From positions 45,586 to 109,585 of IMG/VR virus record IMGVR_UViG_3300031952_000004: DNA of 64,000 nucleotides. One strand, given 5' to 3'. The stretch is from a virus. Below the pieces are notes generated by a model, which worked only from the letters and a program-made list of their open reading frames with translations, had not been told where the DNA came from and did not search any database. The position numbers and the translations under genes are program-made. Positions 1 to 64,000 of the stretch are shown here, one piece after another; the first letter of the stretch is position 1, and each line of letters begins with the position of its first letter.

Positions 1-104
1 ATCTCACTTCTTTAGTGTTAATAAGTCCTTATGGTTCTTATATAGGTATAGGTACATATATAATTTTAGAAAAATTAGTTTTATCATAAAAAGGAGAAAT
101 AAAA

Positions 105-404
105 ATGAGTATTAGATTAAATAATTGCAATTGCAATTGCATGTTTGAAGAAATTAAAAATAATGTTGAAGATTCTACTGCTAAAGGTTATGTTTTAGTT
201 TCTGAATGTAACGATTGTAAAACTAAAAGAGAAACAAATGCAATCGAATCTGCTAAACAAAATCGTAAACAAGAAATTATAAATGAACTTAATGAATTAG
301 ATAAGAAAGTAATTCGACCTCTTTTAGATGGCGAAATAATAAGAGTTAACGAAATAAAAGCACAAAAAGTAGTATTAAGAGAAGAATTAAATCTCTTAGG
401 ATAG
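105..404 (+). CDS. Small Cys-rich/coiled-coil phage protein
   Basis: AGGAG RBS upstream; NCNCNC and CxxC motifs, C-terminal heptad helix. Confidence 0.6.
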   Translation: MSIRLNNCNCNCMFEEIKNNVEDSTAKGYVLVSECNDCKTKRETNAIESAKQNRKQEIINELNELDKKVIRPLLDGEIIRVNEIKAQKVVLREELNLLG

Positions 405-419
405 AAAGGAGTAAATATA

Positions 420-2378
420 ATGGCTAATTCGGGATTAGGAGACGGACTTTTTTCAGCTTTTATTAATTGGCTTTACACAACTGGTGATATTTCAGTTCCA
501 CCTGATTTTCATAGTCGCTGCGAAAAAATTAAAGGAATGATAGATAACGATATTTCGGGGGTTATAAATACAGTTTTAGATTATTCTATTTCTTCTGCTT
601 CTAATGCACAATATAAAATAGAATGTAGCGATAATAATTTACAAAAATTATTAAATACTTGGTTACAAAAAATTAATTTAGAACTAAAGGGAGTCCCCAC
701 AGGATTACAAGAACTCTCAAAAGAATATTTTAAAGAAAGATGGCAGGGTTCTTCTTTATGTTTATTAAGAATAAAAGGTTGGGAAACTTTAACTATAGAT
801 AAAAATACAATAGAAGTACCTACTATTATGTGGTATGTTAATGGTTCTTCAGTATATGTAAAAAGAGATGCCGACAGTAATTATAAATTAGGTTCAGATA
901 TTTATTATTTAGATAAAGAACATAAAGTAAAAGTTCCAGAAGGAAATAAAGAAGAGATAATAATGCAAAAACCATTTGATAGGTGGTTTGACCAATATGC
1001 TACTCCTTATTTAATTCGTAAAGGAGTATATAAAAATTGGTTAACAATGAAAGTTTTACAAGAAAAATCTGACGAAGTTATTTCTAAAATTTTACCTTAC
1101 TTATTTATAATTAAAAAAGGAACAGAAAGATTATTTATAGAAGGCGATATTAGTTACGATGACCCAGATTTAAAAAAAGTAGTAGATGGATTAAAAGAAC
1201 AATTAGAATCTTATAAAAATCAAAAAAGTAAAACTCCTACAAATGCTACTACATTTGATACTGAATATGACCATTTAATTCCCGATTTAAGAAAAATTTT
1301 GACAGAAGACCTTTATAAACAGGGTTTTCGTTTAATTTTATCAGGATTGGGATTTGTTGACATGTTAGAAATTGCTTCTTCAAGACAGGAAAGTAGAATA
1401 AATCCTAAACCATTTGTAGCAGAAATAAATAATGGTGTAGAAGGTTTTAAGTCTATGTTACTAGATATAGTTTATAAAATTATAGAACGAAATAAAGAAA
1501 AACATCCTAAATTATTTAGTAACAATAATAAATTATTAATAGTAAATTCTCCTCTAAAAATAAATGTAGAACAAATTTTAGACCAATTAAGAAGCGGTTA
1601 TATTTATGGAGCAAGTTCTATTACTACTTACCAAGAAGTATTAGGATTAGACCCCGAAACAGAAAAAGAAAGACGACAAAAAGAATTAGATGAAGGATTA
1701 GAAGATTTATTTTATCCACATTTAATTCAGAATAGAGAAGATATACCTGATAGAATAATTCCTTCTAAGCCTAAGACAACTAAAAAAGAAACAGAAAAAC
1801 AAAAAGAAAAAGAAACACTTCCAGAACATATGCAAGAAGCAGTTACTCAAGAAGATTTAATGTATCCCCATATAATTAATAATCAAGAAGAAAAAGGAAA
1901 AGATACATTTTCTCCAGCTAAACCTAAAAAAGAAAAAGAAGAAAATGAAGACCAAAATAAAAAGAAAAATACACCAGAAACAAAAACAAAAACTGCTGAA
2001 TTAGAAGAGAAGCAAATAGCAAAATGTAAAAAATGTGGATACGAATTCGATTATCTTTCTGTTCCAGAAGCAGGAATGGGATATATAAAATGTCCTAAAT
2101 GCGAAGAAGTAGTTACACAAGAAGATTTAATTGATTCTTCTTTAATTGAAGATTTAGAGACCGCTCCTTATAAAAATTTAAATGAATTACCTAAATATAT
2201 AAAAAAAATGACAATTGGATGTCAAGAAGTTTTTATGGCAACATTTAATTCTGTTTATGAAGATACTGGAGACGAAGGCAAAAGTTTTGCCATAGCCAAT
2301 TCTGCTGCTCGTAGATGTATGAAGAAGCAAGGTTATAATTATGATAAAGAAACTAAAACTTGGAAAAAGAAAGAATAA
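420..2378 (+). CDS. Putative portal protein with C-terminal duplicated segment, Zn ribbon and ChaB-like domain
   Basis: First large gene of the head module, upstream of protease and capsid; helical ~430 aa core; CKKC...CPKC; C-terminal PYKNLNELP...FMATFNSVY...AIANSA matches the ChaB pattern. Confidence 0.65.
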   Translation: MANSGLGDGLFSAFINWLYTTGDISVPPDFHSRCEKIKGMIDNDISGVINTVLDYSISSASNAQYKIECSDNNLQKLLNTWLQKINLELKGVPTGLQELSKEYFKERWQGSSLCLLRIKGWETLTIDKNTIEVPTIMWYVNGSSVYVKRDADSNYKLGSDIYYLDKEHKVKVPEGNKEEIIMQKPFDRWFDQYATPYLIRKGVYKNWLTMKVLQEKSDEVISKILPYLFIIKKGTERLFIEGDISYDDPDLKKVVDGLKEQLESYKNQKSKTPTNATTFDTEYDHLIPDLRKILTEDLYKQGFRLILSGLGFVDMLEIASSRQESRINPKPFVAEINNGVEGFKSMLLDIVYKIIERNKEKHPKLFSNNNKLLIVNSPLKINVEQILDQLRSGYIYGASSITTYQEVLGLDPETEKERRQKELDEGLEDLFYPHLIQNREDIPDRIIPSKPKTTKKETEKQKEKETLPEHMQEAVTQEDLMYPHIINNQEEKGKDTFSPAKPKKEKEENEDQNKKKNTPETKTKTAELEEKQIAKCKKCGYEFDYLSVPEAGMGYIKCPKCEEVVTQEDLIDSSLIEDLETAPYKNLNELPKYIKKMTIGCQEVFMATFNSVYEDTGDEGKSFAIANSAARRCMKKQGYNYDKETKTWKKKE

Positions 2379-3013
2379 TGAAACATAACAAATGTATAGA
2401 TTGTAACAAAAATTTGCATCCACTATCAAAATATCAAGGTTCTATACGATGCAAGTCTTGTGCAAGAAAATATCAATATGCTACAAGACCAGAAACAAAT
2501 CCATTGTTTGATAAAAAAGGCAAAAATCATTATCAATGGAAGGGTGGCAAAGATTCGAGAAAATGTTATTGTATAGATTGTAATAAAGAATTAAACGAAA
2601 GTGCACATTATAGAAAAGATAAAAGATGCAAATCTTGTTATTATAAAACATTAAAAGGTGAAGGCAATCCGATGTTTGGAATTCATCGATTTGGAGAAAA
2701 AGCTCCTACATGGATAGATGGTCGTTCTTTTGAACCTTATACAGAAGAATTTAATTCCGAACTTAAAGAATTAATTCGTGATAGAGACAATCATGAGTGC
2801 CAGAATTGTAGTATGACCGAAGAAGAGCATTTGATAGTTAGAGGCAGAGTTTTAGATATTCATCATATCGATTACGATAAAAAGAATTGTTCAAAAGAAA
2901 ATTTGATTACTTTATGTAATTTTTGTAATATACGAGCCAATTTTAATAGAGATTATTGGCAAGAACTATTTATGAATAAAATGGAGGAATTATGCAAAAC
3001 GATAAAAAATTAA
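2378..3013 (+). CDS. Zn-finger HNH homing endonuclease
   Basis: Repeated CxxC, IRDRDNHECQNC, HHIDYDKKNC..NLITLCNFCN; start moved to ATG 2378 (TAATG overlap with portal stop). Confidence 0.85.
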   Translation: MKHNKCIDCNKNLHPLSKYQGSIRCKSCARKYQYATRPETNPLFDKKGKNHYQWKGGKDSRKCYCIDCNKELNESAHYRKDKRCKSCYYKTLKGEGNPMFGIHRFGEKAPTWIDGRSFEPYTEEFNSELKELIRDRDNHECQNCSMTEEEHLIVRGRVLDIHHIDYDKKNCSKENLITLCNFCNIRANFNRDYWQELFMNKMEELCKTIKN

Positions 3014-4866
3014 TCGCAGAAGCCCTTTTAGAAATTGCCAAAAAATCTACGACTGAATTTATAGAAGATTCTAAAATTGATAAAGAAATTAAAGATGCTG
3101 CAAAGAAAATTGGGATTGAATTACCATCTCCAGATATTAGTATTTTTAAGACAGTATATGCAGAAATTGATAAAGTTAATTTGAATGGTGTAATCCTTCC
3201 TCGTAAAGCAGTTGAAGATGGATTAAAAACATTAATTTCTAAACAAGTAAATTTTGAACATGAAGGAGCAGGTCGTGTATGTGGATATACAATAGATGCA
3301 AAAATTAATGAAGATAAAATAGAAACAATCAATGTTTTTTTTAAATCTCTATTTTTTGACCAATTTGATGAATTAAAAGAAAAAGTAAAATCTGGAGAAG
3401 CTGCGGTATCATTTGAGATTTGGAATAAAGACCCAGAAACAGGAGAGTCGGTAGTTAAAGAATTAAAAAATGGTTTTAAAGAAATCTCACCAATTATTTT
3501 TCATGGTACGGGATTACTATTAATTAATTCACCTGCTTGCCCAAAGGCAAAGGTATTTCATCTTGTTGCGAATAAGGAAATTCAAGAAGCAGAAAAAATT
3601 GTTAATAAAATATTTGATGAGAATTTAATTTATGCTTCTTTTGCTATAACAGATTCAAAATGTAAAAACTGTGGTATTTGTATATGCGGAAAAGAAGTAA
3701 AAGTAATAATAAAACAGATAGAATCTAAAGAATGGATTTGCCCTTATTGTGAAAAAGAAATAGGGGAAAAAGAATTATTTTTGGATGAAAAAACCAATAA
3801 ATGGTATCATCGACCTTGTCAAGAAAAGGGAGAAATAATTCTACCAAAAGAAACTGCAAAAGAAAAGGAGGAACAAAAAGTGGAATTAGAAAAATTATAT
3901 GCTAACGTTACAAAAGAAGAAGATATTACTTTCGAAATTGCTATGACATTTTATTATTCTACAGAGGAAGAGCAAAAAACATTGACAGAAGATGCTGCAA
4001 AATGGACTCGTAAGTTCATTAATAGCTTACCTGATTCAGCATTTGCTGCAATTGAACCTGCTTATCCTGAAAAATTAGAAGATAAAAATTGTAGACATCT
4101 TCCTCATCATAATGGCGAAGGTGATTTAGGGAAAGACAAATCAAATGCGAATTTAGATTTGCCCCATTATAAAAATGCTTTAGCAAGAGTAAGTCAAATT
4201 AAACCAGTTAGTGATTCTATTTCTGCCGAAGATTTAATAAATAAAGCAAGTTCTCATTTAGAAAGGCATAAGGATGTTTTAGAAAAATCTTCCGAAGAAC
4301 CTAAGACTGAAGTTAAACCAGACGAAACCAAGCCAGTAGATGCTGGTGCTGAAACGAAACCTGTGGAAACTGAAGTCAAAAAAGAAATAGCACAACCTTT
4401 AGAAGTTATTGAACCAAAAATAGTAGTTAAAGTTACTCGTAGTTATACTGATGTTTCTGTAGACACTTATGTCGATGGAACTCCATCTGGAACTTCTCAA
4501 GGAAAAACTACTTCAAAAATTATAACAGAGTATAAAGATGGAACTCAAGATGTGGTTGAATCAGAATCAGAATATAAAAGAAAATATGACCTTGCTGAGC
4601 TAGAAGAAGCAGTAAATTCTGCCAAAGCCGAAAAGGATACAGAAATTGCTACTTTGAAAGCTGAACAAGATAAAGTTTTACAAGAAAAAGATAAAGAAAT
4701 TAATACTATCAAAACAGAACTTGAGCAGAAGTCTCAAGAGATTGAAAAGGCAAAAGTCGAAGACAAAAAGACGGATGACCTTACTGTAGGTACTGTTGAA
4801 GTAAAAGATAATTATCAAATCAAAAGAGAAGGTATAGATAATAGAGCTTTTGGAAAAAAGAAATAA
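2992..4866 (+). CDS. Prohead protease/scaffold fusion
   Basis: N-terminal NLNG..VNFEH..G..VSFE..G.GLL..PA pattern of phage prohead proteases; acidic coiled-coil C-terminus; directly upstream of the capsid gene. Confidence 0.7.
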   Translation: MQNDKKLIAEALLEIAKKSTTEFIEDSKIDKEIKDAAKKIGIELPSPDISIFKTVYAEIDKVNLNGVILPRKAVEDGLKTLISKQVNFEHEGAGRVCGYTIDAKINEDKIETINVFFKSLFFDQFDELKEKVKSGEAAVSFEIWNKDPETGESVVKELKNGFKEISPIIFHGTGLLLINSPACPKAKVFHLVANKEIQEAEKIVNKIFDENLIYASFAITDSKCKNCGICICGKEVKVIIKQIESKEWICPYCEKEIGEKELFLDEKTNKWYHRPCQEKGEIILPKETAKEKEEQKVELEKLYANVTKEEDITFEIAMTFYYSTEEEQKTLTEDAAKWTRKFINSLPDSAFAAIEPAYPEKLEDKNCRHLPHHNGEGDLGKDKSNANLDLPHYKNALARVSQIKPVSDSISAEDLINKASSHLERHKDVLEKSSEEPKTEVKPDETKPVDAGAETKPVETEVKKEIAQPLEVIEPKIVVKVTRSYTDVSVDTYVDGTPSGTSQGKTTSKIITEYKDGTQDVVESESEYKRKYDLAELEEAVNSAKAEKDTEIATLKAEQDKVLQEKDKEINTIKTELEQKSQEIEKAKVEDKKTDDLTVGTVEVKDNYQIKREGIDNRAFGKKK

Positions 4867-4946
4867 AAAAAGCAAAAGACATAAGTCTAGCTTAAAAGAT
4901 AGTAACAAAAAACGAAACAATCGATAAAAAAATAGGAGAAATAAAA

Positions 4947-5855
4947 ATGAGTGATAAAAGAGTGGATTTAGAAATAGCAAGATTAATCGGGCAACCTATT
5001 AATCCAAATCTGCCTTCGCCATTGGCGTTGACAGAGGCTTGTAACGTCGAAGCAGCAGCTCCTGGAGAAGAAATTAAAGCATTTACAGGTGATACTAGTG
5101 ATATAGATGACATTTATACTGCAGACGCAGATGGTAAATTAACGATTCATAAATGTACTCCAGTTACACCCGCTGCAGTTACTTGGGTTGGTTTACAGTC
5201 ATTGTTAGAGTATGTATTAATTAATGATGTACTTCCTAGCGAAGACCAGGGTGCATTAGCAAGAAAGAAAGCTGGAATTACTAGAGCTATGGATAAACAA
5301 GAAGTAAAATTAGTTTGTGATGCCGCATTAGGAGTAGTTTCTCAGAGAGTAACAGCAGAAGCTGGTAAAGATGTTCTTCATCGTATTATACAATTAAAGC
5401 AAAAAGTTGGAGTTTATGGTGATAATTTTGTACTTTTAGTTGGCACAGACATTGCAGATGCAATCGATACTTATGACATTGATTATGTTACTACACATGA
5501 ATATAAAATAGGTATTAAAGATGTATTAGCTAATTTGGGAATTACAGTTATAAAAATAGTTGGCGAAGTTAATGGTGCAGTAATTTTAGGTGCTAAGAAA
5601 GGTATTTTAGTAGCTAGAAATTCTATGTTAGCTGAAGGTAGACCTATTTATTTTCTTAGACGTTCAATTAGTCCTGAAATTGCAGCTCAGATGGGAATCG
5701 AAAGTGGCGTGAGATTAATTTCCGTTGCTCAAGTTCCTACAATTATAGATACTAAGAATACATTAGGTTATGGATGTTTTGGTTATGAAAGTTTTATGTT
5801 AGTTATAACAAACTATAGAGCAATTGCTACTATGGTAGACTTATTAGCTGCATAA
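4947..5855 (+). CDS. Major capsid protein
   Basis: 302 aa, Ala/Val-rich, strong RBS, follows protease/scaffold and is followed by a GC-rich hairpin. Confidence 0.7.
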   Translation: MSDKRVDLEIARLIGQPINPNLPSPLALTEACNVEAAAPGEEIKAFTGDTSDIDDIYTADADGKLTIHKCTPVTPAAVTWVGLQSLLEYVLINDVLPSEDQGALARKKAGITRAMDKQEVKLVCDAALGVVSQRVTAEAGKDVLHRIIQLKQKVGVYGDNFVLLVGTDIADAIDTYDIDYVTTHEYKIGIKDVLANLGITVIKIVGEVNGAVILGAKKGILVARNSMLAEGRPIYFLRRSISPEIAAQMGIESGVRLISVAQVPTIIDTKNTLGYGCFGYESFMLVITNYRAIATMVDLLAA

Positions 5856-5870
5856 TCTTTAGATAAAAAA

Positions 5871-5901
5871 GAGGGGGATAGGTAAAACCTTCTCCCTCCC
5901 A
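5871..5901 (+). terminator. GC-rich hairpin ending in CCA after capsid gene (terminator or processing site)
   Basis: gagggggataggt-aaa-accttctccctc then cca; no U-tract on the + strand. Confidence 0.55.
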
Positions 5902-5921
5902 TAAAATTACTAAAGAAAAAA

Positions 5922-6413
5922 ATGATTAAGAAATTAAATAAAACTAATATACAAGATATTTATGAATTTGTTTCTAAAGTTAAAGATAAAGAAGAAGATT
6001 TTTATATTACAGAAAATAAACAAAGAAAATTTCTAAAAGAAAATTTTAAGTTAATAGAAAAAATTTTAAAGTATCAAGAAGTATATGGTAAAATAGAAAA
6101 AGATAATATAAAAGCAATTTTTATTATATATAAAGAAAAAGGATTTAGACCTTATTTAAAAATTTTAGGCGAAACTACGGAAGATAGTTTAGATTTAATT
6201 AAATTTATAAAATGGAATTTTTCAGAATTGGAAGTATATTGTAAATTAAAAAAATATAATCCATTAACACAAAAATTACAAAGAGAAGGATTTTTTCCTA
6301 TCGGAAGCAGAGGAAAAGAAATATTATTAATTAAAAAAAGTTATAAGACTAATAAAATAGTAGCAAAGGATAAAGGAGAAGAAGATGGATACCATAATAG
6401 AAAAGATTCGTAA
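5922..6413 (+). CDS. Hypothetical protein, possible GNAT fold
   Basis: N-terminal IKKLNKTNIQDIYEF and C-terminal NPLTQKLQREGFFPIG resemble GNAT motifs. Confidence 0.4.
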   Translation: MIKKLNKTNIQDIYEFVSKVKDKEEDFYITENKQRKFLKENFKLIEKILKYQEVYGKIEKDNIKAIFIIYKEKGFRPYLKILGETTEDSLDLIKFIKWNFSELEVYCKLKKYNPLTQKLQREGFFPIGSRGKEILLIKKSYKTNKIVAKDKGEEDGYHNRKDS

Positions 6414-6990
6414 TCTCATTGAAGATATATTAATAACTACTGGAAGAGATGTGTTTCAATACGAATCTATAACTTCATCAAAGATTTTTACATTAACAGA
6501 AAGTAATATCTCTGTTTCTACAATAATAGTTTATAAAAATGGAATAGTTTGGGCAGGAACTAATTATTCTTATTCAACCACTACAGGAAAATTAACAGTA
6601 ACGGGTACTTTAGTGGTAGGAGATTCATTAGAGATTATTTACTCATATTATGCTAAATATTCGGATAACGAATTAAGAGGATGGATTAGAGCAACATTAT
6701 CTTATATTTCTGTAGAAAAATATAGAACATTTGTAGCAAAAAGTGATAATATAATTTTTCCTACTCCATCTGAACCTGAATCTAATTTAATAGCAGTTAT
6801 TGCTGCAATTTTAATAAAAGGAGATATAAGACAATATCGTACACCTGAAATAACTATTAATTTTGAACCTTCGGAATCTAAAGAAAAAAAGATTAGAAGA
6901 GCAGTTAGACAATTTAAAACTAGTTATGGAATTTTAGATTATGTTCAAATGGATAAAAAAATAGTAGAAGTAGTTGACCAAGATATTTAA
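6385..6990 (+). CDS. Putative head-tail adaptor with inserted beta-rich domain
   Basis: Position after capsid; IRNLIED...YSDNELRGWI pattern flanking a Thr/Ser-rich beta segment. Confidence 0.5.
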   Translation: MDTIIEKIRNLIEDILITTGRDVFQYESITSSKIFTLTESNISVSTIIVYKNGIVWAGTNYSYSTTTGKLTVTGTLVVGDSLEIIYSYYAKYSDNELRGWIRATLSYISVEKYRTFVAKSDNIIFPTPSEPESNLIAVIAAILIKGDIRQYRTPEITINFEPSESKEKKIRRAVRQFKTSYGILDYVQMDKKIVEVVDQDI

Positions 6991-7005
6991 TTAAGAAGGA
7001 TTGCA

Positions 7006-7383
7006 ATGAATAAAAGAATAAATTTATTTGGTATTTTAAAAAATGAAAACAAACTCTCTACTTTACTAGTCTATTCTGCTCAGGAAGTAACATTAGACCC
7101 GTACGAACGAAACACAGAAAAGAAATTTAACAATCCTTTACCAATTAAAGCATTGGTAAGGCAAATTTCTCAAGAATCTTTACGTTGGAAGTATTATGGT
7201 ATGATTCCTTCAAAATCGATTGAGGTCATAGCAGAATTAAAATATGAAACTTTATTTAAAACAGCAGATAAAATTAAATATAATGAAGAATATTATAAAT
7301 GTTGGAAAGATGATAGTCAAAATTTTATGATAACTAAAAGAAACGATTACATTTTAGTTATATTAGGAATAAAAAATGATTAG
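7006..7383 (+). CDS. Putative head-closure protein
   Basis: Size, beta-rich pattern and position in connector cluster. Confidence 0.45.
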   Translation: MNKRINLFGILKNENKLSTLLVYSAQEVTLDPYERNTEKKFNNPLPIKALVRQISQESLRWKYYGMIPSKSIEVIAELKYETLFKTADKIKYNEEYYKCWKDDSQNFMITKRNDYILVILGIKND

Positions 7384-7933
7384 AATAAGTATAGATTGGA
7401 AAGATGGTAAAAAATTCGATAACTTAATTCGTTATATCGAGAATAATTTTCTTTATGCTCAAGCACAAGAAGGAATTAGAGTTTTAGGTCATCATACTGC
7501 AGATAAAATGAGACAAGTTATCGATTCTGAAAGAAAAAGACCAGATAAAGGAACTCATAAATTAGAAAATTCAATCACCGCAGAAACTTTAACTACTACA
7601 GGTGGAGTAGAAATAGGAATAGGTAGAATTTCTAAAATGACTGAAGAAGCACCTTATTGGGAAGTTTTAGATAGGGGCGGATATGTTCCAAATTATGGTA
7701 ATTTAGTTCCTTTAGGAGCTTTTATTCCTGGAGAACCCATACCCAATCCAAAAAATTTTAGACAAGGAAATTGGGAAGTAGGAGAAGGAAAATATACTTT
7801 TAGAGCAACCAGACCAATCGAAGGAATTGATTATGTAGGAAAATCGATTCGCCATTTAGATTCTGAACTAAAAGAAATGATGTCTAAATTGGGTGCTAAG
7901 TTTATTGGTGATATGGAGAAATCTTCAAAATGA
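7376..7933 (+). CDS. HK97 gp10-like tail completion/neck protein
   Basis: THKLENSI...APYWEVLDRGG motif; position. Confidence 0.55.
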   Translation: MIRISIDWKDGKKFDNLIRYIENNFLYAQAQEGIRVLGHHTADKMRQVIDSERKRPDKGTHKLENSITAETLTTTGGVEIGIGRISKMTEEAPYWEVLDRGGYVPNYGNLVPLGAFIPGEPIPNPKNFRQGNWEVGEGKYTFRATRPIEGIDYVGKSIRHLDSELKEMMSKLGAKFIGDMEKSSK

Positions 7934-8598
7934 AAACTTGTATAGATTGTGGAAAACAAATTTATCAATATAAAAATACTGAGAGATGTCGGTCTTGTTC
8001 TAAAAAAGGCAAAAGAAATATAAATTATATACATGGTAAAAGTTCAGAAAAGAATTATTGTATAGATTGTAATATTGAGATAAATTGGAAAAGTAAAAGA
8101 TGTGCTTCTTGTGCACAAAAAGGAGTATTACATTCTCATTATATAGATGGTAGATGTTCTAAAAAATATTATTGTAAAAATTGTAACTCATTAATAAATT
8201 ATAAAACATTTAAATATGGTAAGCAAATGTGTTTATCTTGTGCAATTAAAGAAAGATTCAAGAATCCAAGAAATAATCCTAGATTTGGTAAACCAATTGC
8301 TAATGGAAAGAGAATTTATTATAAAAATATTTGTTTCCGTTCTTCATGGGAAGTTGTTTATGCTAAGTATTTAGATAAACAAGGTATTAAATGGCAATAC
8401 GAACCAAAAGCATTTGATTTAGGAAATTGTACATACAGACCAGATTTTTATTTATCAGAAACTGATACTTATATAGAAATAAAAGGTTTTTGGAGAAAAG
8501 ATGCTTTAAAGAAATTTAGATTATTTCAAAAACTATGCTCTAACATTAAAATAAAAGTATTAATGCAAAAAGATTTAATACGATTAGGAGTATTATAA
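7930..8598 (+). CDS. Zn-finger PD-(D/E)XK nuclease (free-standing endonuclease)
   Basis: CxxC repeats, then RSSWE..YEP..YRPDFYL...IEIKGFW. Confidence 0.8.
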   Translation: MKTCIDCGKQIYQYKNTERCRSCSKKGKRNINYIHGKSSEKNYCIDCNIEINWKSKRCASCAQKGVLHSHYIDGRCSKKYYCKNCNSLINYKTFKYGKQMCLSCAIKERFKNPRNNPRFGKPIANGKRIYYKNICFRSSWEVVYAKYLDKQGIKWQYEPKAFDLGNCTYRPDFYLSETDTYIEIKGFWRKDALKKFRLFQKLCSNIKIKVLMQKDLIRLGVL

Positions 8599-9065
8599 TG
8601 AGTTATCGTATAAGTCGTAATCTTGAAGCCAGCTTAATTGATTGGCTCACAGAAGAACTTGAAGATGCTGGCTGGACGGGCATCCGTATAGAGAAGGCTT
8701 TTGCAGAAATTTATCGTGGTACTTTACCAGCTATCTGTATTAATGTAATAGATATTTCTCCTGAAAAATTAGAAATAGGAAGTAAAACTAATCTTAAATA
8801 TTTTACAGTAAATATTAGAATTTTCGCTTTGAATGATGGACAAAGACTTGACCTTTCCGATTGGTTACTTGATTTATTAGAGGATGATATAAATTATTAT
8901 TCTTATGTTATTACCAATGGTCAAGTTGCTTCTAAAGATTTAACAGGAAAAATAGTTATAAGAACAATTACAAGAATGGAAAAAGAATTAACCAATACTG
9001 AAGGATTAGCTAAAGAAGATAAATATAGACATCTTATTGAATTTATTTGTTTTGTAGCTAAATAG
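8598..9065 (+). CDS. Putative tail terminator
   Basis: LPAICI..EIGS..VNIRIFA pattern; upstream of tail tube. Confidence 0.55.
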   Translation: MSYRISRNLEASLIDWLTEELEDAGWTGIRIEKAFAEIYRGTLPAICINVIDISPEKLEIGSKTNLKYFTVNIRIFALNDGQRLDLSDWLLDLLEDDINYYSYVITNGQVASKDLTGKIVIRTITRMEKELTNTEGLAKEDKYRHLIEFICFVAK

Positions 9066-9074
9066 GAGAATAAT

Positions 9075-9278
9075 ATGAATTGGTTAGCTAATTTAGGAAT
9101 AGGATTTTCTATTATTACAGCTATTATTAACGTTTCAGTTTTAATAGCAATGAAATTTAACGACTTACATCACGTTCAAAAAGATTTAGATGAAATAAAA
9201 GAAGATTTAAAATGTTTTAGAGATAAATTTATAAAATTAGATGAAAGAGTTGCTCATATTGAAGGAAAATTAGAATAA
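9075..9278 (+). CDS. Small membrane protein with coiled coil (XhlA/holin-like)
   Basis: One N-terminal TM helix, C-terminal LDERVAHIEG heptads. Confidence 0.5.
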   Translation: MNWLANLGIGFSIITAIINVSVLIAMKFNDLHHVQKDLDEIKEDLKCFRDKFIKLDERVAHIEGKLE

Positions 9279-9396
9279 ATTAAAATAAAAAGATAAGTTT
9301 TTGTGAGGAAAATAGTAATAGTAAGTTGAGTAACAAATTCTGTAAAGAAGACAGAATGAAACCAAATCATTAACAAATCAAAGGAGGATTTAAAAG

Positions 9397-10617
9397 ATGA
9401 TACCCAGTAAATTTTGTAAACCTAGAATATTCCCTGCAAATTCGGCAAGAGTGCCAGAACAGGTGGATAGGCTCCAGGACATCGGAATGGATTTAACGCT
9501 TAATAGAGAAAAACAGCATGAAATCGGTAGAGTTGGTATTTTAGCTTATAAGGAAGGAACTCCAGCATTAGCTTATTCGATGAGGCAATTTGAATTTGGC
9601 GATATGGCTCTTTGGTATGCTATGGCTAATAAAGCAGGAACTCCTAATTATGTTAGTTTAGATGATTTTAAAACCAATACTTTTGACATTGCTGCATTTT
9701 TAACAGATGATAACGATACATTTAGAGGAACAATAGTTCTTCCTAAATTAAGAGTTAATGGATTTTCTATTAATATCGGAGACCCAGATGCTATAGTTGA
9801 AAGAAATTTTGATTTAGTTGGCGAAGATAAAAAATTATTAGACGAAAAATATTATGCTTATGATTCGTTAGCAGTAATAGATGCAGACCCAATACAAACA
9901 TTAACATTAGACCCAGTAGCTGTGGAATATGCAACTGGAAAATTTGTTTCTAAAGTTTTAAGAGTAAGAGCAGGAGCAGTTAGTGAATTGGAAGAAGATG
10001 CTACTTCTACCTATGATGCAAATACTTGGAGATACTCTGCAGGTGCTGTAATTGTTCAAACATGTGAAAATAGTGATTTAATAAAAGTTTATTATGTTTC
10101 TTCAACTGCTTATGATACACTTTGGACAGACCATAATGAACCAAGTTATTCTAACTTTTTATTGGCAGATTCTTGTACAATTCTTATGAAAGTAGGTGTT
10201 GGAGATGCTGCAAAAATTTACCGTTTACAATCTGTAGGAACGGATATTGCTTTTGAAAGAGCTGATTATAAAGAAATAGGTAATAGTGAAATAGTTCTTC
10301 GTGGTTCTAAAACAGAAACTGTAATAATCGCATTAAATAAATTTGCTGAAGATTTAACTCTTGAAAGAATCTTAGCAGGCGGTGGTACAGATGTTTTAAT
10401 CGACCCTAGAGATTTTGTTGACACTATTCAACTTAGAATAGAAGTTTATGAAGATAAAACAAAAGAAACATTTAAAATTGGTTATTTAATGACAGGACTT
10501 ACCCCCACTACATTAGGTACAACTCAGGCGGTAGAAGATTATCAAGTAAGAACAACTAATTTGGAAGGGGCTAACTGTAAAATATCTCATTTAATAGCTC
10601 AATTAGCCTGGTTATAA
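9397..10617 (+). CDS. Major tail (tube) protein
   Basis: 406 aa beta-rich, AGGAGG RBS, follows terminator gene and is followed by a strong hairpin. Confidence 0.6.
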   Translation: MIPSKFCKPRIFPANSARVPEQVDRLQDIGMDLTLNREKQHEIGRVGILAYKEGTPALAYSMRQFEFGDMALWYAMANKAGTPNYVSLDDFKTNTFDIAAFLTDDNDTFRGTIVLPKLRVNGFSINIGDPDAIVERNFDLVGEDKKLLDEKYYAYDSLAVIDADPIQTLTLDPVAVEYATGKFVSKVLRVRAGAVSELEEDATSTYDANTWRYSAGAVIVQTCENSDLIKVYYVSSTAYDTLWTDHNEPSYSNFLLADSCTILMKVGVGDAAKIYRLQSVGTDIAFERADYKEIGNSEIVLRGSKTETVIIALNKFAEDLTLERILAGGGTDVLIDPRDFVDTIQLRIEVYEDKTKETFKIGYLMTGLTPTTLGTTQAVEDYQVRTTNLEGANCKISHLIAQLAWL

Positions 10618-10627
10618 AATAAATAAA

Positions 10628-10661
10628 GAAGGGAGGAGTCAATTTGCCTTCTCCCTTCCCA
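10628..10661 (+). terminator. GC-rich hairpin ending in CCA after tail tube gene
   Basis: gaagggaggag...cttctcccttc then cca. Confidence 0.55.
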
Positions 10662-10783
10662 AAATACTTATCAAAGGTAGGTATTCTACAAAGGCTTTTC
10701 TCATTGAGCCAATATTAATCAATGAGAATGTAAGGTAAGAGATAATGGATATAAAAGTAAGTAAAAAATTAATTATAATACAC

Positions 10784-10838
10784 GCAGAGAGGAAACTAAC
10801 GCCTATCGTATATGAAAGGTCTGTTTCCTCTTTTTTGC
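10784..10838 (+). terminator. Hairpin with U-tract upstream of HNH gene (terminator/attenuator)
   Basis: agaggaaac...gtttcctct followed by a T run; TATAAT at 10774-10779 just upstream. Confidence 0.55.
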
Positions 10839-10852
10839 TTTATGGAGAATAG

Positions 10853-11581
10853 ATGCAATTTAAATTTTGCTCAGAATGTAAAACGAGAAAATCTATAAAT
10901 CAATTTCATAAATGTATTAGAGATGGAATATCTAGTTGGTGTAAAGAATGTTATAAAGAATATTATATATTGCATAAAGAAGAAATAAAGAAATATAAAG
11001 TGAAACATTATCAAATTCATAAAGAAGAAATTAGAGAAAAACACAAAGAATATCAAAGGATTCATATAAAAGAAATTAAACAAAAGCACCACGACTATTG
11101 GTTAATAAACAAAAAACAATTAAGACAAAAACAAATAAATTACAACATAACTAATCGAGATAAAATTAAGCAGTATCAACATAATTGGTATATAAAACAT
11201 AAAGAAAAAATAATAAAACGACAAATCGATAATGAGAAAAGCAAATATAAAACAGATATTTGCTTTAGAATTTTAAAAAATTTAAGAGTCCGAATAAGAT
11301 TGGCATTAAAAGGCAATCTCAAATCCGAAATTACTATGAAGTTATTGGGTTGTAGTATTAAATTTTTTAGAAATTATTATGAATCTAAATTTACCAAAGG
11401 TATGTCTTGGACAAAAGTAATGAATGGAGAAATCCACTGCGACCATATCAAACCCTGTGCTTCGTTTGATTTATCTAAACCAAGCGAGCAAAAGAAATGT
11501 TTTAATTACACTAATCTTCAACCTCTATGGGCAATTGATAATTTAAGAAAAAATAAGAAGGAATTTATATGCAGCCAATAA
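10853..11581 (+). CDS. HNH homing endonuclease
   Basis: CSEC..CKEC, Lys/Tyr-rich helical repeats, IHCDHIKPCASFDL..CFNYTNLQPLWAIDNLRK; paralogue of 47535-48080. Confidence 0.85.
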   Translation: MQFKFCSECKTRKSINQFHKCIRDGISSWCKECYKEYYILHKEEIKKYKVKHYQIHKEEIREKHKEYQRIHIKEIKQKHHDYWLINKKQLRQKQINYNITNRDKIKQYQHNWYIKHKEKIIKRQIDNEKSKYKTDICFRILKNLRVRIRLALKGNLKSEITMKLLGCSIKFFRNYYESKFTKGMSWTKVMNGEIHCDHIKPCASFDLSKPSEQKKCFNYTNLQPLWAIDNLRKNKKEFICSQ

Positions 11582-11802
11582 GTTTATTAACGAAGGGTTT
11601 AATTTCTCAAAAAGGAGAAATAATAAATAATTATTTCTTCCCATTTCAAATTTCTATAGATTATGGTGAAAAAATAATTAATGTGGAAGTCGAAGATAAC
11701 GAATTATTTGTATTAATAGAACAACCAGTATTAACAGTTCAGGCAGGACAAGAAAATATAGAAGTAACTTTAGACCAACCAGATATAACAGTAAAAGATT
11801 AA
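11569..11802 (+). CDS. Small beta-rich virion-associated protein
   Basis: ORF with RBS in HNH 3' end; acidic beta-strand pattern. Confidence 0.45.
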   Translation: MQPISLLTKGLISQKGEIINNYFFPFQISIDYGEKIINVEVEDNELFVLIEQPVLTVQAGQENIEVTLDQPDITVKD

Positions 11803-11813
11803 GGAGAAAAATA

Positions 11814-12143
11814 ATGAGAAATGATATTACTTTAAAGACAAAAGAGCAGAAGGTTCTGAGCTTCACTTACAAAGATAGTTCGGGAACAATTATTCCACTT
11901 ACGGGATGCACATTTTCATTAGTAGTTGAGGATGCTGATGGAGTTGAAAAAATCACAAAAACTGATGCTTCATTTGATAAATCTCAAGTTGGAGTGGGTA
12001 TTGTAAAGGTAACATTTACTGTTACAGATTTAACTTTACCAGCAGGAGTATATACCTTAGAAATCAAAACTACGTTTACTACAGGGGAAATCGATAAATC
12101 GGTTTCCTTCGCAATGAATTTGGTGCAAGCATTAACCGAATAA
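11814..12143 (+). CDS. Ig-like BppU N-terminal-type structural protein
   Basis: FTYKDSSG.IIPLTG..F...G.V.V.....DL.LPAG.Y..EI pattern. Confidence 0.6.
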   Translation: MRNDITLKTKEQKVLSFTYKDSSGTIIPLTGCTFSLVVEDADGVEKITKTDASFDKSQVGVGIVKVTFTVTDLTLPAGVYTLEIKTTFTTGEIDKSVSFAMNLVQALTE

Positions 12144-12155
12144 AGAGGAGCAATC

Positions 12156-14468
12156 GTGATTCTTAAAAAAATACCTATAATTCTTGAGATTCCAGAGAAT
12201 ACTTGTCAAGTTAGTCCTAATTATACCGACAATATTCTTACTAAACAATTTTCAACTATTCAGGCTGCTATAGATTATGCAGTTAGCCAAAATCCATCTG
12301 AAAACGATGAGTGGACAGTTTTAGTTGAAAATGGGATTTATAATGAACAAGTTATTATGGCAGAATATGTTGCTCTTAAAGGAAGAAATAAAGAAACATG
12401 TATAGTAGAAAGGGGTACTTTACCTCTTGTTTATAATGTAGATAATACAGTTATTAATACTATAACTTTTAGAGTTACAGATACAGATGGTAAATTTGCT
12501 TCTATAGATGGCGGTGGGTCTCAAATAGAAATACAAATCTATGATTGCTTTTTACAAGGTACAGGCGATGATAGGAATGTTTTAGAATTAGCAAATAATG
12601 TTAAGGCTTATTTATATGAAACAGAAGGAGATAATTGTGGTAGCGGTGATATAGGAAAAAAGATTATAACTTCTTTAGCAAGTGGTTCAAATATAGAACT
12701 TTATTTAGAAGCAGCATACATCTGCGGTGGAATAACATGGGGTGGTGGAAATCTAATTATTTTTAACATAGAACTTTTAGACGATGCAACTCTGGACATT
12801 AATGGTGGCGATGTTAGATTAGATTATTTATGGATAGAAAATACAAGTACTTATGCTATAAAATTTAATACAACTGGAGAAGTGATATGTAAAAATCTTA
12901 TTTTAGAAAGTGGTGGAGCCGAAAATACAATTCAATTTACTGCAGTTCCAAGTTATACTGAATTTACTTCTTGTTCAATTCAAAGTTCAGGACTTTATTC
13001 TATTTATGCTTTTACTCTTATTTCTGAAGTAGTATTAGAGGCTTCATATTTAGAAAAACCAACTTATAATATTCAAACTCGAAATGTCTTTTTATATAGT
13101 CTAACCAAATTAGAAGCAGGAGATAGTGAAACTTTTACACATTCATCAGATAGTAAATATGCAAGATTAGTTCAGATTAGTAGAATTGGTTCTGCAAATT
13201 ATACAGACATAGATTTTGATGAAGCAGATGAATCTTTATTTATTCAAGAAGATGCTACTAAAACTAATTTTATTGGTGGACAAGTACAATTAGCAGGAGA
13301 TGCTACTTTTGTTTTGGATTCATCTGGTAATGGAAGAAATGGAGTTACTGTAAATAATCCATTATGGGTTGTAGGAAAATTAAATAATTGTTTACAATTT
13401 AATGGAACCAATCAACAGGTAAATTGCGGAGATATAGCAAATTTTGAAAGAACACAACCATGTTCTTATGAATTTTGGTTTAATACTACTTCAGTAGATA
13501 CAAGACTATTTCTTTCAAATATGGAAATGCCTACTCCTAAAGGTATGAGAATAGCTATGATGTCTGGAAATATTGACATTGGATTCTATAATTCTGGTAG
13601 TAATATTCTTAAAGTTCATACAAATTTAACCTTTAATAATGGTATATTTCATCATTGTATTATAACTTATAATGGTTCTTCTCTTGCTTCTGGTATAAAA
13701 ATTTATGTGGATAATGTTTTACAATCTATAATAATCGATAATAACAATTTAACTGCTACAATTTTGAATACTGCAACTTTTCGTATTGCAGGTAGAAGTG
13801 ATTTGATTTATTTCTTTAATGGTAAAATAGACGAAGTAATAATTTATGATAGAGAATTAGATTCAGTCGAAGTTGCTAATAGATATAATGGTGGAACAGG
13901 AACAGAAACTTTATTTGGAACTGCTTATGCTCAGTATCATTTAAATGGTTCGGGTTACGATACTACTAAAGGTTGGTATGTAAGAACAAATATAAATCAA
14001 ATAGATACATCTACTTGGTATACTATAGGACATATTAATATAACAGCAACAGTACCCACAAATACAAATATAAAATATTTAATTAGTGTAGACAATAAAG
14101 TAACATGGAAAAAATGGACTGGAACAAATTGGGTTACAGTTTCTTTGGTAAATATAGATACACAAGGAAATACAGAAGCAGAAATAGAAGTATTAACAGA
14201 TAGTGAATATGGATTATTATTTGTTGCTGGAACTTTAGACATTGTAGCAAGTTTAAAAACAACAGATGCAACAGCAACTCCATCATTAAGTCAAATAGAT
14301 GTTAATTATTTAGTAGGAAGTAGACATTTATGTTTTGATAATGATTTAATAATTGAATTTTTAGATGCTACCCATACAAAAATAACGAATACAATCAATC
14401 CCCCCGAAACTCTCTTTGGATTAAAAGTAAATATCTTCTTATGGGGGGGGGGCTATAGCGTAATATGA
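12156..14468 (+). CDS. Tail fibre/spike with pectinesterase-like beta-helix and LamG domain
   Basis: FSTIQAAID..V.NG.YNEQV; DSSGNGRNG..LQFNG..HH...YNG..IYVD..FNGKIDEV.IYDREL. Confidence 0.75.
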   Translation: MILKKIPIILEIPENTCQVSPNYTDNILTKQFSTIQAAIDYAVSQNPSENDEWTVLVENGIYNEQVIMAEYVALKGRNKETCIVERGTLPLVYNVDNTVINTITFRVTDTDGKFASIDGGGSQIEIQIYDCFLQGTGDDRNVLELANNVKAYLYETEGDNCGSGDIGKKIITSLASGSNIELYLEAAYICGGITWGGGNLIIFNIELLDDATLDINGGDVRLDYLWIENTSTYAIKFNTTGEVICKNLILESGGAENTIQFTAVPSYTEFTSCSIQSSGLYSIYAFTLISEVVLEASYLEKPTYNIQTRNVFLYSLTKLEAGDSETFTHSSDSKYARLVQISRIGSANYTDIDFDEADESLFIQEDATKTNFIGGQVQLAGDATFVLDSSGNGRNGVTVNNPLWVVGKLNNCLQFNGTNQQVNCGDIANFERTQPCSYEFWFNTTSVDTRLFLSNMEMPTPKGMRIAMMSGNIDIGFYNSGSNILKVHTNLTFNNGIFHHCIITYNGSSLASGIKIYVDNVLQSIIIDNNNLTATILNTATFRIAGRSDLIYFFNGKIDEVIIYDRELDSVEVANRYNGGTGTETLFGTAYAQYHLNGSGYDTTKGWYVRTNINQIDTSTWYTIGHINITATVPTNTNIKYLISVDNKVTWKKWTGTNWVTVSLVNIDTQGNTEAEIEVLTDSEYGLLFVAGTLDIVASLKTTDATATPSLSQIDVNYLVGSRHLCFDNDLIIEFLDATHTKITNTINPPETLFGLKVNIFLWGGGYSVI
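14443..14452 (+). repeat. G10 homopolymer
   Basis: Ten consecutive G in an AT-rich genome; a C6 run lies at 14400-14405. Confidence 0.9.
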
Positions 14469-14941
14469 AAATACTTGTAAATAAAATAACTAATAAAATT
14501 ATTGATTATGGAAATGATGTTAGTCCATCTTCTGATAATGAATACGTTACAAATATTGCGTCCGACCTTTCAATATGGCAGGGTAGTAAAATTTTTTATA
14601 ATTCTGTAAGAAGAACTTTTGAAAAAGGAGATGGATTTCAAAGTTGGAATAATACTACTAGAATAGAACATCCAGTTGAAGATTTAATTGGTTACAATAC
14701 AGAAAAAAATAGAATAGAATTTTATATAAAAGAATTAGATAAATGGCTTTATTTATGGAGTGAATTTATTGCAATAACAGAAATACCTACTATACCTTAT
14801 TTCTTAGAAGATTTTGAAACAGGATGGTTAGTAGAAGGTACATTTAATAATATATTTGATGAATTATTCGAAACAGAATGGTTTATAGATAATTTTTTTA
14901 CAGGATTATTTGCTGAAAATTTTCAGGGAATAGATTGGTAA
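14465..14941 (+). CDS. Fibre-associated protein with acidic E.FE..W repeats
   Basis: ATGA overlap with fibre gene; LEDFETGW/DELFETEW/AENFQGIDW. Confidence 0.55.
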   Translation: MKILVNKITNKIIDYGNDVSPSSDNEYVTNIASDLSIWQGSKIFYNSVRRTFEKGDGFQSWNNTTRIEHPVEDLIGYNTEKNRIEFYIKELDKWLYLWSEFIAITEIPTIPYFLEDFETGWLVEGTFNNIFDELFETEWFIDNFFTGLFAENFQGIDW

Positions 14942-14961
14942 ATTAAAAAAGGAGATTAAAA

Positions 14962-15483
14962 ATGAAATCAGATTGGACTATTACAGGAACAGGTGGTCAA
15001 GCAGTAATTGATGAAGGTGGTTCTAAAAGATGTCAATTGACTGCACAAAAAACGATGTTATGGAATGGTAGAAATAATTTACTTAATGCAGAAATAATTG
15101 GGCAAATTAAAGTTGGTAGTAATGCTAATTATGCTGGGGGTTTTCTTTTAAGATGTGATAGTTCATGCAATAATGCTTATAATTTAAGAGTTTCTGCAAA
15201 TGGTTCGGTAAAAATTTATTATATATATCGAATATTAAATGGAGTATGGACATCCTTAGCAATTTCAAATTCGTCTGAACAATATGGAGTATATACCAAA
15301 GTAAGATTTAGAGTAGATGGAAATCAAATTTCAGTAGAAGAATGGATTACTGGAGTATGGAATTTAATACAGTTAGTTACAGATAATTATGTAACCGTTG
15401 CTGGATATGCAGGATTAAGAGGAGATAGTTCAGCAGGTTATAGTGTACAATTTGATAATATTGAGGTTAATGAGAAGGCATAA
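14962..15483 (+). CDS. Concanavalin-like beta-sandwich protein
   Basis: GGFLLR..AY.L...KVRFRVDG.QI..GYAGL...VQFDNIEV pattern. Confidence 0.6.
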   Translation: MKSDWTITGTGGQAVIDEGGSKRCQLTAQKTMLWNGRNNLLNAEIIGQIKVGSNANYAGGFLLRCDSSCNNAYNLRVSANGSVKIYYIYRILNGVWTSLAISNSSEQYGVYTKVRFRVDGNQISVEEWITGVWNLIQLVTDNYVTVAGYAGLRGDSSAGYSVQFDNIEVNEKA

Positions 15484-15484
15484 A

Positions 15485-15679
15485 ATGGAAAAAATATATT
15501 GTTCGATACATAATCTTAATATTAATATTTATTCAAAAGAAGAAGAGGATTTATTTGTAGATGATAATGAACAGGAATCAGTTATTTTTGATAATGGAAT
15601 TAATAAATATTTAAAAAGATTTACCATAAATCTTTGTGATGAAAATTGTTTAACCATAAGACAGATTTTAGAAGAATAA
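15485..15679 (+). CDS. Hypothetical protein
   Basis: Short ORF; ATG just after previous stop. Confidence 0.45.
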   Translation: MEKIYCSIHNLNINIYSKEEEDLFVDDNEQESVIFDNGINKYLKRFTINLCDENCLTIRQILEE

Positions 15680-15680
15680 A

Positions 15681-16634
15681 ATGATAACTCTATATAAAAA
15701 TATAGCATATAAACTTGAATTAGTGGTGCTAGATAACGATGGTAAATTTACTCCTGGACTTACTGTAACATATGAGATTAGAAAATGTTCAGATGATTCT
15801 TTATTTGCTTCAGGAACAATGTCTGAGACATCTTCAGTTTATTATGTAGATGTTACTTTTACAGTAAATGCAGAATATAAAGTTAAATATGTTACTCCTG
15901 TTGGTTATGAAAATGGATTTGAGGAAATTTTAGTAGAAAATAATTTAGCCAATCAAGTTTGGGATGCATTAACCGCAGAACATACTTTATCTAATACTTT
16001 TGGGTACATGTTCATTCACATAAATTCTACAGTTGCAGCAATAAATAGTTTATTAGAAAGTGTTTCTAGTACATTAAATACTGTAGAATATTATTGTGAA
16101 AATATGGCAGACATTATTTGGAGTAATTCAACAAGAACATTAACTTCATTTGGAACATTAGTTGCAAGTATTTGGTCATATGGAACTCGTACTTTGACAT
16201 CTTATGGAACTTTAGTTAGCGACATTTCTACAGCAGTTTGGGGAGCAACAACAAGAACACTTACATCTTTTGGTACGTTAATTGCAGACATTTGGAATTA
16301 TGTTACTCGTACAATAACTTCTGGAGGAATAACTGCTGCGGAAGTTTGGACATATATTACTAGAACTTTAACCGCAGGAACCAAAGATTCAGAAATAGAT
16401 GCAATAAAAACTCAAACTGATAAAATTCCTAGAATTTTAGGATTATCTATGGAGAATCACAGAATTTTTTCTCCAGTTTATGATAGTAATAATTGTTTAA
16501 CTTCTGCGACAATAAAAATTTATCCTACTAAGGCAGATGTTTTAGCTGACACAAATTCAATAGCAATCTATGCGATGGTAGCAACGTTTGACGTAGATGG
16601 AAAATGTTTAACCTACAGAATGACGAAGGAATAA
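15681..16634 (+). CDS. Virion protein with Ig-like N-terminus and W...TRTLT repeats
   Basis: Five W-x3-TRT(L/I)T repeats. Confidence 0.6.
   Translation: MITLYKNIAYKLELVVLDNDGKFTPGLTVTYEIRKCSDDSLFASGTMSETSSVYYVDVTFTVNAEYKVKYVTPVGYENGFEEILVENNLANQVWDALTAEHTLSNTFGYMFIHINSTVAAINSLLESVSSTLNTVEYYCENMADIIWSNSTRTLTSFGTLVASIWSYGTRTLTSYGTLVSDISTAVWGATTRTLTSFGTLIADIWNYVTRTITSGGITAAEVWTYITRTLTAGTKDSEIDAIKTQTDKIPRILGLSMENHRIFSPVYDSNNCLTSATIKIYPTKADVLADTNSIAIYAMVATFDVDGKCLTYRMTKE
16116..16380 (+). repeat. Intragenic tandem protein repeat (W-x3-TRTLT-x-G), 5 copies
   Basis: Visible in translation; codons diverged. Confidence 0.85.
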
Positions 16635-16637
16635 AAA

Positions 16638-16913
16638 ATGGATGAATTTAAATCGATTATAGATTATATTGTTCAACAAGAATCAAGAAAAACAGTTGGC
16701 ATCCTCTTAAAAAGAATAGAATTATCAGTAGAATTAGCTAAAAAAGAAAATAGAGATTATCTAACTTTTCAAGAAGTTGAAGGATTAAAATCTCAAATAA
16801 AAGAGGCGACCTATGAGGCATATAGGAATATAAGAGATTTTTTAAATACTGGTAAAATTATACTTGTAAATGCAAATGAACAAAAACGTAAGGAAAACCT
16901 AAAAAAGGAGTAA
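16638..16913 (+). CDS. Hypothetical helical protein
   Basis: ORF with RBS. Confidence 0.55.
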   Translation: MDEFKSIIDYIVQQESRKTVGILLKRIELSVELAKKENRDYLTFQEVEGLKSQIKEATYEAYRNIRDFLNTGKIILVNANEQKRKENLKKE

Positions 16914-16916
16914 GGA

Positions 16917-17549
16917 ATGGAAGATAATCATATGGAAGAAGCAAAAAAAATAGTCGAAGAAATGGATAAAGATATAAATTTAAAAAGAGCAGAAGAACTT
17001 ATTAGAGATAATAAGATTCAATTTGAATATAAAGATAAACAATATAGAGTTCGTATGCTTAATTTAAAAGAAAAGGAAGAATTAGATATGCTTCGTAGAA
17101 AAAAATTTGGACAACTTATTCAGGATAAAGATATTCTTCTCGAAAAAGACCTTATTAAAGTACTTAAAACAAGAGATATAGATGTAGATAAAATTAATGA
17201 CGATATAAAAAAATTAGAAGTTGGAGAATTAGATTTACAAATAAAATTAGGAGAAGCTATTTCTAAAAACGAAAATGAAACTATTTTAAAAAGATATAAA
17301 GAGCAAATCGAAGAAATAAGATTAAAAATAGCAATATTAAATACTCAAAAAACTTTAATATTAGAATTTAGTTTAGAAAATCAACTTTTAAATTATATTT
17401 CGCAAATAATTACTTATTTGAGTGCAGATATTTTAGAAGATGGAATTTGGAGAAGGATGTTTAATTCTTTGGTAGAATTTCAAAGTTATTCAGACGAATC
17501 TTTAATTAATAGAGCAGGGCAAATGAGTATGATTTTGCAGTATATTTAA
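16917..17549 (+). CDS. Putative tail assembly chaperone
   Basis: Charged helical protein upstream of tape measure. Confidence 0.45.
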   Translation: MEDNHMEEAKKIVEEMDKDINLKRAEELIRDNKIQFEYKDKQYRVRMLNLKEKEELDMLRRKKFGQLIQDKDILLEKDLIKVLKTRDIDVDKINDDIKKLEVGELDLQIKLGEAISKNENETILKRYKEQIEEIRLKIAILNTQKTLILEFSLENQLLNYISQIITYLSADILEDGIWRRMFNSLVEFQSYSDESLINRAGQMSMILQYI

Positions 17550-17553
17550 AAAT

Positions 17554-17892
17554 ATGAATATATGGTATAATATCAGGTTATTAGCTAAGAGTATAAAGGC
17601 TCAAAATTTATTTGCAGCAGCAAAAGAAATTTCAAGTATTAAATTATTTAAAAATAATTTTAATTTTTCTAAAATACAAGAATTATATCTTAACTATTTA
17701 TATATGTACGATGCTATTTTAAAAGATATAATTACCGAAAATATTAGTAAACATGTAATAGACAATGAAATTTATGAAGATGCTTATATGTTATGGCGAA
17801 AAGAAAATAGATACAAAAAACAAAAATCACAAGATAAAAATAAAGGCATTCATTTGGTTGCTGGAAACAAAATAAAATTTAAAGAGGGATAA
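17554..17892 (+). CDS. Putative tail assembly chaperone (second)
   Basis: Directly upstream of tape measure. Confidence 0.45.
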   Translation: MNIWYNIRLLAKSIKAQNLFAAAKEISSIKLFKNNFNFSKIQELYLNYLYMYDAILKDIITENISKHVIDNEIYEDAYMLWRKENRYKKQKSQDKNKGIHLVAGNKIKFKEG

Positions 17893-17896
17893 TACT

Positions 17897-20662
17897 ATGC
17901 CAAGTGGAGATTTTCTCGCACGTATAAAATTAGCATTGGAAGGAAAAGAAAAAGTCGTAAGTGGGTTATCAGAAACACAACGTGCTGCTCAACAACTTGC
18001 CAAGACTAAAGTAACTACTACCTTCGATAAAGAAGGTCTAGCTACAGGTAAACAAATAGAAGAAACTTTTAAAAATATAACTCCAGCAGCATCGAAAGCC
18101 TCTGGTATGATGAACGATTTTACCAAAGCATTATCTAGAGTTATAATAGTAGCTCCTATTTGGATGGCTTTTAGAGCTGTTATACAGAGTACGTTTGCTT
18201 TACTTAGTGAAGGATTTAAAACATGGGAGGATTTTGATAGACAATTAATAAAATCTAAAGCTGTTATTCACGATTATTCTGGAACTACTGACCAAGCTAT
18301 GGTTGTCTTAGAAGATAGAATTAGAACTTTTTCTAAAGAATCAGGAATAGCTTTAGACCAACTAACTTCTTCTTTTTATAGATTCGGAACTGTAGGAATA
18401 GCTTTCGAAGATGCTTTATCAGGAGCAATTGCTTCGGCAAAATTAGCCAAAGCAACTTTAGGAGACGTAGATACAATTTCTCGTTCTTTAGCTATGACTT
18501 ATAGATTGTTAGGAGATACAATAGATAGTAGTCTATCTCCCATGCAAAAACAAGAAAGTTTAGCAGGTAAAATTTTTCATTTATGGAAATCTAACGCTTT
18601 CGAAGCAAACGAATTTGCTGCTTCTTTAAATAATTTTATTTCTACAGCTAACATCGCAAATTTTACAGCAGACCAAACAGTTGCAACTTTAGCTGCGTTA
18701 GGTACAGCAGGTGTTCAGAATTCGAGAGGTGGTGCTTTATTAAAAACATCTATATTTAAATTAATAGAAAATATGGATAAATTAGCAGGAAGTTTAGGAT
18801 TAGCAGTCAATCCTGAATTAGAAACAACATTTGGTCTTTTTACGAGAGTATTAGATAAAATAAATTTATTAAGTCAAACTAAAGGAATTCCTGCAGAAGC
18901 AATGAAAGATATACAAGAAATATTTGGTGGGGTAAGAGGAGCACAAGCAATTTCTGCTTTAAATGCTTTACTCCCTGAATTAAAACAAAATTTAATAGAT
19001 TTAGGAAAAGACCCTCAACAATTTATAGCAGGATTAAACGAAAGATTTGAAGAAGTAAAAAGTACAGTTAGTGGACAATTAGATATTTTTAGAAATTTAA
19101 GAACTCAAATCGGCGAATCGTTTGTCAAGGCTTTATTAGGAGCAGATGATTTTAAAATAGCTTTAGAAGGTATTAATTACGATATGGAAAAAATGATGGA
19201 AACGGCAAAAAATATAGGAGAAGTACTTTATTTTTTCCATAATCCAGTAAAAGTAGCCGAACAAGATTTTATAAATATAACAAAAGAAGAAGCAAAATTT
19301 AATAAATATATATCCGATGGAATTAAAGGTGCATTATCTTTAGCAGATACTATAAAATTAATGTCTTTAATTGAAGTTACTGAAGAAACAGAAAAATTAG
19401 TGAATAAACTTAGAAAAGTAGCTGTAGAAATGGTAAAAGATTCGAATACAGCTATAGAACTTGAAAAAGAATTACAAAGAGTTGCAGATATATATAATAA
19501 AACATATAAATTAAGAGACGAATCAGCAGATAGAAAACTATCTCCCGAAGCACAACGTAAAGTAGAATTAGTTAAAACGGAATATGAAATACTAAAAAAA
19601 CAGAAAGCAGGAGTAGAGGATACAGTTATAGCTTATGAAAAAATGAATAATTTTATTAATATTTTAGTAGACGAATATAATAAATTAGAATCAGCAAATG
19701 GAAAAACAGTAGAACAAATTAATAAACAATCAATAAAAACTGCACTTTTAAAAGGAGATTTCGAAAAAATTAATGATATATTTAAAGAAAGAAAATTATC
19801 AGAAGAAGAATTAAATTCTTTAATAAAAATTTATTCGGATATAAATAAAAGTACTTTATCCGACGTGGAAAAAAGATTAGGAATAAATTCTTCTTTATTA
19901 AGAATAGCAAACGAAGAAGAATCAGCTATTATCAGACAAGAAATGGCATTAAAATCTATGATGTATGGTGAAGATTATATAAAAAATAGTATGGATGATA
20001 GACTTAAATTAGCTCAGGCATTAACTAAAGAAGCAGATGAACAAGAAAAAAAATCTAGTAGAATGGTAGAATTATTTAAAATAGTTCAAAAATATGGTGC
20101 AGGAACTGCTCAAGAAGTTTCAAAATATCTAGCTGGAGTTTTAGAATTTAGTCAATTAAGTGCAAGAGCTGTACAAGCATTAAAAAAAATACTCCCTGGA
20201 GAATTTGAACAAGGAACAGCAGAAACGTATTTTAAAGGAACTACTTTTGAATTTCCAGAAGATTTAGAAATAAAAAGAAAAGCTGAAAGAAATAGAAAAA
20301 TAATAGAAGATGTTTTTAGTATGCCTATCCCCACAAATATAGATGTAGAAACAACTGATTTTGCAGAATTAATAGATTTAACACCTAAATTAAGAGTATT
20401 AAAAGAAGTGTTTGCTCAGGCTTTTTCTGAAGGAATAAACCAAGCCCAATTAAAAATAGGATATATGGCAGACATTCTTAAACCCAGAGAAAATATTATA
20501 ACACAAATGAATATGTCAATTAATATAGAACCTATGAGAATGAATGTAGATTTAGATTCTGAACAAGTTATAGAAAAAGTGAAACAAAAAGTTAATGAAG
20601 AATTAGATAATAAAAAATCTGAAACGTATAAGAAAATACAAAATCAAATAGAAAATTTTTAG
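17897..20662 (+). CDS. Tape measure protein (TP901-like core)
   Basis: 921 aa Ala-rich helical; LAALGTAGVQNSRGG..LK, IFGGVRG motifs. Confidence 0.85.
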   Translation: MPSGDFLARIKLALEGKEKVVSGLSETQRAAQQLAKTKVTTTFDKEGLATGKQIEETFKNITPAASKASGMMNDFTKALSRVIIVAPIWMAFRAVIQSTFALLSEGFKTWEDFDRQLIKSKAVIHDYSGTTDQAMVVLEDRIRTFSKESGIALDQLTSSFYRFGTVGIAFEDALSGAIASAKLAKATLGDVDTISRSLAMTYRLLGDTIDSSLSPMQKQESLAGKIFHLWKSNAFEANEFAASLNNFISTANIANFTADQTVATLAALGTAGVQNSRGGALLKTSIFKLIENMDKLAGSLGLAVNPELETTFGLFTRVLDKINLLSQTKGIPAEAMKDIQEIFGGVRGAQAISALNALLPELKQNLIDLGKDPQQFIAGLNERFEEVKSTVSGQLDIFRNLRTQIGESFVKALLGADDFKIALEGINYDMEKMMETAKNIGEVLYFFHNPVKVAEQDFINITKEEAKFNKYISDGIKGALSLADTIKLMSLIEVTEETEKLVNKLRKVAVEMVKDSNTAIELEKELQRVADIYNKTYKLRDESADRKLSPEAQRKVELVKTEYEILKKQKAGVEDTVIAYEKMNNFINILVDEYNKLESANGKTVEQINKQSIKTALLKGDFEKINDIFKERKLSEEELNSLIKIYSDINKSTLSDVEKRLGINSSLLRIANEEESAIIRQEMALKSMMYGEDYIKNSMDDRLKLAQALTKEADEQEKKSSRMVELFKIVQKYGAGTAQEVSKYLAGVLEFSQLSARAVQALKKILPGEFEQGTAETYFKGTTFEFPEDLEIKRKAERNRKIIEDVFSMPIPTNIDVETTDFAELIDLTPKLRVLKEVFAQAFSEGINQAQLKIGYMADILKPRENIITQMNMSINIEPMRMNVDLDSEQVIEKVKQKVNEELDNKKSETYKKIQNQIENF

Positions 20663-20674
20663 AGGAGATAAAAT

Positions 20675-21073
20675 ATGTCTGTGAATTTTAAACTTTATGC
20701 AAGTAACGGTTCAACTTTAATTCATACTTTTTCTACAGTTTTTCAAGCTAATTATCCTCATACAGAAAAAAAATTAATTGAACATGAGAATGTAAGAGGA
20801 AAAGGAAGTATAATAGTAGATGGTGGTGATTCTTCATGGACTTTAACGCTAAGAGGAGTATTATTTGCTAACGATTATGATGCTTTAATGGCATTAGTAG
20901 ATACTATGGAATCTAGTATAGTTTTAAATACTCCTTATGTTTTAAAAATTTTAAGTGGAGTAACTACTCATAGTTATAATTGTAAAAGAATAGTACCGAT
21001 AATATACCAGGAAGATTCGCTTAGAACTAATTTTATAGAATATACATGCGAACTAAGATGTTTATCATGGTAA
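20675..21073 (+). CDS. Distal-tail-like protein
   Basis: Immediately after tape measure; G..IVDGG..WTLTLRG pattern. Confidence 0.5.
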   Translation: MSVNFKLYASNGSTLIHTFSTVFQANYPHTEKKLIEHENVRGKGSIIVDGGDSSWTLTLRGVLFANDYDALMALVDTMESSIVLNTPYVLKILSGVTTHSYNCKRIVPIIYQEDSLRTNFIEYTCELRCLSW

Positions 21074-21092
21074 AAGATAAGGAGAAATAAAA

Positions 21093-21719
21093 ATGGCACT
21101 AACAATTTATGTAAACAAAAGTACAAATGATTTAAGTAGAGCAGCAAGTCCAACTGACTTTATATTAATGAACCTTACTAACGATTCTTTAATTTTTTCA
21201 GCAGGTTCTGATACTGTTAAAGATGGAGAACCTATACCTACACCTACGCAACTTAATTCAGCAGCAATTTTAATAACAGTAACAGATGTAGAAGTTCCTC
21301 ATTTCTTTTTAGCAGATGCTTCGGACGACGAATTAAAAGAAATACATAACGCTGGTAATCAAAATAAGCAATATGTATTTTGTGCAGCTTTTGGCGGAGC
21401 AACTGCCTCCGAACCTATATTAGAACTTTGGGACGACGAAGATTTAGATTCTATAAATAGTTATTGTTTAGGAGCAGGAGTAGCTAATAATAGTTTTTTT
21501 AGAGGAATTCAAACCACATCAGGACTTCCAGGAGACGGATGGACAGGAAGTAGATTAGCAGGAAGTTCAGATAATCATTTTCTATGGCTAAATGACGAAG
21601 ACGGAGCATTATCTGGAGCTTCAGATTTATATTGGACTTTAAGAATAACAGTACCAGCAGATTATGCAAATGCTGCTTCGGAATCACCAACTATGGTTAT
21701 AAAGTGGACAGAAAATTAA
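21093..21719 (+). CDS. Tail-associated beta-sandwich protein
   Basis: Acidic, Ser/Gly-rich; weak similarity to 22453-22926. Confidence 0.5.
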   Translation: MALTIYVNKSTNDLSRAASPTDFILMNLTNDSLIFSAGSDTVKDGEPIPTPTQLNSAAILITVTDVEVPHFFLADASDDELKEIHNAGNQNKQYVFCAAFGGATASEPILELWDDEDLDSINSYCLGAGVANNSFFRGIQTTSGLPGDGWTGSRLAGSSDNHFLWLNDEDGALSGASDLYWTLRITVPADYANAASESPTMVIKWTEN

Positions 21720-21720
21720 T

Positions 21721-22293
21721 ATGAAAGAAAAATATACTTTCGTAGGAGAACAAAAAGTAACTGCGTCTTTTGTGAGTGGAAACTACATATGGATAGCTTT
21801 TTATGGAATATCTAATAAATGTAGTTTATATAAATCTTCTATTTTTAATCCTAATCTAATTTACTGGGATATAGAAATTACAGGTAATGAAATCAATTAT
21901 ATGATAGAAGATACTACTTATCTTTATTTGGCTTTAGATGATTCTACTTATATAGGAGCTAAAGTAGAAAAAAATAATCCTTCTACTATTACTTATTTTA
22001 CGAAAGATGTAGGTATAACAGAAAAAGCAATAGATTTAACTAGAGATACTACTTATATTTATTTTTTAATTCCAGGAATAGCTTTTGGAACCAATACAAA
22101 AATAGTAAAATATAATGCTAGTACAAGAGCATATGTAGAAACGATAGACTTAGCAACAGTAAGTAATGCAAAAAAGATAGATACAGATGTCAACGGAAAT
22201 TTATGGTTAGTTTCTGATTTAGATTTGACTCCTACCATTACAAAAGTCTGGTACGACGGTTCTTGGCAATTTTTAAGTTATTTATTATCATAG
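21721..22293 (+). CDS. Beta-propeller-like tail protein
   Basis: Repeated DTTY(L/I)Y and NGNLW blades. Confidence 0.5.
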   Translation: MKEKYTFVGEQKVTASFVSGNYIWIAFYGISNKCSLYKSSIFNPNLIYWDIEITGNEINYMIEDTTYLYLALDDSTYIGAKVEKNNPSTITYFTKDVGITEKAIDLTRDTTYIYFLIPGIAFGTNTKIVKYNASTRAYVETIDLATVSNAKKIDTDVNGNLWLVSDLDLTPTITKVWYDGSWQFLSYLLS

Positions 22294-22302
22294 GAGCAAA
22301 AA

Positions 22303-22437
22303 ATGATTAAACGAAATGATTTTGTAGAAAGGTCTATTTATTTATTAAGAGAAAAATTAGAAGAAAATTTACCACTAGAAGCAACTTTGGATGAGATGGT
22401 AGAAATAGCAAGAGAATTAATTAAAGAAATTTTTTAA
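22303..22437 (+). CDS. Small helical protein (44 aa, not in ORF track)
   Basis: AGGAG RBS; MIKRNDFVERSIYLLREKLEENLPLEATLDEMVEIARELIKEIF. Confidence 0.5.
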   Translation: MIKRNDFVERSIYLLREKLEENLPLEATLDEMVEIARELIKEIF

Positions 22438-22452
22438 AAAGGAGGTAATTCA

Positions 22453-22926
22453 ATGTCCGCCACATTAAATTGGAAAGAAAGTAATTTAGTAGGAGAAGTA
22501 GAAACAGCAATTACAAATATTAATTTTGGTAATGTTGACGAACCAAATATTGTTCCAGCAGATGACCCTGTAATAATCGGTCAGAATTCTTTTTCAAAAT
22601 ATATTAGAGTTCTTTTTACAGGAACTTGGACAGAAATTTCTAATATGAAATTTTGGAAATCAAGTGGAGATTATAAAACAGATGAGATAATAAAAGCAGT
22701 AGCTAATATTGCTTATTCCACACCTTCAAAAGTATCTACAGGAGATTCGAGTATTCCAATTACAGAAGGAACAGCGTTAGTAATTCAAGCAGCAGATGGA
22801 AGTCTTACAATTACGCCACCTGAAGATTATACTAAATATATTAGATTACAAACTCAATCTACAGTTTCTACTCCAGTAGGAGCAGGAAATCAAAAAGAAT
22901 TTACTTTTCAATGGGATGAAACTTAA
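22453..22926 (+). CDS. Tail-associated beta-sandwich protein
   Basis: GGAGG RBS; NSFSKYIR..ISNMKFW..YIRLQ..FTFQWDET. Confidence 0.55.
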   Translation: MSATLNWKESNLVGEVETAITNINFGNVDEPNIVPADDPVIIGQNSFSKYIRVLFTGTWTEISNMKFWKSSGDYKTDEIIKAVANIAYSTPSKVSTGDSSIPITEGTALVIQAADGSLTITPPEDYTKYIRLQTQSTVSTPVGAGNQKEFTFQWDET

Positions 22927-22939
22927 TTAGGAGAAAATA

Positions 22940-23395
22940 ATGGATACAACCATTAATACAGATTTAAGAGTAGGTAATAATACAATAGAGCCTTGCTCTT
23001 TCTTTTGGATTTCATTATTTCAGGATAATTCTAAGATAGAACAATTTAATCCAGATGGTAGCGAAAATAGATTCCAATTAGTTAAAGATAAAATGAATGA
23101 ACTTGCTTATTTTAATTTAACAGATAGAAAAGGACACTTTTTTACAATTGATTTAATAAATGGAAGAATTGGTTATAATTATTTGCCATTTCCTTATTTA
23201 GAAAAAACCGATAAACAAAATATAAGACTTATTTTTTTCCGTAGGCACCAAATGAAAATGTCTATGGATGGAAAATTAAAATCACATACAATAATTTATC
23301 ATCTTGGATTTCAATGGCAAGATTTTGAAAAAAGAAATCATAAGATTATTCTAAAAATAGATAACGAAGGCAGTTGGATTTTGGGAGATAATTAA
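22940..23395 (+). CDS. Hypothetical phage protein
   Basis: ORF with RBS; begins with INTDLR motif also repeated in next gene. Confidence 0.55.
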   Translation: MDTTINTDLRVGNNTIEPCSFFWISLFQDNSKIEQFNPDGSENRFQLVKDKMNELAYFNLTDRKGHFFTIDLINGRIGYNYLPFPYLEKTDKQNIRLIFFRRHQMKMSMDGKLKSHTIIYHLGFQWQDFEKRNHKIILKIDNEGSWILGDN

Positions 23396-26262
23396 TGTCA
23401 GGATTAGATGGATTTGTAAAATTATTATTACACTGCGATGGAACAGACGGGTCTACTACTTTTATAGATTCTTCATTTAGTCCAAAAACTATAACAGCAG
23501 TCGGAAATGCTCAATTAGATACAGCTCAAAAGAAATTTGGTACAGCTTCAGGTTTATTCGACGGAAACGATTCTTTAACAGCAATAGCAAGTACAGATTG
23601 GAATTTTGGAACAGATAATTTTACTATAGATTTCTGGATAAGATTTAATGCTATAGGAGGTGGAGGAGGAGTTTCTCCTAATAATCAATATTTTATAGAT
23701 ATAGGTTCTAATAAATCTTGTATAAAATGGTATAATGGTAATTGGGAAGTTTATACTGATTTAATAGGTGGACAAAAAGTTTTAACTTGGGCTAATACAC
23801 CTAGTATAAATACATGGTATCATGTAGCAGTAGTAAGAAATGGTAATACTTGGTATTTATTTGTAGATGGAATATCACGTAATTCAAATACTAGTAGTAA
23901 TAGTTTTGGTAGTTCTTCATTAGTTCTTACAATAGGAAATTATGGCGGAGGAGGAAGTTATGGATTAAATGGTTGGTTAGATGAACTTCGTATTTCAAAA
24001 GGCACAGCACGTTGGACTACTACCTTTACTCCACCCACTGAAGAATATAATAATAAAGTTAAACAAACAATTACTTCAGATATAGAATTTTCTCATTTAA
24101 GAGAAAAGATAGAATCTGATATTCATTTTAAAGTAGAAGGACTTCAAGAAATAATAACTTCCGATGTAGAATTCTCTCCTTTAATAGAAAAAATATCATC
24201 CGACGTTCATTTCAAAGCAGAAGGGTTTCAGCAAATAATAGAATCAGATGTAGAATTTTTAAATAGAAAACAAGAAATTATTAATTCAGATATTTATTTT
24301 ATAGAAGAATACGATGGAAAATTTATTCATGATAATCATTTATTTTTAGTTACAGATACCAATCCAACTCAAATTATAAAAATAGATTTAACCAATCCTG
24401 CAAGTTATACTAAATATACTATAACAGGAAAAACTAATGGAAAAGATTTAGTAATTAATCATGATAGAGAGTATTTATACGCTTCTTTATCTGGCGGATA
24501 TATAGTAAAAGCTAGTACAGATGACCCATCTATCCAAACTATTCATGATATAGGAGAAGGAAATCAACTTTATTCTATCACTCATAATCCTAATTATTTA
24601 ACTACATTTATTGCTGATGCGGCAGCAGGAGATAGTTTATTTATTTTAGATGAAGCTACTTACGAAAAAATTAATACAGATTTTAGAACGAAAGCAGAAG
24701 AAGAATCTCAGATAAAAACAAGTTTCGGTACTACATTCGGTTCTAAGATTAATACAGATTTTAGGACAATAGCAACTAATAAATCACAAATAAATACAGA
24801 TTTAAGATTTATTAAAATTAGTTATCCAGAAATTAGTTATACCAATCCATTAGCCAGAACAGATTTTCACGTAAAAATAGACGATGTAGAATTAGGCAAT
24901 GATGATTTAAAATTAGATTCTATAAAAATAAATCATACAGCAGATAACAAAAGTACAGCAGATTTTGTTTTAAATAGAAAACACGACGATTTAAATAATC
25001 CAACTACTATTACTTCTAATAATAATGTAAAAATTTATTTGGGTACTAAATTAGAATTTGAAGGAATAATAATTAAAATTAATTCTAGAAGCGAAGAAGA
25101 ATTAGTTGATATATATTGCGAAACAATAAATGTAAATACAAATTATAATATTGTAACAAAAGATTTACCTCTTACTGTTTTAAACGAAAAATTACATCTA
25201 TATGATATCTTAGTAAACGATATAAGTATAGAAAAACCTTATTTAAGTACATTATTAGTTATTTTAGGAAATAATAATAAATATTGGAACGGAACTATAT
25301 GGGTAAGTAAAATAACAGAAGCATTAACATTCGCTACATTTGCTTTGGCAGAAAGTTATATAACAGCCAATGAAACTAATGATAGTTTTTATTCTAAAGA
25401 ACCTACTGTAAGTAATTATGAAGAAAGTCCTCAATACTACAAGGGAATAAAGGTTAATCTAGGTACAAGAATAGACGAAAGAGATATACAATTTAGTGGA
25501 GAACATGACAATTTTCGTACAGCTCAAGAATTAGAAGAAGGAACATTTAAATTTACTCCAAATTATACTTATTTTTGGACAGTAGATGTTAAATGGTTTA
25601 ATTTAACAGGCAGTCAAAGAACTTCAGGTCAGAGATATATAGGAACTAGTTTAGCTCCCATAAATGAAGACTTATTTGAAATTCGAGAAGCATATTATAA
25701 AAAACAAAGAATTTTGGATGATATAATAACAGAATTGGGATATTATACAATAGGAACAGCTCCTTTTAAAGAAATTTCAGTAAAAAATGGAATAAAAAAG
25801 GCTAGATTTAGATATGAAGATAAGGATGATGGACTTTATCGAACAATAGGAAACATTTATGATTACGAACAATATTGTAAAGATGTTGCTGCTATTGAAT
25901 ACAAAAAAATAAAAAATATAAACGGAGAGGTATTACCTAAGAGTTCAGCTAATTTACAATTAACCATAGATGGATATTTATATTATGATTTAAAATTATT
26001 AACAAGAACAAATATAACTAATACTACAAGTAGTAATATTTATAAAAATAGTAATGGTTTTCCTGTTAGTATAAAACAAATTACAATAGATTCTTCGACT
26101 ATGTCAGTAAATTTAGTTTGTGATAATACTAAATCTAATTATGAATTAGAATTATTAGATGGTCAATATCCTATAGAACCTGCTGAAAAACCAGCATTTT
26201 CTTATAAATTTTATCAAAAATGGGATTTATCAAATTGGGAAAACATAGAGGTATTTAATTAA
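23395..26262 (+). CDS. Large tail-tip protein: LamG domain, repeats, propeller and hub-like region
   Basis: LLLHCDGTDGSTTF..FTIDFW..WYHVAVVR..G.LDELRISKG.AR LamG signature; I.SD..F and INTD.R repeats. Confidence 0.7.
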   Translation: MSGLDGFVKLLLHCDGTDGSTTFIDSSFSPKTITAVGNAQLDTAQKKFGTASGLFDGNDSLTAIASTDWNFGTDNFTIDFWIRFNAIGGGGGVSPNNQYFIDIGSNKSCIKWYNGNWEVYTDLIGGQKVLTWANTPSINTWYHVAVVRNGNTWYLFVDGISRNSNTSSNSFGSSSLVLTIGNYGGGGSYGLNGWLDELRISKGTARWTTTFTPPTEEYNNKVKQTITSDIEFSHLREKIESDIHFKVEGLQEIITSDVEFSPLIEKISSDVHFKAEGFQQIIESDVEFLNRKQEIINSDIYFIEEYDGKFIHDNHLFLVTDTNPTQIIKIDLTNPASYTKYTITGKTNGKDLVINHDREYLYASLSGGYIVKASTDDPSIQTIHDIGEGNQLYSITHNPNYLTTFIADAAAGDSLFILDEATYEKINTDFRTKAEEESQIKTSFGTTFGSKINTDFRTIATNKSQINTDLRFIKISYPEISYTNPLARTDFHVKIDDVELGNDDLKLDSIKINHTADNKSTADFVLNRKHDDLNNPTTITSNNNVKIYLGTKLEFEGIIIKINSRSEEELVDIYCETINVNTNYNIVTKDLPLTVLNEKLHLYDILVNDISIEKPYLSTLLVILGNNNKYWNGTIWVSKITEALTFATFALAESYITANETNDSFYSKEPTVSNYEESPQYYKGIKVNLGTRIDERDIQFSGEHDNFRTAQELEEGTFKFTPNYTYFWTVDVKWFNLTGSQRTSGQRYIGTSLAPINEDLFEIREAYYKKQRILDDIITELGYYTIGTAPFKEISVKNGIKKARFRYEDKDDGLYRTIGNIYDYEQYCKDVAAIEYKKIKNINGEVLPKSSANLQLTIDGYLYYDLKLLTRTNITNTTSSNIYKNSNGFPVSIKQITIDSSTMSVNLVCDNTKSNYELELLDGQYPIEPAEKPAFSYKFYQKWDLSNWENIEVFN

Positions 26263-26756
26263 TGAATAATTATTACGAAGATAAACATAAAATTAGAACA
26301 ATTTATAATAATTTACAAACTTCGAAACAGCAATATGATAAATTAAAAAAACAACTCATTAATAAAACATCTATAAATTATATAAAAACAAAAAACGAAT
26401 ATATTATAGACGAAATAACTACCACAGATAATTATTACGGTAAATCTTGGTATATCGAATTAAAAAATTTTCCAGAAAATATATTACCATTTATTAAGAT
26501 TATTCCTATTATTTCTACAACAACAGCTTTTGAAGACGAAATAGCTACTTGGTTTCAATTAGGAGATAGGAGTCAATTTGTCTACTTTATTAATAAAAGA
26601 TTAGATATAGAATCGGATAAGGATATATTTTATATTAGCATTTATTATTATCATGGGATTAATTATATAGATGAACTTCCTCCGATAATTTTAAAATTAA
26701 AAATGTATATAGATTTACCTCAAAATTACGATGAATTACGAACAAATAAAACATAA
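26262..26756 (+). CDS. Tail-tip accessory protein, paralogue A
   Basis: Shares N-terminus and NFP..(I/L)PFIK, PQNY with 27849-28346. Confidence 0.6.
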   Translation: MNNYYEDKHKIRTIYNNLQTSKQQYDKLKKQLINKTSINYIKTKNEYIIDEITTTDNYYGKSWYIELKNFPENILPFIKIIPIISTTTAFEDEIATWFQLGDRSQFVYFINKRLDIESDKDIFYISIYYYHGINYIDELPPIILKLKMYIDLPQNYDELRTNKT

Positions 26757-26904
26757 AATTAAAAACTGTTATAACGATTCTAAAAATTTACAACAAAATG
26801 TAGATAAAGTAAATTATATAGGTGAAAATTTAAATAGAGAAAAAATAGTTCAAAAAATTAGTTATTTAGAATCTATTTGGTTAACATTAATAAGAGTAAG
26901 TTAA
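26731..26904 (+). CDS. 57 aa ORF with the same N-terminal coiled motif (not in ORF track)
   Basis: MNYEQIKHKIKNCYNDSKNLQQNVDKV...ISYLESIW; in frame with 26917 across one TAA. Confidence 0.6.
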   Translation: MNYEQIKHKIKNCYNDSKNLQQNVDKVNYIGENLNREKIVQKISYLESIWLTLIRVS

Positions 26905-26916
26905 GGAAAAAATATA

Positions 26917-27852
26917 ATGAGTTTTGTTTATCCAGAATATTTACATCCTGGTATAGTAGAAAAATATAAGTGGATAAGTTATAATTATTATTCTTATATC
27001 GATTTAGATATAAAAGAAGAAAATTTAAATTTAGTAGATTATCAAACTTTGATTAATTCAGAGGCAGATTTAGAAGAAAATTTTCAAACTTTATTTAATG
27101 AACCTAGATGGGAAGAATATTGGACTGCTTATGTAGGTTCGACTTTAATAGCTCAAAAATTTCACTTATATGATTCAACTGGCAATTGGTTTTATGCTGT
27201 AGTTCCTTATGGAATAACAGCTTCAGATGTTGCTCTATATTCTAAATACGATAGTGGATTACGTTTAACTGTTATATATTGGGATTCTACTTTAAAATAT
27301 AAGATATACGCAAGAAGATATTGGGTAGGAGATAAATTTGAATATAGAATATATCCCCCTAGCGGAACAGGTACTTGCCCAGAGTTACCCTCTACTTTAA
27401 CTTTAAAATTAAATTATCCAGATGCACAATTTGCTAATTCTGAATATACTTTTTGGGAAAATAGTAGAAAATTTGATATTGCAAGGCAATATAGAGTTTT
27501 TCTTAAAACAAATAGTAATCCTGTAGAAAAATTTAGATTAATAGAAACAGGAAAAATATACGAAGTTGTACCTACAACTCGTGATGATGATATAATATTT
27601 TATAGAACTACCGAAATAGTAACTAAACATCTAATATGGGTACCAACTCCACCACCTGCCCCCGAACCTGGATATTGGACATTTCATTTTGATACTTCGG
27701 GAGTAATTTATGGAGCAACAATTAGAAAAATAACATATGTTCGTGCAGAGGGAGTAATTCCTATTGAAGATTTACCTCAAATAAGAACGAAATTAATAGT
27801 AAGTATAAAACCTAACTTTAATTATAAAGAACGACAACAATACGAAAAATGA
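26917..27852 (+). CDS. Aromatic-rich tail-tip/receptor-binding candidate
   Basis: Tyr/Trp-rich beta protein at end of tail module. Confidence 0.5.
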   Translation: MSFVYPEYLHPGIVEKYKWISYNYYSYIDLDIKEENLNLVDYQTLINSEADLEENFQTLFNEPRWEEYWTAYVGSTLIAQKFHLYDSTGNWFYAVVPYGITASDVALYSKYDSGLRLTVIYWDSTLKYKIYARRYWVGDKFEYRIYPPSGTGTCPELPSTLTLKLNYPDAQFANSEYTFWENSRKFDIARQYRVFLKTNSNPVEKFRLIETGKIYEVVPTTRDDDIIFYRTTEIVTKHLIWVPTPPPAPEPGYWTFHFDTSGVIYGATIRKITYVRAEGVIPIEDLPQIRTKLIVSIKPNFNYKERQQYEK

Positions 27853-28346
27853 ATTACGAACAACAAAAAAATAAGATACATAATGTTTTTAATAATACAC
27901 AAGAAGTAATTTTTGATATTGATAATTTACAGAAACAAGAAATATTAACAAACGAAAAAATAAATTTTAATGATATTTCTTTTATTAAAAATATAGCTTA
28001 TTTAGATACAGGATGGCAAGATTTTGAAAAAAAATACGATGGGGGAAGATGGGAAAACGACTATTTTTATTATCCCCTTTCTGTTAATATTAATAATTTT
28101 CCAGGAAGATTAATTCCTTTCATTAAATATGCTGATTTTTATTCTGCTTTACAGATTGACGAAGATTATATCGATATTAATTCTTATGGGTGTATATTTA
28201 TAAATCCAGATATGAAGAAAGAAATAAAAGACCAAGAATTCCCTATTACTATTTTTAGATACATGTCTTTATGGTTTCCTTTCAGTTCTGTTAATAATAA
28301 AGCTAGATTTATTATTAAATTAGCCAATCCTCAAAATTATGTTTAG
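27849..28346 (+). CDS. Tail-tip accessory protein, paralogue C
   Basis: MNYEQQKNKIHNVFNN...NFPGRLIPFIK...PQNY. Confidence 0.6.
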   Translation: MNYEQQKNKIHNVFNNTQEVIFDIDNLQKQEILTNEKINFNDISFIKNIAYLDTGWQDFEKKYDGGRWENDYFYYPLSVNINNFPGRLIPFIKYADFYSALQIDEDYIDINSYGCIFINPDMKKEIKDQEFPITIFRYMSLWFPFSSVNNKARFIIKLANPQNYV

Positions 28347-28723
28347 ATTACTTTATAGGTAGGGGTAGAATCCTTTATTCCTTCTTTCCATCCAGAAGTT
28401 TTCTTTCCATAATATTCCTGTCCAAATTCATTTATTTCTAATTTAATTTCGTTATCAGATAAATCAAAAATAAAGTTATAAACTCTATTTTCTTTTTTAG
28501 CCATAAGTATTACTCTAGTTATTTTAGTTTTATTGTCATTTAATAATGATTGTACTTTTTCAATAAGATGATTATAAGATTCGTAATTTTCAAGAATAAG
28601 AGTATGTTTAAAAAGAGTATATTCTATTTTTGAAATAGGTTTAATAGGCATCTCATTCCAAAGACTTCTCTCTATACTACCGCCCTGCCATATTTGTCCG
28701 TCCTTATGAGTTATAGTATACAT
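28343..28723 (-). CDS. Hypothetical protein, last gene of - arm
   Basis: AGGTG RBS; stop overlaps the + arm's last stop. Confidence 0.6.
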   Translation of the reverse strand: MYTITHKDGQIWQGGSIERSLWNEMPIKPISKIEYTLFKHTLILENYESYNHLIEKVQSLLNDNKTKITRVILMAKKENRVYNFIFDLSDNEIKLEINEFGQEYYGKKTSGWKEGIKDSTPTYKVI

Positions 28724-28746
28724 AATTATTCACCTTTATTGAATGT

Positions 28747-30411
28747 TTATTCACGTTCTAACGATTCTTTGATAAAATTTAATACGAAATAAATGACTTC
28801 TTTAATTTCTCGAAAGTTTGTAGTTGAAGAAAATAATCTAAATTCTATAGTCTGATAATCTTCTTTAGGTAGATGTGAAATATTTAAAGAATAATATTTT
28901 TCGTCAATGTAGCTATAATGTCTAAAATTAGTTCTTAGATTATTTCTAAAATTATGTAATTCTTTTTCTGTAAGTTTATGCAGCTCACTCTTTGGTAATA
29001 GTTTACATGTATTAGCAATGCGTTCTTTAGAAATATTAAACCTTTTAGCAATATATTTTTGTTTATGTATCCATTCTTTTATAATAGTTATAATTTGTTT
29101 ATCTGTTAAATTTTTAATATTACAATTATGAACAATTAAACCATTAGCAATGTAGGTATTTGTCCCAGTTTCAAAATTATATACTCTTACTTTTTTTCCT
29201 TTTTTGTAAGTAATTCTTGATATATCTTTACAACCCCAATACTTTAAAGGTTTATATTTTAGTTTATTGGGATGTGTTTGAGCATAAAAATCTATAGCGG
29301 GCATTATTCTTAGTTCATAGAATTTTCTATTAGATATTTGAGTTTTTCTAATTCTTAATTTAAACGAAATATTTAATTCGTTACAATATTGTTTAATTTT
29401 ATTTATTTTTTTTAAGTTTGTATTGCATAAAATTATTTCATTAGATGTTTGTGTTCCTTCTGCATCAAAAAAACCTGCCAAATATCCGAGTTTATAAAAT
29501 GTGCTATTTCTAAGATGAGAATTTCTTAAAAAATTATATACATCCTTTCCTCCTACACATGAATAAAAATAATTTTTATTATCTTGATGTATTGACATAT
29601 TTCTTTTCAATCCAACTTTGTTAAAACATATATTAATAAAATTCAACAAATTTTTATCTTTACAATGAAAAGTTATTTTTGAATTTTTGTTATGTTTTGC
29701 ATTGATAATATGTCCGTCGCCAGATATATATCCATCTAACCATCCTCGATGCCACGATTTGTCTCTATAATTTTCATCCTGTCTATTGTTATTGAATGTT
29801 ATATATTTTGTTTGTTTTATATGTTCGGCAGGATAGAAATAATTAATTCTTCTATTATTTACAGGCGTTTGAGCTAAATATTTAATAATGGGATGTTCTG
29901 GAGTTACAGATACTAAAAATTTATTATTATAATATAAATCGATTGTATCTGCATTTCGACAATATTTTTTGCTTATTTTAGTAGAAATAAATTCTCCAGA
30001 AATTAAATTCAATCCCAAAATATTGTCCCCTATTTTAATTCGTTCAATAGATTTTGAGGTGTAATCAGGTAACATAATTTTAGTTCCCCATTTAAAGCAA
30101 TGAATATGTAAACCACAAGTAGGTTTTGCTTTTCCTCTATAAACACGTACTAAAGCTAATATTTCTTTTATTTGAAGAAAAGAATCTTCATTATAATATA
30201 GATGATTAGAATTTTCAGGAGAAAGTTCAATTCCATTATTCAAAGACCCATCGTTTTTTATCTCCCAACCCTTTAAGGTTTTACCACGTTCAATAAGTCT
30301 ATCAGATTCTGTTTTAGCTGGTAATTCGAATTCAAATTCAGGAGCAAATCTGATTTTCTTAATATCTATAAGTTTAATTTTGTCTTCTTTTTTATTTATT
30401 GACTTAACCAT
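28747..30411 (-). CDS. Putative amidoligase (COOH-NH2 ligase family) containing an intein
   Basis: EFEF, DGSL..GIELSP, TCGLHIH, KYYSLN, TIEFRLF motifs interrupted by an intein. Confidence 0.8.
   Translation of the reverse strand: MVKSINKKEDKIKLIDIKKIRFAPEFEFELPAKTESDRLIERGKTLKGWEIKNDGSLNNGIELSPENSNHLYYNEDSFLQIKEILALVRVYRGKAKPTCGLHIHCFKWGTKIMLPDYTSKSIERIKIGDNILGLNLISGEFISTKISKKYCRNADTIDLYYNNKFLVSVTPEHPIIKYLAQTPVNNRRINYFYPAEHIKQTKYITFNNNRQDENYRDKSWHRGWLDGYISGDGHIINAKHNKNSKITFHCKDKNLLNFINICFNKVGLKRNMSIHQDNKNYFYSCVGGKDVYNFLRNSHLRNSTFYKLGYLAGFFDAEGTQTSNEIILCNTNLKKINKIKQYCNELNISFKLRIRKTQISNRKFYELRIMPAIDFYAQTHPNKLKYKPLKYWGCKDISRITYKKGKKVRVYNFETGTNTYIANGLIVHNCNIKNLTDKQIITIIKEWIHKQKYIAKRFNISKERIANTCKLLPKSELHKLTEKELHNFRNNLRTNFRHYSYIDEKYYSLNISHLPKEDYQTIEFRLFSSTTNFREIKEVIYFVLNFIKESLERE
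29125..30099 (-). mobile_element. Intein (325 aa) with LAGLIDADG endonuclease in amidoligase
   Basis: Starts CFKWGTKI, block B VTPEHP, LDGYISGDG and LAGFFDAEG, ends VYNFET..YIANGLIVHN, followed by Cys. Confidence 0.92.
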
Positions 30412-30558
30412 AATTTATATATTTTTATTATTTCTCTTATATCTAATTTATTACTAAACATTAAATAAATAGAAAAAGGTAAAACTAAAAATACAATAAA
30501 AAGCATACCTAATGTAAATATTATTATTGCTAATGATAAATTAAGCATTAGTTTCTCC

Positions 30559-31098
30559 TTATTGTTTTTTTAACCAAATACTATACGCTTGATTAATATC
30601 ATTAATATCTATAGGATAATATTTCCATTGTTCAATACTAACATTACAACAATCTGTAAATTGATTATTCTTTTTAATTCTAGAAAATTGCCATTTATTA
30701 TGTACATGTCCTACTATGTTAAATTTATAATTAACGTCTGCAAAATCTGGATTATGAACTAAATTAATTCTTTTTCCTCCATGTTTTATAACTAATCTCT
30801 CTATGGGAGTTTTAAGAGAATTATTCTTATCATGATTACCCTGGATAAAAATAATATTTTTACAATTAAGTTGATTAATGAAGTATTGAGGTTTATCTTT
30901 TTCGCCTTCTCCTCTACCAGAACCTGAACGAAAAATAAAATCTCCTACAAAGAAAACCATATCTTCTTTTTTAACTCTTTTATTAAAATTAGAAATAATG
31001 GTATTATTCATCTCATCCAATGTTTTAAAGGGTCTACCTGTGTATTTAATTATATTGAAGTGATTTAGATGCCAGTCAGAAGTGAAATAAATATTCAT
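30559..31098 (-). CDS. Calcineurin-like metallophosphoesterase
   Basis: SDWH, VGD, GNHD, H, GHVH motifs. Confidence 0.88.
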   Translation of the reverse strand: MNIYFTSDWHLNHFNIIKYTGRPFKTLDEMNNTIISNFNKRVKKEDMVFFVGDFIFRSGSGRGEGEKDKPQYFINQLNCKNIIFIQGNHDKNNSLKTPIERLVIKHGGKRINLVHNPDFADVNYKFNIVGHVHNKWQFSRIKKNNQFTDCCNVSIEQWKYYPIDINDINQAYSIWLKKQ

Positions 31099-31109
31099 AA
31101 AATTATCTC

Positions 31110-31718
31110 CTATTTTTTAGGATAAAGTATTTTATCTACTATTCCATACTTTAAAGCATCTTCGGGGAACAACCAAAGTTGTCCATTTTTAATTTGTGTT
31201 AATTGTCTTTGATTTAATTTAGTATGTTTTTTTAACATTTCATTCATTCTTTTTTCTAATCTAAATAAAAAACCAGCTTGGTCTTTAATATTTTGTACAT
31301 TACCTTGTAAAAGGTCAGAAGTACTATGTTGCATCCAAAATCCATTAGGAGTAATAAATCTTTTTTTACATACTATACTTATCATTGCTGCCATTGAGCA
31401 GGCTTCTCCTGAAATGATAGAATAAACAGGAGCATCTATGGCTTGTATTGTATCTATTATAGATAATCCATAAGTTACCCATCCGCCTGGACTGTTTATT
31501 TCCAAATTAATAGGTATAGTTTTATCTAGATAATTCATAGCTCTTATTTTAGAACAAACAATATCTGCACTAATATTATTAATTTCGTCGTAGAGAAGAA
31601 TATATCTATTTTTATTTAAAATTTTATAATAAAATTCTTCAGAGTATTTATCTTTTTTATCAATTTTCAAATCTTCTTTTATTTCTTCGTCGTCGTTATC
31701 CCGATAGATTTTATTCAT
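31110..31718 (-). CDS. clpP: ClpP-family protease subunit A
   Basis: INSPGG, GEACSMAA (Ser), MQH (His), YGIVDKI. Confidence 0.88.
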   Translation of the reverse strand: MNKIYRDNDDEEIKEDLKIDKKDKYSEEFYYKILNKNRYILLYDEINNISADIVCSKIRAMNYLDKTIPINLEINSPGGWVTYGLSIIDTIQAIDAPVYSIISGEACSMAAMISIVCKKRFITPNGFWMQHSTSDLLQGNVQNIKDQAGFLFRLEKRMNEMLKKHTKLNQRQLTQIKNGQLWLFPEDALKYGIVDKILYPKK

Positions 31719-32907
31719 TTATTCCTCCTATTTTTAATTTATTAATTAAAGGCAAGCATAAAAAAGATGTAATCGCACTAATACATATTAATATTTTTAA
31801 TCCTACTAAAGGCAGTAATAACGCACCGCTAAAACTAGATGCAGTACCAGCAGAAAGATTATTAATACCACAAAGTAAAGCAAATGTAGTTGCTTCCAAT
31901 CCATCAATTGAAGATTTAGCCATCCAATCCATAACAATAAGAAAAATAAACATACCTATAATACTATAAAAGAAGGTGTAAATTATTGCACTTATCGGTG
32001 TAAAATAAAGATAAGATAAAGTTGTAATTGCACCTAACCAGACAGAAATATGTAACCATTTTTTTATGTTGATTTTTTGACTTAATTTCCAATAAAATAA
32101 TGCTCCTAAAATAGAAACTCCAGAAGCAACTGCTTCTAAAACTCCCATAAATTGAAAAGACCATTTAAATTTATCTCGCATAATGTAGGAAAGAGGAGTT
32201 CCAAACGAAGGAGAATACTTATAAAGAAATAAAAATAAACATCCCCATAAAAAGGATTTATTTTTAAAAATTTGTTTATAAGGTTTAATTGTCTCCATTA
32301 GTGATAATCTTATCACTTTTTGAGATAATCTTTTTTCTTCTTTGTAAAAATATAGAGGAATAAACATAACTAAATAAAAAGGTATAATTAATAAGAATCC
32401 TATCTTATAATTAAAATGTTCGGCTAAATAACCTCCCAATAATCCTGTAACAATCGAAGCAATAGTAATCGCTATCCATTGAAGACTTTGAATTTTACCA
32501 GTAACATTATACTTCTTACCCTCAATACACATTGTACCATCTACAGCTACATCTCGAATAGCCGAATCCGTTGAATTCATAAACATCATTGTAATTAACA
32601 TTATTAAAGGTAAAGACCAAATTCCCAAAAACAATACGGTAATTAAATCTATAATTAAAGAGAGTGTTATCCACATTTTTCTGGACAAAAATTGGTCAAT
32701 AAAAAATCCCCACAAAATTTTAGGAATCCAAGCTAGACCTATAATAGAATTAAGAAGCATTAATTTTTCAGGAGGATACATAAGAACTTCTTTAAAATAT
32801 TTAAAAAGAGAAAGAGACGGCAAGCCTTCAAAGCCTTGACAAAAATATGTCAAAGCAGATAAAGCATATATCCAAAATATTTTTTTAGAATTTAGGTATT
32901 TTATCAT
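31711..32907 (-). CDS. MFS transporter, BT1/folate-biopterin (FBT)-like
   Basis: About 12 TM; AWIPKILWGFFID, AIRDVAVDG, GKIQS..W, GLEATTFALL..INN motifs. Confidence 0.75.
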   Translation of the reverse strand: MIKYLNSKKIFWIYALSALTYFCQGFEGLPSLSLFKYFKEVLMYPPEKLMLLNSIIGLAWIPKILWGFFIDQFLSRKMWITLSLIIDLITVLFLGIWSLPLIMLITMMFMNSTDSAIRDVAVDGTMCIEGKKYNVTGKIQSLQWIAITIASIVTGLLGGYLAEHFNYKIGFLLIIPFYLVMFIPLYFYKEEKRLSQKVIRLSLMETIKPYKQIFKNKSFLWGCLFLFLYKYSPSFGTPLSYIMRDKFKWSFQFMGVLEAVASGVSILGALFYWKLSQKINIKKWLHISVWLGAITTLSYLYFTPISAIIYTFFYSIIGMFIFLIVMDWMAKSSIDGLEATTFALLCGINNLSAGTASSFSGALLLPLVGLKILICISAITSFLCLPLINKLKIGGINE

Positions 32908-33169
32908 GGCATTTTTTACAAAGGGTTATTCCCCAATAAATATCCCATAAAAATTTACAATGCAAAGCATCTTTAAATGATTTTATAGTTGAATGTGATT
33001 TTTTAATTTTTAAAATAGTAGACTTAGAATGTTTTTTTCCTATCATCCATTTTCCAAAATTTAATTTTTTAGCTATTTTTTTAAGTTTTTTACTTAATAA
33101 TAATTTAGTTTTTTTACTATGATGCTTTCCTTTAAATCCTAAACTGATATATTTTGATTTTTTATTCAT
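32885..33169 (-). pseudogene. Internally deleted NUMOD3-HNH endonuclease remnant
   Basis: Two NUMOD3-like GKHHS/GKKHS motifs fused to LWDI..GITLCKKCH; first HNH His segment missing. Confidence 0.65.
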
Positions 33170-33735
33170 TATAATATTTTATCTATTATTCCTTTTACTA
33201 AACATTCTTCTGGAGATAACCACATTTCTCCATTACGTAAGGTTTGTATTTCTGTATCAGTTAATTTAGTATAAGTTTTTAGATGACTTTCAATTCTTTT
33301 CCATAATTTTTTAATAAAATCAGCTCTGTATTCTACTTTACCAGAATAATCTCCAGTAATTCCTCCAGACATATCATGACCCATCCATATAGCATTTTTA
33401 GTAATATAACGTTCTTTTCCTACAATAGAAATTAATCCTGCCATAGAACAGGCTTCTCCAATTATTATAGTGATAATAGGACTCTTAATCAATTTTATAG
33501 AATCTATTAAGGAAAAACCAGCAGCAATGTTGCCTCCTTCACTATTAACATATATTTTTATTGGTTTTTTATTCAAAGCATCTAATAAGAAAATCTCTTT
33601 AATTAATTTTATAGTATTTTCAGATTTTACTTCTCCTATTAAGAATAGAGTACGATGTTTTAATAAAATATCATCTACTTCTAATTTTTTATTTATATCT
33701 AATTTTTGAGGAACTATAGGTTTTTTATTTTTCAT
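33169..33735 (-). CDS. clpP: ClpP-family protease subunit B
   Basis: VNSEGG, GEACSMAG, MGH, GIIDKI. Confidence 0.88.
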   Translation of the reverse strand: MKNKKPIVPQKLDINKKLEVDDILLKHRTLFLIGEVKSENTIKLIKEIFLLDALNKKPIKIYVNSEGGNIAAGFSLIDSIKLIKSPIITIIIGEACSMAGLISIVGKERYITKNAIWMGHDMSGGITGDYSGKVEYRADFIKKLWKRIESHLKTYTKLTDTEIQTLRNGEMWLSPEECLVKGIIDKIL

Positions 33736-33747
33736 TTTAAAATTCTC

Positions 33748-33828
33748 CTATTTTAATTTTAAATTACATTTTTTACAAGAAGTGATTAAATTGGTTTTTC
33801 TACAATCTATACAGTAATATTTTTTCAT
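33748..33828 (-). pseudogene. 26-codon remnant of Zn-finger HNH gene
   Basis: MKKYYCIDC fused to NLITSCKKCN, i.e. the two ends of the local HNH family. Confidence 0.7.
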
Positions 33829-34352
33829 ATTTGAATAATTAAGATAGATAGAAGGACAATTAATCCCCAAACTATAGTTTCGACCCAATTTAGTGTTTTA
33901 CCAAATAATTTATAACTTCCAAAATTTCTCCAACTCATTAAAGCATTTATCATACAAATACCTAAACTACATAAGATGTATACTAACCAATTTTTCTTTA
34001 AAATAGGAATTGAAATCAAAGATAGGGCAATTAACACTCCTATCGTTCCTCTCGTAAATACATTAGCTAAACTTTCATTATGATTGAATAAGTTATAAAA
34101 GAAAGCACCCAATTTACTTCCTTTATCATCTTCACAAGGAATTCCATAACCCATAGAAATAGGTATTGACATTAATATTATAGTTATAATTAATAAACTT
34201 TCTGTAGAAGAATAAGCTAAAGAAGTAATTAATCCAGGAATTAATATTCTTCTATATAATTTAGAAGAATTATCGGCTCCTCCCAATGCTCCTAAGAAAC
34301 CACCCAATAAAGGTAAAGCACAAGTTATTATTTTATTTATTATTTTTTTCAT
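33825..34352 (-). CDS. Multi-pass membrane protein
   Basis: Five to six hydrophobic segments. Confidence 0.7.
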   Translation of the reverse strand: MKKIINKIITCALPLLGGFLGALGGADNSSKLYRRILIPGLITSLAYSSTESLLIITIILMSIPISMGYGIPCEDDKGSKLGAFFYNLFNHNESLANVFTRGTIGVLIALSLISIPILKKNWLVYILCSLGICMINALMSWRNFGSYKLFGKTLNWVETIVWGLIVLLSILIIQI

Positions 34353-34957
34353 TTAATAGAACTCCAATATAATTGGAATAAATTATTTATCATTGGAATA
34401 CCCTTTATAACAAACCAGGGGAGTATAATAATATTTAAAAAAGTAAATATTCTTATAAATGTAGTAATCAATTTTTTTAATATAATAATACTTTTCTTTT
34501 TTCCTATAAATTTTTCTAGCAAGACTAATATAGGATAACTTCCATCCAATCCAGGAACTGGAATTAAATTACTCATTCCTGCTAACAAATTAAAAAATCC
34601 TATATACCACAAATAATAATTATTTATTTTTAAACTTAATAAACACATTAAAATACCAAAAATAATATTCACAAGGCATCCTGAAATTGCTATTAAAAGT
34701 TTTTTATAATATCTTAAATTCATAAAAGCAGTAGGACTTTTAGAAAAATCTAATTCTCCTTCTAATTCGCAATAACCGCCTAATAAGAAAGGAGTAATTT
34801 TATATATTGTTTTATTTATTTTTATTTCAAATCCAAATTTTCCAAAACCAAGACTATATTTAATAACTTTACATTTACATAATTTAGCAGTTATAAGATG
34901 GGCTGTCTCGTGTATACATATTAAGGCAATCAATGAAATTAGAAATAGTAATATCAT
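34349..34957 (-). CDS. M50 site-2 intramembrane metalloprotease (RseP-like, no PDZ)
   Basis: IHETAH, SLGFG, LGGYC, AISG..VN, NLIPVPGLDG. Confidence 0.9.
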   Translation of the reverse strand: MILLFLISLIALICIHETAHLITAKLCKCKVIKYSLGFGKFGFEIKINKTIYKITPFLLGGYCELEGELDFSKSPTAFMNLRYYKKLLIAISGCLVNIIFGILMCLLSLKINNYYLWYIGFFNLLAGMSNLIPVPGLDGSYPILVLLEKFIGKKKSIIILKKLITTFIRIFTFLNIIILPWFVIKGIPMINNLFQLYWSSIK

Positions 34958-35119
34958 CTAGTTCTCCATTAAATAAATAAAATAAGCATACCAATAATCA
35001 CGATTTATGTTTACTTTCAAATTGCATCCACGACAACTAGTAATTAAATTATCTTCTTTATTATTTTGTTTATTATAATTAATATGATGTACTGTTTTAT
35101 TTCTTTTAAATTTATTCAT
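34958..35119 (-). pseudogene. HNH catalytic-domain-only remnant
   Basis: VHHINYNKQNN..NLITSCRGCN..NRDYWYAYF..MEN; no Zn-finger N-terminus. Confidence 0.7.
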
Positions 35120-35120
35120 T

Positions 35121-35762
35121 TTATTTGCGATAATTAACATCTCTATATCGGCGGTCGAATAAGACGATTCCTGATTGATGGTCGCACTCATGTTGTATTG
35201 CAAGTGCTTCTAAATCTTGTGAACAAGAAGTAAGTTCTTTAAAATTCTCATCTAAATATGTAATAGTAATATAGGTATATCTTTTTGTTGTTACGGAAAT
35301 TCCAGGAAAACTTAGACAACCTTCATTATTAACTCTAATAGGTCTATCGTGTTCAATAATTTTAGCATTAATCAAAATAAATTCATTGTATTGCATCTGT
35401 TTATTTTTGTCAACAAACTTTGGTATCTTAATATAAGAAATTTTCTTATTAATACCTATTTGATTGGCAGAAAGACCGATACCACCCTTATTAACTAAAG
35501 TATCTTTAAGGTCTCGAATAATGTCATCAACATCTTCTCCTTTTTCTACAAGAGCACAAGGCTTTTTTAATTCATTAATGTTTGTTATAATAGGAAAACC
35601 TGCTGGTTTTACTTCTATAAAAGTAGGTTTATAATCTTTTTCTAGCATTTTTTTTAATGCTTCTCTCTCTGATTTAGTTAAATAACCTTTTTCCATTTTG
35701 ACTTTTTGTTCTACTTTATAAATATCAAATTCTAATTGGTCTTTAAAAGTTTGTTTAATCAT
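35121..35762 (-). CDS. def: Peptide deformylase
   Basis: GIGLSANQIG, EGCLS, QHECDH motifs. Confidence 0.93.
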   Translation of the reverse strand: MIKQTFKDQLEFDIYKVEQKVKMEKGYLTKSEREALKKMLEKDYKPTFIEVKPAGFPIITNINELKKPCALVEKGEDVDDIIRDLKDTLVNKGGIGLSANQIGINKKISYIKIPKFVDKNKQMQYNEFILINAKIIEHDRPIRVNNEGCLSFPGISVTTKRYTYITITYLDENFKELTSCSQDLEALAIQHECDHQSGIVLFDRRYRDVNYRK

Positions 35763-35882
35763 TTTTTGCTCCTTGCTCTTTTTAATAATTCTAAAATTAC
35801 ATCAGATTGCGTTATTCTTTTTGTTCTTTCGAGATACATCAATTCATCATAGTTTAATTTACTTAAAATTTTATCAATCATT

Positions 35883-36317
35883 TTATTTTCCTCCTAAAAT
35901 TAATAAAATTGTTCCTATAATCATACCCCACCAATAGGTATAAGGTAATCCTAAGAACCATCTAAGATGCCATTCGATTTGTTGTTTACGAAATCTTCTC
36001 CAAGTGTAATGAGGATTAAACATGAACCATAAGGCATCTTCTACGACAAAAAACCAAGATACTAATCCTAAAACTTTTAATTCTGTTTTTAGACTACCTA
36101 ATTCGTTAATAAAACCTCCATGAAAAACAGTAATAAATAAAAGTAATAAATATATATGATAACCAGTTAATGGTTTTCCTCCTAATAAAGTTCTAAAGAA
36201 AACATTAATACGAAAAGTAGGAAGTTGTTTAGCCCATCCGTTTCTTCCTTCTACCTGTATTTCCCACAAAGCAGTTATAATAGCTAAGATTAATGTAAAG
36301 ATATAATATTTAATCAT
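35883..36317 (-). CDS. Membrane protein
   Basis: Four TM segments; EIQVEG..GW, EDALWF..NP motifs. Confidence 0.7.
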   Translation of the reverse strand: MIKYYIFTLILAIITALWEIQVEGRNGWAKQLPTFRINVFFRTLLGGKPLTGYHIYLLLLFITVFHGGFINELGSLKTELKVLGLVSWFFVVEDALWFMFNPHYTWRRFRKQQIEWHLRWFLGLPYTYWWGMIIGTILLILGGK

Positions 36318-36892
36318 TCTTTTTCCTCGAATAGATTATTACAATTTAAACATTTAGCTTCCAAATAAGTAGCACACCTAATTGTAGTACATCCACAAGA
36401 ATATTTTTTCATCTTTGTAGGAGCAATTATTGTAAAATGAGTTTTTCTGTATAGTTTAAACGTAACTTCATTAGGTTTAATTTTTTCTATGATTTTCTTT
36501 AAATTATCAGATAAAGAAGTTAATCCCCATCCATGTCTTCCGTCTTTTTCTACGTTTAAACCGTAAATTTCTGCTCTTTCTTTAAATGCTTTATTGTGAT
36601 ATTGTTGTGAATTACAATCTTCAATCTTATCACAAGTATTAGAATAATGTACCATTTCATGAACTAAAGTTTCGATAGGATTATTATTTAATTCTTCTGC
36701 ACAAATATTAATTTCACTAATAGTTTGTTTACCTCGTTCCCATTTATTTTCCCAATGCCAACCAAGAACTTTTTGTCTACCTTTGGATTGAATGGTAATA
36801 ATAGGTCTAGGATATTTTAATTTAAATTCAATAGCTAGAGCATCATAGATTCTTTCTAATTCTTTAATAACTGGTATAATTGAATTATTCAT
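36314..36892 (-). CDS. SprT-like zinc metalloprotease
   Basis: EINI..TLVHEMVH..YHNKAFK, C-terminal YSCGC..CLNC. Confidence 0.8.
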   Translation of the reverse strand: MNNSIIPVIKELERIYDALAIEFKLKYPRPIITIQSKGRQKVLGWHWENKWERGKQTISEINICAEELNNNPIETLVHEMVHYSNTCDKIEDCNSQQYHNKAFKERAEIYGLNVEKDGRHGWGLTSLSDNLKKIIEKIKPNEVTFKLYRKTHFTIIAPTKMKKYSCGCTTIRCATYLEAKCLNCNNLFEEKE

Positions 36893-37127
36893 TTTTCTTT
36901 TTATAAGTAGGAAATATACTGGGGAATTTTTTTCGTGCTATTCTCAATGCGATTAATCCCTGACATTTATGAATAGCTTCTGCAAATTCTTCTTTTTCAG
37001 AAGGATGTTGTTCTTCCAATTTAACAAAAGAATTATATGATTTAGTTAAATAATCCAATACTTGTTTTTCTAATTTAGTCAATTTTACTTTCTCCTTTTT
37101 CTCTAATAATATAAGTAAAGTACGCAA
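36885..37127 (-). CDS. Small hypothetical protein (true start probably near 37083)
   Basis: QHPSEKEEF..AIH..Q..IA.R helical motif. Confidence 0.55.
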   Translation of the reverse strand: MRTLLILLEKKEKVKLTKLEKQVLDYLTKSYNSFVKLEEQHPSEKEEFAEAIHKCQGLIALRIARKKFPSIFPTYKKKNE

Positions 37128-37764
37128 ACCAATAATCTCTGTTAAAATTTGCTATGGAATTACAGCTCTTACATGTAGTTATTAAATTCTCCTCTGCACA
37201 ATGTTCTTTATTATAATCTATGTGATGTACAGTATTTCCCTTCTTATTACATCTTTGGCAAGTATAATTATCTCTTTTTAGAATTAATGTTTTTAATTCA
37301 TCATCAAATTCAAATGGATAAGGCAAATTACTTATTCCTTCTTGCCAATTGGGATGATTTTTACCTTTAAATAAAATAGGTTGCAAATTAGTCCAATAAC
37401 ATTCTTGACATCTCGTTGATTGCCAACTAATCAATTTTTTACAATCCACGCAGTAGTTAGATTTAGTAGAACGCCCATCAATATAATTATGAACATTTTC
37501 AGGATTTTTAAAAAACTCTTTCATAGATTTACTATTAGCACAACCTCTGCATCTTCCTTGACCGTAATATCCCGATTGATATGTAATTTCTTTTTTACAA
37601 TCTACACAATAGTATTTTTTCATGGTTCTACCATCTATCAATCTACGTTGATTCTTTTGAGTCGCACAAGAACCACATTTGTTTGCATAATCGCAGATTA
37701 ATTTTCCACAATCCATGCAATGGTGATTTTTGATATAATGCTTTTTATATAATTTTACTTTCAT
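37075..37764 (-). CDS. Zn-finger HNH homing endonuclease
   Basis: CxxC repeats; ILKRDNYTCQRC..VHHIDYNK..NLITTCKSCN. Confidence 0.88.
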   Translation of the reverse strand: MKVKLYKKHYIKNHHCMDCGKLICDYANKCGSCATQKNQRRLIDGRTMKKYYCVDCKKEITYQSGYYGQGRCRGCANSKSMKEFFKNPENVHNYIDGRSTKSNYCVDCKKLISWQSTRCQECYWTNLQPILFKGKNHPNWQEGISNLPYPFEFDDELKTLILKRDNYTCQRCNKKGNTVHHIDYNKEHCAEENLITTCKSCNSIANFNRDYWFAYFTYIIREKGESKID

Positions 37765-39211
37765 TATTTTCTCTAATAATATTTATCTGTTTTACATTTT
37801 CTAATTCAGTATTTATATCTTGTTTAACTATGATAAATTGAAATCCTAAAGTTTTTAACATATCTACTAATTGTTTAAAATTTTTATTGTCAATTACGTT
37901 CATTCCATCGTCACAAAGTATGACTCCATTAGTTATATTTTTCTGATAAAGAATTCCCAATTTAAAAATAATATTTAAAAAACAACATTGACCACTACTT
38001 AATTGAGAATATTTTAATAATTGACTATTATCCATAATTAATAAAAAATCTTTATCTGCAACAAATTTAACAGATATGTTAATGGACTGTAATAAATTAT
38101 TAATTATTATTTGTAACGATTCTAACCATGTTTTGATATATACGCCAGCAAATAAATCAAGTATTTTTATTGCTTCATCATAGATAACAATATCTGCTTT
38201 TGTGTATTTATAATCCTTAAACTGAAAAGCTCCTTTTAATCTTATTAATTTTTCTCTTGCTTTACCTTCTTTATTACGAAGAGCTGACAAAGTATCATCA
38301 TAATATTCTATAGATTCTTCTTCAGATTCTAATTGTTTTTTATATTGTTCTATAGTATGGTTTAATTGTTCTATTTCTTGGTACACTCCTGTTTTATCGG
38401 GTTTATTCTTTGGAGTAATCTTCTCGCATTTCGTCTTGAGAACAGGACATATACCTTCATCTACCTTTTTCATTTCTTGCTGTTTGTAATAAATAATTTT
38501 TTCTCTACTTTGTATTTCGCTTCTAAGAGAATTAATAATTCCTTGTTGTATACCTTTTTCTTTTTCTAATTTTAAAAAATCATTTTTCATCTCATTTAAT
38601 GAAGCGATTAACAAGTCTAATCGCTTCACCGAAAGATAGTGTTTATATAATTTCTTATCTATCGAATATCGTTCTCTTTCTACTTTTTTGGCTAATAATT
38701 TAGTTCTTATTTCGGTAAAATAAGATTCGATAAAATTCATTAAAGATTTCCTGAGCGATACAATACCTAAATCTAATGTATTTATTCCATTTTTTAAATC
38801 GCAACATCTATATTGTCTAAAAAAATTAATATCTCCGAAAGTTTCGTTTATTAAATTTTGTTTAATACTTGCTGTGTTTGCTTGAATTTCTTTTTCATTA
38901 AGGAAAATCTGTAATTCAGAAGGTATTTTTCTTATTATTCTGTAATTTTCGTTGTTATTGGTTATTTCTAAAGTAACTGAACTTTCTTTTTCTCCAAATC
39001 TTATAAGGTCAACTAATTTTAATCCTTCCTCTACATATCCGTAGAGGCAGAATAAAATAGCACGCAATACTAATGTAGATTTTCCGCTACCATTTCCTGA
39101 TTCTGAAGGACTGTCCAAATTTTTCCCAGAAATAATATTAATCTTATCAAAATCAACCTGAGCTGATTTGATAAGTTGGAGGTTTTGTATTTTTAAGGAT
39201 TTTATAATCAT
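37745..39211 (-). CDS. SbcC/Rad50 (T4 gp46-like) ATPase
   Basis: GNGSGKST Walker A, coiled coil, central CPV...C, LSSGQ signature, ILCDD Walker B. Confidence 0.88.
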   Translation of the reverse strand: MIIKSLKIQNLQLIKSAQVDFDKINIISGKNLDSPSESGNGSGKSTLVLRAILFCLYGYVEEGLKLVDLIRFGEKESSVTLEITNNNENYRIIRKIPSELQIFLNEKEIQANTASIKQNLINETFGDINFFRQYRCCDLKNGINTLDLGIVSLRKSLMNFIESYFTEIRTKLLAKKVERERYSIDKKLYKHYLSVKRLDLLIASLNEMKNDFLKLEKEKGIQQGIINSLRSEIQSREKIIYYKQQEMKKVDEGICPVLKTKCEKITPKNKPDKTGVYQEIEQLNHTIEQYKKQLESEEESIEYYDDTLSALRNKEGKAREKLIRLKGAFQFKDYKYTKADIVIYDEAIKILDLFAGVYIKTWLESLQIIINNLLQSINISVKFVADKDFLLIMDNSQLLKYSQLSSGQCCFLNIIFKLGILYQKNITNGVILCDDGMNVIDNKNFKQLVDMLKTLGFQFIIVKQDINTELENVKQINIIRENNESKII

Positions 39212-39212
39212 C

Positions 39213-39488
39213 TTATCTAAAATAATATTCGGTTAAAAATTTAAATTCTTTTTTCTTATTTTTGTATCGTTTATCTATTAAAGCACAAATAATGTCATAG
39301 GTATAATCATAATTTCTTCCTAATTTAAATTTACAAATAAAGTAATGACCTAATTCATGTACAATTGTTTCTATTTTATCTTTTAAAGATAATTTCTTTT
39401 GAATTCTAATAGTATTATTTAAATAGTCATAAACCCCTATAAATTTATTCCCCTGCCAAACATCTTTTACGAACTTTATTTTAAACAT
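39213..39488 (-). CDS. Small HExxH zincin-like peptidase (ImmA/IrrE-like)
   Basis: G.Y.....I.I...L......TIVHELGH. Confidence 0.65.
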   Translation of the reverse strand: MFKIKFVKDVWQGNKFIGVYDYLNNTIRIQKKLSLKDKIETIVHELGHYFICKFKLGRNYDYTYDIICALIDKRYKNKKKEFKFLTEYYFR

Positions 39489-40020
39489 TTTCTATTTTTT
39501 CTATAAAATAATATCCATCTCTTATTAAAGTTACATAAGATAATTTACAAACTTCTCTTGCGTCAAAAGGAGCAGTAATTATATGAATTCCATTCTTTGA
39601 TAAATGAGATTCTTTGATAATACCATTGAAGTTTCCAATTATAGTATGAACTTCCTCAATTTCAGTTCTAGTATTTGCGTCTACATCAAACATAAAATTA
39701 TTTTCTGCTTTACATTCGGGTTGTAATAATGCTGTTTTCCAAAGAGAATCAATACAGCCATCAAATTGCGAGGTTTCTATAAGTTTATGTAACATCCAGA
39801 TTCTTGCTTTTTTAGTATCTCTTGCATTAACTGTATGATGAATTGTCCAAATTCCACCTAATTTTTTACATTTTTCTCTTAATAAAAATAAATCTAAATT
39901 ATAATCATTAATAATTACTCTAATACATTCGTTAGTTAAATTGGGATTATTTTTTCTTCTTCTAAAAGCTAATAATAAATGTACCATATTTCTTATAGGT
40001 CTATCTTCATGATTTGCCAT
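39481..40020 (-). CDS. Phage protein with AEP-like motifs
   Basis: FMFDVD and SKNGIHII resemble archaeo-eukaryotic primase motifs I and II. Confidence 0.45.
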   Translation of the reverse strand: MANHEDRPIRNMVHLLLAFRRRKNNPNLTNECIRVIINDYNLDLFLLREKCKKLGGIWTIHHTVNARDTKKARIWMLHKLIETSQFDGCIDSLWKTALLQPECKAENNFMFDVDANTRTEIEEVHTIIGNFNGIIKESHLSKNGIHIITAPFDAREVCKLSYVTLIRDGYYFIEKIENV

Positions 40021-40416
40021 TTATTCGACCTCTTTTTGTAAAATTTCCGTAATTTTAGGGTCTATTTTTTGATTATTTAAATAATTCTTAAAACTTTCCT
40101 TAAAAGAAGTCATTTCGGTACGTATACTTTTTTCGGTACTATCCGAAATAACTTCAAACGATGTTTCATACTTAAATGTCGCAAATTTTGTATCATAATT
40201 ACGACATAAAGGAAGAAATTCTCTATAACTTTCAAAATCAAGGATTTTGACTTTAACTTTGGTATTTGGTGGTAATTTATCTAAATAAGTTTGACATTGA
40301 GCTAAATTTAAGGCATTTTTGCCCTGTTTTAGCCCCGTAGAGCTACTTTTTTTAGTTAAAGCATCATTCTTACTACCTTCAATTTGATTGTTTTTATCTA
40401 AGTCGTTGTCTGACAT
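40021..40416 (-). CDS. Probable C-terminal fragment of split SbcD/Mre11 nuclease
   Basis: KVKVKI..F..Y...SFKNYL resembles the gp47/SbcD capping region; GGAG RBS lies inside HNH 3' end. Confidence 0.55.
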   Translation of the reverse strand: MSDNDLDKNNQIEGSKNDALTKKSSSTGLKQGKNALNLAQCQTYLDKLPPNTKVKVKILDFESYREFLPLCRNYDTKFATFKYETSFEVISDSTEKSIRTEMTSFKESFKNYLNNQKIDPKITEILQKEVE

Positions 40417-40895
40417 ATAGTTAAGTTCTCCCATTTGGGTTTTATATATTTCAAACCTATTTCTATCATTTCCTCATATGTTAAAATATTACTTTTCATC
40501 GTATTACAAATTCTGCAAGCCCATACAATATTATCAATAGTATATCCTAATTTTGGATTTTTCTTATCAACTTGAAGACTATATTTTCCTTTTATTTCTT
40601 TAAATATTTTTTCAGAAATTCCACAATATGTACATTTATGGGGTTCATTCCAAAATTTTCTAAATTCTTTTAAAGTACAATATTTTTTGTTTAATTTTTC
40701 TGACCTTAATCTTAATGCACCCCATCTCAGTTTAGCATAATCTGGAATTGTTTTTGTTCTTCGTATTAAATTTAATTTCCTATAAATAATTCTATGACAA
40801 TCATTAGAACAATATATTTTTTTAGATATACTTGTTAAAAATTCTTTTTTACAAATTGGACAAATTTTGGATTGCAATTCTTTTTTAATATACAT
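40398..40895 (-). CDS. HNH endonuclease inserted in SbcD
   Basis: CPIC..YCS..C, CTYCG..VDKKNP..GYTIDNIVWACRICN..K. Confidence 0.85.
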   Translation of the reverse strand: MYIKKELQSKICPICKKEFLTSISKKIYCSNDCHRIIYRKLNLIRRTKTIPDYAKLRWGALRLRSEKLNKKYCTLKEFRKFWNEPHKCTYCGISEKIFKEIKGKYSLQVDKKNPKLGYTIDNIVWACRICNTMKSNILTYEEMIEIGLKYIKPKWENLTICQTTT

Positions 40896-40896
40896 A

Positions 40897-41514
40897 TTAT
40901 TCCTTACTAAGTTCAATCTGTACCATAGGGATAGGAGTTTTAAGAGGTATGAAATCAACCTTTTCTTGAGAAGTATTATAATTAGTAATCAAAGCCACTA
41001 ATTTATATTTATCTTTGGCTTCATCAAAATTAACAAAACGACAACTTCCTAAATGTATTATATTAGGGTCAAAAGAATGTAAATGTCCCAAAAAAATAAG
41101 CAAATAATAATTTTTTAAATCTTTTATAGATATTTTAGCACCATAATTTTTAGAAGATTCTTTTACAGAAAAATGTCCACAATAAAGATGATTTTCATCT
41201 CTAATTTCTTTTACTATAGTAACGTTAGGAGAAAGTATTCCATAAATATCTACAGAAGATAACTCTAATGTTTCACTTTCATGACTTTGTGCAGCCAGCA
41301 AAATAATTTTTCTATTTCCTAATTTCCGAATAAACCTCCCTAAACAATTAAGTTCGGAAGCAGTTGGTTTATTGTTATCAAAATTATCGCCTAAACTAAT
41401 TATATGAGTAACAGAATATTTATTACATAATTCTACAATTTCTTGTAAAATTATTTCACATTCTTTTAAATTATTTTGGTTTATGTGTAAATCCCCAAAA
41501 ATTAAATAAGTCAT
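40897..41514 (-). CDS. SbcD/Mre11 (T4 gp47-like) nuclease, phosphoesterase domain only
   Basis: GDLH, LGDNFD, SHE, GH, GHLH, HLGS...FDE; upstream of SbcC. Confidence 0.82.
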   Translation of the reverse strand: MTYLIFGDLHINQNNLKECEIILQEIVELCNKYSVTHIISLGDNFDNNKPTASELNCLGRFIRKLGNRKIILLAAQSHESETLELSSVDIYGILSPNVTIVKEIRDENHLYCGHFSVKESSKNYGAKISIKDLKNYYLLIFLGHLHSFDPNIIHLGSCRFVNFDEAKDKYKLVALITNYNTSQEKVDFIPLKTPIPMVQIELSKE

Positions 41515-42243
41515 CTAGTTCTCCATAATATAAGTAAAATAAACATACCAATAGTCTCTGCCAGTATTGGTTTTATTATGACATTTATGACATAAGGTAA
41601 TTAAATTATCTTCCTTACAATTTTTTTTATTATAATCAATATGATGAATTGAAAGTTTTTTCTTTAAATCTTTTAATTCTTGTGTTTGCGTTTTGTTACA
41701 TAACTGACATTTGTGGCTGTCTCTTTTAAGAATCTTAGTTTTTAATTTTTCATTCCATTGTTGATTATATGGTTCTTTGCCATTTCCATCAATATACATT
41801 GGATTTTTCTTTCCTAATTTATGGAAGCGTTCATTACAAGACTTACAACGTTTAACTTTGTAGGATTTGGCTCTATTTCCACAATCAATACAGATAGATT
41901 TACCGCCAGTCCATGTAGGCGAATTAATCCCCATTAATAATTTTAATATTGGAGAATCATTATAACATTGTTTATTACAATAATTATGTTGATTATGTTT
42001 TAATTGATATGGATAAATTAATATAGATTTTTTACAAGTAAAACATTTAACTCTTATCAATCCTTTATAACTCGGATTTGATTTCCCACTTAATGTTTTT
42101 ACATAACACTTTTGACATCTTTTTGATTTATAAATAGATTTTGCATTTCCGCATTTGCAGAAATATTTTTTCATTGTTCTACCATCTTTATAAGATGGAT
42201 TATTTTTCCCTACATTAATATGATAACCCTTACGAGTATTCAT
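41515..42243 (-). CDS. Zn-finger HNH homing endonuclease
   Basis: CxxC repeats; ILKRDSHKCQLC..IHHIDYNK..NLITLCHKCH..RDYWYVYFTYIMEN. Confidence 0.88.
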   Translation of the reverse strand: MNTRKGYHINVGKNNPSYKDGRTMKKYFCKCGNAKSIYKSKRCQKCYVKTLSGKSNPSYKGLIRVKCFTCKKSILIYPYQLKHNQHNYCNKQCYNDSPILKLLMGINSPTWTGGKSICIDCGNRAKSYKVKRCKSCNERFHKLGKKNPMYIDGNGKEPYNQQWNEKLKTKILKRDSHKCQLCNKTQTQELKDLKKKLSIHHIDYNKKNCKEDNLITLCHKCHNKTNTGRDYWYVYFTYIMEN

Positions 42244-42585
42244 CTAAGCGTTTCCTATTTGTTCTACTTCTTTATTAATAATTTTATTTTTTATTTTTTC
42301 ACGTTTATCTTTTTGAATTTGCGTCTTAGGATTTCTGTTCCAAATTTTTCTTGAATTTGAATAAATATCACATGCTTGATTACATTTAGTACAAATATAA
42401 TAACAAGTACCTATTATCATATTCTTAGGATTATCTCCAAAAAAATCGGGAGACATACTAATTTTTACTTTAGCATTACAACATAAAGATTTTAAATTAT
42501 TTTTCTTTTTCATTATCGAATCCTCCAAATATGTCTTTAAAAAAATCAGGAATATTCTTATCTTGACATTTAGCACATAATCCAT
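42244..42585 (-). CDS. Small Zn-ribbon protein (true start probably at MKKKNN)
   Basis: SLCCNA..CTKCNQAC. Confidence 0.55.
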   Translation of the reverse strand: MDYVLNVKIRIFLIFLKTYLEDSIMKKKNNLKSLCCNAKVKISMSPDFFGDNPKNMIIGTCYYICTKCNQACDIYSNSRKIWNRNPKTQIQKDKREKIKNKIINKEVEQIGNA

Positions 42586-42644
42586 TTTTAAGTGCGGTAA
42601 AATTATTACATTTTTTACAACAATCTAGATAAAAGACATCTTCG

Positions 42645-43220
42645 TTATAAGGCATCTTTTCCTTTTTCGTCGTTTTCTATAGTTTTTTTGAAATAAACAT
42701 TAGCAGATTTATGATAAATAATAATTCCTTCGGGATTCGCAAATCTAGTTGAAGATGAAGCATAACTTCCTGTATTTTTTAAATTAGTCAAAACGTTTTC
42801 TATTTGAAAAGTATCAAATATTCCTTCATAAAGAATAGGTACGACATAACAACATTCAGGACAGTATTCTTGTTTATCTTTTAGAGGAATATCTTTATCT
42901 TTTATCCACCTACTAACATTAAATAAAGAAAATCTTTTTTCTTGTAAATTATACCCTCTTTGTATTTCCTTGCCCCAAAACTCTCCATAATGATAACCTT
43001 TACCTAATTTTAATAATTCTTCTTTATTATCCATTACCCAATGCCAAAATCCATGATTATCGTTATGGTCGTCTAACCATTTATTTTTACTTCCTGCATA
43101 AATATTATTATTTTCATCAATAAAGATAAGTCCGCATGTGCCATCAATTTTTTCTGTAATAATAATATCTCTACTTAATCTTGGTATTTTAGGGAATCCT
43201 CTAAATTCTGGTAATATCAT
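42645..43220 (-). CDS. RNA ligase-family nucleotidyltransferase
   Basis: TEKIDGT (motif I), GEFWG, FSLFNV, EGIII, YFKK. Confidence 0.8.
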   Translation of the reverse strand: MILPEFRGFPKIPRLSRDIIITEKIDGTCGLIFIDENNNIYAGSKNKWLDDHNDNHGFWHWVMDNKEELLKLGKGYHYGEFWGKEIQRGYNLQEKRFSLFNVSRWIKDKDIPLKDKQEYCPECCYVVPILYEGIFDTFQIENVLTNLKNTGSYASSSTRFANPEGIIIYHKSANVYFKKTIENDEKGKDAL

Positions 43221-43519
43221 TTGATTTCCTTTTTTCTAGGAGAAGAATTATAAATATTCATAATTTCTTCAGTAACTTTATTTAAATTTTGTAATCTTAA
43301 TTCAAATATTTTATCCATAATCATTTTACATGTAGGGCAAATTTGTTTTATTTCTTTCTCTACATACTTTATATAACATTCGTAAGCACTATAATAATCA
43401 TTTATATTTTCATATTTCTTAGGGTCTGGAGAAGGATTTTCTGGAGAAGAACTATATAATGTATGAAAATTATTTTCTTTTAGGGGTTGCGAACACAAAT
43501 CGCAATAATTTACAAGCAT
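43217..43519 (-). CDS. Zn-binding hypothetical protein
   Basis: CDLC...CPTC. Confidence 0.55.
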   Translation of the reverse strand: MLVNYCDLCSQPLKENNFHTLYSSSPENPSPDPKKYENINDYYSAYECYIKYVEKEIKQICPTCKMIMDKIFELRLQNLNKVTEEIMNIYNSSPRKKEIK

Positions 43520-43529
43520 CGTTTCTCCT

Positions 43530-43901
43530 TTATAATCTACGTCTAATACTGTTTGGTAAAATAGAATTGATTGTGTATAATATTATATTAGGTTTTTTAA
43601 AATGAGATAATCCTCTACATCTATAGGGATAATATTTATAAATTTGCCACCATAAATCTATCATACAAATTAATGCTAAAATACTAGAAATCATAATAAA
43701 GAAATCTTTAATAATAAATCCATATCCTAATTTCACAAAATCATTTATTAAAGCAAAATTAATGAAACGCCTCGACATAGATTTAGCGGATTTTACTTTT
43801 TGAATTTTACGTGCTTGAATAGAATATTTTAAAGCATCGAATATGCTAGTAATTACTAATAATCCACCTAAAATATCTTTTAAAGTTATATAATTAAACA
43901 T
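43530..43901 (-). CDS. SemiSWEET/PQ-loop-like 3-TM membrane protein
   Basis: Q..KI.K.KSAKSMS...YG..IKD..I pattern. Confidence 0.6.
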   Translation of the reverse strand: MFNYITLKDILGGLLVITSIFDALKYSIQARKIQKVKSAKSMSRRFINFALINDFVKLGYGFIIKDFFIMISSILALICMIDLWWQIYKYYPYRCRGLSHFKKPNIILYTINSILPNSIRRRL

Positions 43902-44080
43902 TCCATTCCCTGCCTTTTTTTAATCCTGGTTTAAAATTATTAAAAATACATTTCATTTTTTCTTTCCCTGATTTAAGAATAACTTTTTTCCAAAAAATAC
44001 AAGCTGGGCACATAACTTCGGAGGTTTCTTCTATTTCTATTTTCCATCTGGGACAATATTTTAACATTTTTTATCACTTT

Positions 44081-44108
44081 TGGGAGAGTGCGGTTTCCCA
44101 ACACTCTC
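44081..44108 (-). terminator. GC-rich GAAA-loop hairpin ending in CCA
   Basis: Minus strand reads gagagtgttgg-gaaa-ccgcactctc then cca. Confidence 0.55.
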
Positions 44109-44115
44109 ATTTTTA

Positions 44116-44472
44116 TTACTTTTTGGGAGGTTGTTGTTCTTCTTTTCTAACGCCACCCATTTGATTTGTTCTAATCGAAACCAATAACTTTAAAATTATT
44201 CTCATAACCTTTACTAATTTAGCTATATCACTAATTTCTTCTTTACAAATAGCTTCGTAATCGTCGAATGCACCTTTAGCTGTAATCACTTTATTTTCCT
44301 CCTTTTTTATATTTATTATTTCTTTGTTACATTCAGATAGACGTATGCTGCCATTCCTCCTATTACTATTCCTAATATTAAACCTAATATCAGACCTAAT
44401 ATGAACATTATTTTCATCCTCCTTTTTAATTTGATTAAATTTATCTTGTAATTTTTCTTGCCAATTATTCAT
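44116..44472 (-). CDS. Hypothetical protein
   Basis: ORF followed by hairpin. Confidence 0.55.
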   Translation of the reverse strand: MNNWQEKLQDKFNQIKKEDENNVHIRSDIRFNIRNSNRRNGSIRLSECNKEIINIKKEENKVITAKGAFDDYEAICKEEISDIAKLVKVMRIILKLLVSIRTNQMGGVRKEEQQPPKK

Positions 44473-45031
44473 CTTTTAATCCGTATAATGATAACAATAA
44501 AGAATCTGTAATGTTATCGTCTGTTTCTTTCGTATTGAATATATTATTTATCCAATCTATAATTTCTTTTTTCTTTTCAACTTTTTTAGTATCTCTTTTT
44601 AATTGAGATTTAAATCCTACTTCCTTTCTAGCAGTTATTGCGAATACTATTTTTATAGTTTCGAACGAATCATATAATTCAGAAAAACAGATTCCGCACA
44701 TAGCCTTTAATTGACCGAAAGAATAACTATTAAATCCCAAATAAGAATTTTCTAATACTAATATAGAATTCTTCTTAGGTTTTATTTTTAATTTAAATTC
44801 TCTTATAAATTTTAGCATAAATTCTAATTTTTCAATATATTTTTCTGATTTTTCGTCGTCTTTATTTAAAATAGGTATTCTAAAAATAAAAGTACTAATA
44901 CTTAAAGTTTTATTATTGGTTTCTAAAATAGATAAACCTGTTGTACTAGCAATATCTACCCCCAAAACGTATGAATTTCTTTTAATTTTAAATCCTAATT
45001 TTTTTTCAATGTCTTTAATTTTAAAGTTCAT
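44465..45031 (-). CDS. RuvC-like Holliday junction resolvase
   Basis: VLGVD..TTG, VLEN, ARK..G, DNITDS. Confidence 0.75.
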   Translation of the reverse strand: MNFKIKDIEKKLGFKIKRNSYVLGVDIASTTGLSILETNNKTLSISTFIFRIPILNKDDEKSEKYIEKLEFMLKFIREFKLKIKPKKNSILVLENSYLGFNSYSFGQLKAMCGICFSELYDSFETIKIVFAITARKEVGFKSQLKRDTKKVEKKKEIIDWINNIFNTKETDDNITDSLLLSLYGLKDE

Positions 45032-45167
45032 TTAAATATCTCTCCATAAAATATAGTTTATTTCCTATTTCTATTATAGAATAAAATCTATAACCATTCA
45101 TTGTATAAGTATCTATTTCCCATTCATCCCAGATTTTTATTTCTATTGTAAAATTATTTTGTGCCAT

Positions 45168-45380
45168 TTATTCTTGTAAAAAAGTAATTATGGAATTATG
45201 ATGTAATCCATATTTATCTAATAATTGCATGAAAGAATCTTTAACATAAGCTGGAGAGTTTCCCATTATTTTTCTTTGTTCATTTTCTGCTTGCATACCC
45301 ATTGCTTCTATTATCGCACACGCTATTTGAGAATTTAAATAGGCTACTTTATCCATTTTAAACCTCCTTATAAGGCACAT
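45168..45380 (-). CDS. Small hypothetical protein
   Basis: ORF; likely starts at MDKVAY. Confidence 0.5.
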   Translation of the reverse strand: MCLIRRFKMDKVAYLNSQIACAIIEAMGMQAENEQRKIMGNSPAYVKDSFMQLLDKYGLHHNSIITFLQE

Positions 45381-46269
45381 GAATATAATCTAATATCTTA
45401 CCTACTCCTAATTCATTAATACAATAATTATAAAGTTGAGGATGAGTTTTAGCCATGCATTGAAATTTATTAGGTTCCTTTTCTAAATGAGTTCCAAACA
45501 TACAAAACATACATCCAGTTCTTAATTGTCCTTTATCATAAATAGTTGCATATTTTAGATTGTTCTTTTTAATATATGCCCAAACATCTTCTTCTAACCA
45601 AACTGATAAAGGTCTTGATTGAATCTTACCTTCAAAAGAATTACATCCATATTGTAAATAAGTAATTTCTCTCAATCTACTTTCATTTGCCATTGTACCG
45701 ACATAGGGATGCAATCCTGTTTTCTTAGTATAATTTTTGAATGGAAGTTTTTTCATTACATCACAGCATTGGTCGGAAATTTTAAAAGGAGCCTTAATTA
45801 AAAATCTCCATTTTTCTGGTACTTTCCAACTTCCAGATGCTTTTTTTCCATCTCCTCTTATACCTGTTAAATAGAGGTTCCTTATTATTTTATTTCCTTT
45901 TGTAGGATTCTGTAAAGTTGAAATCATTGAAGCAATTTTTTTACTAGTAACTGGATAACCATAGGTATCTAAAACTTGTTTAAAAGTCATTTCGGGTCTA
46001 ATAATTTCTACATTTTCAGTTTCTCGGACAAATTGTATCACTTCCGGCCATTCTAGACCTGTATTTACGAAGACTGCTTTGACATGAGGATATATTGACC
46101 TTACTAAATGTAAAAGAACTGTACTGTCTTTTCCTCCAGAAAAAGAGATACATACATCTCCTTCTAATTTTTCATAAAATTCTCTTATTCTTTTATTAGT
46201 AAACTTAATTTTTGCCTCTAAAGGTAATGATTGTCTTTGTTTAAGTTCCCAAATCTTTACTTTAGGCAT
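45358..46269 (-). CDS. PAPS reductase-family (PP-loop) protein
   Basis: SFSGGKDS, NTGLE, CC..MKK, ES.LR, RTGCMFC. Confidence 0.88.
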   Translation of the reverse strand: MPKVKIWELKQRQSLPLEAKIKFTNKRIREFYEKLEGDVCISFSGGKDSTVLLHLVRSIYPHVKAVFVNTGLEWPEVIQFVRETENVEIIRPEMTFKQVLDTYGYPVTSKKIASMISTLQNPTKGNKIIRNLYLTGIRGDGKKASGSWKVPEKWRFLIKAPFKISDQCCDVMKKLPFKNYTKKTGLHPYVGTMANESRLREITYLQYGCNSFEGKIQSRPLSVWLEEDVWAYIKKNNLKYATIYDKGQLRTGCMFCMFGTHLEKEPNKFQCMAKTHPQLYNYCINELGVGKILDYIHVPYKEV

Positions 46270-47012
46270 TAATATCCTCCTAATTTTTTATCAAAAATAC
46301 CTTCTTCTATTTCTTTCTTAAAACGAACATCCAAATCGGTAACATAAATTGGAGGAAATCTATCTTTTCCTTTTTTATTATTAATATGCCCCACTTTAAA
46401 TGGACTTTTGGTTTTAGATTGCATTTTTAATAATTCTTTCCATAAATCGGGAAAATTCTTATACAAACCTCTTAATGATGTCATTGGTTGTAAAGGACAG
46501 CACCAGCACGATGCACTACTCATACACTTATAAAGATTCTCAAAATTGAATCCTTTATCTTTACAATAATCTAAACAATCCTGTTCAGTCATTCTCCATT
46601 CTATTAAAGGAAGTATTACTGTTTTATCATCTGCATATCTTTTTGCTCTATATTCTTCACCTTTTGTAAGTCCAAGATAATTAACAAAAGGTTTTTTGTC
46701 TTTTAAATATTTGTGAATTGCAGTTTTTTTCAATCCTGTACACCAACGAATATTGAAACGAGGAAATCCCAATCCAATTCCCCTTTTATTTGGTTTTTCA
46801 TACATATACCATTCAAATGATTTTTCTGGTTTAAGCCAAACAATAGGTCTTTTAATATATTCTTCAACTTTTTTAACAGTAGTATAAATAGCAGGGAATT
46901 CCCATCCTGTATCAAAGAACAAAATTTCATCTATTTGCTTTTTTTCTTCAAGTAATCTTATAAGCATAGCAGTAGAATCTTTCCCACCTGAATAACTAAC
47001 TATATAGTGCAT
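46269..47012 (-). CDS. PAPS reductase-family (PP-loop) protein
   Basis: SYSGGKDS, DTGWEFP, RWCT.LK, SCWCCP. Confidence 0.88.
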   Translation of the reverse strand: MHYIVSYSGGKDSTAMLIRLLEEKKQIDEILFFDTGWEFPAIYTTVKKVEEYIKRPIVWLKPEKSFEWYMYEKPNKRGIGLGFPRFNIRWCTGLKKTAIHKYLKDKKPFVNYLGLTKGEEYRAKRYADDKTVILPLIEWRMTEQDCLDYCKDKGFNFENLYKCMSSASCWCCPLQPMTSLRGLYKNFPDLWKELLKMQSKTKSPFKVGHINNKKGKDRFPPIYVTDLDVRFKKEIEEGIFDKKLGGY

Positions 47013-47036
47013 TTCTTTTTCCTTTTTAAGAGAGAG

Positions 47037-47056
47037 AAGGAAGTTAAAACTTCCTT
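47037..47056 (-). terminator. Hairpin with pyrimidine tail
   Basis: Minus strand aaggaagtt-tt-aacttcctt then ctctctctt. Confidence 0.45.
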
Positions 47057-47326
47057 TTAGTTAATTCGTTCTATTGTTTTACCATTATCATTAAGAAGAT
47101 AAACATTATTGACATCAACTACAATAACTTGAGCCAAAATTTGTTCAGCTTTAAACATATAAATCTTCTTAACTGAATCATTATCAATAATTATACTTCT
47201 CATTAACATAAATTGTTTATTCAAATCAGCATCTTGTGCATTTTTTACAGTAGTTTCGATAACCTCTACTGTCTCAATTTTATCAAAAAACTTCCACCCA
47301 CAATTCATTTGAACTTTCATTATCAT
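47057..47326 (-). CDS. Small beta protein
   Basis: Ends VYLLNDNGKTIERI, a C-terminal motif seen in small phage proteins. Confidence 0.6.
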   Translation of the reverse strand: MIMKVQMNCGWKFFDKIETVEVIETTVKNAQDADLNKQFMLMRSIIIDNDSVKKIYMFKAEQILAQVIVVDVNNVYLLNDNGKTIERIN

Positions 47327-47535
47327 TTTTCTTCCTCCTTTTTATCTGCCTTTCTATCTATCTTCCTTCTCTCTTTTTTAGGTTTAATTTCTTTTATTAA
47401 TGATAAATCCCATTTTAATGCTTCAAAAATATGTTCAACCTTTGAAATTATACTTCTTTCTATCATTTTAGACCACGCAATCTTGGATTTATCTAATAAA
47501 TCTACAGTATTTTCATCAAAAGCAATTGGAATCAT
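47323..47535 (-). CDS. C-terminal fragment of split family B DNA polymerase
   Basis: IAF...IAWSKMIE..I..KVEHIFEALKW matches the PolB C-terminal IDW..MIE..I...E.I..A.GW pattern. Confidence 0.72.
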   Translation of the reverse strand: MIPIAFDENTVDLLDKSKIAWSKMIERSIISKVEHIFEALKWDLSLIKEIKPKKERRKIDRKADKKEEEK

Positions 47536-48080
47536 TATTTTGCTCCTTTTTTTAAATTATCAACTGCCCACAGAGGTTGTAAGTTAGTATAATGAAAACA
47601 TTTGCGTTGTTCTGACTTTTTTCGCAAATCAAATGAAGCACAGGGTTTAATATGGTCTATGTGCCACAATCCATAGTTAGACCACGACATATTTTTTAAA
47701 AACTGTGATTCTAAATGTTGTTTTAATTCTTTTAAAGAACAACCAATTAATTTCAATATGGAAGTAGATTTATGAATTTTTTTTAATACTTTTCGCAATC
47801 TTTGTCTAAGACAAATTCGTATTCTAAAATTAATATCTCTATGGTACCTATTATATTTGTAAACATTATCTTGTTCGATGGTTTCTTTTTTATGGTCTTG
47901 ATAATACTTTTTTCTTTGTAAACTTATTTTTTCTTTATTTAGTCGGTCATACTCTTTTTTATATAAAGCAATTTCTTTTTTATGAATTTTATTATAAATT
48001 TTTCGAATTAAAAGAATTTTTTTCTTATGTAATTGATAATATTCTTTTGCGTATTGTTTCCAATCTTCTTTAGTCCACAT
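47535..48080 (-). CDS. HNH endonuclease inserted in polB
   Basis: WHIDHIKPCASFDL..CFHYTNLQPLWAVDNLKKG; start at MWTKEDW overlaps the pol stop. Confidence 0.88.
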   Translation of the reverse strand: MWTKEDWKQYAKEYYQLHKKKILLIRKIYNKIHKKEIALYKKEYDRLNKEKISLQRKKYYQDHKKETIEQDNVYKYNRYHRDINFRIRICLRQRLRKVLKKIHKSTSILKLIGCSLKELKQHLESQFLKNMSWSNYGLWHIDHIKPCASFDLRKKSEQRKCFHYTNLQPLWAVDNLKKGAK

Positions 48081-51000
48081 AATAAATCCACCAATAATTA
48101 TCACCCAATTGCTTATCAAATTTTCCAAATATTTTTTTGCTATTATTTTTTGCTTGAATATGAATTGGTAATTTTCTAATAAAAGTTGTTCCTTTAGCAT
48201 TTGTTACTATAGTTTTGTACTCTCCATCTTGTTTTGTTAATCTTGCAGGAAATCCAATATCTTGCAGGGGTAATGTTTTAATCTTTTCTTTTTCAGAATT
48301 AATCCATTTTACTATTTCTTCTTGTGGTTCTTCATTCATAATCTTTTCAATTAAAATCGTTTGAAATTCTTTAATGAATTTTGAACTATCTTTTCTTTTG
48401 GCTTCTATACCTTTGATTTCTTCTTTTAATTTTCCATTTAATTTTCTTAAATATCCTTTATAATGGCACATAGCTACGATTAAAATTTTTTCAAATCTAC
48501 CTTCACATTCAAATTTAATATCAATTCTTTCTCTATTATATCTTTCTTTAGCCCATTGTTGTATTAATTGATTAAACAATTCTGTAGGATTTTCTTTTGA
48601 TTCTATCATAATACCATCAGTATCCAAATAAATAACATTGATTCCTTTTTCTTTTATTTTATCTTCTGTATAATGAAGTAAATCTCTTGCAATTGAAGTA
48701 ATTGCTGAAGCAATATGAACATTATAAAGTCTAAAAATCTTTAATCCACATACTCCAAAAAGAGAATTAACAACCGCTTTGATTGCATCATATTTTATTT
48801 GTAAATCTTTACCTTCTTCAGATTCTGGATTTGCTTGTTCTAATTCTTTTTTAATAGTATCTTTTTTATTTAATAATTTTCTTGCAATAATTGGTAATAA
48901 AGTATTTTGATTTTGTGTCATGTAAATAGAATATTTAAAAGTATTTGTTTCTCTATCAGTAATATCTATTTTCTGACTATGTTTATCTTCTGTTAAATTT
49001 GAAACATCTAAACATAAATTATTAATAATAGATGGATAAGTTCCCGAAATATCCATTTTCCAAATATTATTTTTAAAAAAACCTAAATCTGCTCTACGAT
49101 AAGCTCCTTCAAATTCAATTTCATCAGAAATTTCTTGTCCATAATGTTTAGAGGGTAAAATGATTCCTTTTTGTTTAGCTTCTCGAAGTAGAATCATATC
49201 TATCATTTTAGAATTCCAACAAACATCCGACCACTCGCACATACTCATTCTTCTAAGTTCATCGTAATATTCTACAATTTCTAATTTCTTATCTAAATCT
49301 ATCATCCTTCTTACATCGTTTATATTTTTTTCTTTAATTTCATCAGCCAATCTACTAAAATCTACCTTTTTATAAGACTGTTCTTTTAATTCTTTTTGAC
49401 AAACTGCATCTAAAGCATAAGAAGATTCTGTACGGTAAATTTTCTTATACATTTCTAAATAATCCATAACACTTATACCAGCAGGAATAAGATTTGGTTC
49501 TACTTCTTGTTTACCCCCCAAATATCTTGCTTGAGCAATTGGACTTAACATTTCTGCCAATTCACATCCAAATAATTTTTTATATCGGGCACAAAGATAA
49601 CGCCAATCGAATTCAATAAAATTCCAACCGCAATTATGTGTAAGCAAATTATTTGCTATAAATAAATGATGTTTGTCCAGAGTAATATCTATTAACTTTA
49701 AATTTTTTATATTTTTAATTTGTTTTATTGAATTAAAAAAATATGTGTTTATATATTTATTCAATTCATCTAATTTTGTTATTTGATACTTGGATAGTTT
49801 GTTAGTTTTTATTATATCGATAATATAATGCACAAATTCTCTTGTAATTGTTTGATTTGAACAAAAAAGTTTCATTTTATCTTTATAGGAAAGTTTAACA
49901 TTCCATTCTTCGATAAGTTTTAATAATAAATTTTTAATGGGAATGGTATCTATATGATTAACTGTATGTTTTAAAAATAACTTCTTTTTTGGATGTTTTA
50001 AAAATAAACGATAATTCTTAGAAGAACTATAAATTCTTAAAGTATAACATTTTTGTTTTGATTTTTTACCCGAATATCCATTATCTTTTTTATTCGGGAT
50101 TCCGATTCCCCACAAAACCCAAGACATCCAATCAATCAAAACTTCATTAGTATTGCTAAATGATAAACTATTTCCTGTATAAGTGCCATCTGCATCTATC
50201 AACCCACTAATAATATTAGTTTGTTGATTTGTATTTAATCCATAAAGATAAATACTTAAATTTTTATACAATATATCTATACTTTTTTTCCAATCATTAG
50301 CTTTTAAAGAATTTTTGCTATATAGATGATAACAATTATTATACTTATGAAGATACATGGCTATTCCATTTCTATTGAGTATTTTTTTAACTATACCCAT
50401 CATTTCTTCATTGTCATCTCTTACTTCCAATCGATTCTGTTTACCTTTTGTACCATCTCCCAAATAATACCCCACAAACCAAAAATATTCATCTTCTTGT
50501 CCATAATAGGGTAAATAATTTATTGGGGTTAAAATAAAATCCTTTTTTGTTAATTCTTTTGCTTGTTTTATTGTTTTAAAATTATCATGTTTATAAACTA
50601 AATTATTAAGATTAGTAATTAAAAATGGATGATTTTTTGAAGATTTGATTGTATTTGTTCTTGTTTGTATTTCTAATCCTTCTTCTTGTTTCTTTGATAT
50701 TCTGATAATTTTTGCTTTTGTAAAATCATTATGGCGATTAATTGATAACACTTCCTCTTCTAATTCTATATCTTTTAAAATTTTAAAACCTTTATGGGTT
50801 TTAATTTTTGTATTTTCATCTAAACACAATAAATCAAATTGTTGCTCTTTTATCCATTTAACGAAGGCATCCAATAATTTTTTTTCTAATTCACTCCAAT
50901 CTTTAACAGCAATTCTAGGGTCTAAATAATCTTTTAAATAAAATGTTTTAATCTCTTCTGTATAAGAATTAGAACATGAAATACATGAAATCGGCTGTTC

Positions 51001-51354
51001 TGGATAAAGATAATTGGGTAATTCTTTAGTAAGAACTTCGATGTCTATGAAAGAATACTTTAAATCTGATTTACCAAAACTGACGATTTTATCTATAATA
51101 TATCGCTTTGTGAAAAGTATATCGGCTTCATAACTTCCTTCATCTCTACGATTCTTTACATCAGAAGGACGAGAACAAAGGACTTTATTAACTTTTTTAT
51201 TGTCTATTGTTTTAAAAATTCCAGTAGGCGAGACTTGATAGAAATAAGGAAAGAAAGTTTTATCCTTAAACAAAGAAAGAGTTTTTCCGATTCTATGCCA
51301 CACATAAATTTCTCTCCCCACATTAGCAATATTACAAACGTTAAAGTTTAACAT
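48070..51354 (-). CDS. polB: Family B DNA polymerase, intein-containing, C-terminally truncated
   Basis: Exo I DIE, Exo II GWNFIEFD, DISGTYPS, K..VNSLFG, YLDTDG, KGIE..R.D. Confidence 0.93.
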   Translation of the reverse strand: MLNFNVCNIANVGREIYVWHRIGKTLSLFKDKTFFPYFYQVSPTGIFKTIDNKKVNKVLCSRPSDVKNRRDEGSYEADILFTKRYIIDKIVSFGKSDLKYSFIDIEVLTKELPNYLYPEQPISCISCSNSYTEEIKTFYLKDYLDPRIAVKDWSELEKKLLDAFVKWIKEQQFDLLCLDENTKIKTHKGFKILKDIELEEEVLSINRHNDFTKAKIIRISKKQEEGLEIQTRTNTIKSSKNHPFLITNLNNLVYKHDNFKTIKQAKELTKKDFILTPINYLPYYGQEDEYFWFVGYYLGDGTKGKQNRLEVRDDNEEMMGIVKKILNRNGIAMYLHKYNNCYHLYSKNSLKANDWKKSIDILYKNLSIYLYGLNTNQQTNIISGLIDADGTYTGNSLSFSNTNEVLIDWMSWVLWGIGIPNKKDNGYSGKKSKQKCYTLRIYSSSKNYRLFLKHPKKKLFLKHTVNHIDTIPIKNLLLKLIEEWNVKLSYKDKMKLFCSNQTITREFVHYIIDIIKTNKLSKYQITKLDELNKYINTYFFNSIKQIKNIKNLKLIDITLDKHHLFIANNLLTHNCGWNFIEFDWRYLCARYKKLFGCELAEMLSPIAQARYLGGKQEVEPNLIPAGISVMDYLEMYKKIYRTESSYALDAVCQKELKEQSYKKVDFSRLADEIKEKNINDVRRMIDLDKKLEIVEYYDELRRMSMCEWSDVCWNSKMIDMILLREAKQKGIILPSKHYGQEISDEIEFEGAYRRADLGFFKNNIWKMDISGTYPSIINNLCLDVSNLTEDKHSQKIDITDRETNTFKYSIYMTQNQNTLLPIIARKLLNKKDTIKKELEQANPESEEGKDLQIKYDAIKAVVNSLFGVCGLKIFRLYNVHIASAITSIARDLLHYTEDKIKEKGINVIYLDTDGIMIESKENPTELFNQLIQQWAKERYNRERIDIKFECEGRFEKILIVAMCHYKGYLRKLNGKLKEEIKGIEAKRKDSSKFIKEFQTILIEKIMNEEPQEEIVKWINSEKEKIKTLPLQDIGFPARLTKQDGEYKTIVTNAKGTTFIRKLPIHIQAKNNSKKIFGKFDKQLGDNYWWIYYVD
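49633..50826 (-). mobile_element. Intein (398 aa) with LAGLIDADG endonuclease in PolB exonuclease domain
   Basis: Starts CLDENTKI, SKNHP, VGYYLGDG, ISGLIDADG, ends FIANNLLTHN, followed by Cys. Confidence 0.93.
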
Positions 51355-51475
51355 AATATTTTTTTTAAATTAAATAAAATTAAACAAAATTTATCAAACC
51401 AATTCATTTCTATCTCTATCCATAGTTTATTATCTTTAATATAACTTTTTGATTTTCTCAAATAAAAAGGTAATT

Positions 51476-52099
51476 TCATTTTATCTCCAATCCACAATTA
51501 CCACAATTATTCGATAATTCATTTTTTAAAGGTATTTCACATTGACAAGGAATTCCATTTGTATTATCTACTGGAGTAATCAAATCTTTTGTTGCTGCTA
51601 TATAATCTGCGGTATAAACTACTAACTCTAATAAAGTATAATCTTTTATTTCTTTTTTAATACTTGCTGGAGTCCATCGACCCATATGATAACGAATACA
51701 ATTATCAATTTTTTGAATTAATTCTATAGATAAAATTTCTTTTGCATAACATAAACAAGCATTAATCGGATGATTTTCAAAATCTGCATAAGTATATTTT
51801 GGGTCATTGGATGGAGTTTTCGCAATATCATGTAAAATAGTAGCAGCCAAAACTATATCTCGGTCAAGATTAAAAATCCCCCATCCTTCACATAATCTAT
51901 TGACTATATATACTACTCTTTTAACATGAATAATTAATCCACCTTTTTTACAAGTACATTGTGGATGATATTTACCTGTTGAAGATGCCATAGCGATAAA
52001 AAAATAATCAGAAGCATTTTGCAAAGTTTTTTTAGTAAAGTCTTTAATTTCTTTATTTTGAATTAAATTAATTTCTTTTTCCAATACATTTTTATTCAT
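51476..52099 (-). CDS. HD-domain phosphohydrolase (YhaM-like)
   Basis: ASSTGKYH..GGL..H, LHDIAK, HP, HMG.W, ADY. Confidence 0.82.
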   Translation of the reverse strand: MNKNVLEKEINLIQNKEIKDFTKKTLQNASDYFFIAMASSTGKYHPQCTCKKGGLIIHVKRVVYIVNRLCEGWGIFNLDRDIVLAATILHDIAKTPSNDPKYTYADFENHPINACLCYAKEILSIELIQKIDNCIRYHMGRWTPASIKKEIKDYTLLELVVYTADYIAATKDLITPVDNTNGIPCQCEIPLKNELSNNCGNCGLEIK

Positions 52100-52100
52100 T

Positions 52101-52163
52101 TTATGCACCCCCAAAACATCCTATTCCTGGTTTTCGTTTATAAATGGGTTTTAGGTTTTTAAA
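52101..52163 (-). pseudogene. Relic copy of terminase C-terminal coding sequence
   Basis: FKNLKPIYKRKPGIGCFGGA* versus TerL end EEIKPITRKKPGLGYFGEI*; no start codon. Confidence 0.7.
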
Positions 52164-52401
52164 TTAAAGCTATAATTATTAATATCCTTAAAAATGTAAT
52201 AATAATTAAACCTATTCCTATACCTATAATATTAGCTAACATATCTAACCAATCAAAACCTGTTCCATAAAAACGGTCATATATTTCTTTAAAAAATCCT
52301 AATAATAACGTTAATAATACTCCTAATGTTATACCTAAAAATAATCCTAATAAAATCATTAATGTTAAAGATACATAAAAATGCAATAATTTATCTTCCA
52401 T
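52159..52401 (-). CDS. Small membrane protein (VanZ/YfiM-like)
   Basis: DKLLHF..KEIYD...GF.WLD.LAN..G motif. Confidence 0.65.
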   Translation of the reverse strand: MEDKLLHFYVSLTLMILLGLFLGITLGVLLTLLLGFFKEIYDRFYGTGFDWLDMLANIIGIGIGLIIITFLRILIIIALI

Positions 52402-54995
52402 TAAATTTCTCCAAAATAACCCAAACCTGGTTTTTTTCTTGTTATAGGTTTAATTTCTTCCATTTCTTTTAAAAAATGAGTAATAGCAAATACTTGAAAT
52501 GCTTGAAATAAATGATTTGCTCCTTTACAACTATATAATATTTTTCCTTGTTTACTTCTTACTACTATAATATTATTTATTTGAGTATCTAATTTAATAT
52601 CTTCATAACATTGTATTTTCTTATTATAAAAAATATCCTTTAAACATTGAATAGACCAATCTACAACGTTTGCTTTTTTCATAACAGGATGTCCTTCTTT
52701 ATCTCTTATTTCTTTACCTTTATCATCTCTTTCAAAATCTATTTCTATATTAGAATTAAAATCTATAGGGATGATATTTTCTGGGTATTTTTTAATTAAA
52801 TGACTATATAAAGATTTCCCTACACCACTAGAATGGTCTAATCCTACAATATTAGGTTGTAAAATTTCTATTAAATATTCTATAAAATCCTTTTCTTCAT
52901 CTGGAGATAATTGAAAAGTAGTAATTCTATAAATATATTTATAAATTTTATTTGTTTTAGAAACGATAATATATTCCGAAGGTGCTCCGCCTTCTCCTAC
53001 GTCGAAATAAATTCCTAAACTTTCTGCATTATTTGGTTTTTCTATAATAATAATTTCTTTATATCTAAAATAACTATCTTTATTTACTTCGAATGATTTT
53101 ATAGGAATACCCATACCCTGCTTATCTAAAATATAAGTTTGTCTAATTCGTTGAATATCAAATACACTTTCTGCTCCTTCGATGACTTTTCCATCTATTT
53201 GAACTTGATATCCGATAGAATCCTTTCCTCCGAATTCCTTTATAGCGTCTGCTTCTTTTTTATCGTTCCAAGTCGGATTCACGTAAGAAGGAAGATTAAC
53301 AATTTTCTTTTTATTTTCTAAATTAAAAAATATTTCTCCCATTGGAGATGTTTTTGTAAAAGTTGTCATACCGCTATTATGAACAATAAATCCATTAGCT
53401 ATAAATGAATGACATTTAGTTTCTATATCATATACTTGTTGATTTTCTAAATATCCTTTACATTTTATCTGTTCTTTATTAAATATTGGTCTACGAATAT
53501 TAAGAATAGTTTTCCTATATCTTAATCCTTTTTTACAAGGCATTTCGTAAAAAGGTAACTCATATTTGTTAATCGAAAACTGCACAGATTTATTAGATTC
53601 TCTATAATTTTTACAATATTTTAGTTTTAATATATTTAAAATAGATTCTATTTTTTCAACTTTATTCCTATTAGTTTTATTTGATTGGGTAATCATCATG
53701 GAACCATCATTTCCCAAATATCCATCTCCAATAATAAATCCAATTAAAAAACCATACATACTATCTTTCAATATTTCTAATTCTTTATATGCTTGTAACA
53801 TTATATAATTGCTATTTCTATTAATATTAAATCTATATGGAGTTTTTTTGTTCCAACCATGTTTTTTTTGTTCTATTTTAGTATACATTATATTCAATTT
53901 TTGTAATAACCATTCAATAAAATCAACTTCATCTGATTGATGTATTATAAATTGATGTAAGATTTCTTCTTTTCCTTTTAATATATAATGAGAACCATCA
54001 CTTTCTATTAAACCTATTAATACCCCTCTTAAATAATAATCTATATTATGCAGATAATTAATACTTTTCATAAAATATTTATATCTCATACATCCATAGG
54101 CTTCTCGCCATTTATAAACTTTATCTCCTTCACTCAAACACCGAATTTTATGTTCGGGAGTTAACCACAGTTCATTTCGACTATCATCTATTTTAATAAC
54201 ATCTCGTATTCCAGAATCAAATAAATTTAGTACTTCAGTTTCTATTAGAGAATTTTGTTTTTCATCCCAAGCAATAATTAAATCGTTTTGTTGTATATCT
54301 TCTATATTTTTGGTAGAAAAATCAAACATTAATATTTTAGTTCCTTCTCTAATACAAAAACGATTTATACATCCTTTTTCAGATTGAGCCATTAACATTT
54401 TTCCAGAAACATCTTTAGTAAGATAACTAGATTCTTCCATATATTGTCTATCATAATGTTTACCGAAATATTGTCCACCTGGATTTTTACCTGTAATATT
54501 TTGATTAACACTTTCTAATAAAAGTCCACTATCAAAATTTAATTTATAGGTGGGACTCCGTAAGGGATGACAATTTAAAAATTTCATTATTTTATGATTC
54601 TCAAAACAATTAATTAATTTTTCAAAGATTTCTAATAAATGTAGTTTATCATAAGAAGAAATAACAGCCCATTTATAAACTTGATTAAAAGTACAAACTA
54701 AAACATCTATTGTAATAGCAATAATAGATTTGCCTGTAAGACGACCTCCTAATGCATAACTTTCTGCTAGATTATTTTTTACTTCCCAATTCTTTTCTTT
54801 AGATAATTTTTTATCTTCTAAAAATAAAGAATCATAACTCAACATAGGATATTGATATAATCTTATAAACCCAAATTTATTCTTATCAAAAACTCCTAGA
54901 GAATCAAAATCGTGAAATAAAATCTGAGATGCACTTATTGGATGAGTCATTACTTCAAAAAATATTAAATCTTCTTGTTTAATTTTTAGTATCAT
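52401..54995 (-). CDS. terL: Terminase large subunit, intein-containing
   Basis: RLYQ Q-motif, GGRLTGKS Walker A, YMEES Walker B, SGMT coupling motif, nuclease domain IYFDVG. Confidence 0.8.
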   Translation of the reverse strand: MILKIKQEDLIFFEVMTHPISASQILFHDFDSLGVFDKNKFGFIRLYQYPMLSYDSLFLEDKKLSKEKNWEVKNNLAESYALGGRLTGKSIIAITIDVLVCTFNQVYKWAVISSYDKLHLLEIFEKLINCFENHKIMKFLNCHPLRSPTYKLNFDSGLLLESVNQNITGKNPGGQYFGKHYDRQYMEESSYLTKDVSGKMLMAQSEKGCINRFCIREGTKILMFDFSTKNIEDIQQNDLIIAWDEKQNSLIETEVLNLFDSGIRDVIKIDDSRNELWLTPEHKIRCLSEGDKVYKWREAYGCMRYKYFMKSINYLHNIDYYLRGVLIGLIESDGSHYILKGKEEILHQFIIHQSDEVDFIEWLLQKLNIMYTKIEQKKHGWNKKTPYRFNINRNSNYIMLQAYKELEILKDSMYGFLIGFIIGDGYLGNDGSMMITQSNKTNRNKVEKIESILNILKLKYCKNYRESNKSVQFSINKYELPFYEMPCKKGLRYRKTILNIRRPIFNKEQIKCKGYLENQQVYDIETKCHSFIANGFIVHNSGMTTFTKTSPMGEIFFNLENKKKIVNLPSYVNPTWNDKKEADAIKEFGGKDSIGYQVQIDGKVIEGAESVFDIQRIRQTYILDKQGMGIPIKSFEVNKDSYFRYKEIIIIEKPNNAESLGIYFDVGEGGAPSEYIIVSKTNKIYKYIYRITTFQLSPDEEKDFIEYLIEILQPNIVGLDHSSGVGKSLYSHLIKKYPENIIPIDFNSNIEIDFERDDKGKEIRDKEGHPVMKKANVVDWSIQCLKDIFYNKKIQCYEDIKLDTQINNIIVVRSKQGKILYSCKGANHLFQAFQVFAITHFLKEMEEIKPITRKKPGLGYFGEI
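53376..54356 (-). mobile_element. Intein (327 aa) with LAGLIDADG endonuclease in TerL
   Basis: Starts CIREGTKI, LTPEHK, LIGLIESDG, LIGFIIGDG, ends VYDIET..FIANGFIVHN, followed by Ser. Confidence 0.93.
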
Positions 54996-54999
54996 AAAT

Positions 55000-55179
55000 C
55001 TAATTCTCCAAAAAATATTTAAAATACACAAACCAATAATCTCTATTATAATTAACTTTTGAATTACAACTATTACAAACTGTAATTAAATTATTTTCGT
55101 TACAATTTTGTTTATCATAATCGATGTGATGAATTAATATTCTTTTTTCTTGTTTAGTTAGATTTTTATTGGTAATCAT
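55000..55179 (-). pseudogene. HNH catalytic-domain-only remnant (59 aa, not in ORF track)
   Basis: IHHIDYDKQNCNENNLITVCNSCN..NRDYWFVYFKYFLEN; its last codons hold the GGAG RBS of terL. Confidence 0.75.
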
Positions 55180-55439
55180 CTTATTTCTTGATAATATTTT
55201 TTTAAATTTTCAATAGTAGCAGGAATTATGGTTTGCGTAAGATTATTACATTTTTTACATAATTTTTCAAAACATAAATCAATTCTGCATTTGGGATATT
55301 TATTTTTTATTATTTTTAAATTATTAATTAGTTGTTTTAAATTTTTAGCTTCTGGTAAAGATATTTTGTTAGGAAATTCAACACAATCACAAGGTACTAC
55401 TACTTCAAAAGTAAGATGTTCATCACGAATAGTTTTCAT
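55176..55439 (-). CDS. Small Cys-containing protein
   Basis: CDC..CKKC; RBS upstream. Confidence 0.5.
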   Translation of the reverse strand: MKTIRDEHLTFEVVVPCDCVEFPNKISLPEAKNLKQLINNLKIIKNKYPKCRIDLCFEKLCKKCNNLTQTIIPATIENLKKYYQEIR

Positions 55440-55518
55440 TCTATTCTCCTTTTTTTAAATGCTATCAAAAAACAAATAATTAAACTTGCTATAATAATTA
55501 AAATTCTTTGTAATATAA

Positions 55519-55704
55519 TCATCTTTGTTTTATTTCTCCATTGTAAAGATGTTCAATACAAAAAGAATTTCCCATTCTACATCTAATTATCCCTAACAAT
55601 TCAGAAACTTTCATATTTTCATGTAAAACATAATTTTTGTATTCTTCATTTATAATTCTATGTAAATCAGATTCTAATTCGTGTAATTTTTCTAAATAAG
55701 TCAT
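55519..55704 (-). CDS. Hypothetical protein
   Basis: GGGAG RBS. Confidence 0.5.
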   Translation of the reverse strand: MTYLEKLHELESDLHRIINEEYKNYVLHENMKVSELLGIIRCRMGNSFCIEHLYNGEIKQR

Positions 55705-55719
55705 CTTATTCTCCCTTTT

Positions 55720-55923
55720 TTAAATATAAATTTTCGTAGAGATATGTAATTTAATTGTATTAATTTTTTTAATTATTTCAATTTGTTCGTCTGTAATATA
55801 ACCTTCATAATCAGAATAACCTTTAGCATTTCCTCCTGAATTTTCTAAGCCAAAAGATTCTAATAAATTTCTATTTATTCTATTATCTTCTGGTTGTATT
55901 TGTAACCAAACGAAAGTTTTCAT
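55720..55923 (-). CDS. Hypothetical protein
   Basis: ORF in operon. Confidence 0.5.
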   Translation of the reverse strand: MKTFVWLQIQPEDNRINRNLLESFGLENSGGNAKGYSDYEGYITDEQIEIIKKINTIKLHISTKIYI

Positions 55924-55924
55924 T

Positions 55925-56629
55925 TTATTCTGCCTTTTTTAAATAAATATTTTCATAAATAAAAGTAATATACTTGCTATTAACTCCCATTATTTCTGCA
56001 CAATCTTCTAATGTTACTTTTTTATAATGATACAGTTCCATTAACTTTACATTGTAAAGGGTTGTACCTCTAAACATACTAGCTTTTTCTATATCATAAC
56101 CTTCTAATTTCATAATCTGTCTACTTAATGCTTGACAATATGGGCATTTATAATAAATTTCTCCGCCATGTTCGTTATAATAATTTAATGCTTTTTCTTT
56201 TAATTCGTTCCAAGTATTTATAAAAGAATCGTTTCCTTTATCTTTAAGCATACCTAATTTTTCTTTTAATTGTAAAATTTGGGTATCTAAGTCTAATATT
56301 TTTTCTGTCATTTGAAGAGGAATAGCACCTTGTTTTTCGTCTCCTTCTTTTTTAATAAATGTTTGAATTCTTTCTTTTAAAAGTTCTAAATAAACTAAAT
56401 TAATTAGAGTACTTTTTTCTGCAAGACTTTCAAAAGAATTTTCTTCTACATATTTATAATAAAGAGAAATGGCTCTATCTATCTCTTCATCTTTAAATCC
56501 TATAAAAGAAGTAGTTAATTCTTTTTCTTCTAATTTTCTTTGTGCTAATTTATCTATTTCTTCTTCAGAAAAATCTTTATACTGCTTCAAACCTTTTAAT
56601 CTTTTTATTAATTTATCTTTATCTATCAT
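55925..56629 (-). CDS. Putative terminase small subunit with Zn ribbon/HTH tail
   Basis: Helical LV.LE..I...G..P...I..L..QI..L..LG pattern like P27-type TerS; upstream of terL; C-terminal TLEDCAEIMGVN. Confidence 0.45.
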   Translation of the reverse strand: MIDKDKLIKRLKGLKQYKDFSEEEIDKLAQRKLEEKELTTSFIGFKDEEIDRAISLYYKYVEENSFESLAEKSTLINLVYLELLKERIQTFIKKEGDEKQGAIPLQMTEKILDLDTQILQLKEKLGMLKDKGNDSFINTWNELKEKALNYYNEHGGEIYYKCPYCQALSRQIMKLEGYDIEKASMFRGTTLYNVKLMELYHYKKVTLEDCAEIMGVNSKYITFIYENIYLKKAE

Positions 56630-56879
56630 TGTCTTTTCTCCAATCATTTAAATTTTCATTCCAACGTAATTTATATTGGGTATCCATCCAGAATAATAAC
56701 CAAAGAATTCTAATACTCAATCCTCCTAAATTTAATGATAAAATATTATTACTCCAATAATAATAATTTTCTTCGCACCAATTGTGAAAATCATTTAAAG
56801 TTTGTAATCCTAAATATCTAAAATCTGGTAATTTCTTAGAAGATTTTTTTCTCATTAAAGCATAATAATTTTCGTACAT
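56619..56879 (-). CDS. Hypothetical Trp-rich protein
   Basis: ORF in operon. Confidence 0.5.
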   Translation of the reverse strand: MYENYYALMRKKSSKKLPDFRYLGLQTLNDFHNWCEENYYYWSNNILSLNLGGLSIRILWLLFWMDTQYKLRWNENLNDWRKDNDR

Positions 56880-56885
56880 TATTTT

Positions 56886-57122
56886 TTACTCCAGTTCTTC
56901 CCAATGGATTAGTTCCATAGTTCTTTCTACATTTCCTATTCCTACACATTCATTATCACAAAAGAAAAATTCTATTTCAGGAATTCCTGTTAATTCTTCT
57001 ATTGCCTTTTCTAATTTATAAATTTCTTTAGAATAATTGTCTTGAATTAATTTATAAGTTTTTAAAAAAGGTTTTAATCTTTTTATTGATTCTTTAGTTT
57101 TTGGATATTTATATTTTTTCAT
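56886..57122 (-). CDS. Hypothetical protein
   Basis: ORF in operon. Confidence 0.5.
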   Translation of the reverse strand: MKKYKYPKTKESIKRLKPFLKTYKLIQDNYSKEIYKLEKAIEELTGIPEIEFFFCDNECVGIGNVERTMELIHWEELE

Positions 57123-58318
57123 TCTTTTATTCCTGTTTTATAATTAAAAATAGTAGCTATTTCGTTTCCTTCTACACAATTCGATATTTGAGATTTTTCT
57201 ACATGAACAACTAAAGAAAATCCTGTTTGTACTTTTTCTACTACTTCCTTACCTTTTTCGTCTATCTCACCTGTCTTTACTTTTTCAAACTCTCCATCTG
57301 CTTTTTGACCTCTACGTAATCTTAATATTAATCTACTATTATGAGCAAGAGCATGTCCGCCACTTAAAACTTCGCACTTAATAAACGAACCCAAATCTAA
57401 TCTACTTTGACCTATTAGAAAAATTGCACATTTAGCGTCAGCAACAAAAGGAGTAGCCATTCTAAAAAATTGAGAAAGTTTTCTAGCTAGAAGTGCCATC
57501 GAATCGTCTGCTACTGAACGTTCTTTATCTGCTTTACCTTCGTATTGTTCTCCGTGAGGAGACATTCCATGTAAAGAATCTAATACTATTAGGTCTGTTA
57601 CTTTTTCTTTACATAATTTAATTACTACATCTAACGTTTCCTCAGCTTCTTTTGTAGCAATATAAACTAAATTTTCAGTATCTACTCCAAAAGATTTTGC
57701 CCATTCCGCATTATAAGACCTTTCCATATCTATATAGGCAACTATTTTTCCTTGTTTTTGAGTAGTAGCAATTAGTTTATAAGCTATTGTAGATTTACCT
57801 ACACCTTTACTACCCCAAACTGTAGTATATGTTCCTGTAGGAATTCCTCCATTTGTTAATTTATCTAAACATTTATATCCGAAAGATAATCTTTCTCTTG
57901 CTTCTATTTTATTAGCGTAATCTATAGAAATATTTTTATTTCCTTTATTTATATCTCTTAATACTGTATTAAGTTTATCTTTTCTTTCTTGAGAAATTTG
58001 TTTATTATTTTCTTCTATTAAAGGATTAGATACTATCTTTCCTTCTTTGGCATCTTGTAATCCTTTTTTTATTAATGCTTCAGTTTTACTGGATAAATTT
58101 TTAGGTAAATCTATAAAATCTCCTGTACCATTAAATTCTATCGAATTATTTTCTAATTTATTATCTTGTTTTCTATCTTTTAATAATTTTTTAGATAAAT
58201 TTTTATTTGCTTCTTTTAAAAGTTCATCAGAATTTTTACAATCTATATCTTTAAAAATATTATTACCCCCTCTAGAAATTTTATTTTTACTACCTTTGGG
58301 TCTTCCACGTTTAGACAT
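57119..58318 (-). CDS. recA: RecA/UvsX-like recombinase with N-terminal extension
   Basis: LDKLTNGGIP.G, GSKGVGKS, YIDME, IVLDSL, ALLAR.LSQ, SGGHAL.H. Confidence 0.9.
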   Translation of the reverse strand: MSKRGRPKGSKNKISRGGNNIFKDIDCKNSDELLKEANKNLSKKLLKDRKQDNKLENNSIEFNGTGDFIDLPKNLSSKTEALIKKGLQDAKEGKIVSNPLIEENNKQISQERKDKLNTVLRDINKGNKNISIDYANKIEARERLSFGYKCLDKLTNGGIPTGTYTTVWGSKGVGKSTIAYKLIATTQKQGKIVAYIDMERSYNAEWAKSFGVDTENLVYIATKEAEETLDVVIKLCKEKVTDLIVLDSLHGMSPHGEQYEGKADKERSVADDSMALLARKLSQFFRMATPFVADAKCAIFLIGQSRLDLGSFIKCEVLSGGHALAHNSRLILRLRRGQKADGEFEKVKTGEIDEKGKEVVEKVQTGFSLVVHVEKSQISNCVEGNEIATIFNYKTGIKE

Positions 58319-58526
58319 TCAATCCTCCCATTATTCTATTACAAAAAGGACATTTATATTCAAAAACACTTTGTCTAATTATTATAAATGCTGGATAATT
58401 AAATTTTCCATGACAATCAGGACATTCATAATTAAATTCTTGAATAGGAACTTTAGAGGGAAAACGATAACAGCAACCATTACAAGTTCCTCCGTAACAT
58501 TCTCCTTGTAAATAATTACAATACAT
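58311..58526 (-). CDS. Small Zn-finger protein
   Basis: CPDC..CPFC plus an N-terminal Cys cluster. Confidence 0.55.
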   Translation of the reverse strand: MYCNYLQGECYGGTCNGCCYRFPSKVPIQEFNYECPDCHGKFNYPAFIIIRQSVFEYKCPFCNRIMGGLNV

Positions 58527-58655
58527 TTTATTCTCCTTATTCTAAATTATTTAATCTTTCTATTTCTTTTTTTAGTTCTTCTATTTCTTTTAATGCTTCA
58601 CAAAGAGGACAATCTCTTCCCTCATAAGCAATATCACAACCATTACAATAATTCA

Positions 58656-58988
58656 TTATAGTTCTCCTTTTTCTATAAAATCTCTTTCAGTAAATGTTGG
58701 ATAGGATTTAATTTCGTCAATTTCTTTCTCCCATTTTTTCCAATTCTCTTTTGATTTTTCTGTTTCGTGAGGAATTCTAATTCTAAAACCGCAACACATT
58801 AAAACAAAAGTAAATTCATAAGCACCACACATTATATCATTTTCAAATTCTATGTTAATAAATTGCCAAGTATTCCAATTATAGGTTTTCCATAAAAAAA
58901 TCTCGGTTAAACATTGCCAAAAAGAAATCATTAAACCATTATTAAATTCAAAATTGATACAATCAATAAATCTTCTTTCTATTTTCAT
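58656..58988 (-). CDS. Hypothetical protein
   Basis: AGGAG RBS. Confidence 0.55.
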   Translation of the reverse strand: MKIERRFIDCINFEFNNGLMISFWQCLTEIFLWKTYNWNTWQFINIEFENDIMCGAYEFTFVLMCCGFRIRIPHETEKSKENWKKWEKEIDEIKSYPTFTERDFIEKGEL

Positions 58989-58998
58989 GTTTTCTCCT

Positions 58999-59244
58999 TT
59001 ATAATCCTGTTTGTAATCTTTTTATTGTTTCTATTTCTTCTTCATGTTCGGATAAAATTCTGTTATATTCGTCTAATACTTTTAGTCCTTTATCTACATA
59101 ATCATTTAACCATCCAGATGCTCCAGGAATAACTCTCCTAACATATTCCCATAAATAATTGTGTAATTCTCTAATATAATCAAAAATCTCACTATCTTGG
59201 TCTATTTTATCTTGTGCTAAAAATCCATCGGGTCTGGGTTTCAT
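58999..59244 (-). CDS. Hypothetical protein
   Basis: AGGAG RBS. Confidence 0.55.
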   Translation of the reverse strand: MKPRPDGFLAQDKIDQDSEIFDYIRELHNYLWEYVRRVIPGASGWLNDYVDKGLKVLDEYNRILSEHEEEIETIKRLQTGL

Positions 59245-59567
59245 GTTTGCTCCTTTAAAATTTTAAAAAAATCCTCACAATCAATTACTATCCATCTTTT
59301 ACCGTCATGATTTTCTAATGCTAACAAAGGTATTTTTTGTGTATTAATTGGTAGTTGTGCCAAAAGATGATTCCATACATTATTATTTACTTGAACAGAT
59401 TTTGTATTTCTTTTTTTACATTCTACAAAAAATTTATAACTGACTATATCTCCTATATCATTTCCACAACCAGACCCCCTACTCAATCTTGCCTGTGGGT
59501 CTATTTCTTTTACTTTAGAAAGAATATACTCTTCTAATTTTTTACCTATTTCTCTTTTAGTTTTCAT
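59241..59567 (-). CDS. PD-(D/E)XK nuclease, Hjc-like resolvase
   Basis: G..LE....GSG....GDI....VECK. Confidence 0.75.
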   Translation of the reverse strand: MKTKREIGKKLEEYILSKVKEIDPQARLSRGSGCGNDIGDIVSYKFFVECKKRNTKSVQVNNNVWNHLLAQLPINTQKIPLLALENHDGKRWIVIDCEDFFKILKEQT

Positions 59568-60499
59568 TTTCTATTTGTAATCGTAATTTAAGATAATTAG
59601 AAAGTTCTTTTACAAGATAAGGATGAAAATTTTCTATTATATAAAAATGTCTAATTAATTTTTCTAAATTTTTTATATTATTTTTTATTACTTCTAATTC
59701 AATAATATCATCACGAATACAATCACATAGATGATTTAATCTTAATCCTTTTAAACAATTTTTATGAGCCATTTTTATTCCTTTATTTATAAATTAAAAC
59801 AAAATGTTTTATTTCGTCTTTTGTCCATTTTTTTGAATAAATTTATATAACTTTTTTGGATTTATATCTTCCAGAATACAATGAGATTTTTTATAATATT
59901 CTTTACAGGGAAATTCACTTAACCAAAAGGTAATTAAACATAATTGCTTATCTCTATGGTTCTTAAATTTAGATATTATTTCTTTTTCTTTTTTATTTAG
60001 GTTCATTTTTTAATCTAATAAATAATCCATCTCGTTTGAATTCAGAAATATGAGCAAGATAAATATCATTGCCTTTGTAATAAAGAATAAATTCTGTTTC
60101 ATCATCAGTAAAAGCTCCGAATCCTTCAAAAAAAGAACCTATTTGATTAATATCCAATTCTCTTACTTTTTTTTCTAAATCTTCATTTATTTTTATCATT
60201 TTTTATTTCCTTTACAATGCGATTGAATAATTTCTTCCAGTAATTTCTATCATGATTTACCAATATTATTTTTTTTCATCTTCTTTTATATTTTTAATTA
60301 TTTTATTGAATTCTCTGCGTTGCTCTACGATTTCGAGTTCTTCTTTTATCATTATAAAACTCTGCATAAGAATTTGTTCGCTCAAGATTATTTTTTGTTT
60401 TATTCCAGAATGATTTTTAAACATTTTTTTTAATAAAGAATATTGTCGATTCATTATGTGATACACTTCATTTAATTTTTTAATTTGTTTAATTATCAT
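59557..60499 (-). other. Cluster of four small hypothetical ORFs (59557-59772, 59809-60006, 59993-60199, 60266-60499)
   Basis: Co-oriented short ORFs from the ORF track. Confidence 0.5.
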
Positions 60500-63400
60500 A
60501 TTAAATCTTTTATTTTAAAAATTCTAGTTTGATGGTCATACATGCAAGGAAGTATATAAGTACAAAAATTTCCTCTAGGTTCTTTTATTTTACTAATATC
60601 CCAATGACCTTCTGTATGATTTTCGTTATCTTGGATATAACGTGCTGCAAAAGTAGGAAAATGGTCTATTAAATTTGGAGCAAACCATTCATAGTTTTGT
60701 TTTAATTGTGTAAATATAATTAATATACCTCTTTTTCTTTGTAATTCATCATTCAAATGTTTTAAAGTTGTATCGGTTTCTGCTTTATTTTCCAAACATA
60801 ACCAATCTATTATTGTAAAAGAATTTGGTTCTAGTTCTACAGCTAAAGGATTAGCATGTTGACAATGAAAGAATTTACCTTCTATTTCTAATAATTTAGC
60901 TATCTTTTGGAAACGAGACCCTGCTTCGTTATAAACATAATAGGGTTTAATGTCTTGTTCTATCATTTCTTTTAAAATATTAAGTGCTATTGTAGTATTG
61001 TGATTAACAAATCCATTACACCAAAATTGATTATTTGTACTATATTTTTTATTTTCTATATTAAAGTCATAAACATATTTTTCTTCATTTAAATAAATTT
61101 TAGAAATTATTTTATCTATAAAATATGCATCTTTATAAAATTGATTATTTCCAAAAGTTTTTATTTTTGATTTTCTTTTTATATTCTTTAGCAATTTAAT
61201 ATGTTCATATTTAATCGGATTGAAAATATTTAAAAATTTTAATCCAAATTCAGATGTTATAAAAATTTTATAATATTTATTATTTTTATATTTTTTAATT
61301 ATTTTTTCTTCTTTTTTACAAAAAATACCAAAATTTAATAACATTATATGTAATACATCTATTATTTTTTTACTTGCCATTGTTAATTCCAAAGAAGTTC
61401 CATGACCTAAACTACTCTCGCAACTAAACAATGCTCCTATAAAATTTCTTTGAATTTCTTCATTTCCTTGTAAAATACATTTAGGAACATATCTATCAGG
61501 AGATTTTATATTTTTAATATGAGTTGATTGTTTCAATACTCTTTGTTTAAACCATTTTAATAAAATAGACGAATTTATAGAAATTTTTAAGCAATTATTT
61601 TCTATAGTATAATTTGGTTTTAAACCATAAATATTTACAATTAATTTTATATCTTTTGCTATTGTATTTTTTTCTGTTTTGCTATTAGTATATATATGTA
61701 TAGAATTTTTATCTAAACTTCCGTCTCCTATAATATATCCTATTAATCTTGCTAATTCTGGAGTTATTTCTTTTATAGATTTGACTAATTTTTTTGGATT
61801 TGATGTTAACGATTTTTTATACCAATAATCTTTTTTAAATTGTTTTATATTTCCTGCAAAATGTTTTGGAGATACAATTAAAATTTCTTCATTTTTTTGA
61901 ATATCTTTTAATGCTTTAAACTCTGTTTTATATTGTCCATTATTAAAGTTTTTTACAATTGTCATAATTTTATGATTTGGAGTAGCTTCCAATTCGTATC
62001 CATATTCTGTTGATATTTTTATAGTTTCTTTTACTTTTTCTTTCCAAAAATAATTTGGAGACCTATAAGATTTATCTTGTAATTTTCCTGTAAACAATTT
62101 AATATGTTTTCCTTTATCAATTGAAATTCCATCATGTTTTTTATTGCCAAAATCTGCAATATCTATTAGTCCATAATTTGTTGTTAAATATCCATTTGTT
62201 AAACATTTTCCTTCGTTAGTTTTTCCACCTAAAATTAAACAATCTGCATCTTGAAATAAAGCTATATTATTAAATAAAGGCATTTTATATTGATATTCTT
62301 CTATAACTTCGGGAGTAGCATCCGTCCAATCAATTTTTTCTTTATATTGATAGCGACCTCTACCTAAACGAATAGCTTTACCTTCTTTTACAAATTTAGA
62401 AAGATATTTATCTATGATAGCTCTAGATAATTTTAAACTTTCCATTATATCTTTGGCTGATACGTCATTTTGAATTAATTTCAAATATTCGTAAATCGCT
62501 TTTTCGTGGCTTTCGGATTCTGAGACCTTATAAGTTGAAAGACTACCTAACATTCCTTTTATTTCATGATAAGGTAATGGAGGTTTAAAAAAATTATTTG
62601 AAATTAATGATAAAATATAAGTAGTATCTTCTATACTAAATTTATTTATTAATGCTCCACCCATACTTGTAAGAGTATTATTTCTTCCTTCTCCTTCTTT
62701 TATTTTTTCTACTTCTGGAATAATTATTTCTGAAGAAGATTTTTTTTCATTTCCTATTTGTTTAAAAGACAATAACATAGTTTTTATGTCTTCTGGTATT
62801 TGTTTTATTTCTATGCCCAAATTAACCCATTTATATTCAAGATTATCTATTTTAGAAGGAGCTATAACTATCTGACCGCCTGTATTTCTAATATCTATAT
62901 GTAATCCTCCTAAATTAGTACATTGTTGTAAATCTTTGTCAAATTGAAATACAAAATGTTTACCATGAGGAGTATTAGCTGTTAAGGTTTTACATTCATT
63001 TATTTTTTTATAAATTTGTTCTAATTCTTGAGCAGGAGCTACTTTTAAATCAATATCAATAACAGTTACATTACTTTTTGAACAATTTAAACCTATATTG
63101 AGTCCATTATTTAACCACTTAATCCACGTTGTTTTTTCTCTATGTTCAGTATTTACCCAATCTTTTTCAAAAGGAATTTTAGAGTTATTTAATAAAGGGA
63201 TTAAAGACCAACCATAATTCTGATATGTAGTTAATTCTATATACATATCTAATTTTAATTCTTCTATGAGATAACTAATAATCTCGGCATCTGATTTATC
63301 TTTTTTATCAGGTTCTATTAAACGAACTGCATCAAACATATTTCCCTTCCATCCACAAATTAGACAATTTATTTTATCTGAACTAGGGATAAAAGTAGCT

Positions 63401-63534
63401 GTAGGATTATTTGTTGAAAATTTATGTTCGTTTATACGTGGACAAGTAAATAAAAATTGTCCTTTCTTTGTTATTTTTTGAAATCCTTTTATTTTTTTAG
63501 AAAGATAATCGAATAATTTATCTTGTAAATTCAT
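60496..63534 (-). CDS. Primase-polymerase/helicase fusion, intein-containing
   Basis: N-terminal Zn finger; Prim-Pol NIGL..VIDID..TPHGKH..DIR..GGQIVIAPS; PriCT EG.RNNTL; wHTH; RecA-type GGKTNEGK/T and IIDW. Confidence 0.88.
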   Translation of the reverse strand: MNLQDKLFDYLSKKIKGFQKITKKGQFLFTCPRINEHKFSTNNPTATFIPSSDKINCLICGWKGNMFDAVRLIEPDKKDKSDAEIISYLIEELKLDMYIELTTYQNYGWSLIPLLNNSKIPFEKDWVNTEHREKTTWIKWLNNGLNIGLNCSKSNVTVIDIDLKVAPAQELEQIYKKINECKTLTANTPHGKHFVFQFDKDLQQCTNLGGLHIDIRNTGGQIVIAPSKIDNLEYKWVNLGIEIKQIPEDIKTMLLSFKQIGNEKKSSSEIIIPEVEKIKEGEGRNNTLTSMGGALINKFSIEDTTYILSLISNNFFKPPLPYHEIKGMLGSLSTYKVSESESHEKAIYEYLKLIQNDVSAKDIMESLKLSRAIIDKYLSKFVKEGKAIRLGRGRYQYKEKIDWTDATPEVIEEYQYKMPLFNNIALFQDADCLILGGKTNEGKCLTNGYLTTNYGLIDIADFGNKKHDGISIDKGKHIKLFTGKLQDKSYRSPNYFWKEKVKETIKISTEYGYELEATPNHKIMTIVKNFNNGQYKTEFKALKDIQKNEEILIVSPKHFAGNIKQFKKDYWYKKSLTSNPKKLVKSIKEITPELARLIGYIIGDGSLDKNSIHIYTNSKTEKNTIAKDIKLIVNIYGLKPNYTIENNCLKISINSSILLKWFKQRVLKQSTHIKNIKSPDRYVPKCILQGNEEIQRNFIGALFSCESSLGHGTSLELTMASKKIIDVLHIMLLNFGIFCKKEEKIIKKYKNNKYYKIFITSEFGLKFLNIFNPIKYEHIKLLKNIKRKSKIKTFGNNQFYKDAYFIDKIISKIYLNEEKYVYDFNIENKKYSTNNQFWCNGFVNHNTTIALNILKEMIEQDIKPYYVYNEAGSRFQKIAKLLEIEGKFFHCQHANPLAVELEPNSFTIIDWLCLENKAETDTTLKHLNDELQRKRGILIIFTQLKQNYEWFAPNLIDHFPTFAARYIQDNENHTEGHWDISKIKEPRGNFCTYILPCMYDHQTRIFKIKDLI
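60997..62205 (-). mobile_element. Intein (403 aa) with LAGLIDADG-type endonuclease in helicase Walker A
   Basis: Starts CLTNGYL after GK, ATPNHK, IGYIIGDG, ends VYDF...FWCNGFVNHN, followed by Thr. Confidence 0.92.
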
Positions 63535-63688
63535 TCTTTATTCCTTTTTCGTATTCTTCTTTTGTGATTTCTTTTCCATTAATATAATAAATTATTGCTA
63601 ACTCAAGTTCTAATCTGCATAAACTACAGATTTTAATTTTAGGATTTAAATCTTTTACTTCTCTTTTTTTACATAACAAACAAATCAT

Positions 63689-64000
63689 TTATTCTGCTCT
63701 CAACCATTCCAACAATTCGTCTGCTAACATTTTAGTGAATTGAGATGCTGTTTCAGGGTCTGCAAACTGTTGAGAACTCGCTACTGCTGCAGCAGCATTT
63801 AAAGCGTTTCCTCGTTGAATCTGAGCTGTTTTTTCTGGATTATCATAAGATGTTTTAGTATAAGTTTTAGTTTCTTTATCTGTAGCAATAGATTTTGTTG
63901 CTCCTTTTTTATTACAAGTGTAACAAGTTTTATATTTATTATCTTTTAATTCTTTTCCGCAAGCTTCACAAGCAAATCCTGTAGATGTTGTTTCTTTTTT
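63689..64000 (-). CDS. Partial ORF running off the window, Zn finger plus helical tail
   Basis: Open from 64000: CEACG..CYTC..QIQRGNALNAA..LLEWL. Confidence 0.6.
   Translation of the reverse strand, partial: KKETTSTGFACEACGKELKDNKYKTCYTCNKKGATKSIATDKETKTYTKTSYDNPEKTAQIQRGNALNAAAAVASSQQFADPETASQFTKMLADELLEWLRAE

Follow-up and report, generated by a model that had tools for sequence, protein, structure and literature searches.

A conserved island of predicted peptidase, deformylase and membrane-protein genes in a family of tailed phages

Many phages use a ClpP-like S14 enzyme as their prohead protease. In cells, PDZ domains gate the HtrA/DegS-like site-1 as well as the RseP-type site-2 membrane proteases, and the PDZ size filter confines RseP to pre-trimmed substrates. 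Passages in published reports describe that RseP cleaves RseA and FecR and degrades the toxin HokB (PMC10470546, PMC8144685, PMC4597795). In jumbo phages, patchily distributed ClpP, ClpS and SprT-like genes were proposed to target host proteins (PMC7824862). Here we analyzed a window of 64,000 nt (positions 45,586 to 109,585 of IMG/VR record IMGVR_UViG_3300031952_000004), for which an original prediction had described nine genes at 31110–39488 as a phage-encoded protein-processing cluster.

Gene content and borders of the island

All nine genes were located as one co-oriented run on the minus strand, as had been claimed. Their identities stood in seven cases (ClpP_A, the BT1/MFS transporter, ClpP_B, M50, Def, TM175 and TM144), with TM175 and TM144 being the two multi-pass membrane proteins of the island according to hydropathy. 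The genes called “SprT” and “ImmA-like” gave weak matches below the Pfam cut-offs.

30559–31098 (−): metallophosphoesterase, PdeM/SbcD-like, 179 aa (Pfam Metallophos, E 8e-8)
31110–31718 (−): ClpP_A, S14 ClpP-family serine peptidase, 202 aa (Pfam CLP_protease, E 1.4e-36); core
31711–32907 (−): BT1/FBT-family MFS transporter, 398 aa (Pfam BT1, E 8e-21); core
32885–33169 (−): Lys-rich ORF, 94 aa, no match in Pfam or PHROG, no ortholog in the relatives’ loci compared
33169–33735 (−): ClpP_B, second S14 ClpP-family peptidase, 188 aa (Pfam, E 3.5e-33); accessory
33825–34352 (−): TM175, multi-pass membrane protein, ~5–6 segments by hydropathy; accessory
34349–34957 (−): M50 site-2 protease of the RseP lineage, 202 aa (Pfam, E 9e-26); core
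34958–35203 (−): HNH endonuclease, 81 aa (Pfam HNH, E 5e-5), between Def and M50
35121–35762 (−): peptide deformylase (Def), 213 aa (Pfam, E 6e-36); core
35883–36317 (−): TM144, small helical membrane protein; core, most conserved member
36314–36892 (−): HExxH protein with a C-terminal Cys cluster, weakly SprT-like, 192 aa; accessory
36885–37127 (−): small ORF
37075–37764 (−): HNH gene
37745–39211 (−): SMC/SbcC(Rad50)-like ATPase, 488 aa (Pfam SMC_N, E 5e-9)
39213–39488 (−): HExxH protein, weakly M78/ImmA-like, 91 aa (Pfam M78, E 4.6e-4, below cut-off)
2992–4866 (+): prohead protease-scaffold fusion, 624 aa, a separate head-maturation protease

Three HNH genes and the SbcC-like ATPase also lie within 31110–39488; the genes of this range left unmentioned earlier are two HNH genes (34958–35203 and 37075–37764), two small ORFs and the 488-aa SMC/SbcC-like ATPase.

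The downstream boundary of the island is conserved: the metallophosphoesterase adjoins ClpP_A in all relatives (42–55% identity). It matches the NCBIfam PdeM model below the cut-off (E 9e-11) and probably acts in nucleic-acid repair rather than as a protease. The conserved upstream neighbor, syntenic in all relatives, is the SMC/SbcC-like ATPase with a split Mre11/SbcD (40021–41514), which together are a recombination nuclease and not a protease. The “SprT” gene scores below the Pfam gathering threshold (SprT-like, E 1.6e-3), matches PHROG 6361, a family of unknown function (E 1e-21), but no PDB sequence, and has an ortholog solely in the near-identical contig L001. The “ImmA-like” gene matches PHROG 87, “metallo-protease” (E 2e-6), and its orthologs are confined to the L002 group. 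Because both are weak calls, not conserved and placed among the SbcCD recombination genes, we removed them from the module in which they had originally been counted.

Conservation and variation among related phages

A synteny search recovered the order TM144–Def–M50–BT1–ClpP_A–phosphoesterase in ~12 distinct IMG/VR contigs (42–84% protein identity), which are independent and derive from different samples; the core genes are therefore co-conserved in relatives, in line with the original prediction. The conserved core is made up of TM144, Def, a predicted PDZ-less RseP-type site-2 protease, the FBT-family MFS transporter, a ClpP-family peptidase and the phosphoesterase. In the distant phages L198 and L203, Def, TM144 and BT1 alone are kept, within 3–9 kb, although the backbone order has changed.

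The accessory genes are more restricted. ClpP_B occurs in L001, L006, L007 and L202 only, and TM175 in L001, L002, L006, L197 and L202. The HNH gene at 34958–35203 is a mobile insert: it is absent from L002, L004, L005, L007 and L010, where the Def and M50 genes are directly adjacent or share 4–16 nt. Variable slots hold a Peptidase_M17 gene in L002 and L202 and a Peptidase_M16 gene with an HxxEH motif in L004, L005 and L010. Since these slots contain further peptidases, the island is a peptidase hotspot, with five peptidase families across the phage family in one 6–8 kb slot; the phage studied here has neither an M16 nor an M17 gene. L001, which is nearly identical, is a mosaic of 100%-identical genes beside genes at 61–82% identity, indicating frequent recombination at the island.

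Outside the island, a membrane-anchored, trypsin-like protease is conserved in G002–G004 (TM anchor at 10–45, intact His/Asp/Ser triad, no PDZ match). Together with the M16 and M17 genes of relatives, it strengthens the proteolysis theme of the proposed protein-processing cluster; the cluster is not purely proteolytic, as its cargo includes the transporter and TM144, joined in relatives by GT2-TPR-LicD and GNAT genes. Simulating random placement in 109.6 kb, we found four of the five robust non-virion peptidase genes inside 4.1 kb in 0.1% of simulations. The clustering of peptidase genes thus exceeds chance (P ~0.001).

Features of the proteases, the deformylase and the transporter

ClpP_A aligns to ClpP over residues 26–198 (PDB alignment) and differs from canonical ClpP in its acidic N-terminus. 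In the ortholog alignment its catalytic Ser and His are kept, while at the third triad position this phage has Gln and most orthologs have Glu; the triad positions of ClpP_B are Ser-His-Glu (PDB alignment). Both share the derived motifs CSMA, WMxH and G-E-L-W, and the E. coli Glu-Arg-Asp stretch with the catalytic Asp is replaced by N/T-G-E/Q in both. ClpP_A stays below every NCBIfam cut-off (cellular ClpP, 119 bits against 228; head maturation, 91 bits against 120). As both proteins score below the NCBIfam cut-offs and have this stretch altered, it is uncertain whether they assemble into tetradecamers and dock an ATPase. The phage genome has no gene for a Clp ATPase or adaptor.

In the M50 protease, HExxH and NxxPxxxLDG are invariant across 18 sequences. 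Residues 3–107 align to residues 4–108 of the Aquifex RseP homolog and residues 115–153 to 356–394; because the alignment skips the middle of that protein, the PDZ region of ~250 residues is absent, in contrast to RseP of Aquifex and E. coli with their PDZ tandem. An exhaustive search yielded ~25 single-stretch clusters of ~190–210 aa, followed by canonical RseP of 330–475 aa matching in two stretches. No homolog was found in 50,697 GenBank phages or in PHROGs. The start of TM175 overlaps the M50 stop; TM175 had no match in Pfam, NCBIfam, PHROG or PADLOC (best Atlas score 0.76). Def narrowly exceeds the cut-off of NCBIfam TIGR00079 (104.2 against 103.95 bits) and has a conserved N-terminal extension of ~55 aa; its motif-1 Gln, the Cys of EGC and HExxH are kept in 8/8 orthologs. 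The motifs M50 HExxH/LDG, Def Gln/Cys/HExxH and ClpP Ser and His are intact.

The transporter matches Pfam BT1 over its full length (residues 24–387), whereas its NCBIfam matches, fbt (E 3e-14) and AmpG (E 1e-11), both stay below cut-off. Its stop overlaps the ClpP_A start. All named cellular relatives (54–57% identity) are proteins from Omnitrophota MAGs. In an unrooted tree, a 100%-supported branch separates phage from Omnitrophota sequences with no interspersion, so that recent independent captures, named at the outset as evidence against the module, are not seen for BT1. Neither ThyA, ThyX nor Fmt is encoded, leaving the phage without a folate-dependent enzyme. The phage family probably infects Omnitrophota (nanobacteria), an assignment that is provisional because the phage GC of 25–30% is far below the 40–49% of Omnitrophota-like contigs. 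Passages in a published study describe Omnitrophota as mostly ultra-small and with host-dependent traits (PMC10066038). A captured host operon was rejected: the other island genes were missing from 80 BT1 loci of Omnitrophota-like contigs and from 80 cellular TM144 loci, save one RseP-like match at one TM144 locus.

Possible functions of the island

We tentatively favor, with a probability of roughly 0.4 for the reading as a whole, that the island, part of the early arm on the replication side of a ~110-kb tailed phage, is a phage-assembled toolkit for proteolysis, peptide salvage and N-terminal processing, which would boost both protein breakdown in the infected cell and the maturation of new protein. 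The ClpP-like chamber or chambers would cut cytosolic protein to peptides, presumably fed by host Clp ATPases because the phage has none of its own. An M16 oligopeptidase or M17 aminopeptidase could, in relatives, carry the peptides further toward amino acids, a step that host enzymes would have to perform for this phage. Without the PDZ size filter, the site-2 protease could cleave membrane-embedded helices with no prior site-1 cut, with potential targets including remnants of signal peptides, small membrane proteins and anti-sigma factors. Def would strip the N-formyl group from phage nascent chains as they are made in a burst, and likewise from fMet-peptides, on which it blocks aminopeptidases, and the transporter may bring in folate, pterin or a SAM-type cofactor. 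Taken together, these activities would supply phage translation with amino acids and cofactors and mature the N-termini of its products, in a host that is very small and short of nutrients. Against this reading, phage synteny is largely inherited, and co-conservation is shared by the SbcCD neighbors and does not prove one pathway. This phage's lack of M16, M17, Clp ATPase and folate-dependent enzyme genes and its altered ClpP sequences likewise count against it. The roles first suggested for the cluster, takeover of host proteostasis, destruction of defence proteins or compensation for a reduced host, are candidates that look alike at the sequence level.

That the stretch is host DNA misassembled onto a phage contig has a negligible probability. 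Its genes come from typical cellular housekeeping families, but the 109.6-kb record carries direct terminal repeats, GC is even at 24–27% over the region and its flanks, phage genes lie on either side, and the arrangement recurs in the ~12 viral contigs while the Omnitrophota-like contigs lack it and differ in GC. The record is a phage and no host chimera, the other outcome that would have spoken against the original prediction. We also consider it very improbable that one or both ClpPs are capsid-maturation proteases, with the remaining cluster incidental. As had been noted before, a separate prohead protease starts at 2992, in the canonical place between portal-side and capsid genes. His90 and Ser140 of its N-terminal domain are invariant in five orthologs, its C-terminal half is coiled-coil-like, and with its model (pLDDT 62) Foldseek ranked T4 gp21 best (5jbl, E 7e-5, probability 1.0), together with herpesvirus assemblins. 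Because of this gp21-like enzyme, and with the ClpP genes in the replication arm and oppositely oriented, we rejected ClpP_A and ClpP_B as head proteases; contig G003 even has the head module and the island with no ClpP in 77.6 kb, the syntenic slot being empty. Such a role would suit the 1,285 phage records with ClpP-like genes found by tblastn, many of them prohead proteases (30–34% identity), and the C-terminal motif G-E-L-W-L-S-x-E-E, which we take to resemble the head-maturation class; the head-maturation scores of 91 and 78 bits, however, are below that model’s cut-off and below the cellular ClpP scores.

Rather unlikely, yet the strongest of the alternatives, is that the SbcCD–phosphoesterase interval is a permissive insertion site for unrelated host-derived auxiliary genes whose order reflects descent only. 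Def would then serve translation and the transporter cofactor uptake, while peptidases, glycosyltransferases and the acetyltransferase would each act alone. The presence of HNH inserts, GT2-TPR-LicD, GNAT, M16, M17, ClpP_B and TM175 varies between relatives, the SbcCD and phosphoesterase genes on either side are equally syntenic, L001 points to frequent recombination, and island genes are not neighbors in cellular loci apart from the single RseP-like match. However, five peptidase families in one slot amount to a strong functional bias, their clustering in this genome is non-random, most relatives couple the translation of Def and M50, and the Def/TM144/BT1 trio outlasts rearrangement of the backbone. 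An unlikely further possibility is a de-regulated intramembrane cascade for regulation or counter-defence against a specific host target, such as an anti-sigma factor, a membrane-bound defence effector or a small toxin: the PDZ-less HtrA/DegS-like protease would make the site-1 cut, the PDZ-less RseP the site-2 cut, and the ClpP-like peptidases would destroy the released fragment. This would reprogram the envelope-stress response or block abortive infection. The phage has genes for all three tiers, both membrane tiers lack PDZ domains, the trypsin-like protease is kept with anchor and triad intact in G002–G004, and both the known RseP activities on RseA, FecR and HokB and the host-protein targeting proposed for jumbo-phage ClpP, ClpS and SprT-like genes (PMC7824862) fit. 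Yet the trypsin-like gene lies ~40 kb from the island even if the distance is taken across the terminal repeat, no candidate substrate emerged, island proteins had no PADLOC match, Def and the transporter would have no role, and the same slots alternate between ClpP_B, M16 and M17, which better suits bulk peptide breakdown than a single cleavage.

Besides proteolysis and N-terminal processing, TM144 may widen the scope of the island. It is 47–84% identical among phages, with invariant residues including E19, E23, GW, K48, TGY, H66, D94, N101 and WH117, and its AlphaFold model (pLDDT 89.5) had no PDB fold match. The uncharacterised family is widespread in cells, with homologs at 35–47% identity in Dehalococcoidia, Patescibacteria, Elusimicrobiota and methanogens, and neighbors at the cellular loci include GT2 (16/80) and MGDG-synthase-like genes (11/80). 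These glycosyltransferase neighbors and the GT2-TPR-LicD and GNAT cargo of relatives point to possible envelope functions as well.

Gene order of the island and its conservation among related phages

The record comprises 109,585 bp with direct terminal repeats, and the window is its right-hand 64 kb, with a GC content of 24–30% throughout. Bases 1–28,300 carry plus-strand virion genes, among them genes for a tape measure, a baseplate wedge and a lectin-fold structural protein. From position 28,343 on, minus-strand genes with replication, recombination and DNA-modification functions follow (PolB, a PrimPol-helicase with an intein, RecA, SbcCD, an RNA ligase, an HD protein and two PAPS-reductase-like proteins). 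The cluster of non-virion peptidase genes, in the following called the island, forms the beginning of this minus-strand arm. It is transcribed from 39488 to 31110, and most neighboring genes touch each other or share a few bases.

Genes of the island and its downstream flank, in the direction of transcription
39213–39488, minus strand: 91-aa HExxH protein, weak M78 match
37745–39211, minus strand: SbcC-like ATPase (Pfam SMC_N)
37075–37764, minus strand: HNH gene (Pfam HNH)
36885–37127, minus strand: 80-aa ORF, no basis for an assignment
36314–36892, minus strand: 192-aa protein with HExxH and Cys cluster, weak SprT-like match
35883–36317, minus strand: multi-pass membrane protein TM144, no family
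35121–35762, minus strand: peptide deformylase Def (Pfam, NCBIfam)
34958–35203, minus strand: HNH gene (Pfam HNH)
34349–34957, minus strand: M50 protease (Pfam)
33825–34352, minus strand: multi-pass membrane protein TM175, no family
33169–33735, minus strand: ClpP_B (Pfam)
32885–33169, minus strand: 94-aa ORF, no basis for an assignment
31711–32907, minus strand: BT1/MFS transporter (Pfam)
31110–31718, minus strand: ClpP_A (Pfam)
30559–31098, minus strand: metallophosphoesterase, next after ClpP_A

Clustering of the robust non-virion peptidase genes was matched in only about 0.1% of random-placement trials. A scan for promoters and terminators yielded sites no more numerous than in shuffled sequence. 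The island shows no GC break, and a chimera with host DNA is nearly excluded.

Seven of the nine genes that the original prediction had named as a phage protein-processing cluster are solid assignments, whereas the SprT-like and ImmA-like calls fell below their family thresholds. The 192-aa protein reached 18.8 bits against the Pfam SprT-like cut-off of 25.6 (E 1.6e-3), had no PDB sequence match and shows only an HExxH motif and a C-terminal Cys cluster. For the 91-aa protein, the ImmA/IrrE (M78) score was 20.4 bits at a cut-off of 22, and the match spans only 32 residues around HExxH of a domain of ~120 aa. The SprT-like gene was found in one near-identical relative only, the M78-like gene in one subgroup.

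Related IMG/VR contigs were gathered with an M50 profile and with a TM144 profile. Conserved synteny in viral genomes, on which the original prediction depended, was indeed present: about 12 distinct contigs of 17–106 kb share the order SbcD–SbcC–TM144–Def–M50–(TM175)–(ClpP_B)–BT1–ClpP_A–phosphoesterase, with TM175 and ClpP_B each in about five contigs only. Identities of the relatives to the window are 43–55% for M50, 41–75% for Def, 45–82% for BT1, 42–77% for ClpP_A and 47–84% for TM144, and their GC content, measured for one set of the loci, is 25–31%. In two distant phages (L198, with a GC content of 35%, and L203) the backbone order is gone, but Def, TM144 and BT1 still lie within 3–9 kb of each other. 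Linkage is therefore oldest among these three genes. In L203, a B12-binding radical SAM enzyme (8550–10133) is located between TM144 and the BT1 transporter. A megablast search of GenBank phages with the island DNA returned no match.

Scanning the larger unexplained ORFs inside the relatives' islands, we identified further peptidases in variable slots. Peptidase_M17 is encoded between M50 and TM175 in two contigs (L002, L202). Peptidase_M16, with an HxxEH motif and an inactive C-domain, directly follows M50 in L005 and L010 and precedes TM144 in L004. Both families were searched for in the window's phage and are absent from it. When the whole phage family is considered, the island thus draws on five families of peptidases (S14, M50, PDF, M16 and M17). 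The scan also yielded GT2-TPR-LicD proteins, located between BT1 and ClpP_A (L002, L007) or after ClpP_A (L004), a LicD-only protein in L006 and a GNAT acetyltransferase in L197.

The closest relative, L001 (IMGVR_UViG_3300031746_000004), forms a fine-scale mosaic when compared with window positions 28747–43220. Identity is 100% for the phosphoesterase, an amidoligase, TM175 and the SprT-like gene and 99% for M50 and ClpP_A, but much lower for SbcC (61%), ClpP_B (73–75%), Def (75%) and BT1 (82%), which implies recent gene-by-gene recombination. HNH or other inserts split the BT1 transporter in L001 (11786–13876) and probably in L010 (11739–13108), as well as the SbcC-like ATPase in L004 (4635–6774), L197 and L010. 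In the window, an HNH gene (40398–40958) divides Mre11/SbcD (40021–41514) into parts of 205 and 137 aa; L002 is split likewise, and a single intact ORF of 316–347 aa is found in L001, L004–L008 and L010. Just downstream of the island, at 28747–30411, an Amidoligase_2 enzyme is interrupted by a LAGLIDADG intein that is missing from the orthologues in L002 and L197.

Peptidases of the island and the head protease

The M50 protein retains the HExxH motif in TM1 and the NxxPxxxLDG motif in a TM helix further on, and residues H16, E17, H20, N130, P133, D138 and G139 are invariant (n = 18 sequences). Against the RseP structures of Aquifex and E. coli it aligns in two pieces that skip ~250 residues, the PDZ tandem, with residues 3–107 and 115–153 corresponding to residues 4–108 and 356–394 of Aquifex aq_1964. 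Sequence similarity to RseP covers TM1 through the following conserved loop plus the LDG helix; the periplasmic PDZ tandem between TM2 and TM3 is missing, and the NCBIfam RseP score is 77.9 bits at a cut-off of 147.55. When 1.8 billion representatives were searched exhaustively with a profile, about 25 clusters with this short, single-piece form ranked ahead of ordinary RseP proteins of 330–475 aa, which gave two-piece matches. Motifs, two-piece alignment and exhaustive search together identify the M50 protein as a predicted site-2 protease (S2P) of the RseP lineage that has lost its periplasmic filter. RseP also disposes of small membrane proteins and of signal peptides (PMC4597795; PMC10470546, PMC8144685). 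A tblastn search with M50 against 50,697 GenBank phage records gave no match, and PHROGs contain no M50, TM144 or TM175 family.

Outside the window, at G000:C1:6816–7715 of the whole record (minus strand; locus L015), a trypsin-like (Trypsin_2) protease of 299 aa is encoded. It has an N-terminal membrane anchor and an intact His/Asp/Ser triad, lacks a PDZ domain and is kept in three relatives at 43–50% identity.

Def (PF01327) passes the TIGR00079 cut-off of 103.95 with 104.2 bits. All three motifs of peptide deformylases (PDF; GxGxAAxQ, EGCxS and HExxH) are present as GIGLSANQ, EGCLS and HECDH, and the Gln, Cys and HExxH residues are kept in 8 of 8 orthologues. In relatives without the HNH insert, Def lies directly next to M50 or shares 4–16 nt with it. 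As in the PDF of cyanophages and marine phages such as S-SSM7 (PMC3660681), the metal-ligand and catalytic residues are all kept, and Def would likewise deformylate nascent chains during infection. It differs from this type in a conserved N-terminal extension of ~55 residues, in its translational coupling to a site-2 protease within a peptidase island and in lacking a link to photosystem proteins.

Both ClpP-like proteins span the full S14 core including the handle region, with Pfam CLP_protease matches over profile positions 9–179 of 182 (E 1.4e-36 for ClpP_A, 3.5e-33 for ClpP_B) and near-gapless alignments to PDB ClpP chains. Their best NCBIfam scores, 119 and 105 bits, lie below the ClpP cut-offs of 228–249 and also below the 120-bit cut-off of a head-maturation ClpP-related model, and they are about equally distant from the cellular and the head-protease classes (30–35% identity). 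Of the Ser-His-Asp triad, Ser and His are conserved in 10 of 10 sequences; instead of Asp, most orthologues have Glu, and the window's ClpP_A and L007 have Gln. In both phage proteins, N/T-G-E/Q takes the place of Glu-Arg-Asp, the stretch of E. coli ClpP in which the catalytic Asp lies. ClpP_A and ClpP_B are ~40% identical and have the derived motifs CSMA, WMxH and GELW in common, which suggests a duplication within the lineage or a common unusual source. A canonical ClpP-like N-terminus of ClpP_B was considered and dropped, as the 'PIVP' stretch is not kept in the L006 and L007 orthologues. No Clp ATPase is encoded in the phage genome: the AAA_2 search gave no match, and a Clp unfoldase was rejected since the AAA matches of the genome are confined to RuvB and RecA.

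Non-virion ClpP, ClpS and SprT-like genes are patchily distributed in jumbo phages, and host proteins have been proposed as their targets (Iyer et al. 2021, PMC7824862). The island resembles that situation in having ClpP-family genes and a weakly SprT-like gene outside the virion module. Here, however, the phage is of ~110 kb, ClpP is a conserved core gene that is sometimes duplicated, and it adjoins S2P, PDF and an MFS transporter; identity to any GenBank phage ClpP is only 30–34%. Two divergent paralogues in one operon-like array that differ at the third triad residue (Gln versus Glu) also recall the ClpP1P2 or ClpP/ClpR hetero-oligomers of Mycobacterium, Listeria, Streptomyces and cyanobacteria (PMC9765437). 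Unlike in these, the Glu-Arg-Asp stretch is replaced in both phage proteins and ClpP_B is absent from most relatives, and therefore a ClpP_A/ClpP_B heteromer cannot be obligatory.

ClpP homologs can also act as head-maturation proteases. The original prediction had pointed to a separate prohead protease gene at 2992, and this assignment was borne out. The gene belongs to the head module and lies upstream of the capsid gene. Its 624-aa product has an N-terminal domain with invariant His90 and Ser140, followed by a coiled-coil-like scaffold half. Foldseek placed T4 gp21 on top (5jbl, E 7e-5, TM by target 0.57), followed by the HCMV, PRV and VZV proteases; the model is of moderate confidence (pLDDT 62). 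Invariant residues, structural matches to the HK97/T4 gp21/herpesvirus assemblin fold and the scaffold half identify a conventional prohead protease. Moreover, the 77.6 kb contig of a relative (G003) has the 2992-type head gene and the island and lacks ClpP throughout, the syntenic ClpP slot being empty. Head maturation therefore does not require the ClpPs, and a role of theirs as head protease is nearly excluded.

Transporter, membrane proteins and origin of the island

The BT1 transporter, a candidate member of the folate-biopterin transporter family (TC 2.A.71), has a full-length Pfam BT1 match above the cut-off (E 8e-21; MFS_1 4e-14). Within NCBIfam, it scored 52.6 bits for fbt, at a cut-off of 216, with AmpG close at 44 bits. 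The folate-using enzymes ThyX, ThyA and Fmt were searched for in the phage genome and none was found. More than 1,000 homologs were detected, and all organism-named matches (54–57% identity) belong to Candidatus Omnitrophota MAGs, on contigs of up to 290 kb.

TM144 was modeled by AlphaFold with a pLDDT of 89.5 and matched no solved fold, the best hits being E 1.3 in Foldseek and Z 5.8 in VIA-align, the latter at the noise level for helical bundles. It had no match in Pfam, NCBIfam, PHROG or PADLOC and only unnamed clusters in the Atlas; the lipocone superfamily (PMC12419801) was considered as a possible lead. The family shows striking invariant charged and aromatic residues, including Glu, His and Asp. 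It occurs in cellular MAGs of Dehalococcoidia, Patescibacteria, Elusimicrobiota, Gammaproteobacteria and methanogens, and also in other phages and two giant-virus MAG contigs (loci L031–L110, L200 and L204–L208). Recurrent neighbors of the cellular genes are GT2 and MGDG-synthase-like glycosyltransferases and histidine kinases, not peptidases. For TM175, an MFS-like assignment was not used, as the structural matches in the Atlas were weak (TM 0.40) and the model poor.

In an unrooted FastTree analysis of BT1, the Omnitrophota and large-contig sequences were separated from all phage sequences by a branch with 100% support. This pattern differs from that of repeated recent capture, which would have spoken against the original prediction. 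Among 80 Omnitrophota-like BT1 loci from metagenomes, none had ClpP, Def, M50 or TM144 within 10 kb. Together with the non-peptidase neighbors of cellular TM144, this led us to reject a captured host operon; the island was therefore put together within the phage lineage. The GC content of the Omnitrophota-like contigs is 40–49% (nine large contigs measured). A link between this phage family and Omnitrophota hosts is provisional, being based on one gene and weakened by a gap of 15–20 percentage points in GC content.

Possible roles of the island and further features of the record

We infer, with a probability of roughly 40%, that the island would raise protein breakdown and peptide salvage and aid N-terminal maturation for phage translation, with Def unblocking fMet peptides and the transporter importing a cofactor. 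Stepwise peptide breakdown in bacteria and organelles leads from Clp or Lon via an M16 oligopeptidase (PreP, pitrilysin) to M17 leucyl aminopeptidase. Likewise, S14, M16 with HxxEH and M17 occur within one island across the phage family. However, no single phage examined has all tiers, the window's phage has the ClpP tier only, plus S2P and PDF, and the function is here deduced from family membership.

The same genes could instead form a targeted cascade, in which a PDZ-less HtrA-like protease, the PDZ-less S2P and ClpP act successively on an anti-sigma factor, a toxin or a membrane defence effector. The three protease families of sigma-E proteolysis in E. coli (DegS, RseP, ClpXP) are indeed present in one genome, but both phage membrane proteases lack PDZ domains, the DegS-like gene is located far from the island, and the phage encodes no RseA-like substrate, sigma factor or ClpX. 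Because ClpP_B, M16 and M17 alternate in one slot beside Def, we prefer stepwise breakdown over a single regulatory cut. The cascade is an attractive but rather unlikely alternative. Somewhat less likely than breakdown and salvage is a plain accessory hotspot whose genes share no pathway, a reading that draws on the inherited nature of phage synteny and on the envelope-type genes among the island's cargo.

A farther-reaching and rather unlikely version is that the phage family has a largely self-contained, de-regulated pathway of protein liquidation. It would consist of a membrane-anchored PDZ-less HtrA-like protease, the PDZ-less S2P, one or two ClpP-like chambers and an fMet-unblocking deformylase, joined in some members by M16 or M17 peptidases. 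Such a set would break host proteins, those of the membrane among them, down to amino acids from which virions are made, and it may have evolved for ultra-small, nutrient-poor Omnitrophota hosts. The strongly conserved TM144 would then be either a membrane enzyme of a new kind or act together with the FBT-type transporter. If true, this would parallel, at the level of protein, the degradation of host DNA driven by phages.

Phage-borne deformylase (PMC3660681) and ClpP and SprT-like genes (PMC7824862) were known separately, and our literature search found no description of this gene combination. New are a phage site-2 protease without the normally restraining domain, tightly coupled to a deformylase, and a conserved island that samples five peptidase families beside a cofactor-type transporter in one phage family. 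If the island dismantles host protein to feed phage translation, it would be a protein-level counterpart to nucleotide scavenging and show how viruses exploit very small, resource-limited, as yet uncultured bacteria. It also offers RseP variants that naturally lack PDZ domains and lend themselves to mechanistic work, ties the phage family provisionally to Omnitrophota, and brings up the widespread TM144 membrane family, which has a confident model and obvious candidate active-site residues.

Elsewhere in the record, further inteins interrupt the PrimPol-helicase (60496–63534), an 876-aa gene (52401–55031) and a gene at G000:5209–6816. Two adjoining PAPS-reductase-domain (PP-loop) proteins in the replication arm (45358–47012) may represent a DNA or nucleotide modification system. 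The early region encodes a 362-aa protein with collagen triple-helix repeats (G000:C1:20191–21279; locus L016:191–1279).

Follow-up and report, generated by a model that had tools for sequence, protein, structure and literature searches.

A phage family-B DNA polymerase gene carried as two open reading frames that flank a mobile nuclease gene

Gene layout at the interrupted polymerase locus

The window analysed here is a 64,000-nucleotide stretch of the IMG/VR virus record IMGVR_UViG_3300031952_000004. In this 110-kb phage the sole recognisable DNA polymerase gene is interrupted near its end, leaving a large piece (polB-N) and a 70-residue piece (polB-C, hereafter the tail), with a mobile nuclease gene lying between the two (Table 1).

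Table 1 Features of the interrupted polymerase locus (positions are those of the window).
Feature	Position	Strand	Description
polB-N	48070..51354	(-)	1094 aa including the intein; family-B DNA polymerase without its last ~60 residues
LAGLIDADG intein in polB-N	49633..50826	(-)	Codons 177-574 (C1 ... HN / C+1); Pfam Intein_splicing and LAGLIDADG_3
GGTGG, putative Shine-Dalgarno-like site	48088..48092	(-)	Made up of the polB-N codons for WW; lies 7 nt before the nuclease ATG
HNH/His-Me-finger nuclease gene, free-standing	47535..48080	(-)	181 aa from the ATG at 48080
AGGAG Shine-Dalgarno	47543..47547	(-)	Within the last nuclease codons; 7-nt spacer to the tail ATG
polB-C (tail)	47323..47535	(-)	70-aa ORF: second hairpin strand, last long thumb helix, basic C-terminal end
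89-aa ORF	47057..47326	(-)	No assigned function; coupled to the tail end by ATGA
Shared cassette	47400..48300	(-)	Nuclease gene with ~220-250 bp of polB-N and ~100-135 bp of the tail; ends approximate and pair-dependent

The large piece contains the exonuclease, palm and fingers domains together with the greater part of the thumb, ending with the first strand of the thumb β-hairpin. It matches the Pfam family DNA_pol_B (PF00136) at 1e-38 and 133.8 bits (cut-off 23), over profile positions 12-375 of 453 only, and phrog_262 over positions 202-760 of 856. Exonuclease motifs I and II (FIDIEV; GWNFIEFD) are present in the translation, and polymerase motifs A (MDISGTYPS), B (KAVVNSLFG) and C (YLDTDG), sought as D..YPS, K..NS.(Y/F)G and DTD, are intact; the catalytic motif columns are invariant in the PolB alignment, and the N-terminus (MLNFNV...) is common to polB-N and its homologues. 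The intein, whose borders were set from its residue signature and from the break in a blastn alignment with the intein-less locus L001, sits in the Exo II motif immediately ahead of GWNF and is also missing in the related loci L080, L002 and L003. A search of the phage's own genome, in which polB-N scored 135.6 bits against DNA_pol_B, found neither a second PolB nor any PolA; CheckV puts the completeness of the record at 65%, although it has terminal repeats, so a second polymerase could lie elsewhere in the genome. No close cultured relative emerged when the C-terminal half of polB was compared with GenBank phages by tblastn, the matches (cyanophage, halovirus, Campylobacter phage) having at most 25% identity.

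The junctions between the genes are tight, and their coordinates agree with the original prediction. The large piece ends at ...GDNYWWIYYVD, with its TAA stop codon at 48072-48070, and the nuclease ATG (48080-48078; MWTKEDWK...) overlaps it by 11 nt in another frame. The longest ORF in the nuclease frame begins at 48200, with its initial 40 codons inside polB; the start is nevertheless likely to be at 48080, because a related split locus, L081, has an ATG at the equivalent position. At the other end the nuclease terminates in ...AAAAAGGAGCAAAATAATG, and the TAATG junction, in which the nuclease TAA (47537-47535) and the tail ATG (47535-47533) share one base, together with the AGGAG just ahead of it supplies the ribosome-binding site and start codon of the tail, as predicted. 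With a separate Shine-Dalgarno ahead of every one of the three ORFs, one unspliced transcript could serve them all. A promoter and terminator scan gave no excess of promoter-like sites within the region and a single terminator-like hairpin (47056-47037), which follows the 89-aa ORF; this ORF is found in L080 and is missing in L001 and L081.

The tail as the missing end of the polymerase

The 70-aa ORF had been predicted to be the missing C-terminus of PolB, and homology searches bear this out. In an exhaustive HMMER search it matched the extreme C-termini of full-length PolBs of 774-1148 aa, and it aligns there, with the last ~60 residues of the intact homologues. The closest of these homologues do not end at WWIYY, which had been named as the refuting outcome, but continue through a variable loop (0-90 residues in intact homologues) into the segment matched by the tail. 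The two pieces tile the intact short-loop relatives P0126 and P0129 (...YWLYIEGG|IPVAFD...) with no gap and no overlap. An earlier idea, that a loop of ~30 residues had been deleted at the split, was dropped since these short-loop relatives show nothing to be missing. In relatives polB is one uninterrupted gene, with which the two ORFs are collinear. No single polypeptide of this phage carries a complete thumb, as the last strand, the helix and the C-terminal end lie on the separate 70-aa ORF.

The AlphaFold2 (AF2) model of P0126 (pLDDT 91.7) has a strand at residues 657-663, the turn EGG, a second strand at 667-671 and a helix at 685-704. In this model the break therefore falls at the tip of the thumb β-hairpin. 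Superposed end to end on RB69 gp43, the model gives a Z score of 31.9 and an rmsd of 4.0 Å with 686 residues aligned (model 2-722, chain 1-899), and the two ORFs together span the whole of this fold of the intact relatives.

The tail could in principle be a dispensable relic, with polB-N working alone, or the polymerase could be dead and host enzymes used instead. We consider this quite improbable. In its favour, the thumb loop at the split site is highly variable in length in intact homologues. Several pieces of evidence argue against it: (i) Each of the four split loci read at the DNA level has an unbroken tail ORF with a Shine-Dalgarno and an ATG, and two more split alleles are accompanied by stand-alone tails (P0001 and P0002). 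(ii) Its dN/dS among split alleles is 0.12-0.31, at dS values of up to ~1 (for the window and L081, dS is ~1.0 and dN 0.2), a pattern indicating that the tail is under purifying selection. (iii) The residues of its helix are almost invariant over 53 PolBs, with W685, I693, K696, F701, A703 and W706 conserved in at least 90% of them. (iv) polB-N retains its catalytic motifs, and the genome search gave no other polymerase of either family. By analogy with the C-terminus of gp43, one may speculate that the tail carries a clamp-binding peptide; a search of the genome found no gp45-like or PCNA-like clamp.

Nor is it at all likely that the pieces are rejoined, whether by a self-splicing intron carrying the nuclease ORF, by trans-splicing split inteins (a ‘fractured gene’) or by ribosomal bypass. 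Such arrangements have precedent, as group I introns with HNH ORFs are frequent in phage polymerase genes (e.g., PMC3428280) and there are known split-intein fractured genes in which a nuclease gene separates the two halves (PMC2677866). At the present locus, however, an Rfam search of 46800-48800 at E<=10 returned no intron family and only sub-threshold snoRNA/miRNA noise, and the nuclease ORF overlaps both cistrons, leaving no non-coding sequence between them for a ribozyme core; the expectation that the HNH gene fills the whole gap is thus confirmed, and a group I intron-encoded HNH was rejected as a candidate, there being no Intron_gpI match. In addition, no more than 72 nt separate the pieces in the HNH-less locus L081, and the ends of the pieces tile intact homologues exactly, with neither an N-intein of ~100 aa nor a C-intein of ~35 aa.

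The nuclease cassette and the origin of the split

The nuclease consists of a helical N-terminal half and a C-terminal core (WHIDHIKPC...NLQPLW..DN.KKG), in which residues 139-179 are predicted to form strand-helix-strand-helix. This core contains the ββα-metal signature (D/H-H ... N ... N/H): D142, H143 and N166 are invariant among 31 family members, and H140 and N175 are conserved in at least 90%. Most of these sequences (28/31) match phrog_1035, ‘endonuclease VII’, with a best value of 1.4e-14. The nuclease falls short of Pfam HNH, which only four of the 31 match, all at E>=0.057. Searches of Pfam and NCBIfam with the nuclease itself gave nothing usable, and PDB sequence searches gave no nuclease. 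The catalytic end of its AF2 model is of low confidence; Foldseek found no match in the PDB, and a VIA-wide search, dominated by the helical N-terminus, found only coiled-coil look-alikes. We assign the protein to the HNH/His-Me nucleases from its motif, the PHROG match and the behaviour of the gene, and it would be expected to have cleavage activity. Separately, its structural neighbour cluster in the Atlas includes I-HmuI_NUMOD-like, which we record as a lead only.

The family has 68 loci in IMG/VR and five copies in this genome, and most of its members are located between genes. At the polymerase site, the order polB-N, nuclease, tail recurs in L001 and L080, which are independent assemblies; together with the match of the tail to PolB C-termini, this recurrence indicates that the three-gene arrangement is not due to chance. 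Although the record is metagenome-derived, an assembly artefact or chimeric contig is hardly credible, as three assemblies, made independently from different samples, show the arrangement in differing surrounding sequence. The nuclease gene is missing from the equivalent site in ~13 other distinct related polB contigs that were examined. Sliding identity and difference counts put the shared segment at 96-100% identity among the window, L001 and L080, versus ~75% elsewhere in polB, and when the last ~75 codons are excluded the split alleles are as near to the unsplit L002 as to one another. The nuclease gene with ~100-250 bp of polB on each side behaves as a mobile cassette that has recently been transferred between diverged phages.

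The original prediction held that insertion of the HNH gene had split the polymerase gene. The split itself stands, from the tiling and the intact relatives, but the nuclease is no more than a candidate for its maker, as one split allele has no HNH and others have other junctions. In L081 the gene is broken at the same point (...WWIYYEE stop), with a 72-nt spacer in place of the nuclease gene, so the HNH need not be the cause of the split. Within the L081 spacer a 28-codon ORF begins at the equivalent ATG position and ends in ATGA on the tail start, with GAGGA at the same distance from that start although the spacer sequence differs; compared with all ORFs of the locus by blastp-short, this mini-ORF gave no match that would mark it as an endonuclease remnant. 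Two other split alleles, P0040 with P0001 and P0043 with P0002, have different junctions, their pairing resting on the equal size of the source contigs; the tails P0001 and P0002 begin differently and were not found in IMG/VR.

Two accounts of the origin can be considered. In one, polB was already bicistronic when the HNH gene homed into a short intercistronic gap, leaving the two-chain enzyme unaffected. Free-standing endonuclease genes usually settle between genes, as do most members of this family. The break in L081 fits this account, and the ‘EE’-type split alleles (P0040, P0041, P0043, P0052 and L081; 60-89% identity) are more diverse than the three near-identical HNH-bearing alleles and include tails with differing starts. 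The same ambiguity has been recorded for seg43(25) versus IC-UTS of phage 44RR (PMC2988022). Against this, the L081 spacer could equally be the residue of a deleted nuclease gene, and the data point to no other mechanism for the original break. On balance we give prior splitting close to an even chance.

In the other account, to which we would give rather less than even odds, the split travels with the selfish element, and a single recombination event, the homing of the HNH cassette into an intact allele, would convert a one-chain PolB to the two-chain form. Conversion in one event is conceivable because stop codon, Shine-Dalgarno and start codon all lie within the flanks that are co-converted. 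If so, the spread of a parasite gene would alter how an essential enzyme is divided into subunits in diverged phage lineages, and the two-chain state would outlast loss of the parasite, as in L081.

A proposed two-chain polymerase and its relation to known split genes

Taken as a whole, the reading that PolB is made as two chains, unspliced, with the nuclease gene and its flanks forming a mobile cassette, has in our estimate a probability of roughly 0.8. A two-chain polymerase is the best reading because the tail is conserved and the only polymerase found is this PolB; co-translation, assembly and activity of the two chains are inferred. The large chain would excise its LAGLIDADG intein, and the small chain would supply the second strand of the thumb hairpin, the last long thumb helix and the basic C-terminal end, docking on the large chain by strand complementation and helix packing so that a normal thumb is rebuilt. 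The cassette would move by homing with co-conversion of its flanks.

The split at the thumb-hairpin tip adds a natural site to the PolB splits listed in the cited papers for the fingers, palm and N/palm regions, and a fragment of 60-70 residues may be useful for split-polymerase engineering and for thinking about thumb assembly. The uncultured phages provide an unusually clean comparative series (intact, split with an endonuclease gene, and split without one), which allows one to ask whether homing endonucleases make splits or only move into them, and to what extent an essential gene is remodelled by co-conversion. Pipelines for gene calling and pangenome analysis will report this polymerase as truncated and overlook the 70-aa ORF.

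The genes-in-pieces pattern is already known. The precedent first suggested, mobE in the essential gene nrdA of Aeromonas phage Aeh1, is an intron-less HNH-type gene whose host gene yields two polypeptides that reassemble into active enzyme (Friedrich et al. 2007; PMC3045599; PMC2988022). It is apt in both respects as a likeness of layout; the host enzyme in Aeh1 is a ribonucleotide reductase, whose function was shown at the bench, unlike that inferred here for a polymerase. Split gene 43 of Aeromonas phages 25 and 44RR is the closer parallel. According to PMC2988022 and PMC3061061, which describe the work of Petrov et al. 2006 and 2010, this PolB gene is split in the T4-related Aeromonas phages 25, 31, 44RR and 65 and in Acinetobacter phage 133; it forms two cistrons with the break at a hypervariable surface element, and 43A and 43B co-purify and are active. 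As described there (PMC2988022), the free-standing seg43(25) lies between the pieces in phage 25, and only a short untranslated spacer does so in 44RR. Both systems thus have a two-cistron phage replicative PolB, an endonuclease gene or a short spacer in between, and ambiguity as to whether the endonuclease made or invaded the split. They differ in that gene 43 is broken at the fingertip into two large subunits, whereas the present break is at the thumb β-hairpin and leaves a micro-subunit of 60-70 residues; the gene 43 endonuclease is seg-like rather than of the His-Me family; and here, in contrast to gene 43, the large piece has an intein and the cassette is common to diverged genomes.

In fractured genes, the two parts of an essential gene flank a free-standing endonuclease gene and carry split-intein halves, which ligate the parts by trans-splicing (PMC2677866); the present locus has no intein halves, and its sole intein is contiguous and far upstream. 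Other split PolBs, those of Methanothermobacter (palm) and Rhodothermus phage RM378 (N/palm) and the engineered split Pfu (fingers), lack a nuclease gene in the gap, unlike this one, and show that family-B polymerases tolerate two chains, including coupled translation from an ATGA overlap (PMC3061061). PMC3061061 lists no split in the thumb, and relative to that list the split site at the tip of the thumb hairpin is new.

Layout of the divided polymerase locus

On the minus strand of this 109,585-bp virus, whose record has direct terminal repeats, four successive ORFs with overlapping ends comprise the large polymerase piece (polB-N), the HNH nuclease gene, the 70-aa tail and an ORF of unknown function. 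GGTGG and AGGAG lie 7 nt 5' of the nuclease and tail ATGs, respectively. The original prediction thus described the HNH start within the last polB-N codons, the TAATG and the tail's RBS exactly.

Features of the polB locus and of other regions of the window
Feature	Window position	Strand	Details
polB-N	48070..51354	-	1094 aa; 11-nt overlap with nuclease ORF
LAGLIDADG intein in polB-N	49633..50826	-	codons 177-574; between QFDLL and CGWNF
nuclease	47535..48080	-	181 aa; ATG 48080, longest frame from 48200; TAATG junction to tail
tail	47323..47535	-	70 aa; ATGA junction to 89-aa ORF
unknown-function ORF	47057..47326	-	89 aa; followed by the region's only terminator-like hairpin
large terminase	52401-55031	-	876 aa; LAGLIDADG intein around aa 427-552 (Pfam Intein_splicing, LAGLIDADG_3)
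calcineurin-like phosphoesterase ORF	40897..41514	-	weak Metallophos matches (Pfam)
NinG/HNH-like ORF	40398..40958	-	Pfam; overlaps phosphoesterase ORF
137-aa ORF	40021..40434	-	follows NinG/HNH-like ORF

The 89-aa ORF coupled to the tail has an 87-aa counterpart in L080, a second HNH-bearing split locus (Ga0315288_10001632); it is absent from L001, a third such locus (IMGVR_UViG_3300035701_000011), and from L081, split without an HNH gene (Ga0172362_10027473), where a PAPS-reductase-like gene directly follows the tail. The tail's extreme C-terminus changes type together with this ORF (...KKEEEK vs ...KKKCII).

The Pfam DNA_pol_B match to polB-N covers profile positions 12-375 of 453, and the phrog_262 match covers 202-760 of 856; since the latter stops at 760, the end of the profile is missing, and by these matches polB-N is a truncated family-B polymerase. 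Its exonuclease and polymerase motifs are intact in translation, and its intein is absent from relatives' polB. The large terminase also contains an intein, so this genome carries inteins in both genes; terminase homologues in L001, L080 and the unsplit-polB locus L002 are intein-free (537-559 aa). A genome search found only one PolB and no PolA, which indicates that the phage needs this polymerase.

The tail as the missing polymerase end

Several observations identify the 70-aa ORF, as originally predicted, as the missing C-terminus of PolB: (i) HMMER, run exhaustively over 1.84 billion representatives, gave 37 matches to the tail: the long ones are PolBs (774-1148 aa) in which the match sits at the extreme C-terminus (e.g., 714-768 of 774; 739-796 of 806), and the short ones are stand-alone ORFs of 54-147 aa. 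(ii) In alignments with the uninterrupted polB of L002 (761 aa) and L003 (762 aa), polB-N matches through ...GDxFYWIPV and the 70-aa ORF matches the last ~60 residues; in intact homologues, 0 to ~90 loop residues separate these parts. (iii) At the junction, the sequence of P0126 and P0129, intact relatives with a short loop, is ...YWLYIEGG-IPVAFD..., and the window pieces (...YWWIYYVD stop; MIPIAFDE...) are collinear with them and tile them with neither gap nor overlap. A 13-residue insert, TxVTNxKGTTYxRK, marks all split alleles and is also present in P0126 and P0129. Tail dN/dS among split alleles is 0.12-0.31, from few codons but consistent in direction (window vs L081: dS ~1.0, dN 0.2), which indicates that selection maintains the tail. 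One further protein, P0004 (142 aa), begins with a P-loop-like N-terminus (GVPGCGKS) and reads on, without a change of frame, into the end of the polB loop and the tail (...KEVNKDVLCYDED...). This could reflect a different gene inserted in a long-loop polB or a chimeric gene call.

No route to a single chain was found. Rfam (E<=10) returned no intron family in 46800-48800 and the nuclease ORF overlaps both cistrons, leaving no non-coding core and bearing out the claim that a group I intron would not fit. The junction of polB-N and tail has no split-intein halves, since the residues at which polB-N stops and the tail starts are extein-equivalent.

To place the break in the fold, we used an AF2 model of P0126 (mean pLDDT 91.7), in which a strand (657-663), a three-residue turn, a second strand (667-671), a loop and a helix (685-704) are predicted with pLDDT 86-95 throughout. 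End-to-end superposition of model residues 2-722 on RB69 gp43 (chain 1-899) aligned 686 residues (Z 31.9, rmsd 4.0 Å). Together, these place the modeled break at the tip of a thumb beta-hairpin. W685, I693, K696, F701, A703 and W706 of the tail segment each show at least 90% conservation across 53 PolBs. The small chain would supply the hairpin's second strand, the final long helix and a basic end, and we infer that the two chains would assemble by strand complementation and helix docking.

The nuclease gene and the origin of the split

The order polB-N, HNH, tail recurs in L001 and L080. Across polB, identity between the window and L001 is ~75%, but it rises to 96-100% between about 48300 and 47440; beyond that, divergence resumes. 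In a codon-alignment scan, the three HNH-bearing alleles share 58-92% identity over most of polB (63-91% to L002), compared with 97-98% over the ~75 codons that immediately precede the break (48-54% to L002). Such tracts are the hallmark of a nuclease gene that has recently passed horizontally between genomes, its flanks co-converted.

Curated HNH models barely detect the nuclease, PDB sequence searches with it returned no nuclease, in its structure model only the helical N-terminal two-thirds is predicted with confidence, and fold searches were uninformative. phrog_1035 'endonuclease VII' is matched by 28/31 family members, D142, H143 and N166 are invariant and N175 nearly so (conserved core WHIDHIxPC...NLQPLW..N..K), and one of the nearest ESM Atlas structural clusters carries I-HmuI_NUMOD-like, a lead only. 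Behavior is the stronger argument for an endonuclease: the family occupies 68 IMG/VR loci, often several per genome (five copies here), and of 70 distinct insertions, 54 have a same-strand ORF downstream that starts -20 to +30 nt from the nuclease stop, overlapping or abutting it in 21 cases. The four further copies here (window 11021-11557, +, and 39797-43125 of the genome, outside the window) are 45-58% identical to the polB copy, with three clustered within 3.4 kb. Family members also adjoin polB in L003 (2373-3041, 5313-5981) and L001 (2358-3020); those flanking intact polB lie immediately upstream and downstream, each overlapping its neighbor, and the borders of polB look like hot spots for the family.

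In L081, polB breaks at the same point (...WWIYYEE stop), and a tail ORF of 61 aa follows after only 72 nt. This spacer holds a 28-codon CxxC ORF (MKNKFCKDCGE..., L081 461-571) that starts at the position of the HNH ATG and ends in ATGA on the tail start, so that both its ends overlap the flanking pieces; no relatives were detected among the loci compared. Perhaps this ORF is what remains of a different endonuclease, or it may serve as a coupling spacer. Protein searches recovered ~100 relatives, most of them intact; further truncated clusters among them end in ...WIYYEE (P0040, P0041, P0043, P0052). P0040 and tail ORF P0001 both come from 38,731-bp contigs, P0043 and tail ORF P0002 from 10,193-bp contigs, and those tails begin with different N-terminal extensions. 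In IMG/VR, about 13 other distinct contigs with a related polB were inspected, and all are intact. HNH-less L081 and these diverse alleles thus indicate that the split clade predates the near-identical HNH cassette and is more varied than it. Either polB was broken by an earlier endonuclease that was then lost or replaced, or the HNH gene colonized a pre-existing intercistronic gap. Some related viral contigs have much longer polB ORFs, with an insert inside the thumb-proximal region in L091 (3489-6761, about 1090 aa) and a long extension past the tail in L097 and L099 (3498-7280, about 1260 aa); additional inteins or fusions could account for these lengths.

Comparison with known split genes

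On the sequence evidence, the polB split is real and the original prediction read it correctly; two-chain function would follow by inference. The precedent it offered, mobE in nrdA of Aeh1, is a similar described case (PMC2988022), but gene 43 (PolB) of Aeromonas phages is closer: phage 25 has the endonuclease gene seg43(25) between pieces 43A and 43B, in 44RR only a short spacer separates them, the two pieces purify together and are active, and whether endonuclease or split came first has been asked there too (PMC2988022). 'Fractured genes' (PMC2677866) carry split inteins, whereas the pieces here do not. The natural PolB splits listed in PMC3061061 lie at the T4-like fingertip, in the Methanothermobacter palm and between the RM378 N-terminal and palm parts, none of them in the thumb, and an engineered split Pfu with ATGA coupling is fully active (PMC3061061). 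Relative to these split genes, the present case is new in its site, its very small second chain and its different endonuclease family; polB also carries a contiguous intein, and there is explicit evidence that the cassette moves.
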